Assembly (NCBI RefSeq): GCF_964355755.1
Contig: NC_092680.1
Coordinates: forward strand, 10,106,001-10,170,000
From: Antedon mediterranea
Taxonomy: Eukaryota; Animalia; Echinodermata
DNA length: 64,000 nt
Reading direction: 5' to 3'
Part shown: one piece after another, positions 1 through 64,000 of the stretch
Numbering within the stretch: position 1 is the first letter of the stretch
How the letters are laid out: each line of letters starts with the position of its first letter
Notes under the pieces: generated by a model
What the model was told of the DNA's origin: nothing
What the model saw: only the letters and a program-made list of their open reading frames with translations
The model's database searches: none
Translations under genes and position numbers: made by a program

Positions 1-96
1 ATAAGATGTGAATTCATTGAGTCCTGTCCTTCAACTGGTGAACATGTACTACATATTAATCACATATTTACTGTGGTGAATGAAATCCTGCTTTAG

Positions 97-3000
97 CCTT
101 TGCAAAAAAGCCGTATACGATCCGTATACGCTGAAAACGTATACGGATCGTATACGATTTCACTGTTTACATTATTTCCACTCTTTTGCTCAACAAAGAG
201 TTGGCGTCGTATACGTTTAGCATACGTAACGTATACGTTGTTTATACATGATAAGAATATCGTATCATATACGAACAAACTAGGCCATTTTATAAATTAT
301 AATAGCAGTAATGAGTAGAATAGAACTAAATAAAACATTTAAATTGTCATTACACCAAATACGTACGTAGGCTCTGGCCTAGCTAGTACCAGCCATTAGA
401 TAGGCCTAGTCTAGTAGTATTATTAGTAAGTAGTAGGAGCTAGTACATAAGATCATATTTATTTCTATATTTATTAGATAGCCTAGGCTACCGATAAAAT
501 TCAAACAACGTTTTTCGCAAGTAAATAAAGTATGCTAAACCGGTATACTACTAGGAGGTAGGCCTAGAAAAAACAAGGGGCCATTTTCACAAATCGACGA
601 TGTTGTTTGCAGTTTTTCTTTATAAAATATGACAGAGGTCAGAAAGTGCAGCCGCCGACGACGACCGAGCGTCGCTCGGTTGCCTACAGTTCCAACTCGT
701 GGTCGACTCGGCTCCCTGGTGGCCTGCATATCATCGGGTGAATCATCAGGTACGTCGTTCGATCCTCTCAATTCGTCATGCCACGTGCGAGCTTTGGGTG
801 GTCAAATTACATCGTTATGTTAAACGATATTATTCCGCGACGTGTGTTGTAGCAATGGAGATGGAGTAACAATAATTCGGCAAATAATGCCGAAGAGGAA
901 AACCATGACCCAAAACAGAAGTGGGGTCATTGTATAATAATAATAATTATTTTTTAACGATGAATACATTCGGATTTTGAATATGAAGTCGATCACTTCC
1001 GCCGAGGAAAAAAAAAAAAAACACAATTATAGTGGTGATAGTAAATACAATTATATCGAATCTCAATTTATTCCCGGTAGCGAACAGATTGAATTGCTTT
1101 CATTTATCTCAGCGGTATTTCTGCTTGGTGATTAAGAAATCATAAAACATATCTTTCTTTATTTTCATGGTATTCCAATATGTTTAAAAAATAACTATCC
1201 TCAACTTTAAATAACAAATTAAATAAGTCTACTAAACATTGTTGATTTCCCATGGACCCAACAATACCCCAACTATTTCATTAGTAATTGTTTATTTGTA
1301 ACAGTTTATTTGAAATCCTTGTCCTTTGTTAATTCAATCCTTTTTAAAGTATACACTAACAGTGCATATTCAATATTATAGTAAAACGTCAATACGTAGT
1401 TACGAGGCGGTATCAACTAGGCTCATAGTTGTTTACCACGCCAATGATATGAATAAAGCCTATCTTATTAAATAGTATCGCGCCAGCGCATATACAAAAA
1501 AAAGTTACAAAGGTTCACATATTTATATTAACGATTTTTTTTTTAAATTTACGAATGAAATAATAAAAATAATTAAATACCGCTCGGCTTATCAATGACG
1601 GAGGCATAAAAATGGGGGCGTAGGGTACCATTTTACCAGGGAGATGTAAAATAATTATTTAACAAACATTTAACTGGTTGGTTTTACTGCGTTCGCGTAC
1701 AATTTATCATTTGGATTTTTTAAGTTATATGTAGGTTATGTTAAATTGTATTTATCAGTGACAACTCTAGGAAATTTACAGCAATTAGTTCTGTATGCCT
1801 AAAATAGTAAAATGCTCTAAAATGTCGGAGCTTCTTTTTTGTATTTCTGGTTGTTGAATGTTTTTGTTGGCACCCCCTAACTCTGCAACGATGATATCCA
1901 TAATGCATCGTATTTCCATTTCACCGTTGTTGATATACTACTAGCTAGAGTAGGTTATTAAAATAATACAATATAACCAAATCTAATATATGGGGGAAAG
2001 CTAGCTAGCTTATTTTCACAATGAGTGTACCACAGACTCTTTTCCTTGGCGTATTTTTCCCAGGCCTAGTTACTCTTAGTTTACTAGAGCTGCTGCAGTA
2101 GCTATATACTGCATATTCGATATATACAATTACAATATGCCTATAGCATAGCTAGCTAGAAGTCATCGAATGTACTATCTACTTGGGCCTACTGTAACTA
2201 GGCCTACATCCCATTTTTTATTTTTTTTTTATGGTGAGTTAAAACCCGTAGCCAAAAAATCAACAATGATGATTGAAAATGAATGAAATCTGATCCATCC
2301 ATGTGATGCATGCATGCAGCGCACATAACACAGGCACGTTTTGGGCGAATTTATTTGGATCATTCCATATATATAATAGGGAGCCACATGTATTCTACAT
2401 TTTTATTAAATCGTAATTTATGGATTTTACTTACTCGTTTTAAATTTAATATACTGCGGGCCCAATTTAATATTTATTTATTTATTTCCAAGTACATTAA
2501 CATTTTGTGTGATTCACTTATTAATGGAACATACAAAAGGTAAAGAAATAGCAGAGGGGATAAACAAGGCAGAACAGCCTGGGTGGGTTTTTATGCTTGC
2601 TAGAAAAACAACGTCTAGTAAAATACAGCACCAATTTTTTTCATTCGCGAAAACTATTTTTTATTTTATTTATTTTATTCATTTCGGCAATAAACATAAA
2701 ATAATAATTACAAAAAAAAACATAAAAATATATATATATATATGAAAAACAAGACACGAGGCCGAGGAAAGACAAAAGCATTAAACAAACGCTGTCACCG
2801 GTAAGGTGTGTCTCTCCAACACATAAATAACAAATAACAAGAATATATACAAATATAGTAGACATATCATGAACTAAATCATCATAGGGAATTTAATGTA
2901 CATATACCGACTGAAAAAAAAAACAAATTGTACACTAATTATTGAAGTCAAGATGCTCCTGCCATCGTAAACGTATGCTATCGTCGTCTTGTAAAAAGAG

Positions 3001-3250
3001 GGACAGTCCCTTTTCGCTTGGTAATACGATGCAGTTTGTATACACGCGTCGTCGTATACGGATCGTATTTGGATCGTATAATTAGGAAATTGTTTATAAA
3101 TGATTGTATACGGTTCGTATATGTTTATTATGCGGGCAGGAACTTCCGAATTGACGTATACGTTTCGTATACGAAGTGGACTTCCTGTACGAAACATATA
3201 CGAAACGTATGTAAATCGTATACGTTCGTATACGGTTTTTTTTACTGCAG
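97..3250. mobile_element. Probable non-autonomous DNA transposon (CMC/EnSpm-like) with CGTATACG-rich subterminal repeats at both ends
   Basis: Left CCTTTGCAAAAAAGCCGTATACGA vs reverse complement of right end CTGCAGTAAAAAAAACCGTATACGA (imperfect TIR); dense CGTATACG palindromes at ~110-275 and ~2965-3235; TSD not resolved. Confidence 0.55.
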
Positions 3251-3286
3251 TCAATCAAGGCAAAATGCACTCATTTAGTATTGGGT

Positions 3287-3329
3287 GCGCTTATGTCGAC
3301 ACGAAACTCATCTGTGTCGGCATAAGCGC
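3287..3329. other. Isolated 16-bp GC-rich hairpin in NOL6 intron
   Basis: GCGCTTATGTCGACAC-11 nt loop-GTGTCGGCATAAGCGC, one G.T pair. Confidence 0.8.
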
Positions 3330-3620
3330 TCCGAGCAACTGAACGCAACTGACAGGTGCACAAAAAACGTTGACATAAGCTTAGTTCATTTCAGTAACTC
3401 TCTTTCAAATGATGATGAATGATATAAAACAAACAAATAAATAATTGTTTGTATATTGCACAGTATGTATTTCTCACTTGTAGTTTAAATTAAAATTACC
3501 TAATATAGTGTAACATTAAACACTGCTTAGATGAACTGTTTTATGAGTCAGGGAACTTTATTTTTAGGCTTAGACAAGGTAGATTATTATTACGGATGTT
3601 GTGTTTTTTTTTTTTCTTAG

Positions 3621-3718
3621 TTTGCCGCTGGTAGGATTTTACCGCTTTCTTAAGCTGTTAATTAATTACGACTGGAATGGTTCACCAGTGATAGTTAACT
3701 TCAATAATGAGATGACAG
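3621..3718 (+). CDS. NOL6: NOL6 (nucleolar protein 6/Utp22) internal exon
   Basis: ttcttag|...|gtaat; encodes LPLVGFYRFLKLLINYDWNGSPVIVNFNNEMT, matching recalled vertebrate NOL6 (VGFLRFL..FDW.NNPL.VNLNNELT). Confidence 0.92.
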
Positions 3719-4083
3719 GTAATATTCTTTTTTAACTTTCATGTTTTCATCACTTTGGTAATTTTTAACGTCTTGTGTGTGTGTTTGTCTTATGAGTGGA
3801 TTGTCACCTGTATATCAGGACAGTAAAAAAAAATCACTATTGGTTAACCATGGCAATGTGTTTAAATATATAGTGTAAAAACCCTAATATTGTGCTTTCA
3901 GATGTTGATGTCAACATTTACTAGTGTGAATAAGCCATAAAAATCTATTTATAGCAGTTTTAAAATGTGACATATTGATACTGTCAACACTTACTAGTGT
4001 GAATACAGTTTAACAATCAGTTTATTGGAGTTTTAGATTCACATGTCTAGAGAGAACAAACTCTAATAATCAGTTCATTACAG

Positions 4084-4208
4084 TTTCAGATCGTGAAACG
4101 TTGAAGAACTATTTTTCAAACAACCGTGCTAACCTACCAGTGTTATTTGTAGTGACTCCTTGGGACAGGGAAGAATCGGTGTGGACCAAAAAATCACCAA
4201 CAGTACAG
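4084..4208 (+). CDS. NOL6: NOL6 internal exon
   Basis: ttacag|..|gtact; phase matches previous exon; (V)SDRETLKNYFSNNRANLPVLFVVTPWDREESVWTKKSPTVQ. Confidence 0.92.
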
Positions 4209-4290
4209 GTACTTAAAACTATATTCTATAATAATTTTTTTCGTCTGTAGTTGCATAAACATCGATATTTTACCACATATCATTATTATA

Positions 4291-4480
4291 GAGCAAGTCA
4301 AACGGCCTAGCGGTTAAGGCAGGGGCTCCATTTACCGTACCGTAAAAGCCAACAATATAAGCAAGGGTTCAAGTCAGACTCGCTCCTAGTTCTGCTGGTG
4401 GACAAGTCTTCTTGGATAAGGACTATAAACCGTAGGTCCAGTGTACACAGTTGTAACCTGTGTGCACTGGACCTAGTTCA
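4291..4480 (+). mobile_element. 3'-truncated tRNA-derived SINE with Deu/Nin-like central domain
   Basis: A-box-like CGGCCTAGCGG, B-box-like GGTTCAAGTC, GGATAAGGACTATAAACCGTAGGTCC shared with the full copy at 37579. Confidence 0.8.
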
Positions 4481-5124
4481 TTAATTCAATTCAATAAACT
4501 TTATTGTCAAACTCATAAATGACTTGAAACTTTGGCTGAAAGTACACACATTAAAATTGTCTAAAAACATTGTCGCACAAACAGTAAAAAAGAATAAAAT
4601 CACATAAAACAGAGGACAAGATGTTATATAAAAAAGTTAAAAGAGGACACAAAAAGTACAAATTGAGTTAAAAATACAGATTCAAGATACTTATTGCAGT
4701 TATCGTTTCCACCTTAAATTAAAATGCCTCATAGCAGATGGGAGTAAGGATCTACGTAGGCATTCAGTGTTCCAGCGAGGATATGTAATGCGCCCAGACC
4801 TGCTTAATTAACGTAATGTACTGGTTAAGGGGGTGACTAACATTCTGACATAATAACTTTAAGTTTATTTGTAAGTACGTTGTTAACAACTTCATCTGAT
4901 TTCTTAATATCGTTTCCTATTATCTTTTTGGCAGATTTACTTATTCTTTGTACTTTTTTTCATACATTGCTGGTTTAAATTGTTGAACCAAACTATTGCA
5001 TTAAAAGTTAAAACAGATAAAATAACAGATTCATAAAATAAAGTCAAGATCCTATTGCACACACGAAATTTCTTCAGTCTTCTCAAAAAGTAGTCGTTTA
5101 TAACAATTTGTGGTAACTGACTTA

Positions 5125-6050
5125 CGCCCGTATTCTTAAACCGGACTTTAGTCGTAGTTCGAGCTAAAATTAAAAAAATGATGTCATTTTAATTCATAAA
5201 CCGAACTTCAACTAAATCACCGACTAAATCAGGCCAACCTCGACTAAATCGAGACGGATTTTGATCGATTTTTTTAGTCCTGGAGGGGGCAGACTAAATG
5301 GTCGACTAAATGGTTTTTAAACGATGTTTATAAAAAAACGTAACAGTCATTGAGTTGTTAAATTGGCCAGATATTGAAGAATGAAATATCTATATTTATA
5401 TTAGCTTAATTAGATATACATTGGTATAAATTATAATAATGAAAATCATCTTTATTTACAACTGTATACAAATTACATTATTTTCTTCACGCAAGTCCGA
5501 CTTGAGCTACGTCACACGCCATAGCGACAATGGGAGATGCGGCAATTCACCACGCGATGGAATGTTTAGGGGGCCTAGCGCTTTCTTGTCACGCTATGAA
5601 GTGCGTGGTTCGTGGCGATCATACTTTGTTGGGGGCCTAGAAAATTTAAAAGTTACCGTACCGCCATGGTTCCTAAATATATTTTTAAGATTTTATTTGT
5701 TGTTAATCAAATATACTTCACTGTTAAATTAATACTGATATTGTTCTAATAATTAACGATTAAAATTGTTTTTCATGTATATAGTCCTGATGCGTAAAAA
5801 GTGTTGTAAGAAATGGAAAGTGATATCAATGCGCAAAATTTCGTCTGCTCCTCAAATACTCTCTTGTCATTGGCCAATGTATAGCCTTTGTTACCCAGAC
5901 GTGTGCAACTCGACTAAAAGCTCGACTTCATTAAGTCAAAAAACTTCGACTACTTCGTTTTTGAATCGAATTTGAAGTAATAGCTCGAACTACGACTTTT
6001 CCAAGTCGAACTTCGAACTACGACTAAAGTCCGGTTTAAGAATACGGGCG
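5125..6050. mobile_element. MITE with 38-bp perfect TIRs flanked by TA, inserted in the LINE
   Basis: CGCCCGTATTCTTAAACCGGACTTTAGTCGTAGTTCGA and its inverse; LINE coding sequence resumes across it. Confidence 0.9.
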
Positions 6051-6371
6051 TACGTGTTTTCCTTCAAATTAAGTTTATCATAGATTACTGTGCCTAAAAG
6101 TTACTAACAACTTCCACTTCATCGTTTAATATACATAGCTTAAATTATCATGTGTTTTGTTACCTTTTCTAAAATCAATGATTATTTCTTTAGTCTTGTT
6201 AACATTTAATTTTAGATAGTTATTAGAACACCAAGTAGAAAAATAACTGACATTATCAAAATATGACTTAGGTCATCATGTTTTATCAGGCCAACTAGAC
6301 CGGTGTCATCAGCGTATTTCACAGTAAAGCATTTGGTTAAAACTAGATCATTTGAACATTAAAAATCATTA

Positions 6372-7253
6372 AAAAATACACTTCTCTCCGAGAAACAACA
6401 TGGCTTCTTGAGGGGTAGGTCTTGTACCACCTTACTTACAGATGTTATAACTGATTGGTCTAAAATACTTGATGAGCGTTCTCCGCCCCATATCGATGCG
6501 ATTTTTCTCGATTGGCGGAAAGCTTTTGATCAAATTAGCCATAAGATTCTGTTAAGTAAATTACATAAGTTTGGTATCTGTGATTCAATGCTGAACTGGT
6601 TTAAATAAAGATTATACTTGATACTTGATACTTGATGCTTCCCAAGATCTGCCAGTCTGAAACGCCTTAATCTGATGTCCATTAACAATCGTATTGGGTA
6701 TTTATGTATTAATTTTGTTACCAAATGTATGTACAAATTATATGATGTTAAAGTTTTTAAATATTTATCTATTAATTGCAGACATGTTAATACCGGTAAC
6801 CTTAGTTGCGCAATAATTTTATAGCCCGGACTGATTTATTTCATAACTCTGTCTTTAATTTTTTTGTTAGACCTTTTAGAGATCTGCCTGCGGATCTCTG
6901 CGACCAACTTTTAATTAATATAAACTGTTTTAAGCATAGCCTTAAGAAATATTTTAATAATCTGTTTTAATCTGAACATTATGTATATTTTAAAGATATT
7001 TTCTAAATTCTATCTTTTTAAATTAACAATTTTTTATAAAAACCCATTGCTGAATTTTATAGTTTTATCTCAATTTTAATAGAATCCATGTATTATTCAT
7101 TTTATGTAAGTATTTCGATGTGGAGAGCCTCTCGACAATTATTTTTATTTATAACTTTTAGGTTATCCGGCCTCATTGACTTACTTTTGTATTGTTTTTT
7201 TTTGTACTGTTCTGTATATTGGCGAAATAAATGATATGATATGATATGATTAA
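6372..7253 (+). mobile_element. Internally deleted CR1/L2-type LINE fragment inserted into the minus-strand LINE
   Basis: QHGFLRGRSC..FLDWRKAFD RT motifs (6380-6608), then AATAAA+(TACTTGA)n, a LINE C-terminus-like stretch, and AATAAA+(ATGAT)n tail; host RT motif SPILF..YT|NDF is split by it. Confidence 0.75.
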
Positions 7254-7612
7254 TAGTATATAAGAAAATAAAATAGGAGATAAAACACAACCTTGTGGTG
7301 CACCAGTATTGCACATAAGTTTTTCTGAAATATTATCATTAAAACAGACGAATTGTTCCCTATCTTTTAAAAAATCATTGATCCATAAAATAGTAGCTGG
7401 ATTTATACCCAAGACATTCATTTTCTCCATTAAAATATGAGGTTGCAAAGTGTTAAAAGCGGATGAAAAATCTAAGAATAAAACTCTGGCATACGAATTT
7501 GGCCTGTCAACATGATCAAATATTTTATGTAATAAAGTTGTAACTGCATCTTCTACACCCCTTTTGGAACGGTAGGCAAATTGACAGGGATCTAAAAGAC
7601 TCTCAGTCTCAC

Positions 7613-9273
7613 CATGGATTAAAGAATAGAAGGATATGCATCGACGGTGACATCAAACGATTTTACAACGCGCTTGCCTATACTAAAGCACTGCTGCCAA
7701 TCAAACATTGAACTCCGTGTCTCTAACCGCGGCCCTCTGCAGAACGCTGCAAATCAACTGCTACATTTTTTTAGACCAAAACGTAACCATGTAGAAATCG
7801 TATGCGCAGTCTGAATGTTCTATTGACATGTCTGCGTCGATGATTAATTGACAACAAAAATGTATTGCTGAACAATTCTGTTTTAGTTTCATAACAATCG
7901 GACTACGAAAACTTCACTTTCTTACGACTGGTAATTTTAAGTAGTTGGTATTATTAATAAAATATGCAATTTTTATATTTGAATTATCATTATTTGCCTG
8001 CCATCTTCTGTCATTAAAAATTGCGTTAATCTATAGAATATTAAATTATGCATTTGACCATGTATGTTGTTAGCGTGTCCGGTGTCCACACATAGAACAA
8101 TCGTGTTTTAATATATGGCTAAGCAGTGGTTTCTTCATAAATCTCCTTAATTATCGATGTAATTATATTTAAATTTTAGTGCCTGGTGATTGGCTAGTGG
8201 TTATGTCATCATCATCACATCCAATCACCGGGCCTAATTGAATGAAAACAGCGATCCCTGATCCGGGATTGGCTGGCTATGTATAGTTGCGATACGTTAC
8301 CTAGCGGTCGTTTTGAAAAGTACACGCAGGGCAAATAATTAATCACGAACAAACGAAGTACCTATTATTATTCACACGTACACAAGAAGTAAGACAACGG
8401 TGAGGAGATCATGATTACACGTTGTATCTACTACACTTAAGATTAGCCTAGGCCTACCTAGGCAGTATCAATGTCGCCAAATCATATGGTTTACTAGTAA
8501 GCCTAAGGCCTAGGCCTAGTATCCTTGCTGATTTTGTAATTTTAATGTAGGCTGAGACAACAAATAAATAGTTATTGTCTCAGATGTAGGGCTACTACAG
8601 GTCATAAAATGCTACTTTAATGTCATTAAAAACATTAGCGTAGATCAATTGCGGCAGAAACCTATACTAATTACAATTATAGCATATACAATTCTAGGCC
8701 AATAACAATATAGGCCTAGTATTGTTTTTATCTGGTATATTGATGAAGTAGGCCTACGCGCAGGGTCTTCACAATAACATATCAATGTAATTTAATAACT
8801 GTTTTCAATAAACATAATACTCAGTGGCGTGAGGCAGAGGCCTGAAGCCACTTGTTTAGGAAACCTAAGTGGCCCTCCAAGTTTCAAAGATCGAGGCCTC
8901 GGACGTACGTTTTTAGCATTTTCGACATATTTTATGCCTGTTCCTCTGGGCACTGCTCATGGGGGCCCCAAGCTTCTGTTTAGCCAGTGAGCGCAAATAG
9001 CCGTTACGCCACTGATTATACTGTTCAAATATGAATGAATACATACAGTGCAACAAAGAACGCGCGAAAGAAGCCAACAAGGAATGTCGTTGCACATGTG
9101 CAGTAAACAATATATTAGGCACGCGACCGTTTCGTTGTTACCATGCGGTTAATTAAACCAAAGAATATTCTTTGATTAAACTGTAACATTGTGGGCGGGC
9201 CGCGGTCTGTCGGCGAGAGTCAAGGAACCCTTGATCTCACGTCGATGCATATCCTTCTATTCTTTAATCCATG
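7613..9273. mobile_element. P-element-superfamily-like non-autonomous element
   Basis: 34-bp perfect TIR CATGGATTAAAGAATAGAAGGATATGCATCGACG; 7-bp TSD GTCTCAC (7606-7612, 9274-9280). Confidence 0.88.
8822..9014. mobile_element. hAT-like MITE nested in the P-like element
   Basis: TIR CAGTGGCGT...ACGCCACTG; 8-bp TSD ATAATACT/ATTATACT (7/8 match). Confidence 0.75.
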
Positions 9274-12021
9274 GTCTCACTTAAAATCTCATTCTTAATT
9301 AATTTTTCTAAAATCTCTAACAGCAGTTATGGTAATGGGCCTATAGTCATTGAGAACTTTAGGTTTATTATTCTTTGACAGGGGGTGAATTAAGGATTTT
9401 TTTCCAGATTCTAGGAATTTCAAATGTACAGTACGCAGTGACCAGTTGAACAACGACGAAAACACTTGCGAGAGTTGCTCATTGCACTCTTTTAGCACCT
9501 TTCCACTGACTTTATCCGGCCCTACTGCTTTCTTAATGTTAATTTTCCCAAACATGAACTTGACATCAGATGTGTCAACCACCACAGGCTTGTCATGTAA
9601 TCCACTATCTACTATCTCGTTAACAGTTTGAGATCTTTTTGCACTAAAGTCCTTGTCGTCAAACCGAGTGTAGAAAGAGTTATACTCGCTCACCATTTTT
9701 TTGCCATTTCCTGCTGTAATATTATTACCCATCTTATTTCCATAAACTGTCATGCTGGCATACTATTCCATACCTGCTTGCTGTTTCCAGACTTAAACTT
9801 TGCCTCCACTTTTTTTCCATACTGTTTCTTTAATACTGCTAGCTACTTTTTTTAATTCCTTCTGTATTTTTCTCCTTTCATCGTGCATGGTTAGCACATT
9901 TTTGCTTTCTTTGCACTAATTTCTTAATATTCCATTTAACCAAGGTTTATTATTAGGGAACAACTTCATTTTCCTTTCCTTAATAATACTTCCAACACAA
10001 AAATCAATGTATCCGGATATCGCGTCTGTCGCATCATGAATTGTAGCACCTTCCAAAAAAATATTCCAGTCGGTAGATTCAAAGCATCCTTTTAACTGTT
10101 CAATGTTTTCGTAGGACCACTCTTTTACAGACCTGATAATAGGTTTAATTGCCTTTATTCTCTGAACATATTTAGGCATCAGGTGAACAGAGTTATGGTC
10201 AGAAGCGCCAATTCCTGGTTTTATTATGCATTTATAAGCCTTAGTAACATTGCCATAGCATTTATCGAGAATGTTCTCACCTCTAGTAGGTTTGTCTACA
10301 TACTGGTGGTAGTGTGGTACTGCTTTATTTAGTTCGGACTGATTAAAGTCGCCTGCAATGATTATAACCGCGTCAGGTGAGTCATTCTCCATGTCTCTAA
10401 TATTAGATCATGTAAATAATCAGCTGAGTTTTTCACAATTGCTGAGGTGGTAATGTATATGGCAGTAATAAAAATCATAGGAAATTCCCTTGGGAGATAA
10501 TAAGGCCTAAGATAAGAGAGAGCGTAAGTACTTCGATATCCGGTGAACAGTATTGTCTGAAAATGCTTACATTAGAGCACCAGCGGTTATTTATATAAAT
10601 ACATACACCTCCCCCACATTCCTTAAGCGCATGTGGTGTCCTATCTCCTCGTACACATGTAAAACCATCAATATGGCTGTAACTTTGAGTGTCCTTATTT
10701 GGTTGGAACCATGTTTCTGTCACAACCATTAAACTTACATCTCTGTAGTCATTCAAGGTAGATACCTTAGTCGTAAGTTCATCCAGCTTCTCCCCGACAG
10801 AATGAGCATTGAACATTATGATCGAAGGAAGCGGTGGATTGAAGGTTCTACGCTTCAGTCTTTGACGCGGGCTTCCTGATAGATAATAGGCTAACCTGCA
10901 GTGATTTTAGGGCCTGACTACTGTACACCAATCTCCTTGATACTGCACTTAAACACATCTAGAAATCACAGAAATCCACAAGACAGAGAAACACAAGTCA
11001 CCGATATAGTTTGTCAAACATCAACAATCAACAAAAATCAATCAAAAAAGCGACTTAGACAACATTTATGCAGAGTGTGGACAAACACGTCGCTAACACC
11101 GGTGAACTTGTACGGAAAATAGACCCTGTATCAAGAGGATTACAACCTATCTGATAGGACAGTGATTAATTGGACACATGTGCCTAAAGACATACAACAA
11201 AAAATATCGATGAACAAACCAAGGCATGAACTATGAGGCATGATTACAGAATAATTATAAAAGATACAGTTAAGACTTTCCACATTAAAATACACAAACA
11301 TAATAATGTTTAATGTAAAAATATGTATCGAAAGTTAAAAGGTTAAAATAATATATAAAATTCAACTGATATACAAATTTTGCATCAAGCTAGAATACCA
11401 TGAACATGTTTTAAAATTTCACCAATATTGGTTTTGATGTTTTTCATTCAAAATTATTGTCAGCTACTTCCAATTCTGTTGTTGATTGAAGAGTTTAGTT
11501 TTTTTAAACATCCTCTTGTCTTGATGATGTATTGATGGAAATACTGTATACTGCTTTTAGACACATTGCAGAACTCCAGTTTTGAATTTTCTCATTTTTA
11601 TACATTTTCTGTGTATGTTATTTGAGGTAAAGCTATTTTAAATAGTCAAGAAAAATTATGCAATCTCCAATTATAAATATTTTTTTATATATTAAATATT
11701 TTGTAATATGGCTGAACATAATGGGGTAGATAAACGGATGGCCCAATGGTATTAAGTATACCTTGTATAACACTAATGCAATTACTATTGTTCTTATTGG
11801 CAATAAAGAAATCTGAAAGCTTCAAATGACAGAGATGGCAATTCAATGACATATTTACAGACTATGTAATGACTCTTCATTCACATTCCTCTTTTTGAGG
11901 AATTTATTTATAAATAATAATAATAATATCCTGGATTGATCTTTTTAACATTTTTTTAATACCAATTACCAATACATTAAAATTGAATGAGAAAATTGGA
12001 TATAATTACACCAAAGCGGTG

Positions 12022-12377
12022 TGTAACGGTAGTCGTGTCGAGGGCCAAGACAATAACGATGGCACACAATGATTCAATGTACAAAATATAATATTTATTC
12101 AATCAAAAAGTAATATTATAAAACAATGTGAAACGTAGTGATTCTGACTGATGTTATAGTCTCAAGAATCAATACCCGAACTAACTAACTTAACTACAAA
12201 ACATATATTTATATTAAGGGGACAGGAAGGATGACTAATTAAATGGTACCACATCCTGATTGACTTTCCTTGGAAGACCCACCTCAGGAATGTAGTGTTC
12301 CAAGTTAAGTAGACATCGGGGAGAGTAAGGGGTGAATAGCCTGTGTGACTAATAGGGTTTGGTCCCACCATGTTACA
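12022..12377 (-). repeat. 3' LTR
   Basis: TGTAAC...GTTACA, appears identical to 15290-15645. Confidence 0.95.
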
Positions 12378-12388
12378 TTCCCCCGCTC
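12378..12388 (-). promoter_or_regulatory. Polypurine tract
   Basis: GAGCGGGGGAA on minus strand abutting the 3' LTR. Confidence 0.8.
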
Positions 12389-13188
12389 GTCAATGCGAAG
12401 CCGTGTCTTCGAAACCAACGAGTCACTGAGCCAAAAATGTATTGAGAAACAAACTTAACTACGAACATCTTATAAATCTAAACAAAAGAAAACGTAACGC
12501 AAATCGTCACAAATCAATAAATCGGCAAACGTGGCAAAACATACAAAAGTAAAAGTAAAATTGGTAAAAGTTCTCAGATTAAAAGTCATAATAATAATAT
12601 AACGCGTTCATAATAATATATAGCTCAGCAAACATGTTCAGTTGAAAATGAAAGTCAGCAGGTCATAAATGTAGTAACTCCTGTATTTACTCCTGATGGA
12701 TCCATCAATCAGCTGTTGCCTAGAAACAAGTTGACCTGCTTCCCAAAATTCAGTTCATAACAAAAAAAATTGGAGAACGACATAACTGCAGTTGACTGTC
12801 CACTATATCTTGAAGAAAATCTTTAAAAAGTGTACATTTCTGGATTCAAGTTTCTCATCAATACGAGGAATAAAGTGAAATAGTTTATCAATAAGTAATT
12901 CTCATGTAAGTGTTAAAAGTTTCTTGTGATCCATTATAATTAACTTCATTCAGAGAACATAGTTGTGAAAAGCTTCTTGTACCCAATGGGCAGGAGGGGA
13001 GAACCAATAAAACACAATTCAACATACACATCATCATGACAGTGGCAGTAAACTTAATACTACATTTAACTAAATCCAATCTGATAAGCAAATAACAAGA
13101 TGAAATTGATTTTACAAAATTATTGAAAAAGGCACTCTTAACTACTGTACATGTACATAAGGTGTAAAAATAAAGTATCCTAACATAA

Positions 13189-14673
13189 TTAGATTCGAGA
13201 CAAAGCATCAGCATTAGTATTATGTGATCCTTTCTTATATTGAACAGTAAAACTATAAGGCTGTAAAGTCAAACTCCATCTAGTAAGACGAGGATTTGTA
13301 GTTTTCATTTGATCCAGCCATTTAATAGCTTTGTGATCTGTTTGTACTATAAAGGGCCGACCATATAGATAAACATGAAATTGTCGTATGGCCCACAAAA
13401 TAGCTAAGCATTCTTTTTCCATAATCCCATAGTTTTCTTCACACGGAGTTAATTTCTTACTTAAATAGGCAACAGGGTGTTCATGTTCATTATCGTCACA
13501 TTGGGTCAAGACTGCGCCGATAGCTTTATTGCTAGCGTCACATTGTAGGATAAATTGTTTATCAAAATTTGGGCTTACTAATACAGAGGAATCGGTCAAT
13601 TTTGTTTGTAAGGTTCTAAAGGAAGTTTCCATTTGCTCCGACCAGTTAACATTATTAGGGGATGATTTCCGAGTGGCCTCAGTCAGGGGGAGCGCAATTT
13701 GGGAAAAGTCAGGGATGAATTTCCGATAATAATTAGCAAGGCCTAAGAATGCCCGGATATTGGTTTTGGTTATGGGGCGGGGATAGTTCTGTAAAGCAGA
13801 TAATTTATCCGGACTGGGTCTTACTAGGCCGTTTCCAATTACATGACCCAAATATGACACAGTTTCCTGGGCTATCTCACACTTAGTAGGTTTTACTGTG
13901 AGGCCTGCTGCGTTTATCCTATCTAGTACTTCAGTTATGTGGAGTAAGTGGGAATTCCAGTCGGTACTAAATATTGCAATGTCATCTAAATAAGCACGGG
14001 CAAAACATTCAGTGCCCCTTAGAATGTTATCAATTAGTCTCTGAAATGTACCTGGGCTATTAGCCATGCCAAATGGCATAACTTTGTATTGGTATTGGCC
14101 CCATGGTGTAATAAATGCAGACTTAAGTTTAGCTTCATCAGTCAGAGCTATTTGGTAATACCCTTGTGTTAGATCAAGTTTAGTAATGAATTTGGCATTA
14201 CCGACCTTATCAATGATATCATCTATACGGGGCATAGGGTATGGGTCAATAATGGTGATTTTGTTTAATTCCCTGTAATCGGTACAAATACGTAGTGATA
14301 CATCCGGTTTTGGAACAGAAACAATGGGGGCAGCCCATGGGCTTGTCGATGGTTCAATGATACCATTATCATGCATGTGTTGTATTTGTAATTTGACTGG
14401 GTCTTCTAATGCATAAGGGATTCTATAGGCTTTTTGTCTTATTGGGGTATCTGTTGTCGTACGGACTTCATGTTTTACCATATCTGTTCTACCTGGGATA
14501 TCTGTAAACATAAATCGTTTTGAGTAGAAGATATGGTGAAGGTCATCTTTCTGGGAAGGGGTAAGATAGCCCGGGATATCAATGTCTTTATAGGATTGGG
14601 CCTGGGAAGTGGCGGGGCCTGGTGGCTCAGGGGGAAACCAATCGTCTGGATCTGGGTCAGGGGCAGTGTACAT
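13189..14673 (-). CDS. Reverse transcriptase-RNase H of the LTR element (frame open upstream to ~14835, including the integrase C-terminal tail)
   Basis: SPWAAP, LDLTQGYYQ, MPFG, YLDD, CDAS, EKECLA, TDH, ADALSR; upstream in-frame KWQGPYPISKVVSDVNYEI..YHINLLR. Confidence 0.93.
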   Translation of the reverse strand: MYTAPDPDPDDWFPPEPPGPATSQAQSYKDIDIPGYLTPSQKDDLHHIFYSKRFMFTDIPGRTDMVKHEVRTTTDTPIRQKAYRIPYALEDPVKLQIQHMHDNGIIEPSTSPWAAPIVSVPKPDVSLRICTDYRELNKITIIDPYPMPRIDDIIDKVGNAKFITKLDLTQGYYQIALTDEAKLKSAFITPWGQYQYKVMPFGMANSPGTFQRLIDNILRGTECFARAYLDDIAIFSTDWNSHLLHITEVLDRINAAGLTVKPTKCEIAQETVSYLGHVIGNGLVRPSPDKLSALQNYPRPITKTNIRAFLGLANYYRKFIPDFSQIALPLTEATRKSSPNNVNWSEQMETSFRTLQTKLTDSSVLVSPNFDKQFILQCDASNKAIGAVLTQCDDNEHEHPVAYLSKKLTPCEENYGIMEKECLAILWAIRQFHVYLYGRPFIVQTDHKAIKWLDQMKTTNPRLTRWSLTLQPYSFTVQYKKGSHNTNADALSRI

Positions 14674-14972
14674 ACAATCATTGTTCTGTTTCTGTGGACG
14701 TTCGTTGTATAATCGTAGTAAATTAATGTGGTATGTTTTGTGTTTGTTACCAACTAGTATTTCATAATTAACATCACTTACAACTTTAGAGATAGGATAG
14801 GGACCTTGCCATTTTAAGTGAAAATGTATGATAACTTAAAATCAATTAGGCTAATAACAGAATGTACCTTAACTACAATATAAGTAATATTGAGAATTAT
14901 AATACAATTATCAACAAGAATTATTAAAGTATAAAATAAATGCCACTGTCAGTATGAAAGTATATGCTAATT

Positions 14973-15177
14973 AGAGTGTAGATTGGTTACTCACCCTTTA
15001 CTTGTGTTGCTCTTTGTACGTCTCTGCTCCTTTGCGTTTGTTGTTTCCAAGAGTGTAGAATGGTTACTACTCACTCTTTACTTGTGTTGCTCTCTGTGTT
15101 CGTCTGTGTTCCTTTGTGTTCCTTGTTGTTGTGTCCAAGAGTGTAGATTGGTTACTACTCACTCTTTACTTGTGTTG
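14973..15177. repeat. ~80-bp tandem repeat (2.5 copies) in the LTR element leader
   Basis: Three recurrences of AGAGTGTAGA(T/A)TGGTTACT..CTTTACTTGTGTTG. Confidence 0.8.
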
Positions 15178-15276
15178 AAAAACAAAATCCGTTTCGGAAA
15201 TAAAAATCAGCTTCCTTTCAAATTCTACAGCTTGGTCGACTGTATAAATTTACTTTTTCTTCGTGAGTTCGTAAAA

Positions 15277-15289
15277 ACCGCTGCCACCA
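15277..15289 (-). promoter_or_regulatory. Primer-binding site, tRNA-Leu type
   Basis: TGGTGGCAGCGGT immediately after the 5' LTR, complementary to the tRNA-Leu 3' end ACCGCUGCCACCA. Confidence 0.8.
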
Positions 15290-15645
15290 TGTAACGGTAG
15301 TCGTGTCGAGGGCCAAGACAATAACGATGGCACACAATGATTCAATGTACAAAATATAATATTTATTCAATCAAAAAGTAATATTATAAAACAATGTGAA
15401 ACGTAGTGATTCTGACTGATGTTATAGTCTCAAGAATCAATACCCGAACTAACTAACTTAACTACAAAACATATATTTATATTAAGGGGACAGGAAGGAT
15501 GACTAATTAAATGGTACCACATCCTGATTGACTTTCCTTGGAAGACCCACCTCAGGAATGTAGTGTTCCAAGTTAAGTAGACATCGGGGAGAGTAAGGGG
15601 TGAATAGCCTGTGTGACTAATAGGGTTTGGTCCCACCATGTTACA
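15290..15645 (-). repeat. 5' LTR
   Basis: Direct repeat of 12022-12377. Confidence 0.95.
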
Positions 15646-17106
15646 CGGTGACAAGATCAGATTAGTTGTATATATATTTTCTTAGAACTAGTTGAGCCAT
15701 TAGGGTGTTAATTTGTATTTTAGTTATTAGTTATAGGCAATTATTAAATGTCAATGACTTGCGCTAAATCTTTATTTTATTCCCTTGTTTGCAATGTCGA
15801 CTGGGGCAAGAGTTCAATTTAAATGAATCTGTGTATTGCGAATGTTATTGTACTTCCATTAGGAACAACAATAAATTTGTCATGGATATTAATAAATACC
15901 GCCAGGAGAGCGCTCTTGATGATAATGTGATGAAAGTGAAAGCATATCGTCCCCAGCAGTTTAACAACATTTTTTTTATTATTTTAAGTACTAAAGGTGA
16001 AATTAAGGGCAGAAAGATTTGGGTTGCTGATTGAAATTAGAAAATGCAAACAAACTTTATCAAAATATTTCCATTTTTATCAAATTAAACTCATAAATTA
16101 AATTGCTACAGCTATCAAACCATCAGCTACTTTTATGATGTATCGCAACAGATAAACGAATATTTGCCCTGATTGGTGACACAATTTATAAGCTTTGTTC
16201 CCACTGGATCTGGGTCTGGATGAATACTGGCGAAGGACCACTTGGGTATATGCGCCAGGGGGGTGCGTCTCTCGGTGTGCAAACATCATACTTAACTGAA
16301 TTTATTTTATTTTATTTTTTTATTTATTTATTAACTTCACAAAACTGACCAAACAATGACGAAAAAACAAACAAACCAACATCCATATATTAATATACAT
16401 AAATCGATTGCTGCATTAAATTGAAGCCCATGACTTGGCAGTACATGCTATTAGGTGGTGCAATAGTGATTGTGCAATCCTCTAAAGTTTGTCCACAGTG
16501 TTGATTTAAAGTACATTCCGTGCTCTTACAGTACGCAGAAAAAAAGAATATTTGTATTTGTCTATTGAGTATCTCGCATTTGACAATTTAAAATTATTGG
16601 AGTTTCGTAACACTCTTGTATGAATATTACTTGTGTATGGTGGTAGTATTATGGCTGTTCTTCCATGCCATGTTTTGTATAGAAGAGATTGTCTGGCAAC
16701 AAATCTTCTATGTTGAAGAAGTGGCCATTTTAACTGTTTATTAATCTCTGTAATGCTACTATTTCTGTCATAATTTTTTGTCACATATCTGGCTGCTTTG
16801 TTTTGAATTGATTGTATTTTATTAATTTGTTTTAGTTGATATGGATCCCATACTGTCTGCGCATATTTGAGTGTTGGCCAAACAAATGTCGTGTATGATT
16901 TATTTTTAATTTCAACAGAACAATTGTGAAAATTTCTTCTTAACATGTTTAATGTATTATTTGCTTTTTTTGTAATCTTGTCAATGTGGGCTCCCCATGT
17001 TAGGTTATGGGTAAGTTCCACTCCAAGGTATCTAAGTTGTTTTGTTGATTGAAGTGTAACATGCATTGTATATTCGTACTGTTGATTATTTTTTCTGTTA
17101 TTTTAA

Positions 17107-17731
17107 AGCCCCCTTCCCTACGTTTTTTAAATCTAATTTAAGATCACAAACTATATTTAATGTAAAAATAATACTATATGGTCCTATTGTGATAACTTTT
17201 TTTGTCTTTAAACGGTTAAAAATGTGAAAAATAAGTCTATTCTAATAATTATAGCGGCCCGCTATAAATCCCAAAATGCATTGCGCGCGGATTGATTTTG
17301 TTTTTCACCTGTAATTCGCCCACTTTTTGATCGATCGTGAGACCAAAACAAATGGAAGACTCCTAACTTTTCAGCGAAAATACCGGGTTTTCCCCAATTT
17401 GTATCAACGGAGTCTGGCAAAAATAGAAAGACAATTAATGCAGCAACTATACAACGTCAGGCTAGGTATATAGCTAGCGTATGATGTTCGTACGTTACCG
17501 ATGTTTACCAGAGGCCTACAAAACTAAGCCTATAGCTAAGCTAGGCCTAAGACCGTCCACGAGAGGTCAGTCGCCGCGAGCTACTTAGGTATAGTGCATT
17601 GTTTCTCACTTTTTATCATAATTTACCATAAAACGTACATTTAAGACAAGGAATGACATGGTTTAATGTTTTTAAAGTGATATATATGTATTATTTTCCA
17701 AAAAACGTCCAAAATTGCAGGGAAGGGGTCT
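17107..17731. mobile_element. Kolobok-like MITE inserted in the RTEX-like LINE
   Basis: TTAA|AGCCCCCTTCCCT ... AGGGAAGGGGTCT|TTAT; splits LINE RT C-terminus after NPNKCQV. Confidence 0.75.
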
Positions 17732-19541
17732 TTATTTACTTGGCATTTGTTGGGATTAAATTTCATTTGCCATTTTTCAGACCATGCCACTACTTTATCA
17801 AGATCTTTTTGGAGTTGCTTGGCATCATTGTTATTTTCGACAGATTTAAATAAAATACAATCATCAGCAAATAATTTCATTTCCGACGTAATATTTTCTG
17901 TAATGTCGTTAATGTAAAGTAAAAACATGAGAGGTCCTAAAACTGTACCCTGTTTTACTCCTGATTGTACGTTTACTTTATTGGATGTGTATCCATCCAT
18001 AACTACCGATTGGGGCCTATCAACTAACCATGATTTTATCCAATTATGTGTACAACCTCTTATTCCATAATAATTAACTTTGTATAAAAGCCTTTGATGA
18101 GGAACCGTATCAAATGCTTTTGAAAAATCAAGTACTATACAATCGGTGATTTTCTTTACATCCATGTTTTTTGTTAATATTTCTATTGTGTTAATAAATT
18201 GAGATTCACAACTATGGCCTTGTCTGAATCCATGTTGATTAATGTTTATTATGATTAATTTCTTTTTTCTAGGTGATCCATAACATTACTAAATATTAAA
18301 TTTCCCTTAACTTTACAAGTCACAAATGTAAGAGACACAGGCCTATAATTAACTGGTAATGATCTATCACCTTTTTTAAATAAGGCTGTTACATTTGCTT
18401 GCTTCCAATCATGTGGCACTTCCCCTTCCTCTAAAGACTGCTGAAATATTTTAGTTAGGATGGGTGCCACAAGATCTGCATGGTCTTTAATAATTTGCGT
18501 CGGAATCATATCTATACCAATTGCTTTTTTTGGGATTAAGTTTACTTAATAGTTTGAATATTCCATCTGTATTAATTTTAATTTCAGGCATCTTTGGATA
18601 TGGACTTTGGCCTTTGTCGGGAATATTCCTAGTATCTTCGTTGGTAAATACTTTCTGAAATTGTTTAGATAACATTTCTGCTTTATCCTTTCCTTCAGTT
18701 GCAAATTTACCATTTGTTTGCAGAGATGAGATTCCAACTCTATCTCGCCTTAGACCCTTTACGAATGTATATAGTTTTTTAAGTGCACCACCACTATTTT
18801 CAATTTCATCGAACAAGCTTTCGACATACTGGTCATATGCCTTTTTAATTTCGATTTTTATTGTTTTTTGGATACTTCTATACTGTCCCCAATCCTTAGC
18901 TAGTTTTGTTGTTTTGGGTTTTCTATATTTTTTTCTTCTAATGCTCATAAGTTTTTTAACTTTATAGTTGATCCATGGTAGATTAGATTTATTACAGTCT
19001 ATTTCTATCTTTTCTAGTTACGTTATATCCATTTGGAAACACTTCTGAATCAGTATAGTAGAATCCAAGTGTGATTCTGTACCCATTATGATATCAGCAT
19101 TATGCTCTTTTAATATTAATATTGTATCTAGTTCGGCTTGTTTATGTTTACTCTTTAGTCCTTGACAATTTATTGTCATTATTTTTATTTTCTTCTACTT
19201 GATTTTCTTGTTATTGTTTTACTTTTAGTGTTTGTATTTTTAAATGATTGGTCAATTTGTGGTTGATTGTCATTTATATTTGTATTTGCTAGCGTACTAC
19301 TATCATTGAGTGAGGAATATGAGTTTTCACTTTCGAATGACTCCTCAAAGAAACTGTTTGAGAAATTTGGTAAGCTACATTTTTAACAGATCCACGAGAA
19401 TGTTTTACCTTGTAAATTATTATATTCTTTAGTTGTTAGTCCTATACATTTAATGTGAAGCCATGATTCACATTCGTCACAATTTATCGCTTTGTGATTA
19501 CAAGCTACGGTTTTCTCACATACCCCACGAGGATGTTTAAT

Positions 19542-19565
19542 GGGACCTGGGTTAGTTTCAATGTC
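19542..19565 (-). other. 2A-like StopGo motif DIETNPGP at the LINE ORF N-terminus
   Basis: Matches D(V/I)ExNPGP consensus, preceded by hydrophobic LILIIIILAG. Confidence 0.85.
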
Positions 19566-21543
19566 TCCTGCTAGAATTATTATTATTAGAATAAGAGATG
19601 TCTTTGGATGTTCGTTTGGAGGAGACGGAAAGAAGACATATCTCTTTTTCATTGTATTAAGTTCATTTGCAACAGAATTTAGATTTCCGATTCCATTTAG
19701 ATGTTCGATTCCATTATTTTCACTAACAGTATTATGCCTACCTTTTCTTTGATTTGGCCAGCAGTTTATACATAGGACAACCTGACCAAAATTGAAGCTA
19801 GAATTGTTATGCAGTGACGATAATGTATACTACTGATATTAACTTGATTTAGCTTAGGCCTTAGGCCCGGTCCTAGGCCTACTTTTTTGTAAACCCATTT
19901 TATTTGTTTATTTTAGAAATTTTTTCAAAGGAATACCTTATTTCACCGAATAATTCAGAAAGTAATTAATTTATTCAACACACGAAATATTGGCACTCTC
20001 CCTTTGCTACCCTACTGTGGTGAGCTCCTCAGATGTTGTAGTCCTAGGCCTAGACTAGACCAGCCAGGTAGGATTGATGTCCACCGGCTTATGTTCCTCT
20101 ACTGCACAGGTTTGGCTTCTTGACTAGGCTTAGCTCAATCGGTAAAAATAATCCTTAAACATCGACTTGGTAAAGCTTCCAAATTCAACAAATTAAGGTT
20201 CAAAGTGTTCATCAGACATTCAGGAATACAAGTACTTGACAATTGAAGCCAAAAATACACCAAAATTCCAAAATTCAAAAATTATACAAGCAAAATTGGT
20301 GAGGAAAAAAAGTGTTTCACACCAGTGACATGCCTCCTCTACCCAATAGTTTACCCACGGTTACGTTGTGTACTATGTATTGACGTACGCTATACAGCAA
20401 AAAGGATACAAATTATGTTTGCGATCTATTGTTCGTATGTTGTTTACGATTAACCCTCTGTATCGTGGGGACCTAAAATAGACAAAAATGGTCTACGCTT
20501 GCGGACGCATTCCTCTCCAAAAAAAAGGCAAAAGGCATTTCATTTCATTTTTCGATGTACAATACAGTCAGTGAATTGTCTGGGGACCTATAGCTCAATT
20601 TTTTTTTATATCTCGGTTCCAGCCATAGTAGGGTTGGTTCTGGAAACTAATTCCGGTATATATTTTGTTTTATGTTTCGAAGTATAATAAATCCAATATC
20701 CAGGATCTAGCAACTAATGGTAGAGCAGGTCCTGGAGACTTATTGTATTATATTTACTTATATTTTGTTTCTTTTTTCGAAATACTGTACTATAATCCTA
20801 TTTCCGGCGACATAACAACTCTATTTTTCTAAATGTTCTTAGCTCCATCCATCAATGTATAATTGTAATTTCTGGGGACCTAGCAGCTCTATTTTTCAAA
20901 TTTTTCAAAATAAGCCCATGGGTGTTAGTCTCGCGCATTACAATTTTCGCACCCCCATACAACAACCAGTCTACGCCTCTTCAATTAACGATATACCTCT
21001 TGGCCTGTGGGTAGGTTTTACGTTCACGTATATTTTCTATGATAGGTATATTGAACTTTAAAAACTTTATTTTTATTGAAAGAATGGATTTACACAGTCA
21101 TCGCATCGGACCTCGTGCAATATGTTTTTCACACATTATTTTATTTATGTAGCATAAAAAATGAACAAAGTTGGCTACCCTAAATCTGAAAACGGCCTCA
21201 AATTACGCTATAACGCATTGCTTCCTGGGGGATTGCCCCAGTGTAGATAAGCTTTTCTGTAGAACACCGCCTAAATTTGTTGATTAGAATGTCAATCTAG
21301 CTCTGTGACTTTTATTTTCCTCACTGATGTGTATATTGATTTTAACTTGTTTGGATCAATGCATAATGCATAATTTCGAACATGAATTTTGTATTATGAA
21401 TCTGACTTATCACAGTATACAATATATTACTAATTAGCACACAGCCTGCCTACATTTAATTATTAGTAATGAAAATAGGGCAGTTTATTACAAATAGGCT
21501 AATAATTTTCCTCTTATACCACTTGTTTACAAATTTATCATTA

Positions 21544-23193
21544 CTAGATGGCACGCTCGCTTCGCTCGCGTACCATCTAGGTCGTGCCCACAGATGGTTC
21601 TCGAATACACAGTATTTCCAGCGAGAAAAAAATGGAGATTTCAAATGTACGTACTGCAGGACTATAATACATTGTCGTTTACAGAAACGAATAAATATAC
21701 ACAATGATTTATGTAGTCAACCAAAATTAGCACCCTGAGAATTACTTCCGAGAGAGAAACAAAATGAGTCAAATTTTTTTATTTGGACTCATTTAAACAA
21801 ACCCAATTTGTGTTTTGTATGTAACATTAAGGGTTGAGGGATGGGGGAAGAAGATAGGTACAAAGAGGAAACATTTTAAAATATATTCTTATCCACTCAG
21901 TAACGAAATATTGTTTTTAATGTTTTATAGGCCTATAAATAATATACCACTAAATACAGTAAAACATTTACGATTTAATACGTTACTTTGTTAAAACTCT
22001 CACTGTCATAGTCGATTGAAATAGTAAAGTACATGTAACGATACACCACTACGACGTTTATATATTTTTAAATTATTAATTAATACAAACGTTGAGAAGC
22101 AACTGTCAGTAATAACTTTTTTTTAAATTTTTTTATTTGGACTCATTTAAACAAACCCAATTTGTGTTTTGTATGTAACATTAAGGGTTGAGGGATGGGG
22201 GAAGAAGATAGGTACAAAGAGGAAACATTTTAAAATATATTCTTATCCACTCAGTAACAAAATATTGTTTTTAATGTTTTATAGCCCTATAAATAATATA
22301 CCACTAAATACAGTAAAACATTTACGATTTAATACGGTACTTTGTTAAAACTCTCACTGTCATAGTCGATTGAAATAGTAAAGTACATGTAACGATACAC
22401 CACTACGACGTTTATATATTTTTAAATTATTAATTAATACAAACGTTGAGAAGCAACTGTCAGTAATAACGTTTATTTATTTGTATATTATATGTTTATA
22501 ATCTAACAGTAGGGCCTACCCACACTCACAGTAATAAAGTTTATTTGTATATATTTTTATATTACATCTAACAGTACCAACACTCACAGTAAGAAATTTG
22601 CGATTCAAATTGCGATCAAAAGTGGTTAATACCTTAACAGTATTGTACAGCATAGCAATACTATTTATGTTTATTCTCCAAGGGGGCCCATAAATCTAAA
22701 TCTTTACCTGTATGGTTAAACCAAATAATTTGGAATGTTCCATTCATCACAAATCAATACATTTGTAAAAACGTATATTAAATGTATCAAAATAGTATTT
22801 TTTAAAGAAAATCGGCCTGTCTTCAACATTATGATGGTGTACTCTAGCTGTTCAACCGGTTTTCAGCTATTAAAAACAATTATCGTAGGAGGAGATAGGA
22901 AAATGCGAAGCCTCCTCGCATTTTTGTGGCGGGTATTTTTCAAGACGGACATCCATTATACAGTGTATACCACGGTCGGAAAACACCCCTATTTGGGGCA
23001 AATCTTGGAACCTAAATTCGTTTTAACCGTCAATAACTTATTATCTAACTTAATTTAATTAGTAAACAGGGTTACATCAGGTGGTTAAAATCAGTACCGA
23101 AAGTACGAACCAACTTTATATACCATCGAGTAAAAATTATAGAAGTAAGGCACGATTTACCGAATTTTGCCCTTACGTAAATTTATATATAGA
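21544..23193 (-). mobile_element. Non-autonomous canonical Helitron (Helitron1)
   Basis: Minus strand: A|TCTATATATA 5' end at 23193; GC hairpin around GCGAGCGAAGCGAGC ending CTAG|T at 21544; A/T target, no TSD. Confidence 0.8.
21771..22470. repeat. Near-identical 354-bp tandem duplication inside the Helitron1
   Basis: ATTTGGACTCATTTAAACAAACCC.. at 21781 and 22135. Confidence 0.92.
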
Positions 23194-23383
23194 TTATGAA
23201 TAGTTTAAAAGGATAAATCTATTATTGCTGTATATTAAATTGTAAATTGATTGTGATTTTGGCCATGGTTAATATCTTGATGTTTTAACGTTCCTTTCAT
23301 TGATTGTCACTGATATAAATCATGTAAGTCAATAAATGTTAATAAATAGTTAATTTTTTATTACTTTTGTACTTCTTTTCAAG

Positions 23384-23473
23384 ATATTACACAGACTAAT
23401 CTTGCTAGCAAAAGAATCAGTGAATATATTGGAGAAAGTGATGATGGACCTTTCAAGTCCTACTGAATACATT
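23384..23473 (+). CDS. NOL6: NOL6 internal exon
   Basis: ttttcaag|..|gtgagt; ILHRLILLAKESVNILEKVMMDLSSPTEYI, 90 nt, phase 0. Confidence 0.92.
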
Positions 23474-23714
23474 GTGAGTATCAACAGTTACTCTAGCTAT
23501 AGCTAGTGAAGTCTATTGGCAGTTCATTTCTTAAAATTGAATTCCAACCAAACATGCTTATTGTAAAATAATTGAACATTAATACAGTATCTTGTCCCAT
23601 TGCCACATAATGTTTCACAATGTTTATAACAAACACATATAAAATAAAAGTTTAGAGTGTTTGTAAGTAGAAGGACTATATTAAACAATTCTTTTTTTTA
23701 ATTCTCTTATATAG

Positions 23715-23912
23715 CAAATTTTCCGGCCACCTATGGATTCATACGATGTACTGATATACTTAAAGCATGATCACCTTCCCAGAAGGCATCAGTGTATAGA
23801 CAAGGACAAACCCAAATCTGATTCTACACATATCCCTAAATTTCTGCCAAAAACTTCACCCATGCCAGTCATTGATTTTGACCCACCAGCTTACTATTTA
23901 CAGGAGCTTAAT
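23715..23912 (+). CDS. NOL6: NOL6 internal exon
   Basis: tatag|..|gtgagt; QIFRPPMDSYDVLIYL..MPVIDFDPPAYYLQELN, 198 nt. Confidence 0.95.
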
Positions 23913-23932
23913 GTGAGTATTTTCATAGAATA

Positions 23933-26900
23933 TGTATAGGAGGTGATATGAATTGTATATTAGATAAAAAAGTAAAGTAGAAATAGTGTAAATCGCTATA
24001 ACTTACCACTAGTAGTACTTAAAGAATAAGTTTCACCTGATCAATATATGGAGATGATACCATAAAGATAAATCCCAATTCAATTGGAGAAGAAAAGATA
24101 CATTCAGACGTTTAGACTTTTGGTGCGTGTCTAACTAATATTAGATCTTTTATATTCTCTGATCACCAGGCTATGTCCCTACAAATTTTAAATGATCAGA
24201 AAGAAAGAGAACCAGGATTTTGGAAATTAAACAATAGTGTTTTGAATGACGAAATAAACCCGTTATAACATAATAAGCATCATTGAAAAAAGAGAAGAAT
24301 TCACATGTAAAAAGAAAAAAAATTGAAATAATAATAAAACAAAATTAATTGAAGAAGTTTAACAAACTCACAAGTATCCTGAATTTAACTTATAATCAAG
24401 AAACAGAATGCCAATTAAAAGAAAAAATAAAACAACTTGATAACATATACATGATTGAGGCCAAAGGAGCCCAAATTCGTTCTAGAATAGAATGGTGTGA
24501 AAAAGGCGAAAAAGCATCAAGTATAAATTCCTTGGCCTAGAAAAAAATAACGCAAAAAGAAACTTTTTTTTTACTAAAATCTAATGGAAAGTACACCACA
24601 GATACTAGTGAAATATTAAGTAAACAAGTTAATTTCTACAAAAAAAATATTCCAGGTGATAACATAAAAAGTTATCTTGACCATCATCGGAAGACGGCGA
24701 ACAATGTGAAGGTCTACTAACCATAAATGAAACTAACAAATGTCGTTCATAAAATGCACTTAAACAAAAGCCCAGAGTCTGATGGACTAACTGTGGGATT
24801 TTATATGTTTTTTTGGGATTATGTTAAAGGAATGTTATGTACATCCTTAAATTACAGTTACAATAAAAATAATTTATCTAAAACTAAAAAAAATGAATAA
24901 TAAACTTATTATTCAAAAACGGAAAAAAAGAATTACTAACAAATTGGAGGCCACTTACCTTATTAAATGCTGACTGCAAAATACTGGCCTATGCCCTGTC
25001 AAGTAGAATACAAAAAATAATTGCGTCAATCATTGATTCCGACTAAAAAGGTTACATCAATGGACGGTTTGGAGGCGAGAACATACGCCGTTAGTAGAAG
25101 ACGTTCTTTTCCCGACCGATATATAGTAACTTGGGTGGAGCAATAGTTTTCTTAGATTTTGCAAAAGCGTTCGACTCTTTAGATAGATTCTTCAAGTTAA
25201 AATGTCTTAAAAAGTTTGGATTTGGTACCTCGTTCACCAAATGGATTGACTTGATTTACAAAGACACAAAATGTGTAGAAAATAATGGATGGCTATCTGA
25301 AAGTTTTCAGATGGAAAGTGGAGGAAGACAAGGATGTCCACTGTCTGCTATCCTATTTATATTATCTGTAGAAATAATGGCTATTAATATAAGAAAAAAT
25401 CCACAATGTAAAGGCATCATGTTGCCTAGTAATATCAATGATGTTAATGAATGTACAGCAAAAATATGAGTTGACAGATGATACTGTCATATTTGCACAA
25501 GATGAGATTAGTTTAAGCTTTTTCTTAAAAGAAATAGAGGTTTTTTGCAATATATCTGATTTAAAATTAAATAAAGAAAAAACTAAAGGAATGTGGATTG
25601 GTTCCAATAAAAATAATGAGACAACACCGTTTAGTATAGCATATGGGCAAAAAATCCAGTCAAATTTATAGGCATACATGTCGGCTATAATAAAAAAAAG
25701 TGTGTGAGGACAAAAATTGGAACGAAAAAATTATAAAATTAGACCAGGTTTTGCAACTATGGGAAAAAAGAAACCTCTTTTTTTGGTAGAATAATAATCA
25801 TAAAAGCCTTTGCAATTTCAAAGCTTGTATATAATGCTAGCATTATAAGTGTACCTAAGTATGTATTTTTAAAGGTAGAAAAGATTTTATATAGTTTTTT
25901 TAATTTTTATGGGGTAAAAAAAAAGAAGAGAAAAACTCATAAAACCAACAGAAGGAGGGCTCAACTTAGTTGGGTTAAGAGAGACTGCTAAGTCCTGACC
26001 CGGGTAAATTAAAAGGTGTACCAAGATATTATATGTATCCTTTTGAATACACGGTCAATATTACCCAGATTAATGTTGAAGCTCATAGAAGTGTATGCCC
26101 AAATTTTACTGTACTGTACTTCAATAATGCACACCCAGAAAATGCAAAAGAAGTCAAAACACAGCAATTGTGGGAAAATAATTTCATAAAATGTAACGAA
26201 ACAACAATATATATTTCAAAAATTGGTTACAAGCAGGGTACAAAACAGTAAAAGATTATAATAGTAAATTATAGATTAATATCATTCAAAGAAGTAATCC
26301 CCAACCTTTCAAAACAACAAACTGGTCTGATTGAGTTTTTTATGTTAATAAATGCAATTCCTTCTGAGTGGAAAAAATAATTACAAATAATGAAATCGAA
26401 AGAGACAATATAGATTTCAAGAGACAACAACTTCATTGTAAAAAGAACAAAAACTCATTTTACTATAGACAACTCATCAATAATATTTCAATTGCCCCCC
26501 ATCTTGTGAATCGAAATGGGAAACACATTTTAGAATTGTAAATCTCGATTGGAAAGAGATATGGTATAACAAAGTTTATAGTATAAAATATGTTACGAAA
26601 TTAGCACAATTTATTTTTAAGCTGATATACTGTATACTTGCATGTAAAAAACGTATAGAGGCATGGAAGCTATCTTCTACATGCTTCTACAGAGTTATGC
26701 GACTACTGTCAAACACATACTATTAAAGTGTAAAAATTACTTGAATGGAATAATTTTAATTCCATGATTCAAGACTGCTATACACTTAACGAAACAGTAA
26801 CTGGATAGAAATAGTTACAGGAACGAAAAGTAAAAATGTAAATGAATTAATCTTATTGTTAACCTTTTGTATATACAAATCTAAATATATCAAATCTTCA

Positions 26901-27410
26901 GAAAAATATACAAAAAGATCAACAATGATTTGGAGCTTGTTCCGAGTAGAACTCAGAAATTGATTAGCTAACCAATATGCTTGTAATTGGGCTAAACTAA
27001 AAGATAAATTAATGAATCACATTTCATAAAATAATAATGAAAACTTGTTTTTTCTTTTCTCTTTTCTTTTTCTTTCTTCTAAATTTAGAAAAATTAAAAA
27101 TAATACAGAAGTAACTTTTTTAATACATTTATTATATTTTACTATAAACAGAAAAATGAAAAAGAAGGAAAGAAATATAGAAAGAAAAACAACGCTTTAG
27201 TTAGCCAAATTTTATAAGAGGGTATATGCCAATATAACCAATAATGTTATGTTTTAAAAGATATGCAATGATGTTATGTTTTAAAAAGATATCTCTTAAC
27301 CATTTTATTGTACATAAACATATTTGTTTAAATATTTATTCTTTGTATATCTTTGTCATGGAATGGAATAATGAATAAAAGTGGGCTAAACCCACGAAAA
27401 AGAAAAAAAA
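23933..27410 (+). mobile_element. 5'-truncated, heavily decayed L1/Tx1-clade LINE
   Basis: GGD.N, PGFWKLNNSVL, GAQIRSR..W.EKGEK, NWRPLTLLN.D.KI, LDFAKAFD, RQGCPLS in frameshifted fragments; AATAAA and A-tail at ~27374-27410. Confidence 0.88.
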
Positions 27411-27740
27411 AGTTGGCTGTGTTTAAATGGTTTGTCCTTGTGTGTTTGAAGACACACTGACAACTTGTTGACTGCACTATTTATGTTGGCTTTTTTTAGC
27501 ACTCGCTGAATATAGATTTTTAGGTATTTTTTATCTTTTTAATATTTATCATACTTTAAAACCTCAGCCTTTTTGAGATTTTACTGTATTCCTGTTTCAT
27601 AGACTTTGCTTGTTATTTTTTAAATTATTATTTTAAACATTATATGACTATATACTTGTTGATTAAATTATTCTACATACTGTAGTATTCTATGATAATA
27701 TAATAAATGGATACAATTTTTTTTTCTTTTTTTTTTTCAG

Positions 27741-27842
27741 GAATCATTTGGAGAACTTGCGTTATTTTTTCATGATGTGTATGGGGGTGATGTGATCGGT
27801 GTTGTATGGAAACCATTTGCATTTAAGCCTGTAAAGTTTAAG
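27741..27842 (+). CDS. NOL6: NOL6 penultimate coding exon
   Basis: tttcag|..|gtaaaa; ESFGELALFFHDVYGGDVIGVVWKPFAFKPVKFK. Confidence 0.95.
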
Positions 27843-28204
27843 GTAAAAATTGATTTTATTACTTATTTTCAATGACTTGGCATCATTAAAAAGTAAAAAT
27901 GTGTAATAAAAATAGAATATATGTGCACCGGTTGATTTTTGGTGTATGCTGGTAAGGTCAAATTAATGTCATTTAAAGTTGTATAACTTTCAATGCCATT
28001 AAACTCTCTTGAAACTGTGGGTGCATATATAACTTCAATAATTTTAGATGTATTGCCAAAATATATTAGTATCATTATTATTATCAATGTCTACCTCAGG
28101 CCTATAGTGTTACTTTAGGAATCAGCCCTACAATTGTACTAATGTAAATTCAATATGAAACTTGATTAATTGCCAAATTTTCATTATTTTTTTATGTTTA
28201 ACTG

Positions 28205-28600
28205 GGTGTTTTAATTAATAGTGGAAAAGGCAACATTCTTTTCTGTTTGGAATCTCAGCTCTAGAATTATAAAATATTCAAATATTCTTTTTTATGTTCC
28301 TATTAAATTCAATAATCTTGGATTTATTGCCAAATTATACCATTATGTCTTCCTGGTAATTAAACATTTACCTGTTTTAATTAACAAACACAGGAATTAA
28401 AGCATTCTTTTCTGTTTGGAATCTCGGCTCTAGAATTCTACCTAATATTCCAGTTATATGTTCTTATTAAATTCAACAATCTTAGATTTATTGCCAACTT
28501 ATATCATTACGAATGTAGATAATATTTACCTGTTTTAATTGATAGAGGAAATAAACAACATTCTTTTCTGTTAGGAATCTTGGCCCTGGAATTCTAATGA
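28205..28600. repeat. Degenerate ~165-bp tandem repeat, ~2.5 copies
   Basis: CATTCTTTTCTGTT(T/A)GGAATCT at ~28234, 28403, 28559. Confidence 0.75.
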
Positions 28601-29072
28601 TCCATAAGTGGCCTTAATTGATGATTATTCCATAATTGAGTAGTCCCTATGTCTATCTTATAATTTCAGTCACTGATTGACAATTCTACAGTGAGTGATA
28701 TCATAGTCTTGTACTATTTATAAACTCCATCGACAGTAGTTTATCTATTAGTTTTATTTCCTAATTGGTGCTAATATAGTAAGTTAATTATGAGTTTAAT
28801 GATGATTTACAAATTTTTTGAATTTTACGAATCTTAAGGTTGTACATTTGTTTTTTTGCTATCGCACAAATCAATACACATGAGGTATCAAAATTATACT
28901 ACTGTTCTTTTTCTTTCCTTTATAAAGAAATTAATATTTGTGTAAAATATTATTTTCCTTTGGACATTATAGAAGAACCAATAAGAAAATCTAACAGATG
29001 TCCTATTAAAGGGTCACTGTTAAAACATATTGCCGCTGGCCTTGTCAAATTCACAGTGAAGTATCCCCTTAA

Positions 29073-29421
29073 AGATGTACTGTATTGTCCCCCAAAAACA
29101 TGAAAAATGAAGATTAATTGAATCAGAATTTAAATATGGTATTTTGTAGTTTTAATAGAGTTACTTACTTCCATATAAAAAAAAACCAAAAAAATAATGT
29201 TTTCACTTATAAAATGACAAAATAAATGGTTAAATTTAACTAAAAATCCATTGGCTGGCAGCCAATTTGACCATTTTTTTCTTTAAATTACATTTTTTCA
29301 GGTAAATACATTTTTTTTTTATCCAATTTTTGGTCAAAGTGGATAACTATTATGTTACATTAAAATGAAAAATTAAAAAAAAAAATGTTAAGAATTATTT
29401 TTTCAGGGGGACAATACATCT
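29073..29421. mobile_element. Kolobok-like MITE with TTAA TSD
   Basis: TTAA|AGATGTA(CTGTA)TTGTCCCCC ... GGGGGACAATACATCT|TTAA. Confidence 0.8.
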
Positions 29422-30809
29422 TTAATATAGTAATAATAGTGTCTCATGTAGAAGTCCTACTGTATGTTTTTGCCGCACAGTTATTAACATTCATATGATC
29501 CAAATAATTAGCACATTTTAAGAAACAAATTACTTGGTTAACTTATAATAATAATAACTGTTCATTCAACTATAAATTTCTTTTTGCTATTCTGGAAGAG
29601 GGGGAAAATGTGCCCTTAATTAGATATTAAGAGATGCAATATTACTTAAATTGTGAATAATTGGTGTTGTTGGTCTCACAGACAGGCTTTACCTACATCG
29701 AGTAAAGAAATGTTTTATGTTGTAATTCATTTGCATTCAGTTTCTGTTCAATTAAATTTGTATTAAAAGGCTTTTGTAATCAGTGAAGTGAATTTGAGAT
29801 TTTTTTCTGGGACATAGATTAGAGTCATTGGACTGTCACTGTAGGCTGTAATTTTTCTGTTTACTTGTAGTGTTCCATGACAAAAGATAGATTTTTCCTT
29901 CAATATAATTCACCATCTGTCATTAAAATTTCTTTATTATTTTTTAGATAATTATGCAATTCATCTTGTCTTAAATACAGTATGGATTCTTTAAAATTGT
30001 AATTTTCTCTTCACATCAATTGAATACTTCGACTGACGTACTATATTAATGTTTAAAATCTGTCTTTCTATATCATGTCTGCTGGTTTTAGTTGCAATTT
30101 CTTGGCAACGGCACCTCGATAAATTGCAAATAACCGGATAAAAGCGTTTAACAGTTTACAAATAATGAATCTTGTGAATGATGACCAGTTTTATTTCAAT
30201 GAGGTGATATAACATTTCATCATTCACCAAATGCCATTATTTGTACCATTCATACACGAATATAAAAGATTCATTGTTTGTTTTATATAAATCTACTGTA
30301 AGCAGATTCCTGTCATTTGAATCAAATAAAAGGTAGGTTGATTCACATATTAAAACAGTAACATTTGGTTTTTAATATTATTATTTGGATTTTATAAACG
30401 CACCTACTGTTTAGTGTTAATTATGTCAACAAAGGCCAAACAATCCCCAGGGGTTGATTTAGAGGGGGGCCGGGCCTCTTTTGTAATATATATATATATA
30501 TTATGCACCCATTTACGTACGATTTTATCAACGATTTTACAGGAAATAGGGGGTACAAATCAACATTAAAAATCGTTAAAATCTTCAATTTTTTTTAAAG
30601 TTGAACCGAGTTCAACTTCAACGTTACGATCGATAAAACTGACTGACCAATCAAATAGTTCATAAATTACGTCATCATTGTTTGTGAAAAAATACGTACG
30701 CGCTGGCAATTCTTGATTTTTTACAACCAACAATGTTTTTGTACTCTTTTAATGTCTGAAATTTCAAAATAACAAAGTGTAAGTAAAACTAAATTTTAAT
30801 ATAAAAACA

Positions 30810-31620
30810 ATTTAATTTAATGTTTGTCTTTAGTGTAAAAACTAGATATCAGCGGCCGACATTTTTGGTCACGCAAGACCCATAAACAAAAAGAAAAAAA
30901 AAAGACATTTGTATAATTATATAAAATTAAAAAAGTCATGACAAAAAACAGTTTAAAGGTCTAGTTTGAGTACAATGATAATAAATGATTTTTACGAAAA
31001 GTTGGGAGAGGGGAGGATTAACAATACTAGTATTTAATTGATTCCAAATTAAAGGGCCAGAAACATAAATAAAGTGGGAAGAACTGGTTAATCTTACAAA
31101 AGGAATAGTTAGCTGAAACTTATTAACAGTACTTCTTAAATTATGACCATGGTTGAAATCAGCAGGGTTAAATAAATTTATCATGGGAGAAGGAAGATTG
31201 TTAGAAAAATATTGAAAGACAAAAGAAGCATTTTGCAATTTATGTATATCGCCTATTAACTTCAGTAACTTAAGTTCATAAAATAAAGGTTCAGATGGAG
31301 TAATGCGAGATGTAAAAGTAATATTTCTAATAGCACGCTTAATCAACTTATTAAGTTTATCCAGATGAGATGGATACAGCCCAAGTTATGTTACAATAAT
31401 GAAGATGAGGTAAAATTAAAGAATTATAATATAAAGAAAGAAGGATACGCTGGGGAAAAGTGTGCTTAAGATTATTTATAATCCTAGTGGTTTTAGAAAT
31501 TTTATTTGCAATATGTTTCTGATGACTGGTCCATCTCAAGTTTTCCTGGATTAAAACACCAAGGAACATAGTCTCTGACGTTTGTTTAATGTTATCTCTA
31601 TTTAAATTAGAGATGTTCCC
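30810..31620 (-). mobile_element. 3' fragment of an L2/Crack-like LINE
   Basis: FLGVLIQENLRW..HI..KISK, LYY.SLI.PHL.YC..TW, KRAIR.I..SEPLF..L.LLK, GP.IWN.L. Confidence 0.8.
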
Positions 31621-32197
31621 ATTAATTAATCAAAATCCTAAAAACGATCTAAAGCCAATTTAAATGCCTTTTTGATCTAAAGTACATATATATCTCTCCA
31701 AAAATGTACTTCCATTGCGAAACAATAACATTCGAAACGAAAGTATAAAATAGGTGGCGCTGTTGTATTTCAAAAGCAATAGTATAAACAAAAATATTTT
31801 CAAACGCGAACAGTATTTTCCAAACACGAAAAAAGTACTATTGAACGATCGTTTAATAGTGCATACTATTGCACGTCAAGTGACCCACAATCATCCAATC
31901 AAATGACAGGAATTTAGTTCGGTGTTATATAATAATGGTTAAAGACACCCAATTGCTGTGCAACTTTGAGCTTTAGTTGCAAATTTATGGTTATTTGATT
32001 GACCGTCTTTGACCTTGAGTCAACTACCATAACATCTTGATCCTTTGACCAACTGAGTACATTGCCTTCTGGGTAATGTTAATCGCCCATTGGTTTAAAG
32101 AGAGATGTTTTTTTTTATTTTAGCACTTGTGCTCTTAGTGTGTGTCTGTCTAGTGATCTCAGTAACAAGCTTGGTTTTAGATGTGAGCATGGGTCAG

Positions 32198-32587
32198 GAG
32201 GGTTATTGCTAAATCCCGCAAACCTCCAAAAAACATAGCAAACCCCACCGAACCAACATAAAAGTGATTGAATAATGTAGTGTACGACCCACTGGGTATA
32301 TCCATGTAAAAACAATATTAAATTTCTACTGTTAACTACTTATTTTTAGGGTAAAACATCATTTTTTTTTTCAAAAATGATTGCTAAACCCCGCAAACCT
32401 CCAAAAAACATAGCAAACCCCACCAAACCAACATAAATGTGATTGAATCATGTAGTGTACGACCCACTGGGTATATCCATGTAAAAAATAATTAAATTTC
32501 TACTGTTAACTACTTATTGTTGGGTTAAAACATCATTTGTTGGTCAAAAATGATTTTTGGGGGTTTGCGGGTTTAGCAATACCCGTC
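32198..32587. mobile_element. MITE with ~35-bp imperfect TIRs and an internal ~175-bp tandem duplication
   Basis: GGGTTATTGCTAAATCCCGCAAACC vs GGTTTGCGGGTTTAGCAATACCC; block 32207-32380 repeated at 32380-32555; TSD unclear. Confidence 0.7.
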
Positions 32588-33259
32588 AGTAGTTTATCTT
32601 GGCCAGGTTTAAAGGTCTGCATTCAAGATGAAAAGTCACTTATTGCACTGATAGTCTAGTTGTTTCTATAAATATTTCTTAAAAGAAACTTGCTGTATGT
32701 CTTGCAATTTTGTAGAAAATTCATTCAGATTTTAATGAAGGTTATGTTTAGAAAATCAGTGTTATTACCACAATTCTTTAATTATTTTGTCATGTTTAAA
32801 CAAATCATTAAAAAGTACAACTAACCCAGACCAAATGCATCTAATCTGCTCTAGTATGCAACTAGCATCATTAAGTCTATACTTATAGTATTTATGGCAG
32901 GCTTTGTGTGTGATTATAAATTCAATGTTTTTTTAATTAAGTAAAGTTTTCTTTTAATTGCAGTTGTCAATTTAAATGGTACTATAATTCATTATGTCAG
33001 AGGTTTGAGCTATCTACATTCTTTGGTAATTAGCCTTATAATACATTTCTGCCAATTTCCCCCTAATACCTGGCATTTTGGTTAATTACAATTACTGTAG
33101 GTTGTTGGTATAGTAATTTGAGGTCATTCTGTTCATTAGTGTATGAGCAATTTGAAGTGGGAAGGATTATGTGCCAGAATTAAGTGGAGTAAAATGTTGA
33201 AGTCTAAGTAAGATGCAATTTTATGTATCATATGAAGTTTTCTCATATCCTAGCTGTCA

Positions 33260-33335
33260 GCGCAAGCTTGGTGGTCTAGATGTATGAACACCAGGCTAGT
33301 AATTTGGAGCACATGGTTTCGAGTCCCACCTCAGA
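33260..33335 (+). mobile_element. tRNA-derived (SINE-head-like) Pol III promoter fragment
   Basis: A-box-like TGGTCTAGATG and B-box-like GGTTTCGAGTCCC at tRNA spacing. Confidence 0.55.
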
Positions 33336-34799
33336 ATTCCTAAGATAAAAAATCCCAAGGAACTTAATGACTATAGGCCAATAGCTATCACATCCAATGT
33401 TGGTAAGTGCCTAGAAAAGATTGTACTTAGGCAGTTGCTTGATCAGATCAAATTGTTTCTCGATCCTCTCCAATTTGCCTATCAGAGTAATAGAAGTGTT
33501 GAAGATGCTGTGCTCTTCCACTTACATAATATTTACCAACATTTAGATGTGCCTAAATCATATGTAAGATGTTTGTATATAGATTTTTCTAGTGCTTTTA
33601 ATACCGTTGAACCTGGTTCATTAGTACGCAAACTTAAAGAAATGAACGTAAACGACACATTGACTTCATGGATATATAATTTCTTAACAAAAAGGTTCCA
33701 GTATGTTAAACTAAACGGTATTTTATCTGATAAAAGAACTGTTAGCATTGGCACGCCACAAGGGTCTGTTATCTCCCCAATGTTGTTTTCACTGTTCACC
33801 AGCAGTTTCAGAGCCAATTCAAATGAATGTTGTATAGTAAAATATGCAGATGACACAGTCATCACTGGATACATTACTGGCAATGATGAAACAAGCTATA
33901 GACAACTAGGATGTGATTTTTATCACTGGTGCTGCAATAACAACCTGAAACTAAACATAAAGAAAACAAAAGAAATGCAAATTGATTTTAGGAAAATTAA
34001 AGAACCCTTAGAACCTCTGATTATAAATGAAAATGTAGTAAATGAGTACAAATATCTGGGTTGTATAATTGACAATAAGCTAAATTGGATATTAACTAAT
34101 GTAAATAAAGCCACATGCAAAGCCAACCAAAGGATGTTTATTTTAAGAAAAATGAAGTACCTACAAATTGACAAAACTATACTTAAATTGTTTTATAACT
34201 CTGTAATTCTCAGTGTAATACTTTTTTGTAATGTTTGTTTTTATGGTAATACAATGCAAAAAGATAAAATTAAACTTAATCGAATAGGAAATAGAGCAAT
34301 TAGACTAGTAGGAGAGCACTTACCTGATGTTGAATCCTTGTATAAAGAAAATGTGTTAAAAAAAGTAAAAAGTATCATTGATGATGAAACACATCCTCTT
34401 CACAAACAATTTGCTCTCATGAATTCTGGCATAAGACTACGTGCACTTAATACCAAAACAAAACGGTTTAGGTGCTCGTTTGTACCTAATGCTATACACT
34501 TATATAACTCCAGAGTACAAAGGTAAAATGTAACCGCTTTTGTTTATTTTTATAGCTCACGCATGTATTTTTAATGCTTTTATATAAACTTTAAATCATC
34601 GTTAGTGCAATATAATAATAAATCATATAATATAATTAAATAATAATAATTTTTATCTAATTTTAACAATTTTTAGCCTCTTAACTTTTTGTGTGTGTTT
34701 TTGTAAATTGTATTTTATATTTTTGTATTTTGCCAGTTTTCAAATCACATTTCTGTTTTTTAAATGGACAATAAAGTATATATGACTATATGACTATGA
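33336..34799 (+). mobile_element. 5'-truncated Rex/L2-type LINE with uninterrupted RT frame (33336-34526)
   Basis: IPK..NDYRPIA, DPLQFAY, DFSSAFN, GTPQGSVISP, KYADD, YKYLG; AATAAA+(TATGAC)n tail. Confidence 0.92.
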
Positions 34800-34977
34800 A
34801 TTACTTAGTATAAAGTTCAAATTATAAAGCAAAACATCTGATTAATTTCTCATACTATACCCATTACAATTTGTTTATGCATCAATTAAAGATACTTTTC
34901 TATAGTTTCTGTCTCACTCCCAGGTGCCACATATGTATGATGATTTGGACTGGCTGGATCTCAATAGAGATACAATA

Positions 34978-36089
34978 GGCTAGGCAATCTATCTAAAAAA
35001 ACAGCCCAAAGTGAAACAAATTGAAAACAGAGATTTTTCTTTTTTAAATGGTCACATATGATGAAGAGATGCAAATTAGTAGTACAGGTGAAAGTTGCCA
35101 TATCTCTATCGGTCATTAGAGTTTTTCAAAATATGGCAATTCACTGTAATTTCCATATTTCATATAACTTGTACTACTAATTTGCATACTTTCGAGGTGC
35201 TTGACTTTTGGAATTACGGTCCTATACTGGCTATATAAAACCTGTATCCAAGTCGAGGCCAAAACAAGGTCTGTACATACATTTTAGTTACGTCATATGC
35301 AAATATTGAGAAATAGGGTCGAGGGTCAACTGTCATACTTTCAATAACTTTTTCATAAAATGTTTTATTAGAGCGAATATAAATATGTACATTCTGAATA
35401 CGGCTTTGAAAAATCAACTCTCTAGCATTAATGGTTTTCTAGATATGGGAAGACTGTAATTTCACCCCCCTATTTGCATATTTCATGTAATTTGTACTAC
35501 TAATTAGCATAATTTCGAGATACGTGACAAAGGCGTGATTTTTGGGAATTACAAAGCGGTCCTATGGTGACGATAGGAAACCTGTATCCGAGTCATTTGA
35601 GTCCAAAACAAAGTCTCTACAAACATTTTAGTCGCATTATGTATGCAAACATTGATAATAGAGTCGAGGGTCAATTGTTGTATTTCCGGTCATTTTTTCG
35701 TAAAATGTTTCATTAGAGCAAATATAAATATGTATATTCTGAACAAGTTTTTGAAAAACTCTCTAGCCTTAGTGGTTTTCGATATATAGGAACCTGTAAT
35801 TTCACCTCCTAATTTGCATATTTCATGTAACTTGTACTAATAATTTGCATACTTTGGAGGTTAGTGATACAGGCGTGATTTTGAGATTGACTTTTAAAAT
35901 CTTGTGTTGACTATTAGAAACTTGTATTTGAGCCATTTAAGGGCAGTAGAACAAAGTATCTACAGACATTTTAATTTTGTTATATAATGCAATATTGCAA
36001 ATTGTTATCTCCTCATCGTATGTGACCATTTAAAAAGAAAAATCTCTGTTTAGAATTTGTTTCACTCAACATGATAGATTGCCTAGTCC
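34978..36089. mobile_element. MITE with ~95-bp TIRs and internal ~310-340-bp subrepeats
   Basis: CTAGGCAATCTATC..AAATGGTCACATATGATG vs CATCGTATGTGACCATTT..GATAGATTGCCTAG; CTGTAATTTC..TTGTACTA block at ~35143, 35454, 35794. Confidence 0.78.
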
Positions 36090-37180
36090 ACAAATAGGAT
36101 AAAACAAAAACTAATTCAAAACAGTAAAGTAAAACAATCAGAAATTATCAAGCTTTTCAGGGCCTTATTTACATTAGTTTTTCATAAAACAGTTAAATGG
36201 AATACAGTAGTCAATCCAGCTTGTAAAATGTTTTTCATTCAACTCATAAACATTCATGTATACCTTTGCTTTATAGGATGTATGTCAGAATTGTGTTATC
36301 ACCATTAATTCAGACTTATTTAAAATTCACACCAAAGAGATTATTATGGGATTATTATGATTTTGTTGGATTATACAGATTCTTTGCTGGATAGAAAAAA
36401 AGCTCATGTGTGTATAATTAATTATAATACTGAACATATATAAATGCCAAGCTTTCTCAACACCTCTAAAGCCTTGTTTACACTGAACTTCAGTGAAAAA
36501 TTTCAATATGGTAACTTTACCAAAGGCCATCGGTAAGTTTGATCATTCTTCACACTTGAATCATGCAGTTACCATGAATTGACCAAAATTTAACTGACGT
36601 TTTTGTCATTTAATTTTTGTTAATTTCATATTGCATGCCATGCATTAATTTTACCGATTACAGATACCTTTGCACAGTCAGCTTTTTGTAAACATTTTGA
36701 TAAATGCAACAACTTTTGACTGGTTTATGTTCCTTGTGTCAAAGTTTGTGTGTTTTCTGGCCAAAATCTCCATTAAGGCCTAGTCCTACCTGTGATTCAA
36801 TTACATACTGTCGAAGCCTAGAATTTGTCTAGGTTAAGAACTATCTTCCCCTCCTGATCTACAGCCACCTTTTAATACTATTAATGTATTGTTTTGTACA
36901 TTTTGATTTGTGTTTTTGTAATGATGTTTACATGTTATTTCTTGACATTTTATGTAGTTTCAACCACAAAGTGTGTAGGAGTTTCTATAATCTTTATGTA
37001 ATGCATTTTGAATTTTTTATTTTAAATTTCTTTTTTCTGAATGTTCATGAAATGATGAAGAAGTTGTTAAATCGGTCTATTCCATTAAAAATTAATTAAA
37101 ATAGTTTGATAGTTAATAAACTTAGATATGCTGTGGTTATCCAGCAAAAAAAATAAATACCTTTACGTTTATCTTTTCAG

Positions 37181-37336
37181 GTTTTGAAAGTAAACACAAA
37201 GCAACAGTGTGTACAAGATGGATCAAATGCTGTCATGATGAAGCCTAATGTAGAAGCCATTATTGAGGACTTCAATACACTTGGTAAAGGTCTTGTTGAT
37301 AGGATTGAGGTTCACACAGAAAGGTGGATTATATAG
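37181..37336 (+). CDS. NOL6: NOL6 terminal coding exon
   Basis: ttttcag|; VLKVNTKQQCVQDGSNAVMMKPNVEAIIEDFNTLGKGLVDRIEVHTERWII*, matching recalled NOL6 C-terminus (PNVEAILEDF..LG.GLV....ERW). Confidence 0.95.
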   Translation, partial: VLKVNTKQQCVQDGSNAVMMKPNVEAIIEDFNTLGKGLVDRIEVHTERWII

Positions 37337-37578
37337 AAGAGGATTTTTTTGAAAGAAGAAAAAGTAAATGAGAAAGAATACCAAAGATTATTTAACATCA
37401 TTGTGTATAAGTTAGTTTTCAAACACAAGCACTAGGAAACTTTATCAAAGATTTTTTTTTTGCAAACTATAATATCATTATTTTTCTGCCAAACTTTTCA
37501 ATTAGCAACTTTTCAATAATGAATTTTATCTATTTGTCTTTAGTGGACTAATATTACAAGAATAGTGTTTTTTTTTTA

Positions 37579-37912
37579 GTGAGTGAGTGGCCGAGCGGTT
37601 AAGACAGTGGAACCGTAATTACGTAGCCATAACATCGGCAGGGGTTCGAGGCTCACTCACTCCATGGTTCTGGTGGTAGAACGAGTCTTCTCGGATAAGG
37701 ACTATAAACCGTAGGTCCAGTGTACACATCTAGCTCGTGTGCACTTTAAAGAACCTAGTACATCTTTCGAGACGAGTAGGGGGTTACCCCGGTGTATTAG
37801 TACATCACAGCCACTGACACCAACTGGGCCCTCTGGGAGACCAGTCTTTGACTGAAGAGGTTACCCAGTATAAATATATATATTTCAATCAAAAAAAAAA
37901 ACAAAAAAAAAA
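37579..37912 (+). mobile_element. Full-length tRNA-derived SINE with Deu/Nin-like domain and A-tail
   Basis: A box TGGCCGAGCGG, B box GGTTCGAGGC, GGATAAGGACTATAAACCG..GAGTAGGGGGTTACCCCGGTGT core, poly(A). Confidence 0.88.
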
Positions 37913-38360
37913 ACTACTTGTTAGAATGAGTGGTTGTTAGACTACTTTAGTATGAGTGGTTGTTAAACTACTTGAGTATTAAGGATTTTTAGACTACTTG
38001 AGTACAAGTGGTTGTTAGACTACTCGCGTACCAGTGGTTGTTAGACTACTCGAGTACGAGTGATTGTTAGACTACTCGAGTACGAGTGATTGTTAGACTA
38101 CTCGAGTATGAGTGGTTTTTAGACTACTTGTTAGAATGAGTGGTTGTTAGACTACTTGAGTACGAGTGGTTGTTAGACTACTCGCATACCAGTGGTTGTT
38201 AGACTACTCGAGTACGAGTGATTGTTGGACTACTCGAGTATGAGTGGTTTTTAGACTACTTGTTAGAATGAGTGGTTGTTAGACTACTCGAGTACGAGTG
38301 GTTGTTAGACTACTCGCGTACGAGTGGTTGTTAGACTACTTGAGTATGAGTCGTTTTTAG
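37913..38360. repeat. 26-bp minisatellite, ~17 copies
   Basis: Unit TTAGACTACTCGAGTACGAGTG(G/A)TTG with variants, no unique spacers. Confidence 0.92.
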
Positions 38361-40580
38361 AGCAATTTTTTTCATTTAAGCTGAATTTAGATTTAGTGTG
38401 TGAATTTAATTAAAATCGGACTGAAATCCAACTCGGAAAAGTAAAGGCCGTCTGGTAACGGTTTTTTTCACGTGTTAATCAATAATATTAATATCAAATA
38501 TATCAATAACATAATTGTTACATATTTTACTTGATGTTCATCGTGTATTTGCAACATCATCTAGTTTGATATAAGTATCGTTTTTTAACTAATACAAATA
38601 GCTGTAGTAATGACATTTTAAAACCAAAGATATTTAAAGTTGAATGTTTCACACAACTACTGCACGTCCTTGGAGCTATAATAATTATTTTAATGAACTG
38701 AAGTAATGTTCTGACGCTTTGTCAATTCTATTGATATTAATTGCAAAATGAATAAGTATATAAAGTACTTACTACATAGTATTAATGACTTCAATAATTA
38801 ATGATGATACTCAATAATTTACAGGACAATAAATACAACACAAGGGTTATATACTTAAGTGGTGAGTACCGTATTCATTCTGAACCGAATCGGCTGCAAG
38901 GGCCTCGAAATGATATGGCATAATAATAGTATTTCTTCGAAGAATCAAAATATGGTGAAATTGATTTTCCGACTTTAATATACAGTATTACAAAAGAAAT
39001 GAACTAATGCGTGAAATGAATCTTCCAGATCTTACGGAAAATTGTTGCCTCGAAAGTTAAGTAGAGATGAGAATTATCTCTTATAAAATTTGAAATATAG
39101 TGTTGAAACATTTGATTTACATAAAACGGCTCTTGCTCTACAAGATAAACAAGAAAACGAAACGACAAATTAGAACTAATTGCAAAAAAAATTTGGTTTC
39201 GTTAAACTATATATATTATTATATATTACAATTTTAAGATTTACAGTGTGCGTGTGAATTATTGTTTAATTCTAAAATATGTTTACAGAGACATCGAAGT
39301 GTATAAATCAAAAAAGTATGTACTTAATTCAAGATACCTTTAGGCGTGTTGAATGTAATCCGCATGCTCTTCTAAATAGCGTGAAAGTTGATGAGGGATA
39401 GAAGAAGGGATCATGATAGGTCATGCAACATGTTATTTATCAGACACTTGTCAAAATATATACAGTTATTAGCATATTAGGCATTTGGCATTATTTCAAT
39501 TATACTATATAAAACTATATTTAGTAAAATAGTCTCGATTAATCCCTTTTCAGACTGTTTAGTGTTATCACGTCAATTTTGTTTTTGTACTGTATTCGAT
39601 CCTGTGGTTAAAATGTATTTTTTAAGCTTTGTTATTACTCTGGCTTCGTTTTCTACTTTCTTTTATTCCAATTTACTCGGGCAACTGTCTGCTTATATAT
39701 TTCGTATTCCCTGACGAATACCGTAGTGGTTTACTTCTTTCTAATTGTTTTACTTTATCGTTTCTCCTTTGGCTTAGATATCTTATGATTAATACTGATA
39801 CCATTGAGAAATAAGATATATAACTTATATAAGTTATATAACTTTATGCTCACAACATCGGCAAGCGTTTTCGTTTGATTTCTCAGTTATCTATTATTTT
39901 ATAAATGATTTTAGAATTATTCCTACTAAACACATTTTATATAAACTCTCATTCATATTAATATATGTCATGGCATGTCACTTTAATTTAATAAATGAGG
40001 ACGTTGCTCATTGATTCTGATTTGAGGCATCTCTTTTCCTTCTCCATGGTTGAGTTGACATCATACCAATTCCAATTAAATAACTGATTCTTATAGCGCA
40101 TTTGGTTTGTTTAATTACTCATACAATCCATTTTTTACCGTTTTGTTTGAGTAAGATTGACAGAATGTATGCAATAAAATAACTGTATATTGTCCCCAAT
40201 GTATACTTTATTAGGGTTGACTATATGCCAGTCATATTTCATTTGCGATCATTTTACGAGCGTGTTATAATTACTGATTGTGTAATAGAAAAAGCCATGC
40301 CATTTGACATATACCTCAATTAGATTAAATAAATATGAAAGTGAATTAAAATCACCGTTTATGGTTGTTAAAAATGTAACAAAATGTCTTACTATTTCTC
40401 ACGTGTGATACTCGTATATCCGTGCAACACGCGATGACCCTCCTCTATCATTGTAATGAATAATTGTGTGTACATGCAAATTACAGGTGTTCATAATTTC
40501 TGTAGGAAAGGTAGGAATTGCATGAATTACAGTTGGTTGTTATAAAACAATGGTACCCGACAATTTAAGCTAATATTTTA

Positions 40581-41791
40581 CCGCCGTGTTGATATTGTGG
40601 AAAAGTCTTTAGAATCATTTTAAAGTGTGCCAAAAATGTTCAATTTGGCAATCCAAATTTTTCATATTTTATTAGGAAGAAGACAACTATAATTTTTTAT
40701 TTGGTAAATTTTAATAGTGTCTTGTAACCATGGAAACTGGAAGAAATCATGAAATTTCACTTAAAATGAGCAAAACGGCAGTTTTGATAAATTCGCTGTT
40801 AGTTTTTCTAGGAAAAAGCAACGGATTTCATGAAATTGTTATCTGTTATTAACCATATATTAGGCAGTAAAATACAATTTTCAGAACGATGTATGGAAAA
40901 TATAATTAACTGGGATAATGTTTCTGGCACATCTGTCATATCTAGTTCAGTTTCGTCACTAAACGAAAACGTCACTGGTAAAGACTTTCCTTAGTGTGCC
41001 AAGCTTGTGATGAACATAGTACCATCTCGTTGTCGTTTGTAAACGATAACATAACGTAATAAACATAATTTTGGAAGTATTCTTCATAAGTGCTTTTGAT
41101 ACGTTATCTTCATCACGTAATTCACCAGCCGAATGGACAGATTCACAAAGTTGTATATTTCATATTTGGAGGCCATGTTAACTGTAGCTTAATGAATGAA
41201 AGATTAATCTCATGTGGTTGTAGCATCTCCTTTTCCAATACAAGGTGCGTTGGAAAGTCCTTCTTCGTATGTGCGCAACCAAACGAACCGCGCCTATATG
41301 TATTATTTATCTTCATGCTATATGCAATGTCGTGGATTGTCGGAGCCAAATTTGGTATTGTCGTAAAGCTGAAGCTTTGCTCGAAATACTGATGTCAAAA
41401 TTAGCGCGTGAATCGACAGGAATCTGAACTAGTTTAGTGATTTTATTTTTAAAATACGATTTTTTTTGTATTTTTTGCCTGTATTTGGTGACCTTTAACC
41501 CTAAAATAAATTGTATTTTTACTGCTTAATATGGTTAATAACAGATAACAATTTCATGCAATATCAAATCCATTGCTTTTTTTCTAGAAAAACAGTGAAT
41601 TTATAAAATATTTTAAGTGAAATTTCATGATTTCTTCCAGTTTCCATGTGCAAGACACCATTACAATTTACCAAATATACAATTATTAGTGGATTTATAT
41701 AATTTAAGTTTTCTTCCTAATAAAATTTTGGATTGCCACATTTACCATTTTGGACTTTTGGCACACTTTGAATTGACACACTATGCGCCGG
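40581..41791. mobile_element. Long-TIR (~300 bp) non-autonomous DNA element flanked by TA
   Basis: 40581-40880 is inversely repeated at ~41508-41791 (e.g. CATGGAAACTGGAAGAAATCATGAAATTTCACTTAAAAT); ends TA|CCG..CGG|TA. Confidence 0.8.
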
Positions 41792-42721
41792 TAAATGTAA
41801 TTTGCGTTCGTTTAAAAGGGGCTTGACGCGAAACATAACGTAGTTTAGTCTGAGCGAATTGAAAAAGGAATGTCCCACGGGGCGCAAAAATACATCATCG
41901 ATGGAAAAGAACGTCCTTTGGGAGAAGACAATCCCCGCTTGTTGATAATATTGTTAGAAATAGTAGCGATAATCTTGAAATTGATTTCACGATTCGGTAA
42001 CTTCTAACGAATAGTCTGTAGTCATTAGAGATCAATTTGTATGACAGTAGTGCATTGAATCATCGCAGAACTTGACGCTGATGTTGTAGGCCTATTACTG
42101 TAAAGTTAAGCAGTGTTTGTTTTTTATCACTTTATTACGCCCGTCGTACACCCGTCCTAACACCAATCCCATATACTGGCGTGCCTCTCTGTTAGTACGA
42201 GATAAGTGCGTAGGACCCTATGCTCATATTGGTATCTCGTACGTGTCCTTTCAGTAATGTAAGGCTTTCTTGTAGCCGTCTTCTGAAGGCACATGGCCGG
42301 TATTTACTCGAGATCCAAGTTTTATAACATGCTTTACACCTTTATTTCAATTTGCTTGATTTATATTAAAACATTTAAAATATACAATTAAGATAACCTA
42401 GCTGTCCGAGTTAAAATCAAACAATTCACTCTATTTATCTTTATGTTGTGTAGGCCTATGAAACACTAATCATTTTTTTTTTAAAGTTTACCATTATGTT
42501 GTAGAGTATATGTATAAATTAATATAAATTATGTATTGTTCGGAAAGTGGGCGCCGGTCTTTCGCCGAACAGTTACGGTTACAACCCATTAATATTCTGA
42601 TGCACAATTTACGACCTATATTTAATTATTTTATTCCAGATTATATAATAAAAGCACAGACAACTTGAGGATAATTTCACTAATACTTGTCATAACTCGG
42701 CTAATAAGTATAATTAAATCA

Positions 42722-43930
42722 CTAGATTTGAACTCGTCACTACGGACGAGTTAGGTTATCCGCAGCGCAAAAGCCACGCGCATGACACATAAGTTAGAAT
42801 ATTGCGCGCAGAAAAACGATTATGCCATTGAAAAAAAATGTTAGTGAGCCCTCTATTTTGCGTCACGTCTGAGTATATACGGTATACGCTATATACTGTA
42901 TACGTACTACATACAGTGCAGAATAGGTGAAAATAAGTGACCAAAGTAATTGACGCTTTTGGACATGATGACGTCATCACAATTTTACAAATGGCAAATA
43001 ATGTGAAAGATAATTGATGGACTTAGACAATATAAAGAAATGGGAGAAATTGAAGACGGATAAGTAGAGATGCGCTCTATTAAATTCGACGAGCTATGAC
43101 GAAAGAAAAAAAAATCCTATATTTTATATTCGGGTGGCCATACGATGACGTCACAATATCCGGTTAGCCATATCAATGCATGATTCGAGAAATAAAACTC
43201 ATCTACTTCCAGAATTTGTAATTTAAAAAAAGTTCACTCTGTAGTTTAGAATTTATGACTGTTTAAAAAAAGGTCTAATTTTGACGAATTTTTGAAGTTT
43301 TTCATCAAAAACGCGCGCAAATTGTTCAATTCTACGTGCTCGTATGACGTGATTTTAAGTCGAAATTGATTGAAAATTGGTAAATTTACTAGAAAAGGCT
43401 GTAAAAACAAAAATCAAGCAAAAAAAAGATGTTTTTGCGCTACGTGCGCACGCGCGCGTAAAAAAATGCGCACGCCTGGGAATTTTTGAAATGCTCAAAA
43501 TGCCCTGAAACGCGTAGAAAGTTGATTAGAAATGGATATTTCGCAATTTGAAATTTTAAACGCGCGTGCGCGCGTAACTTTATGTCAAACATGTCATTTT
43601 TAATCCATAGAAAGTTTGCGCATGATATAACTTAAATTTTCACGAAGTTTCAATAGAAAATGACTTTTGGTTTTCAATCTATGATCAATCATTGAAATTC
43701 ATAAAATCGCGCGTAACTTACGCTGCGCGACTCCAAATTCATAAAAAAAAGTTTCTTGCACATCTACAGCTACAGGGCAATCTTATGACAAAGTTACACA
43801 ATCTTATGTTCTCCAAAATTAGAGATACGCTGCGAACAAAATTCCGGGAAAGAAAGAAGAATAAGATAGAAAAAAAAAAAAAAAGATCCTGACAATAACA
43901 AGGGGTTATCCGCCAAGTGCGGATAACCAA
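42722..43930 (-). mobile_element. Non-autonomous Helentron (HINE) unit A, both termini present
   Basis: CTAGATTTG-AACTCGTC/GACGAGTT hairpin-GGTTATCCGC subTIR at left; GGTTATCCGCCAAGTGCGGATAACC palindrome plus AA at right. Confidence 0.88.
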
Positions 43931-45445
43931 CTAGATTTGAACTCGTCACTTTGACGAGTTCGGGTTATCCGCGCAAAGGCAACATGCACATACTTTAAAC
44001 TATATGAACTTCGACAAATATTATGCCATCCTATGACATGAATTAAACATGTTTACAGTGCTGAATTGTACCTATTATGTAGCATACAGCATGTTATAGA
44101 ATACACTGTTATATGTTATATACAGTGTAGTATATACGAAATTACGAGACCATCTTTTAAATCCAATTGTTAACACGATGATGTCATCAAATTGACATAT
44201 AAAGATAACTATTTTAGAAGATAATTATCTAAATAATTACATTAATACAAATTTGAAGAATGTTGGGCACGTAAAAGTGACATGCGCTCTCGTTTAAACG
44301 CAATGAACTTTTACGCAAAGGATAAAAATACGACTTTTTTTATTCAACTGGCCATATGATGACGTCACAGGATCTGGTTGGCAAAATATTTACATGAATT
44401 CGTATCTACAATTCAATGACTTCCAGAAAACGTTTAAATCATGAATATCACTTTTTATTCTGACGAGATATAACAGATTAAAATTCACTGTAAAGATGAA
44501 AATAAGTGACCCACGTTGTTTAGATTTTTAGACATGATGACGTCATAAGAATTAAAATATTTTAACTCCTGCGAAAGATAGTTGATTGACGTAGACAATA
44601 TTAAAATCTCTGGGGAAATGGAATACGTATAAGTGAGATGCGCTCTGTTGAATGTGATGAGCAATAACGAAAGAGACAAAAATCCTATATTTTATATTTT
44701 AGTGGCCATGCGATGACGTCACAATGTCCGCTTAGCCATATCGATGCATGATTTGATATCTAAAACTCATCTACTTCCAGAATCTGAAATTTTGAAAATG
44801 TTAACCACGGAGTTTAGAATCTATGACTTTTTAAAGAAAGGCATAATTTTCACGAATTTTTGAACTTTTTCATCAAAAACGTGCGTAAATTGTTCAATTC
44901 TACGTGCTCGTATGACGTGATTTTAAGTCGAAATTGATTGAAAATTGGTATATTTACTATAAAAGGCTGAAAAAACAAAAATCAAGCATAACAAAGATGT
45001 TTTTGCGCCACGTGCGTACGCGCGCGTAAAAAAATTGCGCACGCGTGGGAATTTTTGAAATGCTCAAAATGACATGAAACGCGTAGAAAGTTGATTAGAA
45101 GTTGATTTTTCGCATTTTGAAATTTTAAACGCGCGTGCGCGCGTAACTTTTTGCGCAATCTGCCATTTTTAATCCATAGAAATTTTGCGCATGATATGAC
45201 TTAAATTTTCACCAAGTTTCAATACAAAATGACTTTTGGTTTTTAATCTATGATCAATCATTGAAATTCATAAAATCGCACGTAACTTACGCTGCGCAAC
45301 TCCGATATCGTCGAAAAGCTTGGCTGCAAATCTACAGCTATAGGTGAATCTTATGACAAAGGTATACAATCTTATGTTGGCCAGAATTAGAGATACCCTG
45401 CGAACAAAATTCGTGGAAAGAAAGAAGAATAAGATAGAAAAAAAA
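43931..45445 (-). mobile_element. HINE unit B (variant, extra internal subrepeat, lacks right terminal cap)
   Basis: Starts CTAGATTTGAACTCGTC directly after unit A; stops in the A-tract after GAAAGAAGAATAAGATAG. Confidence 0.85.
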
Positions 45446-46598
45446 CTAGATTTGAACTCGTCACTACGGACGAGTTAGGTTATCCGCAGCGCAAAGGCCA
45501 CGTGCACGTCATACGTTAAAATATTGCGCGCAGAAAAACGATTAAGTCATTGAAACAATTTCAGTGTGCTCTCTATTTTTCGTCACGTCTGAGTATATAC
45601 GGTATACACTACATACTGTATACGTACTACATACAGTGCAGAATAGGTGAAAATAAGTGACCAAAGTTATTGACGCTTTTGAACATGATGACGTCATTAC
45701 AATTTTGAAAATGGTGAATCGTGCGAAAGGTAATTGATAGACCTAGACAACATAAAAAAATGGGGGGAAATGGAATACAAATAAGTGGAGATGCGCTATA
45801 TTAAATGTGACGAGCTACGAGGAAAGAGACAAAAATCCTATATTTTATATTCGAGTGGCCATACGATGACGTCAGAATGTCCGGTTAGCCATATTGATGC
45901 ATTATTTGATATCTGCAACTCATCTACTACCAGAATATGTAATTATAAAAAAGTTCACCACGTAGTTTAGAATCTATGACTGTTTAAAAAAAGACATAAT
46001 TTTGACAAATTTTTGAACTTTTTCATCAAAAATGCGCGTAAATTGTTTATTTCTACGTGCTCGTATGACGTGATTTTAAGTCGAAATTGTTTGAAAGCTG
46101 GTAAATTTTCTAAAAAAGACAGGAAAAACAAAAATCAATCAAAAAAATGATGTTTTTGCGCTACGTGCGCACGTGCGCGTAAAAAAATTGCGCACGCGTG
46201 GGAATTTTTGAAATGCTCAAAATGACATGAAACGCGTAGAAAGTTGATTAGATATTAATTTTTCGCATTTTGAAATTTTAAATACGCGTGCGCGCGTAAC
46301 TTTTTATGAAACATGCCATTTTTAATCCATAGAAACTTTGCGCATTATATGACTTAAATGTTCACCAAGTTTCAATACAAAACAACTTTTAGTTTTTATT
46401 CTATGATCAATCATTGAAATTCACAAAATTGCGCGTAACTTACGCTGCGCAACTCGAAATTTGAAAAAAAAAGTTTCTTGCACATCTACAGCTACAGGGC
46501 AATCTTTTGACAAAGTTATACAATCATATGTTGGCCAGAATTAGAGATACGCTGCGCACAAAAAATGGGGGAGAAGGATGTAAGGAAAGAAATAAATA
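45446..46598 (-). mobile_element. HINE unit C (lacks right terminal cap)
   Basis: Same left end and body; ends in purine-rich tract. Confidence 0.85.
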
Positions 46599-47805
46599 CT
46601 AGATTTGAACTCGTCACTTCGGACGAGTTAGGTTATCCGCAGCGCAAAGGCCATGTGCACGCCATACGTTAGAATATTGCGCGCAGAAAAACGATTATGC
46701 CATTGAAAAAATGTTAGTGCGCTCTCTATTTTGTGTCACGTCAAAGTATATACGGTATACGCTATATTCTGTATACGTACTACAAACAGTGCAGAATAGG
46801 TGAAAATAAGGGACCCAAGTTATTGACGCTTTTGCACATGATGACGTCATCACAATTTAAAAAATGGTAGATTATGCGACAGATAATTGATTGGCCTAGA
46901 CAATATAACAAAATGGGGGGAAATGGAATACGGATAAGTGGAGATGCGCTCTATTAAATGTGATGAGCTATGCGAAAGAGACAAAAATCCTATATTTTAT
47001 ATTCGAGTGGCCATACGATGACGTCTCAATTTCCGGTTAGCCATATCGATGCATGATTTGATATCTGCAACTCATCTACTTCCAGAATCTGAAATTTTAA
47101 AAATTTTCACCACGGAGTTTAGAATCTATGACTTTTTAAAAAAAGGTATAATTTTCACGAATTTTTAAACTTTTTCATCAAAAACGCGCGCAAATTGTTC
47201 AATTCTACGTGCTCGTATGACGTGATTTTATGTCGAAATTGATTGAAAATTGGTAAATTTACTAGAAAAGCCTGAAAAAACAAAAAAATGCAAAAAAAAG
47301 ATGTTTTTGCGCTACGTGCGCACGCGCACGTAAAAATAATGCGCACGCGTGGGAATTTTTGAAATGTTCACAATGACATGAAACGCGTAGAAAATTGATT
47401 AGAAGTTGATTTTACGCATTTTGAAATTTTAAACGCGCGTGCGCGCGTAACTTTCTGTGAGACATGCAATTTTTAATCCATAGGAACTTTGCCCTTGGTA
47501 TAACTTATATTTTCACCAAGTTTCAATAAAAAATGACTTTTGGTTTTCAATATATGATCAATCATTGAAATTCATAAAATCGCGCGTAACTTACGCTGCG
47601 CATCTCCGAAATCGTCCAAAAGCTTGGCTGCACATCTACAGCTATAGTTCAATCTTTTGACAAAGTTATACAATATTATGTTGGCCAGAAGATAGAGATA
47701 TGCTGTGGACAAAATTCTGGGAAAGAAAGAAGAATAAGATAGAAGAAAAAAAAAAAAAAGATCCTGACAATAACAAGGGGTTATCCGCCAAGTGCGGATA
47801 ACCAA
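46599..47805 (-). mobile_element. HINE unit D, both termini present
   Basis: Same termini as unit A. Confidence 0.88.
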
Positions 47806-48744
47806 CTAGATTTGAACTCGTCACTACGGACGAGTTAGGTTATCCGCAGCGCAAACGCCACGCGCACGTCATACGTTAGAATATTGCGCGCAGAAAAACG
47901 ATTATGCCATCCATGGAAAAAATGTTAATGCGCTCTCTACTTTTATGGTGAAAGTGTGGTGAATTGTGTCTGGGCCTACAGCATTTATGTTACTTTTGGC
48001 GACGATTGCGTGTCATATTAGTAAAGAACAACGTGGTTACACCTCCATGTTGGATTTGTAATATTATAGCCTAGTATTGCTCCCGATATTGCTTTGCAAT
48101 TTTATATTGTTAAAACGAACATATAGCCTATATTAAAAAAGTTTAAACACAATTGTGTTAAATATAATAGTTAGAAATAGGTAAGATATATTTTGATTAA
48201 TTTGGATTGTTGATTTGTAATATTTAATTGTTTTTGTGTTTGCCATCAAAATGAAATGGCCTAGAGGGCCTAGGCTGCTAGGCTAGGCCTAGCCGTGTCC
48301 CGGATTACCTCTTCAGGAAGGCCTAGACCTAGCCTAGGTTTAGTTGTACAGTACTGTAGTAGAGGCATAATGACGCTAGCCTAGTTCCATTTTGCATCTG
48401 GCTTATAACTATATATTAATTCCTAATTTGTTAACAAACTTTATCTTGAATACCATGCCTTAAAATTAAACACCGGTATAATATAGCCTACTCTACTTAG
48501 CATTGTTAGCAAGCTGAGTCTGCTTTGCGAAGTTCTCTTCTATGCCTACTAGCCTAGGCCTCCTAGGTAGGGGCTAGGCCTAGTTTTTAGTTGTATAAGT
48601 TCCTAAAGAGTTGGAAGAGATACATGTACAGTAATAACATTATTGTTTCTACAGTACTTCATAATCTCTAGAATATCGTAAATAGTGAACATAAAATAAA
48701 TAATTTGTAGAGATGATTTATGGTCTCATGATTGGAAGTGAAGT

Positions 48745-51722
48745 GTTGCCTGTTATTTTGTAGGCATTTATACTATTATGAAACATTTACATAATTCAAA
48801 TTTTATTGTTTGTGATCAAACTATTAAATGAAATTACCATTGAGACAACATGTCGGCCCCAATTAGCTGGCCCATAGCCAAAGTCATTTTAAGGAAATTT
48901 CCTAATTTTTCAGACATTGATTAAGAAGCTTGTTGATTTGGAAAAAGTGTTAATGTTGTTTATTGCCATTATCAATGTTTTTCCTTGTATTTTTTAGATT
49001 GTAATTGTTTTTTTAATTGTTTTTTATTAACAGAAGATTTACAGTTTCAGCTACAGCTGTGAGTATTAGTAGGGCAATTCCACAATTTTTTGGGGGATTT
49101 TGAAAATGTTCAACTTTTAGCAGTCTTAACACGTTTGATATCAAACTAAAGCTAATGTTATATACTTTCAGGATATTTAAGTGGTAAAAAAAATATATAG
49201 ATATATACAGACATATTTCCATTTAAAATAATGATATTTAGAAAACTTAAAAAATAATAAACAATATGAGGTTTACTTAAATCCTATAACAGACAACTAA
49301 ACCCTAATTTATACATGTCATTTCTTTTTAGAATTAAAGAACTAAATATATTGTTTGAGATTTTGTTTAAAAAAATTGAATTAATCAACATAGAAATATT
49401 AAGGAGGGGCCAACATAATTATTAATAAGTTTGTCGGGTTGTTACCAAAAAAATTTTTTAATTTAAGAACCATGTACCTTCTAGACAATTATAATATTTT
49501 CCAAACTATTAAAAATTATAGCTTTACATACACTCATAAGGTTACTTTTTTTTTAAACCTTATTTTTACATTTTTATATGATATTAAAAAGTGTCTGGTT
49601 GTTACCGAGTTGGTCACAAACTGACATGTCAGTCTGTGACCAGTGTTATTACAGTAAGCTAAACCAACATTTTTACAGTAAAATTTATTTCAATATGCTT
49701 TAAAATCAATAATCAAAATATATAGTATATAGTTTTAAAAAATTGAATTAATCAACATAGAAATATTAGATAGGGGCCAACATTTATTAATGATTTTGTC
49801 GGGTTGTTACCGAAAAACAACATTTATTTTTAAATTTAAGAACCATGCACCTTCTTGACAATTATAATATTTTCCAAACTATTAAAAATTATAGTTTTAC
49901 ATATACTCATGAAAAAATGTTAATGTTGTTTATTGCCATTATCAATGTTTTGCCTTGTTTTTTTTAGATTGTAGAAAATATACAGTTTTAGCTACAGCTG
50001 TGAGTATTAGTAGATTATCTGTTAAACAGAGAAAACATATTTTCCTTACTTTGTGAACTGTTGCCTGCCCTAATCAGCCGTTTCATACCCAAAGTCATTT
50101 TGAGGAAATTTCTTAATTTTTCAGACATTGATTAAGAAGCATGTTGATTTGGAAAAAGTGTTAATGTTGTTTATTACCATTATCAATGTTTTTCCTTGTT
50201 TTTTTTAGATTGTAGAAAATATAGAGTTTCAGCTACAGCTGTGAGTATCAGTAGATTATCTGTTAAACGGAGAAAAAATATTTTCCTTACTTTGTGAACT
50301 GTTGCCTGCCCTAATCAGCCGTCTCATACCCAAAGTCATTTTGAGGAAATTTCTTAATTTTTCAGACATTGATTAAGAAGCGTGTTGATTTGGAAAAAGT
50401 GTTAATGTTGTTTATTACCATTATCAATGTTTTTCCTTGTTTTTTTTTAGATTGTAGAAAATATACAGTTTGAGCTACAGCTGTGAGTATTAGTAGATTA
50501 TCTGTTAAACGGAGAAAACATATTTTCCTTACTTTGTGAACTGTTGCCTGTTATTTTGTAGACATTTTGTATTATGAAACATTTACATAATTCAGATTTT
50601 ATTGTTTGTGATCAAACAATTAAATGAAATTACCATTGAGAAAACATGTAGGCCGCAATCAGCCGGCCCATACCCAAAGTCATTTTGAGGAAATTTCTTA
50701 ATTTTTCAGACATTGATTAAGAAGCATGTTGATTTGGAAAAAGTGTTTATGTTGTTTATTGCCATTATTAATGTTTTTACTTGTATTTTTTAGATTGTAG
50801 AAAATATAGGCCTACAGTTTCAGCTACAGCTGTGAGTATTAGTAGATTATCTGTTAAACGGAGAAAACATATTTTCCTTACTTTGTGAACTGTTGCCTGT
50901 TATTTTGTAGGCTTTTTCTATTATGAAACATTTACATAATTCAGGTTTTATTGTTTGTGATTAAAATATTAAATGAAATTAACATTGAGACAACACCCAA
51001 ATACCCAGTCATTTTGAGGAAATTTCTTAATTTTTTAGACATTGATTAAGAAGCATGTTGATTTGGAAAAAGTGTTTATGTTGTTTATTGCCATTATTAA
51101 TGTTTTTACTTGTATTTTTTAGATTGTAGAATATATAGGCCTACAGTGTCAGCTACGGCTGTGAGTATTAGTAGATTATCTGTTAAACGGAGAAAACATA
51201 TTTTCCTTACTTTGTGAACTGTTGCCTGTTATTTTGTAGGCTTTTTCTATTATGAAACATTTACATAATTCAGATTTTATTGTTTGTGATTAAAATATTA
51301 AATGAAATTAACATTGAGACAACACCCAAATACCCAGTCAGTTTGAGGAAATTTCTTAATTTTTTAGACATTGATTAAGAAGCATGTTGATTTGGAAAAA
51401 GTGTTTATGTTGTTTATTACCATCATTAATGTTTTTCCTTGTTTTTTTTTAGATTGAAGAAAATATTCAGTTTCAGCTACAGCTGTGAGTATTAGTAGAT
51501 TATCTGTTAAACGGAGAAAACATATTTTCCTTACTTTGTGAACTGTTGCCTGTTATTTTGTAGGCATTTTCTATTATGAAACATTTACATAATTCAGATT
51601 TTATTGTTTGTGAATATTAAATGAAGTTAGCATTGAGACTACATGTAGGCCCTAATCAGCCGTCTCATACCCAAAGTCATTTTGAGGAAATTTATTAATT
51701 TTTCAGACATTGATTAAGAAGC
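48745..51722 (+). repeat. Tandem array (240-350-bp units, ~7 copies) upstream of RepHel, each with acceptor/short exon/GTGAGT donor signature
   Basis: (T)nAG|ATTGTAGAAAATATACAGTTTCAGCTACAGCT|GTGAGTAT recurring, donors at 49059, 50000, 50241, 50483, 50832, 51161, 51485. Confidence 0.88.
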
Positions 51723-52284
51723 AATTACACCCCTTCATACAGTTAATATCAAGATGTGATAAAACAAATACATTACAAATTGTTAAAAATGCAAAATAAA
51801 GTTTACATCATTTAAAATCGGTAAAATCTACTACAGCTACCATGAAATGTGTTATACAGTATTTTGTGTATTATGAGTGTGCTGCCGATTTATCATTATT
51901 AATTTTACATGATACCTATGACAGGGCCTTATTAAAAAAAATACATTAGTTTTTGTAGTTTATTTTAACCTATAAAAAAAATTGGGTTATGTAAAAGATA
52001 CCAACTAGAATCATATAGTTTGGACTACATTATTTTCAAGTTATGACTCACAACATAGTATGTTTCTTTGATCTATCATCTCTAACTACTAATGAGTTTA
52101 ATTAAGCGATTAAATCGCACAAAGATTGTGAAGTGAATGATTATATCATGCGTATTACAATTATGCTGCTTGAGCATGCTTACTAATACTATGCAAGAAT
52201 TTTCTCTTATAAGTCATGGGGTAGAAAAAATATATAACATTATTAATAATTTTTCTTTCTCTTTTATTGCAGAGTTTTGAAGAA

Positions 52285-52364
52285 TTAATCCGCTGGGTCT
52301 CAGAAGAGACCCGGATCTCCGAAAGAGATCCTGCTCTCCGAAAGAGAGTACCAACGAGGATTAA
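52285..52364 (+). other. Three abutting hairpins within a closing stem (cloverleaf), upstream of the RepHel ATG
   Basis: GGGTCTC-AGAA-GAGACCC, GGATCTC-CGAAA-GAGATCC, TGCTCTC-CGAAA-GAGAGTA; outer TTAATC..GATTAA. Confidence 0.8.
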
Positions 52365-52750
52365 CCGATTATAAGTATTCCATATCAGCAACAACGAAAG
52401 CAAATTTAAAGCAAAATCTCCACTGGATGAATTATTTTAAGCAAAATCTCCACTGGATGAATAAAACGAAATCTCAAATCTTTTTATAGACAGCAGTCTA
52501 TTATCTATCTATCTATCTAAATCTATCTATCTTTCTATTTATTATCTATAGAAACTTTATCAAGGCTTTTGCAGAACCAAAAAAGTTAGGCGTAGTGAAT
52601 ATAAACATTAGTTGTCTCGAAACACAATTTGGAAAGATAAATATAAGTTTAGCAGGAAAAAAAACATATTTGTATAAAGTAATTACGAAGTAGAATACAT
52701 CAATTGTATAGAATTTGAAAACAATTTCTGGATTTGATTAACCATACATA

Positions 52751-55700
52751 ATGGATACACTATTAATAACCTTTATTATTGGTATGTTGTTTTTAATGTT
52801 CTTCTTAATGTTATGGTGCTTTTTTAAGAATAATAAAGAAAATACAAATAAAGGGTACAATAATGTCAATACAGCTGGTAATGTTGATAGTGGTATTATA
52901 GATACAACAGAATTTGAAACAGTCATTGATGAAATCTTGGACCTACTTGACCAATGTTGCTTATCTAAGAATGTCAAAGACAGGAGCACTATAAAACTGG
53001 AAAATGATGATACATGTAATGTCGATTGTGAAGTTATCAAAGATACAACGGAATTTAAAGAAATAATTGATGATATCATAAACATATTATCTTATGGTAC
53101 AGAGGTTGCTTCAGAGTTTGATGATACATGCGATTTGTGTAGTATTGAAGTGAAAGCAGACGACAATTGCATAACATGTGACTGTTGTAGTCAATATTTT
53201 CATGTGAAATGTGTAAGAGATGTTTTTGAAGACAAACTATGTGATTCCAGAGTAATTTGGATTTGTTCAATGTGTGGGTATAGTAATTTTGTTGATAACA
53301 TATTGGGTGAAATAGGTATTCCCTGTCATTTCAATAGATATACGATTCTAGAACCTGATGAATCTGTCACTGCAGACTTAACGAAAAATAAGGAAAAACG
53401 TAATAATGCCAAATTAAAAAAATGTCAACAAACAGGAAGTGAAGATTTACTTGGTAGTGATTGGATAAGGGTAAAATCAAAGAAAAGAACCGACAACAGA
53501 AAAAAAAGATGTAAAAATAGAGGAAATAAGAAAAGGAGAAAGCGCGTTATAAATGGTATAAGTATAGAACCAGGTGTAAAATATATTGGCAAAAGTGTAA
53601 AAGATTTCTATGAAAGACGAAATAATAACAAAATGGAATGGAATATGAATACAAATACTTACAGAGAATACAACAAAGAAAATGCTAAAACGAATGTATT
53701 GGGAAATTCACAAACAATAATTGACGACAGTGGTAGGCCTATGTGTAATGTTTTGAAAAATACCAAAGTAACAAACGGAATACAACAACAATCAGGTGGT
53801 GGTTCGAAACGTTTACGAAATAACAAGGGTCGTTTTGTCAAAACTAAGAAGATTGATAACAAAAAAGCACAAGGTAATGTGAATTTAAAGAATGATTGCG
53901 ATACTATGAAAGATATAAAGAACATGGGTAATAATGACAATTCTGAAACGAAAACTGACGAGGATTTTAAAATGGAATGTAGGCCTACTGTAGAAAACGA
54001 CAACACAGCGACTGACGATGCGAAAGCACAAAATAATAGCAAAATGAATGACAGAAGTAGAATAATTGATAGTAATGGTACAGATCATAAAAATCAAACA
54101 TGTGCAAGTTGTGAATTTGAGGAAAATGAAGTATTGATAATTGATGACGGATGCAAAAAAGCAGTGACTGAAAAAATTAGGTCCCATACTAAACCTAAAT
54201 GTGACCAACATACAATCGATGTGGATATTGAAGTTTTAACAAAAAATAATTTTTCGGAAGAATTGATAATCGATGATGTACCAAAACAAAAAAATACACG
54301 AAAAAGGCAGAAAACACAATCAATAAATGAATTACAAGTATATAATAGTAATGAAAATATAACTGTAGCACAGGGTAATTTTAATCAAGGGAATTATAGA
54401 TTTGGCTTTGCAAGTGGTAAACAGTGTGTTGCAAATAGTCTTGTAGCTATTCTTTATTCTACAAAGAGGAATGGAAATGAATTTTACACCAAAGACCTTG
54501 ATACAATATTGACTCTTGGAAACGAGTTGTACCGTTACATTCAGAAAGATTCCACTATGCACGAGGACCTTTTAATGATTTCTGAACTGCCGAAAGAATT
54601 GGATATCTTGGATAACACATTTGTAATATCTCCCAAAGAATCAGTTTTTGGCATAATAGATGGAAATCTCGAATTTATGGCTGAATATGGAGCCTTGTCA
54701 TTAAACCAAGCTCTTGAACAAGAATTACACCAACATGATGCATTTTTTATGAATTTCAACAGAAGCACATTTTCTATTATCAAACGTGTAAATGGATTTC
54801 ATATATTTGATCCACATGCAAGAGATCGATTTGGTTGTGTTAGTGAACATGGAAAGAGTATTTTACTTTACAGTCCATCTTGGCAAGGTGTGTACGATTA
54901 TTGTATAAGATTAGCAAGGTCAATGAACTGTAATTTACATGAAACCGAGTTTGAACTGACTGGTGTAAATATTGAAAATAAGTCTATGATGTTATGTTCC
55001 GCTTCTGTGCTCGATGATAATTGTGAACAAAGAAACTTGGGAAACGTCGATGTTGATGAACCTAGTACGTCTTATCAGTATAAATGTAGTACAAGATTAC
55101 CAGACAAGAATATTGATTCTAAGGTTAAAGGCCAAAAACATAATAAAGAAGGTCATGTCTCATCAAGTAATGGATGGCAAAGTGATAGTGATATTGAAAT
55201 TGTTAATGTTCAGTATGGAGAAAGACCTGACAAGAATTTTAAATTTATTCCTATCTCAGAAGCACAAAAGAAAAACATGTGTAATGAAGTAGGCATTCAT
55301 TGTGAACATACCGATAGGAATTCTGGTATTAACAGAGCTAGTCAGATTGGACATCCTCTTCAAATTACGAATATTACAGGTGATGGTAATTGTTTTTATC
55401 GTGCAATTTCATACATTATTTCTGGTACTGAAGATAATCATTTTCTTTTAAGAAGAGCAATTACTAATCATTTATTGGAGACTGATGACTTGTTTATTAA
55501 TACATTTAGTCACGAATATAGATCAGTTAAGGAATATGTGTTAAAAAAAAGAGTAATGGATAATGGAACGTGGGCATCCAATACTGAAATAAGTGCAATG
55601 GCAAACTTGCTTAATACAGATATTTATTCATTTAATGATCAACTTTTGACTTGGCAATTGTTTTCTGCTAAAAAGCCAGGAAGAATAGATGATGTTACAA

Positions 55701-58700
55701 CTGACAATGGTATATATATTTTGTACACCATGAATGTGCATTTTAATGTAGTGGAATCTGTTAATGTTAGTCAAAATAATGTTCAGGAAAAAACAGGACA
55801 CGTTGATATGAATGTGACATCGCACAATAAACTTTCAAATACAGAGGCGAATTTTTTTGTAAAGAATTCTACAACAAAGAAACGAAAGCAAACGGGAAAT
55901 GAAACTTGTGAAACATTTGAAGATATAGAACCAAAACACAAAAAGAGTAAAACTGTTGAGGGACCTTGTTCTGGAAATAAAGTAAAAACATTGAGAAGGA
56001 GAAGAAAAATATCTTATGAAAATAGAAAGCAAAAAGAAAAGAATCGTCAGAGAATGAAAAGAAGAAGAGAAGAAAAAGATAATTCAATAGAAAAAAATGA
56101 AAATAGAAACAAATATCAAAGTGATCCTGCATACAGAGAAGAAAAGAAACGTAAAGTAAAAGAGGCACAACAAGTAAGATATGCTGATGATGATTATAAA
56201 TTCAAAAAAAGGAAGGAAAACAGAAAAAGACAACAAAAAATGTATAGATGTGAACCTGAATATAATGTTAAGGTACGAAATAAAGCTAAACATAACTACA
56301 ATATTGATTTGGATTACCGAACAACCAAAAAAGTCAACAATCGGTTAAATTATAAATGTAATGAAAAATTTACGCAAAATTTGAAAGAAAAATTGAAAAA
56401 TAGATACAATAATGATATAATATTTAGACATAAAACTAGACAAAATAATAAACAAAGAAATGCAGAAAAGTATCACAATGATTCAAAATTCAGACAAACA
56501 TTGAAGGAAAAATTAGCAGCGAAGTATCGTAATAATTCAAAATTTAGAAAAAACGTTACGCAAAAATTGGCAGAGAAGTATCGGAGTAATTTGAAATTTC
56601 GTCAAAACTGCAAACAAAAATTGGCACAGAAATATCGAGGTAATTTAAAATTTCGTCAAAGTATTAAGGAAAGGTGTAAGCAAAGATTTGCAGAAAAGTA
56701 TCATGGTGATGAAGGGTTCCGAAAAAATATTATGAAGAAAAACATGAAAAATAGGGAAAAAAAGAAAAAAGAAAACAATAATTTTGAGTTTGTTTTAGAA
56801 AATTTCAGGGAAACAGTTTCTCGTGGTCCTGAATATGTTTGTTGCGTATGCTTTAAAATGTTATTCAAAGATCAAGTTATGAAGTGTACCAAAACTAAGT
56901 ACAAAAATAAGGCTTGTATAAATGAAAAGTATTTGCATATTTGCAACAATGAATGTAATAAACCTTGTCAATTTATCGAATCACCAAGATGTCGTTTATG
57001 GATTTGTTTCACATGCCACAGGAAATTGTTAAATGGGAAAGTCCCTGCCGAAGCCAATTCAAACAATTTACAACTACACGATATTCCTCCTGAGCTTAGG
57101 TGTTTAAATAATTTAGAGCAGCATTTGATTGGATTGAACATTCCTTTTATGAAATTAATGAATTTACCTAAAGGTGGACAGCATGGAATACATGGACCTG
57201 TTGTATGTGTACCTTCAAATACTATTGAAACTGTAAAAATGCTGCCTAGACCACAGGTTGATGATCAATTAATATCTGTAAAATTGAAGCGAAAGTTGTC
57301 TTACAAAGGTTATTACAAATATAAATTTGTTAATACTGCTCATGTTATTCAAGCTCTTAGATATTTACAAGATCATAACAAGTGCTATTTTGATATAGCT
57401 ATTAATGAAGAATGGCACAATTATTTATCTGAAGAAAACATCGAAAATACAAATACTAATGGAGATGAAAATCAAACATGTATAGAAAGTAATGAAGAAG
57501 AAGAGGAAGAATTAGAAGACCGATTATGTGGTGCTACCTTTGATACAAGTCTTCAACCTGTTGACAGGCGACAAAATTTGGTTGATGAATATTTTAATGA
57601 CATCATTTGTTGTGCACCGTGTGAAAATAATAGCCCTATTGCATTATTAAGTAATAAAAGCAATGAAGCAAAATCATTTCCAGTGTTATTTCCAACAGGC
57701 CAACCAACATTCCATGATACGAGAGATGTTAAAATAACACTCGGACGTTATTTTCATAATAGATTAATGCATATAGATAACAGGTTTGCACAAAATACAG
57801 AATTCATATTTTATGCTCAATCGTTATATGAACTTCAACAAATTTTATCAAGTATTTCCATTGCATTGCGAAAAGGGTCAAGTAAAAAGGATGATTTTAG
57901 TAAAGTTACTGTATCGGATTTAAAAAATGTTACCAAAATTGACGAAATTTTAAAATCTGATAGGGGTTATAAATTTTTAAAACAAATTCGTGGAACTCCA
58001 CCGTACTGGCAAGCTACACAGAAAGATGTAATAGCAATGGTTAGACAGATTGGAAAGCCAACATTCTTTCTTTCATTCTCAAGTGCTGACTTCCGTTGGA
58101 AAGAAATAATGACGACATTGTTAAATCAGTCAGGAGACCAAAGAAACATTGAAGAATTGGAATGGGCAGATAAATGTAATTTGTTGAAATCAAATCCAGT
58201 GACTGTTGCCAGAATGTTTGACAAACGCTTTCATACTTTTTTGAAAAATGTAATTTTGTCTGAAGCACAGCCTATTGGTAAAGTCATAGATTATTTTTAC
58301 CGAATTGAATTTCAAATGAGAGGAAGTCCACATGTTCATATGTTAGTATGGGTTGAAAATGCTCCTATTTTTGGTACGGATAAAGATAACGAAGTTATTA
58401 ATTTTGTCGATAAATATATTTCGTGTGCTGTGCCATGTGAAACTGTAGATCCTGAACTGAATGAAATTGTTAAAAGTGTGCAAATTCACAGTAAAAGACA
58501 TTCTAAATCATGTAAAAAAAAGGGAACAAACTGCAGATTTAACTTCCCCAGACAACCTTCTGGAAATACATTTGTTATGAGACCTACAATTGCGGATAAA
58601 GACAGTGATGATAATGATGACAATAAACAAGCAATGGAGCTGTTAACCTCAGTAAAAGATGCTGTGAGTAATGAAGAAACATATAAAAATGCAATAGAAC

Positions 58701-61700
58701 TTTTCCAAAGTTTAGGTATTACACAGAGTGCATTTGAGAAAGCAAATAATTGTGTAGCTACTGAGGAAAAGATTGTTATAAAGAGAAACCCTCAAGATGT
58801 GTGGGTAAATCAATATAATCCTTCCTTATTGAGAGCATGGAATGCTAATATGGATATTCAGTATATTACAAATGTATATGCATGTATTATTTACGTTATA
58901 GGATATATGTCTAAATCTGAACGGGAAATGGGCTTACTTTTATCTCATGCAGCATCAGAAGTGAAAGAAGGCAATGAAGATGCTAGGCAAAGTTTGCGAA
59001 AACTTGGTAATGTTTATATGAATAACCGAGAAGTGTCTGCACAAGAAAGTATTTATCGTGTTTGTAGTTTAAGATTAAAAGAATGTTCAAGGAAAGTTGA
59101 ATTTATCCCAGTAGGACCTAATCCTGTCAGAATGAGTTTACCATTAAGTGTAATTAAAAACAAAAAAGATGATGATGTAAGTGCATGGTTGCCAAATAAG
59201 ATCGACAAATATAAAGCTCGACCTAATAGTTCTGAATTTAATAAAATGTGCCTTGCAAAATTTTGTTCGGAATATAGAATATTGAGTTCATCAGAAATGA
59301 AAGAAAACAAACAAAAAAAGAATGTATATCAGTTAAAAAAACAGTTGGGATTCATCCAAAAAAGAACACGAACTAGTAATGCTATAGTAAGATACCCTCG
59401 ATTTCCAATGGATACAGCACCTGAGAAATATTTTTTGAGTATACTTCAGTTATTTCTACCATTTCGAAAAGATGAACAGTTAAAACCTCCAAATTTTGAA
59501 ACGTACGAACAATTTCATGAGAAAGGATGTGTGAATTTATGTGGCTGTCAATTACAAACGGTAAAGTCAATAGTTAATGGAAACATGAAACAATATGAAA
59601 AAAGTGCTGAAGATGTTGAAGAAGCACAGGAATTTTTATTAAAATTTGGACCACAAGAAGATGCATGGAGCCTATTATGTCCAGAAAGCGAAAAAGAAAG
59701 GTTAGACAACCCAAAGCCAAATGTAGAGGTTGATGATGAAGAAGATGAATTTTTCATTCCAGATTTTGGAATTCAAAAAAATCATACATCTAAGGTAGAG
59801 TCTAATTCATCTAATATTCCAAGACCAGAATTGAACAAAATGATTCGATCTTTAAATGAAAAACAACAACATATATTTTATAAGACAAGACAATGGTGTT
59901 TAGACAAAGTTAATGGTAAAAAACCTGAAGCATTTTACAATTTCATAACTGGAGGCGCTGGTACAGGAAAAAGTCATTTGGTAAATTGTATTTATAATGA
60001 AGCGACACGTATTCTTGGAAAGATTATGGAAAATCCCGATGATTTGTCAATATTGAAATTAGCTCCTACAGGAATCGCAGCATATAATATTAAAGGCCAA
60101 ACAATTCATAGCGCTTTGTCTATCCCGATTAATATTTCACTTCCGTATCAACCACTTGGAGAAGAAAAAATAAGTGCACTTCGTAATAAATTGGGCCAGT
60201 TGCAAATTGTTATTATAGATGAAATATCAATGGTAAATCAAAGGTTACTTTGGTATATCCACGGACGATTAAGGCAAATAAAACAAGTACGCAACGATAG
60301 TCCATTTGGTAACATTTCAGTAATTGCTGTTGGTGATTTTTATCAGTTACCCCCGGTGATGGGCAGTTCGTTATATAAAGACACATTGGAAAGCTCACTG
60401 TGGATAGATAACTTTAAGCAAGTACAGTTAGATCAAATCATGAGGCAAAAAGAAGATAAACAATTTGCTTTATTGTTAAACAAATTGCGTACAAAAGAAA
60501 AACATGATTGTTTGTCTGATAACGATTTATTAGTTCTAAAATCACGTGAAACAGGTGAAGAATGTGAAGATGCTGTTCATATTTACCCACGCAACAAACA
60601 AGTTGATGAATGGAATAAAAAAATGTTGCACAAAACCTGTACAGACATTGTATGCATTAAAGCAGAAGATAGTGTAGTAAATAGCAAGAAACAGAGCAAA
60701 AATTGTGACAAACCTCGGAATTCACGTCAAACTAGTTTACTAAGTTATTTGTGGATTGCAATTAATGCCAGAGTGATGTTGATTAAAAATGTAGATGTTA
60801 AAAAAGGCTTAACGAATGGATGTATGGGACATGTTGATGAAATAGTCAAACCTGATCATAACACCGAACCAGTATCTATTAAAGTAAAATTTGACAATAA
60901 TGACATTGGTATTCAGGCAATTGAAATGTTTAAAGAATCTATGGGGAAAAAATACAGTCGAAAACAATTTCCTCTCAAATTAGCATATGCATGCACAGTT
61001 CATAAAGTGCAAGGAATGACAATGGATAAAGCAGTGGTTTGCCTTAAAGATACTTTTATGCATGGTCAAGCATATGTAGGCCTCAGTCGTGTTACTTCAA
61101 TAACTGGACTTACTATTGAAAATTTTAAACCTAGTCTGATTTATTGTGATCCAAACATAAAGAAGTGCTTAAATAATATGGATTCATACGTACAATGTGA
61201 TAAACAAGGTCATGATTCGGCTTCTAGATTTTCAATAATGTTACATAACATTCAAGGGCTTAAACAACATTTTGTTGATCTTCAGTGTAATGATTTGTTT
61301 ATGAATTCTAATATCATATGTCTAACTGAAACATGGTTAAACAAGGATGATGATGTTTTTGACGTACGCATTGAGCCGTATAAATTGTATCACCAAGCAA
61401 GGTATGATTCGTATTCTAATACAAATGATCTCAGTTCCAAAATAAAACATCAGGCTCATGGTGGCGTTGCAGTGTATGCCAAGAACACGTCTTCAAGCAG
61501 ATTAAACATATGTAATAATGATATAGAAGCAGTTTCATTTTTAATAACAAGTCCGATTTCTGTTGCCGTGTCAGTAATTTATCGACCCCCAAGTTATGAT
61601 ATTAATCAATTCTGTCAAAATTTGAGAAAACATTTGGAAGAGTTACATAAAATGAGCACAAAATGTATTGTAATGGGTGATTTTAATGAAAATCTTTTCA

Positions 61701-61882
61701 AACAATCTTCCAGAGTGAATAATTTAATGGCAGAGAATGAGTACAAACAACATGTTACATGTTCCACCACTGAAAACAATACATTGATTGATCATGTTTA
61801 TAGCAAAGGTCTTGATTCAGTACAGGCTGAAGTAATTCCAATTTATTATAGCTATCATGAAGCCATTCAAATTAAATTCTAA
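52751..61882 (+). CDS. Helentron RepHel polyprotein: hydrophobic N-anchor, PHD, VTD/C76 DUB, OTU, basic repeats, Zn-Cys, HUH Rep, Pif1-like SF1 helicase, APE endonuclease
   Basis: 3043 aa, no stops. PHD 53129-53275; QGNFNQG..GKQC..FDPH (54371-54817); GDGNC..W..HF (55379-55747); EFQMRGSPHVH and YVIGY Rep motifs; GGAGTGKS, DEISM, GDFYQLPPV, TVHKVQG, QAYVGLSR; HNIQGL, LTETW, YRPP, GDFN, IDH, SYH. Confidence 0.96.
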   Translation: MDTLLITFIIGMLFLMFFLMLWCFFKNNKENTNKGYNNVNTAGNVDSGIIDTTEFETVIDEILDLLDQCCLSKNVKDRSTIKLENDDTCNVDCEVIKDTTEFKEIIDDIINILSYGTEVASEFDDTCDLCSIEVKADDNCITCDCCSQYFHVKCVRDVFEDKLCDSRVIWICSMCGYSNFVDNILGEIGIPCHFNRYTILEPDESVTADLTKNKEKRNNAKLKKCQQTGSEDLLGSDWIRVKSKKRTDNRKKRCKNRGNKKRRKRVINGISIEPGVKYIGKSVKDFYERRNNNKMEWNMNTNTYREYNKENAKTNVLGNSQTIIDDSGRPMCNVLKNTKVTNGIQQQSGGGSKRLRNNKGRFVKTKKIDNKKAQGNVNLKNDCDTMKDIKNMGNNDNSETKTDEDFKMECRPTVENDNTATDDAKAQNNSKMNDRSRIIDSNGTDHKNQTCASCEFEENEVLIIDDGCKKAVTEKIRSHTKPKCDQHTIDVDIEVLTKNNFSEELIIDDVPKQKNTRKRQKTQSINELQVYNSNENITVAQGNFNQGNYRFGFASGKQCVANSLVAILYSTKRNGNEFYTKDLDTILTLGNELYRYIQKDSTMHEDLLMISELPKELDILDNTFVISPKESVFGIIDGNLEFMAEYGALSLNQALEQELHQHDAFFMNFNRSTFSIIKRVNGFHIFDPHARDRFGCVSEHGKSILLYSPSWQGVYDYCIRLARSMNCNLHETEFELTGVNIENKSMMLCSASVLDDNCEQRNLGNVDVDEPSTSYQYKCSTRLPDKNIDSKVKGQKHNKEGHVSSSNGWQSDSDIEIVNVQYGERPDKNFKFIPISEAQKKNMCNEVGIHCEHTDRNSGINRASQIGHPLQITNITGDGNCFYRAISYIISGTEDNHFLLRRAITNHLLETDDLFINTFSHEYRSVKEYVLKKRVMDNGTWASNTEISAMANLLNTDIYSFNDQLLTWQLFSAKKPGRIDDVTTDNGIYILYTMNVHFNVVESVNVSQNNVQEKTGHVDMNVTSHNKLSNTEANFFVKNSTTKKRKQTGNETCETFEDIEPKHKKSKTVEGPCSGNKVKTLRRRRKISYENRKQKEKNRQRMKRRREEKDNSIEKNENRNKYQSDPAYREEKKRKVKEAQQVRYADDDYKFKKRKENRKRQQKMYRCEPEYNVKVRNKAKHNYNIDLDYRTTKKVNNRLNYKCNEKFTQNLKEKLKNRYNNDIIFRHKTRQNNKQRNAEKYHNDSKFRQTLKEKLAAKYRNNSKFRKNVTQKLAEKYRSNLKFRQNCKQKLAQKYRGNLKFRQSIKERCKQRFAEKYHGDEGFRKNIMKKNMKNREKKKKENNNFEFVLENFRETVSRGPEYVCCVCFKMLFKDQVMKCTKTKYKNKACINEKYLHICNNECNKPCQFIESPRCRLWICFTCHRKLLNGKVPAEANSNNLQLHDIPPELRCLNNLEQHLIGLNIPFMKLMNLPKGGQHGIHGPVVCVPSNTIETVKMLPRPQVDDQLISVKLKRKLSYKGYYKYKFVNTAHVIQALRYLQDHNKCYFDIAINEEWHNYLSEENIENTNTNGDENQTCIESNEEEEEELEDRLCGATFDTSLQPVDRRQNLVDEYFNDIICCAPCENNSPIALLSNKSNEAKSFPVLFPTGQPTFHDTRDVKITLGRYFHNRLMHIDNRFAQNTEFIFYAQSLYELQQILSSISIALRKGSSKKDDFSKVTVSDLKNVTKIDEILKSDRGYKFLKQIRGTPPYWQATQKDVIAMVRQIGKPTFFLSFSSADFRWKEIMTTLLNQSGDQRNIEELEWADKCNLLKSNPVTVARMFDKRFHTFLKNVILSEAQPIGKVIDYFYRIEFQMRGSPHVHMLVWVENAPIFGTDKDNEVINFVDKYISCAVPCETVDPELNEIVKSVQIHSKRHSKSCKKKGTNCRFNFPRQPSGNTFVMRPTIADKDSDDNDDNKQAMELLTSVKDAVSNEETYKNAIELFQSLGITQSAFEKANNCVATEEKIVIKRNPQDVWVNQYNPSLLRAWNANMDIQYITNVYACIIYVIGYMSKSEREMGLLLSHAASEVKEGNEDARQSLRKLGNVYMNNREVSAQESIYRVCSLRLKECSRKVEFIPVGPNPVRMSLPLSVIKNKKDDDVSAWLPNKIDKYKARPNSSEFNKMCLAKFCSEYRILSSSEMKENKQKKNVYQLKKQLGFIQKRTRTSNAIVRYPRFPMDTAPEKYFLSILQLFLPFRKDEQLKPPNFETYEQFHEKGCVNLCGCQLQTVKSIVNGNMKQYEKSAEDVEEAQEFLLKFGPQEDAWSLLCPESEKERLDNPKPNVEVDDEEDEFFIPDFGIQKNHTSKVESNSSNIPRPELNKMIRSLNEKQQHIFYKTRQWCLDKVNGKKPEAFYNFITGGAGTGKSHLVNCIYNEATRILGKIMENPDDLSILKLAPTGIAAYNIKGQTIHSALSIPINISLPYQPLGEEKISALRNKLGQLQIVIIDEISMVNQRLLWYIHGRLRQIKQVRNDSPFGNISVIAVGDFYQLPPVMGSSLYKDTLESSLWIDNFKQVQLDQIMRQKEDKQFALLLNKLRTKEKHDCLSDNDLLVLKSRETGEECEDAVHIYPRNKQVDEWNKKMLHKTCTDIVCIKAEDSVVNSKKQSKNCDKPRNSRQTSLLSYLWIAINARVMLIKNVDVKKGLTNGCMGHVDEIVKPDHNTEPVSIKVKFDNNDIGIQAIEMFKESMGKKYSRKQFPLKLAYACTVHKVQGMTMDKAVVCLKDTFMHGQAYVGLSRVTSITGLTIENFKPSLIYCDPNIKKCLNNMDSYVQCDKQGHDSASRFSIMLHNIQGLKQHFVDLQCNDLFMNSNIICLTETWLNKDDDVFDVRIEPYKLYHQARYDSYSNTNDLSSKIKHQAHGGVAVYAKNTSSSRLNICNNDIEAVSFLITSPISVAVSVIYRPPSYDINQFCQNLRKHLEELHKMSTKCIVMGDFNENLFKQSSRVNNLMAENEYKQHVTCSTTENNTLIDHVYSKGLDSVQAEVIPIYYSYHEAIQIKF

Positions 61883-61997
61883 TTGCAGCAATGGTTTTTA
61901 AGTATTTGAATTATATTTCTCTAACAACTTTTTAAGAATTGAAAATAGAACTGGATACAAATAAAAAAATACAATTTGATAAAAACAAGATGAAAAT

Positions 61998-62700
61998 CAA
62001 CCCATGTCATTCTCCTGTATAGGAAAAACAAAATCTGGTGTCTAAACACATTTCAATCTTGTTTTTATGTGAGTTATATTATTATAGATTTTGTTCTGAA
62101 TTTGAATATGCAATGTTGCAATCTGTGCACATAATAATCGTTCAATATCTACCAGTATTCAAGTAATGTTAAAAATAAAAAGTAAAATTTCACAGAAGAA
62201 GAAAATACGTTTTGTTTTATACGATTACCAATACTTCATTAGGTCTAAACATAATTTCAGTTGTATAATTGTTTTTTTTATATTATTTTTTTTTTATCTA
62301 TCCAGGTCCACATAAAATTACTAATACAGTAATTTACTCATTTGGAAGAAAAATCAAGTTATTATCTATGCAAGAGGGGCAGCGAATAATCTGTAACTTC
62401 AACCCATGTCATTCTCCTGTATAGGAGAAACAATATCTGGTGAGTAAACACATTTTAATCTTGTTTTTATGTGAGTTATATTATTATAAATATTGTTCTA
62501 AATTTGAATATGCAATGTTGCAATCTGTGCACATAATAATCGTTCAATATCTACCAGTATTCAAGTAATGTTAAAAATAAAAAGTTACATTTTACAGAAG
62601 AAGAAAATACGTTTTATTTTATACGATTACAAATACTTCATCTATCCAGGTCCACTTGAAATTACTAATACAGCAATTTATTTCTTTAAAAGAATAATCA
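61998..62700. repeat. ~400-bp-period tandem duplication downstream of the RepHel stop
   Basis: CAACCCATGTCATTCTCCTGTATAGGA at 61998 and 62400 followed by ~290 bp of high identity. Confidence 0.88.
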
Positions 62701-63920
62701 ATTTATTTTGTTTGGTTTTTAGGTATTTAATGGAATGGTTTCATAACTTCAATTATAATGGGATCCGGATTTTTAGGCAGTCAGTAATGCAGTCATTCGC
62801 TCTTTCATAGTAATTGCCTAAACGCGGCAAATGATTCAATTATGAATTATAATAATGATTGTTAAAAAATAAGAATCTTCTCTAAATAAATCAATAAATA
62901 TGCGTTTAATGAATCCACAACTAACAAATTAACATGTATATAGTGTAGGAAGTAAAATTACTGATCACCAAATAAACTACTGTATAGTATAAACAGCCTA
63001 CTATAATTTTGAAAATTGTGTGCAATTTCCAATAACCAATGAAAGCTTTTATAAACACACACATAAATACATACATTTCATACTTATTATTTGTTTGAAA
63101 TAAAAAAATATTTTTAACAGTTATGGTGTGATTATATTAGTTTTATCAGAACTATTATATCTATTGGAGCAATTGAAACTCCATTAGATCAAAACACAGA
63201 GCAGAGGAAACAAGAAATTGTTATTATTATTCATACATTCTGTAACTGGTTGTACTGTCGATATTATGGTGTATAGCAGAACTGTGTTTGATGTTATCAA
63301 AAAGAAACATAAAGGCATGTCCAATTTCGAAAAGTAATTCATCTCAACGAGAACATAATAAATTTAATTTAAAAAGAAAATTTGCCACTACGACTGAGAT
63401 ACGCAATATGTTGAAGTGATAAATTATGACAAAAATACATGAAAATTCTACCTTTCCAATTACCTTTTCAATTACTGGCCATAGCATCATCTGATAGCAT
63501 GACCCATAGAATGACCTCACAGCATCCAATAGGAAAATTTGTCTGAGCAACAACATGTTCACATTTTGAGGAAATTCAGGCACGTGAAAGTGAGAGGCGC
63601 GGTCTTTTAAAACCGATGAACTTTTACTGAATTGTGTCTATTTTGTTTCATACGTCTAGTATATACTTATATACAGTGAAGCACAGAAACAATTACGAGA
63701 CCCATATTTTATTAAAAATTTTTAAATGATGACGTCATAAAAATTAATCATGAAGATAACAATTTAAAAGCATAGATATCTAAATAATTACATTCTAAAA
63801 AGGTAAAGAATTTTGGCCACGTAAAATTAAGACGCTCGTTTTTTCAAACACGACACGGCAGAATTAGAGATACGCTGCGAATAAAACTGGTGGAAAGAAA
63901 GAAGAATATAGAAAAAAAAA

Positions 63921-64000
63921 TATTTGAACTCCTCACTATCAACGAGTTAGGTTATCTGCCGCCGCGTAAACGCTACGTGCACATCATACGTTAGAATATT
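63921..64000 (-). mobile_element. Start of a further, more diverged HINE/Helentron unit (F), running off the window
   Basis: ATTTGAACTCCTCACTATCAACGAGTTAGGTTATCTGCC.. degenerate copy of the shared left end. Confidence 0.8.

What the first reader, a model, noticed from the sequence alone, without database searches (positions are those of the whole stretch)
52285..52364. Covarying three-hairpin cloverleaf in the RepHel leader
Seen: three abutting 18-19-nt units of form NNNTCTC-loop-GAGANNN whose outer pairs differ but stay paired (GGG/CCC, GGA/TCC, TGC/GTA). Two carry C-GAAA-G, and all sit inside TTAATC(C)GCTGG...CCAACGAGGATTAA. The structure starts just after a strong acceptor (TTTCTCTTTTATTGCAG at 52272), ~390 nt before the ATG, in otherwise AT-rich DNA. 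Compensatory changes among units suggest selection on structure. Inference: a structured 5'-UTR RNA element (translation control, RepHel autoregulation, or a small ribozyme) or an ssDNA signal on rolling-circle intermediates. I do not recognise it as a named family.
Basis: partly seen in the sequence, partly recalled or inferred. Interest (0 to 1): 0.78.

Follow-up and report, generated by a model that had tools for sequence, protein, structure and literature searches.

The report
Folded RNA in Helentron transposase leader
The spliced, untranslated start of a feather-star rolling-circle transposon's message carries an 80-base stretch predicted to fold into three matching hairpins on a closing stem; it matches no catalogued RNA family, keeps its fold in close relatives, and likely acts as a protein-binding brake on transposase output, although selection on it could not be proven.

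Summary
The structure is real: a 7-bp closing stem and three abutting 7-bp hairpins (52285-52364; -37 kcal/mol, z -5.9), with no Rfam or tRNA match. It begins 12 nt after an acceptor that is used: contigs from 2 of 6 laid runs (two organisms) join an upstream mini-exon to 52273 and run through the motif. It therefore lies in the 5' UTR of an intact 3043-aa Helentron RepHel gene of a crinoid. The differing outer pairs matter: identical triplications of any unit fold as nested rods, and 0 of 48 look-alike minisatellites form the cloverleaf. Close alleles change only a loop, the junction and one stem end, which stays paired, but at ~2% divergence this has no power. No divergent leader could be fetched, so covariation between families is untested, and template switching can mimic covariation between units. 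Neighbouring non-autonomous copies share the termini but lack the motif, which argues against an ssDNA signal; no ribozyme core is present. Best reading: a protein-binding 5'-UTR scaffold damping RepHel translation (0.37). Rivals: neutral repaired triplication (0.28), splicing-enhancer display (0.18). Interest 0.42.

The parts
52285..52364 (+). Four-way junction: 7-bp closing stem plus three abutting 7-bp hairpins with purine-rich (A/C)GAA(A) loops
52285..52291 (+). 5' arm of the closing stem (pairs with 52358-52364)
   Evidence: pair probabilities 0.61-0.91
52295..52312 (+). Hairpin 1, 4-nt loop AGAA
   Evidence: no difference listed
52313..52331 (+). Hairpin 2, 5-nt loop CGAAA
   Evidence: no difference listed
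52332..52350 (+). Hairpin 3; loop CGAAA here, AGAAA in other alleles; the organism-B allele has a fully Watson-Crick stem
52358..52364 (+). 3' arm of the closing stem
52250..52272 (+). Pyrimidine tract and AG acceptor; the exon starts at 52273
   Evidence: spliced contigs in X5 and X11
49968..51484 (+). Six 32-38-nt ATG-free mini-exons ending in GCT|GTGAGT, one per unit of the 241/329-bp tandem repeats (49968-49999, 50209-50240, 50451-50482, 50794-50831, 51123-51160, 51453-51484); source of the upstream side of the splice
   Evidence: loose ends
52427..52489 (+). Weak-context uORF (10 aa from 52457; 20 aa from the duplicated ATG at 52427, a 30-bp duplication absent in X6)
52497..52549 (+). (TCTA)n microsatellite in the leader
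52751..61882 (+). Intact 3043-aa Helentron RepHel ORF: hydrophobic N-terminus, Cys/His finger (PHD-like by eye), Herpes_teg_N (VTD), OTU, DUF6570, Helitron_like_N, PIF1, AP-type endonuclease
47805..47943 (.). Left terminal segment (terminal hairpin plus subterminal inverted repeat), 88-91% identical to the heads of the neighbouring non-autonomous units; the ORF is reversed relative to the usual HLE2 ends
63859..63920 (.). Segment matching the far end of the non-autonomous units, followed by another nested head; the true end probably lies beyond the window
42721..47804 (.). Stack of about 1.2-kb non-autonomous HINE-like units that share the termini but lack the cloverleaf (internal control)

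Best explanation
The 80-nt motif sits in the spliced 5' UTR of the Helentron RepHel message, is predicted to fold into a four-way junction showing three near-identical GAA-loop hairpins, and likely works as a multivalent protein-binding site that would damp RepHel translation. Shown: its sequence, its exonic position 12 nt after a used acceptor, and its retention in close alleles. Predicted by folding: the cloverleaf, and that the different outer base pairs keep the three units from mispairing into a rod. Inferred: origin by local triplication of an 18-19-nt palindrome; binding of a host RNA-binding protein (or RepHel) to the repeated CUC-(A/C)GAA(A)-GAG stem-loop tops; and a protein-stabilised barrier to 40S scanning that acts with the weak uORF downstream to keep transposase output low. 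The three hairpins are short, so by established scanning rules (recalled) the bare RNA would be only a modest barrier and a bound protein is needed.
For: z -5.92 and high pair probabilities in exon context. Spliced contigs in X5 and X11, from two organisms and two studies, join a GT-donor mini-exon to 52273 and run through the whole motif, while contigs of X1, X6, X7 and X9 cross 52272/52273 unspliced. All 9 outer pairs are kept despite 7 differences from unit 2; chance 0.003 under independent point changes. Three identical copies of unit 1, 2 or 3 in the same closing stem each fold as a nested rod. Among 48 collection hits with the same skeleton, none forms three abutting hairpins (best minimum pair probability 0.43, against 0.999 here), and of the 46 that could be scored none combines 9 of 9 outer pairs with different units. 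The three listed allelic changes inside the motif break no stem, and the organism-B allele folds the same at -40.0 kcal/mol. The main ATG has a strong context and the uATGs a weak one.
Against: No binding or translation data. Allelic divergence is about 2% (11 other letters in a 541-letter X6 contig), so about 1.6 changes are expected in 80 nt and stem conservation has no power. One minor X1 contig over 52285-52368 has 5 other letters of which only 1 is listed; the other 4 could break a stem. Leaders of the 60-66% identical RepHel families could not be fetched. The motif ends 386 nt before the ATG and sits much closer to the splice site than to the start codon. The 0.003 figure ignores template switching and the fact that the units were picked because they pair. 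X5 and X11 are not on record as RNA; their RNA origin is inferred from the GT-AG joint.
Confidence: 0.37

Rival explanations
1. Neutral by-product: a short palindrome was triplicated inside an inverted repeat, and replication template switching copied one arm onto the other in each unit, keeping perfect stems without selection; the motif rides along in a young transposon family.
For: TCTC-loop-GAGA minisatellites of 17-19-nt period are common: all 48 collection hits are tandem repeats or repeat-like, and none lies next to a RepHel-like gene. The same leader holds other local duplications (30-bp duplicate, TCTA microsatellite, 241/329-bp arrays). Template switching can create and repair stems in one event (PMC8794818, abstract and opening). 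All pair changes fall in the outer 3 of 7 positions, but with only 3 changes that is not significant (about 0.08, worked by hand).
Against: No minisatellite hit shows unit-specific repaired outer pairs. All 21 hairpin pairs and 7 closing pairs are intact although the units differ by several changes. The organism-B indel also leaves hairpin 3 paired.
Confidence: 0.28
2. Structured exonic splicing enhancer: the hairpins display purine-rich GAA/AGAA loops to SR or Tra2-type proteins just after the 3' splice site and help pick this acceptor for a roughly 10-kb last exon among many competing repeat-borne mini-exon acceptors.
For: The motif starts 12 nt after the used acceptor, with a free GAAGAA directly before it. 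Two of three loops hold AGAA in the allele shared by three organisms. The human Tra2-beta RRM recognises AGAA, and CAA within a stem-loop (PMC3045587, abstract). Six upstream mini-exons carry their own acceptors.
Against: The acceptor already has a long pyrimidine tract and CAG. Loops of 4-5 nt are tight for RRM reading of AGAA (inference). An enhancer would not need identical inner stems or a closing stem.
Confidence: 0.18
3. DNA-level signal: hairpins on single-stranded rolling-circle intermediates, or the relic of stacked internal Helitron2 termini left when a copy inserted in reverse into a non-autonomous element.
For: It also folds as ssDNA (-18.8 kcal/mol). Fusarium FoHeli1/2 5' termini are hairpins with GAA loops, and the same paper models ORF reversal by nested insertion (PMC5148889, passages); this element has a reversed ORF.
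Against: The motif lies about 4.5 kb inside the element and downstream of its own upstream exons. This family's terminal hairpins have other loops and sequences. The 1.2-kb non-autonomous units share the termini and have multiplied without it; no 11-mer of the motif region recurs from 42700 to the window end on either strand. Non-autonomous HLEs need only the terminal sequences they share with autonomous ones (PMC11417382, passages).
Confidence: 0.1
4. A new self-cleaving ribozyme.
For: Compact four-way junction in a mobile element; ribozymes are common in retroelements (search listing).
Against: No Rfam match at gathering score in the whole window and no ribozyme among the 10 weak hits around the motif. 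No hammerhead core pattern (recalled consensus) in it. Few unpaired junction bases, and these vary between alleles. Spliced contigs run through it uninterrupted, and cleavage in a 5' UTR would uncap the message (inference).
Confidence: 0.04
5. Coding exon: the database gene model P0002 reads through the motif (exon 52273-52347) as the RepHel N-terminus.
For: P0002 residues 6-30 match 52273-52347 at 100%; an ATG at 52043 and a GTATGT donor at 52058 would supply its first five residues (read).
Against: Organism B has a 1-nt deletion at 52275 and loses the GT at 52348-52349. Five other family members begin with a peptide homologous to the ATG at 52751. No other protein carries this N-terminus (1 hit, itself, among 3 candidates). 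X5 contigs continue unspliced from 52273 to 52946.
Confidence: 0.03

Closest known systems
Helentron / HLE2 transposons with reversed ORF (HLE2-reverse, FoHeli4/5, Helentron-Da-40, Helitron-1_DR)
   Same: The host element: Rep, PIF1 helicase, AP endonuclease, DUF6570, VTD and OTU domains; subterminal inverted repeat and terminal stem-loop shared with non-autonomous units; reversed ORF (passages of PMC11417382, PMC5148889, PMC3627910, PMC4067079, PMC9741609).
   Different: The hairpins described in those passages are terminal DNA signals. This one is internal, exonic and absent from the non-autonomous units.
Structured 5'-UTR protein-binding elements, e.g. iron-responsive element; enterovirus 5' cloverleaf (both recalled)
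   Same: A leader RNA that would present stem-loops to proteins; the enterovirus cloverleaf has the same topology of a closing stem with three hairpins and a similar size.
   Different: No Rfam match. Here the three arms are repeats of one unit, the element is internal to a spliced leader, and no partner is known.
Loop-displayed exonic splicing enhancers bound by SR/Tra2 proteins (fibronectin EDA exon recalled; PMC2077896 start of abstract seen in the listing; PMC3045587 abstract)
   Same: Purine-rich GAA motifs held single-stranded just after a 3' splice site.
   Different: Very short loops, triple repetition on a closed junction and an already strong acceptor.
Multi-hairpin protein-sequestering RNAs of bacteria (CsrB/RsmZ, cuckoo RNAs; recalled)
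   Same: Several copies of one small stem-loop motif for multivalent binding.
   Different: Those are bacterial and mostly free sRNAs with other loop sequences; no Rfam match here.

Membership tests
Helentron/HLE2 (host element) | RepHel with Rep and PIF1 helicase plus AP-type endonuclease | tested here: met
   Pfam hits
Helentron/HLE2 (host element) | Subterminal inverted repeats and terminal stem-loop shared with non-autonomous derivatives | tested here: inconclusive
   Left end met (47805-47943, 88-91% to unit heads); the last ~50 bp of the right end are not in the window
Helitron2 terminal hairpin (LTS/RTS) | Located at an element end and shared with non-autonomous copies | tested here: not met
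   About 4.5 kb internal; absent from units 42721-47804
Any Rfam family | Covariance-model score at or above gathering threshold | tested here: not met
   0 hits in the window; only sub-threshold SmY overlaps of 13.7-14.4 bits against a threshold of 39
tRNA / tRNA-derived element | tRNA arm lengths, 7-nt anticodon and T loops | tested here: not met
   ARAGORN 0 genes; loops are 4-5 nt
Hammerhead ribozyme | Conserved catalytic core around a three-way junction (consensus recalled) | tested here: not met
   6 pattern matches in the window, none in 52285-52364; no Rfam hit
Self-cleaving ribozyme (any) | Site-specific self-cleavage | not testable with these tools
   needs an in vitro assay
Structured 5'-UTR cis-regulatory RNA | Lies in the mature 5' UTR | tested here: met
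   Spliced contigs of X5 and X11 run through it; RNA origin inferred from the GT-AG joint
Structured 5'-UTR cis-regulatory RNA | Covariation among diverged orthologous leaders | tested here: inconclusive
   Only ~2% divergent alleles seen; no homologous leader in the collections
Structured 5'-UTR cis-regulatory RNA | Protein binding and an effect on expression | not testable with these tools
   needs pull-down and reporter assays
Exonic splicing enhancer | Purine-rich single-stranded motif near a splice site that changes splice-site use | tested here: inconclusive
   Position and motif met; effect on splicing not testable

The most novel reading that the evidence does not exclude
A new family of structured regulatory RNA in eukaryotic rolling-circle transposons: RepHel itself, for instance through its basic 18-aa repeats, binds the three loops of its own mRNA leader and shuts off its translation, giving Helentrons an RNA-level copy-number feedback loop.
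Probability: 0.1. Interest if true: 0.75.

Novelty: new variant of a known kind. Interest (0 to 1): 0.42.

Why it matters
How autonomous Helitrons and Helentrons set their transposase level is little studied; the structures described in the papers consulted are terminal DNA hairpins. A selected RNA scaffold in the leader would add an RNA-level control layer to a DNA transposon class and give a small, directly testable 80-nt module. If neutral, it is a clean example of a repeat that looks covarying without function, a useful caution for structure screens. Searches that showed no such element in their listings: (listings only, open-access library; paywalled papers, Repbase entries and supplements were not seen).

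Tried and rejected
No whole genome is held for this window, so copies could not be aligned directly. Pattern scans for the motif: viral contigs gave 1, 1 and 0 stretches; the two hits are tandem repeats, L001 inside a long ORF and L009. Metagenome and prokaryote genome scans gave 44 and 4 stretches, all tandem repeats or repeat-like, none with a tblastn match to RepHel proteins. Protein-based locus scans of viral contigs: 0 of 11 candidates confirmed, and 7 of 63 with only PIF1- or OTU-level matches of 28-36%. blastn against phages: no match. The sequencing-run search listed no holder on record as RNA; the missing X5 cover at 52085-52269 is not used as evidence, only the junction letters. Six of the 12 listed runs were laid. 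A TTAA-flanked mini-MITE was considered: no empty site or joint was seen in the runs laid and there is no second copy in the window, so it was dropped. Heat-shock or GAGA-factor DNA sites were considered from recall and not tested. A recalled likeness of the 3' part to the rRNA sarcin-ricin loop was dropped because organism B lacks the bases concerned. Earlier-findings look-ups by sequence, relatives and first words were blank. No structure prediction was run, as no candidate binding partner is established.

Full report
Observation. It folds into a 7-bp closing stem and three abutting 7-bp hairpins, -37.3 kcal/mol, z -5.92, 0 of 200 shuffles as good. The fold holds when the whole leader exon is folded (pair probabilities 0.98-1.0, 0.98-1.0 and 0.80-1.0 in the hairpins, 0.61-0.91 in the closing stem). 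Both strands fold about equally well (-36.8 and -36.5), so energy does not pick the strand; the one G-U pair of hairpin 3 favours the + strand RNA only slightly. At least five other places in the window are as stable in an 80-nt scan of 12,784 windows, so the architecture is what is unusual, not the energy. Rfam gives nothing at gathering score in the window and only sub-threshold noise nearby; ARAGORN finds no tRNA.

The host element. The ORF 52751-61882 encodes 3043 aa with Herpes_teg_N, OTU, DUF6570, Helitron_like_N, PIF1 and endonuclease domains, the VTD-bearing Helentron type (PMC9741609, passages). Of 15 proteins found with residues 1-1020, the closest carry the source name Antedon mediterranea, a crinoid, at 100 down to 45% identity; others are from sea urchins and a fish. 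The segment 47805-47943 (terminal hairpin plus subterminal inverted repeat) is 88-91% identical to the heads of a stack of 1.2-kb non-coding units at 42721-47804, and 63859-63920 matches their far end. I infer a roughly 16-kb autonomous element whose ORF is reversed relative to the usual HLE2 ends, as described for some Helitron2 elements (passages of PMC11417382, PMC5148889, PMC3627910, PMC4067079), with the units as its non-autonomous partners.

Is it in the RNA? Twelve runs hold the stretch, none on record as RNA; six were laid. In X5 (organism A) a contig starts exactly at 52273, and its 28 loose letters match, with one mismatch each, two repeat-borne mini-exons that end at GCT|GTGAGT (50804-50831 and 51133-51160). 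In X11 (organism B, another study) a contig shows the same kind of joint to the 32-nt mini-exon type. Contigs of X1, X6, X7 and X9 cross 52272/52273 unspliced. The acceptor is therefore used, and the motif starts at the 13th base of the exon. X5 contigs run on without a joint to 52946. The mini-exons hold no ATG. Between the motif and the main ATG (strong context) lies a weak-context uORF of 10 aa. The database model P0002 reads through the motif as coding sequence, but organism B has a frameshift and loses its donor, five relatives start at the homologue of ATG 52751, and no other protein has that N-terminus.

Selection on structure. For: the outer three pairs differ from unit 2 at 7 positions and all 9 pair; under independent point changes from a unit-2-like ancestor this happens in 0.3% of 200,000 trials. 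Three identical copies of any unit fold as a nested rod instead, so the divergence is what permits the cloverleaf. The 48 collection hits with the same skeleton are tandem repeats or repeat-like; none folds as three abutting hairpins (best 0.43 against 0.999), and of 46 scored (2 dropped for lack of flank) the 9 with 9 of 9 outer pairs all have identical 5' arms. Alleles: 52339 C>A in a loop (a minor X1 contig, X6, X7, X9, X11); 52356 G>A in the junction and a 3-nt deletion at 52349 that leaves hairpin 3 fully Watson-Crick (X6, X7, X11); same fold, -40.0 kcal/mol. Against: these alleles differ by about 2%, so the test has no power; X9 covers only to 52346 and its organism label may not be a third host species; X1 may be the source sample; 4 differences in the minor X1 contig are not listed and could break a stem; the units were chosen because they pair; and template switching can make multi-base compensatory changes in one step (PMC8794818, abstract and opening). 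No divergent leader was obtained, so the decisive test between families is open.

Mechanism. A DNA role is disfavoured. The motif is 4.5 kb from the end, unlike this family's terminal hairpins, and the non-autonomous units multiplied without it. It is not excluded as a relic, since Fusarium Helitron2 5' ends are GAA-loop hairpins and ORF reversal has been modelled by nested insertion (PMC5148889, passages). A ribozyme is disfavoured: no known core, variable junction bases, and continuous contigs. That leaves an RNA element whose constant part is the stem-loop top repeated three times, which is the anatomy of a multivalent protein site (inference). Two outputs fit. One is translation damping in the mature leader, with the uORF (0.37, my choice because the closing stem and rigid junction make sense for a scanning barrier and are not needed by an enhancer). 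The other is splicing-enhancer display, because the motif hugs the acceptor and shows AGAA, which Tra2-beta reads (PMC3045587, abstract; 0.18). A neutral repaired triplication stays at 0.28.

Novelty. The transposon is a known kind. The leader structure matches no Rfam family, and the listings of six literature searches showed no structured leader RNA in a Helitron; I saw listings only for these, and no supplements. I rate it a new variant of a known kind, a candidate structured 5'-UTR element, with function and selection unproven.

Noticed in passing
window 52751-52825: RepHel begins with a strongly hydrophobic segment (19-residue Kyte-Doolittle mean 2.7; 2.6-3.4 in P0003, P0004, P0006, P0007, P0008). 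A likely membrane anchor on a nuclear transposase that also carries two deubiquitinase-type proteases is odd; it might be tethered and released by cleavage.
   Followed up: partly
window 49911-51723: Each unit of the 241/329-bp tandem arrays carries a 32-38-nt mini-exon with its own acceptor and GTGAGT donor, so repeat expansion multiplies 5'-UTR exons; at least one is spliced to 52273 in two organisms.
   Followed up: partly
window 42721-47943 and 63859-64000: Nested stack of about 1.2-kb HINE-like units, each new head next to an A-run of the previous unit, sharing termini with the autonomous element, whose ORF is reversed.
   Followed up: partly
window 52043-52063: ATG followed by a consensus-like GTATGT donor at 52058; if spliced to 52273 it would open a uORF of about 38 codons through the cloverleaf. 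Implied by gene model P0002, not seen in the contigs shown.
   Followed up: partly
window 56462-56652: 54-bp coding repeat giving basic 18-aa repeats in RepHel upstream of DUF6570; possible nucleic-acid-binding region.
   Followed up: no
window 61997-62239 and 62399-62641: 243-bp duplication (95%) downstream of the ORF; the second copy holds a 7-bp hairpin at 62412-62429.
   Followed up: no
window 48256-48330 and 48541-48590: GC-rich CCTAGG/AGGCCT palindrome clusters just inside the left end (80-nt folds to -37 kcal/mol); possibly the promoter region.
   Followed up: no
window 7173-7652, 13189-14835, 17641-18285 (-) and 33303-34526 (+): Reverse-transcriptase fragments of retroelements; 13189-14835 also has RNase H of the LTR type.
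   Followed up: no
window 81-190, 3251-3360, 4401-4510, 38241-38330: Other very stable 80-nt folds (-35 to -38.6 kcal/mol), not examined.
   Followed up: no

Follow-up and report, generated by a model that had tools for sequence, protein, structure and literature searches.

A Helentron of the crinoid Antedon mediterranea, found in a stretch of 64,000 nucleotides that was analysed as a whole (the window), encodes a polyprotein with a hydrophobic N-terminal segment, the conservation of which implies that it is kept by selection. A likely role for this segment is that of a membrane anchor facing the cytosol. The preferred reading, to which we give slightly less than an even chance, is that this signal anchor is combined with cleavage after a downstream di-glycine site, which would release a nuclear protein composed of the deubiquitinases, the Rep-helicase and the APE endonuclease.

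The crinoid copy looks intact. The hydrophobic segment, PHD, VTD, OTU, Rep, helicase and APE follow one another in a single frame with intact catalytic motifs (Table 1), and Pfam places DUF6570, Helitron_like_N, PIF1 and Exo_endo_phos in the same frame as the deubiquitinases; the domain reading of the original prediction (a PHD finger, a herpes-tegument-like deubiquitinase and an OTU in frame with Rep-helicase-APE) is thus borne out. The start codon at 52751, with A at −3 and G at +4, lies downstream of an in-frame stop at 52739. Assignment to the Helentrons (HLE2) is based on the fusion of Rep, with its HUH and tyrosine motifs, to a PIF1-like helicase, on an APE endonuclease at the C-terminal end of this ORF, and on DUF6570, a marker of HLE2 (PMC11417382). 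In a FastTree tree, the protein clusters with Helentron proteins of fish, molluscs and echinoderms. No convincing pair of subterminal inverted repeats is found between 47900–48760 and 62640–63660, and two weak hairpins lie at 62814 and 63165.

Table 1. Features of the Helentron and its polyprotein (window coordinates)
Feature	Position	Strand	Details
Element, maximal extent	47944..63626	+	Bounded by units of a ~1.15-kb tandem satellite; upper limit, not true ends
5′ leader intron (GT..AG)	50832..52272	+	Donor within tandem repeat, repeat unit used uncertain
Upstream ORF, 20 aa	52427..52489	+	Second ATG 52457; in main-ORF frame, closed by its own stop
Helentron (HLE2) polyprotein, single ORF	52751..61882	+	3,043 aa
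Hydrophobic segment, aa 4–25	52760..52825	+	Predicted uncleaved signal anchor; Cys near its end, Met20 inside
Acidic amphipathic helix, two copies (aa 52–70, 99–121)	52904..53113	+	
PHD finger, C4HC3, aa 127–175	53129..53341	+	Conserved tail to Tyr197
Basic region, aa 238–290	53462..53620	+	NLS-like clusters; conserved W.RV.S and GV.YIGK motifs
Di-glycine site QQQSGGG, aa 345–351, then basic peptide SKRLRNNKGRFVK	53783..53842	+	Candidate cleavage site and NLS
VTD (herpes tegument-like) deubiquitinase, aa 541–741	54371..54973	+	C559, D687, H689
OTU deubiquitinase, aa 830–1001	55238..55753	+	C881, H997
DUF6570 (HLE2 marker)	57032..57415	+	Pfam
Rep (HUH) nuclease	57752..58915	+	HUH motif 58307, tyrosine motif 58892
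PIF1-like helicase	59852..60835	+	Walker A 59951, Walker B 60212
APE endonuclease	61247..61864	+	ETW, GDFN, DH and terminal S.H motifs

The Herpes_teg_N profile covers residues 545–692 (E 4e-8) with the catalytic Cys and D-x-H of a VTD (Q558-C559 and D687-P-H689). The OTU profile covers residues 877–959 (E 4.5e-9) with the D..C and His motifs (GDGNC881 and H997), and the domain is similar to a solved OTU, OTUD5 (3tmo, E 3e-6). That OTU, VTD and APE occur in such elements was claimed as established, and the literature agrees: a VTD and an OTU in one Helentron are already published, with 121 cases (PMC9741609). Helitron VTDs are active on ubiquitin; cleavage of ubiquitin or NEDD8 by a VTD of this kind is known from zebrafish relatives only, which favour K48, K63 and K11 chains, with linear chains not named among the favourites (PMC9741609). 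The same article notes that viral deubiquitinases cleave polyproteins at di-glycine motifs.

The hydrophobic run, originally described as about 23 residues followed by KNNK, is confirmed: 22 residues stand in the quoted string, 23 uncharged ones if Thr3 is included, and KNNK occupies positions 26–29. Over 19 residues, its Kyte-Doolittle mean peaks at 2.71, and the next-highest value in the protein is 1.89. Among the ATG-started stretches of at least 30 residues in all six frames of the window, one of 244 reaches a cut of 2.9, a value below which the ORF 52751–61882 itself lies. Such runs are therefore rare in the window yet possible by chance, and the case for an anchor rests on conservation. 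A Met1 followed by 20–25 uncharged residues is present in P0001, P0003, P0004, P0006, P0007 and P0008 (KD19 2.64–3.36), even though residues 2–25 have a mean identity of 33%, less than any other of the ten regions compared. In simulations of neutral change that required the frame to stay open, which are not independent and ignore phylogeny, 1.2–2.7% of runs retain the hydrophobic segment in the four comparisons with the greatest divergence (16% for P0008) and 10–16% retain the ATG (50% for P0008). Of the 22 codons of the segment, 18 have T at position 2 and 7 have it at position 3 (Fisher p=0.002); each copy has 6–11 purine-first I, V or M residues in the run. This frame-specific bias, together with the purine-first codons, marks the run as coding bias and not as a pyrimidine tract.

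In part, the segment has the features of a type III signal anchor. Run length and the lack of a positive n-region are common to all six anchored copies, and each of the six has a Cys among the final four positions of the run. The charge on the C-side is slight: the eight residues after the run have a net charge of +1, +1, +1, +1, −1 and 0, positive in four of the six. A peptidase site with small residues is missing, and the structure model has a helix at residues 2–31 (pLDDT 81–87 for residues 1–20). An N-out topology is predicted from the missing positive charge before the segment, the Lys after it, the missing peptidase site and the Cys at its edge.

The anchor is found in five of the eight Antedon gene models of its clade and in 6 of 53 leaders of at least 100 residues, all from this one clade. 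Because every other leader examined is without the segment, it is best explained as a clade-specific gain, and a general Helentron feature is rejected. The expectation that relatives would conserve the helix accordingly stands for close relatives and fails beyond this single Antedon clade. Even there, three models are without the segment: P0002 splices around it with a TTTTTTAAG acceptor, P0005 begins with the Met that ends it, and the start of P0139 lies beyond the PHD. A search of the ESM Atlas with residues 1–370 gives no usable match. Shorter relatives of this region are likewise missing among 3,609 candidates, a blank that is uninformative because HMMER did find such proteins. Separately, the S. 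purpuratus fragments P0125, P0127, P0128 and P0131 reach a KD19 of 2.48 in an APE-like stretch and were left out of the leader count.

The exon that carries the start codon begins at 52273. The joint 50831→52273 is seen in run X5 only (none in X2, X6 or X11), and loose contig ends fall at 52273/52276 in X5 and X10. Intron bins 52117–52272 have zero depth in X5 and X10 and are covered in X4 and X7. X5 and X10 are probably RNA, and their contigs stem from the family and not provably from this locus; they cover 52433–52946 and 52682–53119, respectively, with no joint within 52000–53150. The hydrophobic segment is thus probably transcribed, and family contigs of two probably-RNA runs carry it unspliced. 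Transcripts that splice out the segment, which would have told against the original prediction, are not seen in four runs; the contigs of the two spliced runs cross it without a joint. A Met at residue 19–21 is kept in all six anchored copies and could yield an anchor-less soluble form. Both copies of the helix in the window protein have Ile in place of the ancestral start Met that preceded it, which leaves Met1, 12, 16 and 20 as the only starts upstream of the PHD.

Anchor-less relatives have one copy of the acidic helix and start just before it. The PHD that follows has the C4HC3 spacing (C127, C130, C143, C146, H151, C154, C172, C175) with a conserved Trp, W170, ahead of the last Cys pair, and these residues are invariant in 24 aligned relatives except C127 (at least 90%). 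The Pfam profile search makes no PHD call in the window protein; the relatives P0164 and P0167 match PF00628. In a fold search with a leader model of mean pLDDT 50.9 and pTM 0.28, the top 10 rows are all PHD fingers, the best with E 0.078 and none at E ≤ 0.001.

The glycine motif lies exactly where it was first noted, at 53783–53803. The pattern [RQ][LVQ]x[GA]G[GA] is present in 32 of 34 crinoid and sea-urchin PHD-leader proteins bearing GV.YIGK, including Strongylocentrotus, Lytechinus and Diadema models, a count in which the pattern was fitted after viewing the sequences and the many near-copies amount to roughly 7–8 lineages. The two proteins without it end 69 and 349 residues past GV.YIGK. 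Conservation among Antedon copies is 83% for residues 343–364, with flanks at 47–48% and the VTD and OTU at 84–86%. The residues [RQ][LV]x before the glycines match the ubiquitin tail pattern, RLRGG. Most relatives carry Leu or Val where the window subfamily has Gln, and one glycine position is Ala in Lytechinus, which makes the register of the predicted cut ambiguous. Outside the echinoderm clade, LxGG occurs in 3 of 39 leaders versus a shuffled mean of 4.6 and is not enriched; as a general Helentron feature it is rejected. Most of these leaders carry the same deubiquitinases, which in general therefore need no such site. From its distribution, the di-glycine site is older than the anchor and so did not arise for anchor release. 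The proposed cleavage site is upheld as a motif conserved well beyond chance, with the Gln of the window copy and the age of the site as corrections. The original interpretation as a whole is partly supported.

According to the preferred reading, translation from ATG 52751 would insert residues 4–25 into the ER or the outer nuclear membrane, so that the N-terminus would lie outside and the C-terminus in the cytosol. A protease specific for GG would then cut after the glycines; the element's own VTD or OTU is the most likely candidate, and a host deubiquitinase or SENP the alternative. A ~40-kDa leader with the anchor, helices, PHD and basic region would stay on the membrane, and a ~2,690-residue VTD-OTU-Rep-helicase-APE protein that begins with an NLS-like peptide would be freed. 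In sea-urchin relatives the cut, which would predate the anchor, would separate a soluble PHD leader from the rest; the anchor, a later addition, would let the transposase into the nucleus only after processing. A bolder extension, which we regard as doubtful, is a self-processing, membrane-gated DNA transposon in which the element's own deubiquitinase cuts at a ubiquitin-tail mimic and the leader serves as a chromatin tether at the inner nuclear membrane, steering the transposase to peripheral heterochromatin. The size limit for reaching the inner nuclear membrane is near 60–70 kDa, and the leader (anchor, linker, PHD and NLS-like basic stretch) is small, so it could reach this membrane.

It is also conceivable, if rather unlikely, that the anchor is real and the protein stays uncut, with the glycines a hinge in a conserved GG-basic peptide (R..KGRF) for DNA binding or import. 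The full-length form would then work tethered: it would reach chromatin in open mitosis, deubiquitinate membrane-near substrates or merely be parked. The residues after the glycines are indeed as conserved as those before them, R..KGRF is shared by Antedon, Diadema and further relatives, the P4-like residue is now Gln in an apparently intact subfamily, and non-clade relatives have the same deubiquitinases without the site. However, the ubiquitin-tail-like residues before the glycines are also conserved, the basic side is more variable across sea urchins than the GG core, and a cytosolic domain of 340 kDa is too big for the inner nuclear membrane. Unlikely, too, are two isoforms, with leaky scanning or re-initiation after the upstream ORF at Met19–21, or a segment-skipping splice, producing the working soluble transposase and leaving the anchored form minor or attenuating. 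The conserved Met, the upstream ORF and the segment-less models P0002 and P0005 fit this explanation, but Met1 has the better context, the P0002 splice has no contig joint in four runs, and its acceptor AG sits in the codon of Lys26, a residue that P0007 and P0008 have replaced. That the hydrophobic run is under selection also implies a role for the long form.

Two further explanations deny the segment an anchoring role. As a cleavable signal peptide or degron, it might direct part of the protein to the ER lumen or to quality control and thereby lower the transposase dose, by analogy with the order hydrophobic leader, 2A, PHD, APE in non-LTR retrotransposons; one study has reportedly described dual targeting by 2A-like signal sequences. 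This is improbable. The NPGP 2A motif occurs in 38 of 68 distant PHD matches, and among the 21 with a long leader, 5 start with a KD19 of at least 2.0, but the window protein has no 2A motif and its residues 1–120 are unlike 2A-PHD leaders. An h-region of 20–25 residues without a positive n-region or small residues at a peptidase site also speaks against it, as does the need of all downstream domains for the cytosol or nucleus. Slightly less probable still is a functionless by-product of T-rich DNA, either a pyrimidine tract or a 5′ leader. T-rich DNA is said, in one study, to yield transmembrane peptides readily, and the DNA of the segment ends in the acceptor-like site that one gene model uses; the frame-specific T bias, the purine-first hydrophobic codons, the kept ATG, the low neutral retention and the presence of the segment in exon-covering contigs from two organisms all speak against this origin.

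Neither the hydrophobic segment nor the di-glycine site was found in print, and the PHD and the VTD+OTU layout are already known. The literature searched, a body that excludes most subscription papers and Repbase reports, yielded no account of a Helitron protein that is anchored in a membrane or cleaves itself, nor of a DNA transposase with a selected membrane anchor; passages in it that mention 'transmembrane' deal with other matters. Erven et al. leave open the purpose of Helitron deubiquitinases and suggest protection from proteasomal degradation (PMC9741609). The ubiquitin-tail-like site common to crinoid and sea-urchin elements adds a second candidate role that is cheap to test, maturation of the transposase. 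The anchor, if used, would give mobile elements a novel means of timing nuclease access to DNA, and would be a candidate example of a transposon acquiring a membrane helix from sequence upstream. Should the self-processing, membrane-gated reading be true, Helitron deubiquitinases would have a role in polyprotein maturation, and the protein would be the first membrane-anchored eukaryotic transposase in the literature searched.

Among the closest published systems are DrT2, a zebrafish Helentron, and the 121 VTD+OTU Helitrons reported by Erven et al. (2022, PMC9741609); like the window protein, they have one VTD (Cys..D-x-H) and one OTU before Rep-helicase-APE in one ORF. The available text of that article lists hosts without echinoderms and mentions for the Helitrons neither a membrane segment nor a PHD leader nor a site of self-processing; the legend of its Fig. 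1b names transmembrane regions, with the proteins unspecified. HLE2 subgroup b (Helentron) of the HELIANO survey (PMC11417382) shares DUF6570, Herpes_teg_N, OTU and EN with the window element. PHD is a row in Supplementary Table S11 of that survey, and the accessible main text and supplement give no match to 'transmembrane' and no Antedon entry. Sea-urchin Helentrons (S. purpuratus LOC584759 X1 = P0134; Lytechinus P0156 and P0200; Diadema P0154) share the acidic helix, the PHD subtype, the GV.YIGK basic region and the di-glycine site, but their models place the start Met just before a single helix and have neither the hydrophobic segment nor the helix duplication.

A related PHD (E about 1e-6 to 1e-3) is found in APE-type non-LTR ORF2 proteins with the order 2A-PHD-APE, often behind a hydrophobic leader separated from the enzymes (PMC3708506). 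There the separation is by ribosome skipping, whereas the candidate split of the window protein lies after the PHD, and the leaders cannot be aligned. The window protein has no NPGP motif and no RT domain and is not such an ORF2; direct capture of its leader from a 2A retrotransposon is rejected, given no similarity over residues 1–120 and no 2A motif. The proposed model, a tethered precursor with a nuclear product, works like viral polyproteins cut at LxGG by papain-like proteases/deubiquitinases and like MYRF, a membrane-bound self-cleaving factor, with no homology claimed. The viral deubiquitinases double as processing proteases, as is proposed for the window element, a role that is demonstrated there and predicted here.

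The window protein is a Helentron (HLE2) polyprotein encoded in a single long ORF, for which the coordinates of the original prediction are correct (see table). In addition to a herpes tegument-like deubiquitinase (VTD) and an OTU deubiquitinase, Pfam detects DUF6570, Helitron_like_N, PIF1 and Exo_endo_phos. The protein retains intact HUH, tyrosine, Walker A/B and APE motifs and equally intact catalytic motifs in the deubiquitinases, or DUBs (Q558-C559, D687-P-H689, GDGNC881, H997). The leader, i.e. the part ahead of the first DUB, opens with a hydrophobic run (aa 4–25, the anchor), which has the top 19-residue hydropathy of the whole protein (2.71 vs 1.89 for the next). In an AlphaFold model of aa 1–370 built from 24 sequences (mean pLDDT 50.9), residues 2–31 are helical (pLDDT 81–87 over the first 20 residues), and helices 52–70 and 99–121 and a folded finger (~121–180) are followed by disorder. 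The finger has C4HC3 spacing, with seven of eight ligands invariant among 24 aligned proteins and C127 present in at least 90%. PHD fingers rank first in a fold search of the leader model, with a best E of 0.078, which is not significant. Between the OTU and the Rep region, aa 1011–1350 are strongly basic (net +61) and hold an 18-residue repeat. Satellite units of ~1.15 kb flank the element, stopping near 47944–47990 and restarting near 63627; its termini were not found. By all protein criteria tested it is a Helentron, with termini not located.

Features of the window and of the window protein
Feature	Position	Strand	Remark
Single long ORF	52751-61882	+	3,043 aa
Herpes_teg_N	aa 545-692		Pfam
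OTU	aa 877-959		Pfam
Tandem repeat, 54 bp	56462-56652		encodes the 18-residue basic repeat
5' leader tandem repeats, 241/329 bp	49911-51723		
Direct duplication, 243 bp (95%)	61997-62239, 62399-62641		3' of stop codon
Tandem satellite, ~1.15 kb	42700-47943, 63627-64000		units 84-88% alike
GC-rich hairpins	47779, 47815		in satellite left of element
Fragments resembling an ORF for LTR-type reverse transcriptase/RNase H and a number of disrupted LINE-type ORFs	13189-14673 (-), 9295-10392 (-), 16506-18948 (-), 33642-34526 (+)		read by eye

The T-rich DNA ending in TTTTTTAAG could be a splice acceptor that does not code for an anchor, and the NCBI model P0002 (99.9% identical to the window protein over 982 residues) splices around the hydrophobic segment. 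Three results argue against this reading. Five other Antedon gene models (P0003, P0004, P0006, P0007 and P0008) start with Met and 20–25 uncharged residues (best 19-residue Kyte-Doolittle mean 2.64–3.36); identity over aa 2–25 averages 33%, below every other region compared, yet hydrophobicity is kept, which bears out the expectation that close relatives retain the segment. In neutral simulations, started from the window codons and conditioned on an open frame, such a segment survives 1.2–2.7% of the time when divergence is set to that of four of the copies, and 16% of the time when it is set to that of P0008, the closest copy; the comparisons are not independent. That the segment is a neutral by-product is highly improbable. 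Of the 22 codons, 18 have T at the second position and 7 at the third (p=0.002), and purine-first codons are used for many residues of the run. Finally, coverage of the anchor is transcription-like: contigs of sequencing runs X5 (52433–52946) and X10 (52682–53119) cross the segment, with no joint listed in 52000–53150, although these contigs represent the family, not provably the window copy, rare variants are dropped from them, and they are taken as RNA on the evidence of splicing. A GT..AG joint from 50831 to 52273 occurs in X5 and is absent from three other runs, and the intron bins 52117–52272 have zero depth in X5 and X10 (two organisms). Removal of the segment by splicing, which would count against the original prediction, is seen in the gene model P0002 but not in the X5 and X10 contigs.

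The donor of the 50831–52273 joint is present in every unit of the 5' leader repeats, which may hold repeated small non-coding exons. Separately, a jump from 53059/53073 to 54467 is found in contigs of X2 and X6 (X4 has a loose end there), which deletes the PHD, the GG site described below and the VTD catalytic Cys while the anchor stays; this is a deleted derivative present in two organisms.

Querying with aa 1–1010 recovered 12 proteins out of 4,667 candidates (8 of 12 labelled Antedon mediterranea, which makes this feather star the most likely host). The Rep-helicase-APE core gave 778 matches, with echinoderms, molluscs, hemichordates and fishes among the 120 listed. The window protein, P0003, P0005, P0006, P0007 and P0139 form one clade (FastTree; support 100, stem 0.21) within anchor-less echinoderm and other relatives, and in a VTD+OTU tree a single branch (support 99; midpoint root) separates the six anchored proteins from the rest. 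Among 53 leaders with at least 100 aa ahead of the first DUB, six have a hydrophobic segment, all from the Antedon clade. A HMMER query with aa 1–370 gave 81 matches. In the nearest out-of-clade relatives (including Strongylocentrotus, Lytechinus and Diadema), a single acidic helix follows the start after 5–17 residues, and after no more than 8 in 9 of 13, which suggests where the ancestral start codon lay. The anchor is young: in the Antedon clade the helix was duplicated and an anchor gained upstream of it. The Met preceding each helix copy is Ile in the window copy. Residues 1–52 of the latter match P0003 and P0004 poorly (P0003: 5/24 and 14/27), the sequence from the PHD onward is 91–100% identical to both, and the anchor is nearest to that of P0008 (14/24). 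The window copy is a mosaic, and anchors have thus been swapped between subfamilies yet retained. In P0162, a sea-urchin helix-PHD start is joined to HYR-like repeats (read by eye), which suggests that an exon was captured or that the gene model is a fusion.

The di-glycine (GG) site singled out by the original prediction, QQQSGGG at aa 345–351, is conserved: among Antedon subfamilies aa 343–364 are 83% conserved, compared with 47–48% for the flanks and 84–86% for the catalytic domains. The pattern [RQ][LVQ]x[GA]G[GA], fitted post hoc, is found in 32 of 34 proteins bearing the leader motif GV.YIGK, many of them near-copies, and the two misses end early. Examples are QLSGGG, QLYGGG, RLYGGG, RVHAGG and RVCGGA, which resemble the ubiquitin tail, RLRGG. 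The site is old. LxGG shows no enrichment outside the clade (3 of 39 leaders vs 4.6 shuffled). The cut register is ambiguous, and Gln replaces Leu in the window's subfamily, where the site (53783–53800) becomes QQQSGG. The SUMO2/3 tail is QQQTGG, and by this likeness the site might there be cut by a SUMO protease of the host. A basic stretch, often R..KGRF, follows the site and would become an N-terminal NLS-like peptide if cut. Four Diadema setosum models (P0232, P0233, P0235 and P0236; 397–398 aa) consist of the helix-PHD-basic leader only and terminate ~30 residues past the GG site, and could represent products of the leader alone or errors of gene modelling. In the distant relatives P0164 and P0165, a divergent VTD-like stretch directly follows the leader, with the GG motif of P0164 located beyond this stretch, near residue 600.

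The protein would insert as an N-out, C-cytosolic anchor. A cut after the glycines, hinted at by their conservation, might then be made by one of its own DUBs (VTD or OTU) or by an enzyme of the host, whereupon a ~2,690-residue enzyme would be imported into the nucleus and a ~40-kDa leader would stay on the membrane. This model as a whole is our tentative preference, at a little under an even chance. A tethered protein that stays uncut is unlikely, if worth keeping in mind. Two findings speak against the anchor: the segment is missing from three of eight clade gene models, and a Met at residue 19–21, retained in all six anchored copies, could yield a soluble form; a working soluble isoform, made from this Met or by splicing, is rather improbable. 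That the segment is a signal peptide or degron is very improbable.

Erven et al. (PMC9741609) report both VTD and OTU in 121 Helitrons and demonstrate that zebrafish VTDs are active DUBs, leave the biological role of Helitron DUBs open, and mark, in Fig. 1b, transmembrane regions in proteins without names. In HELIANO (PMC11417382), HLE2 domains include Herpes_teg_N, OTU, DUF6570 and EN, and PHD has a row in Table S11. Because these sources list them, the two-DUB layout and the PHD are not new. No description of a membrane segment or of self-processing in a Helitron protein turned up in the literature searched. The DUB pair is already known; neither the selected, clade-specific anchor nor the echinoderm-wide GG site was found in print. 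Anchor and GG site together open the way to a specific, inexpensive experiment.

Non-LTR retrotransposons have a 2A-PHD-APE layout (PMC3708506). An NPGP 2A motif occurs in 38 of 68 more distant matches to aa 1–370, and PHD with APE in 4 of 14 matches scanned against Pfam. Several of these elements also open with a hydrophobic leader, but aa 1–120 of the window protein cannot be aligned to theirs and it has no 2A motif. The likeness of the leaders is a parallel, while a common origin of the PHD is possible.
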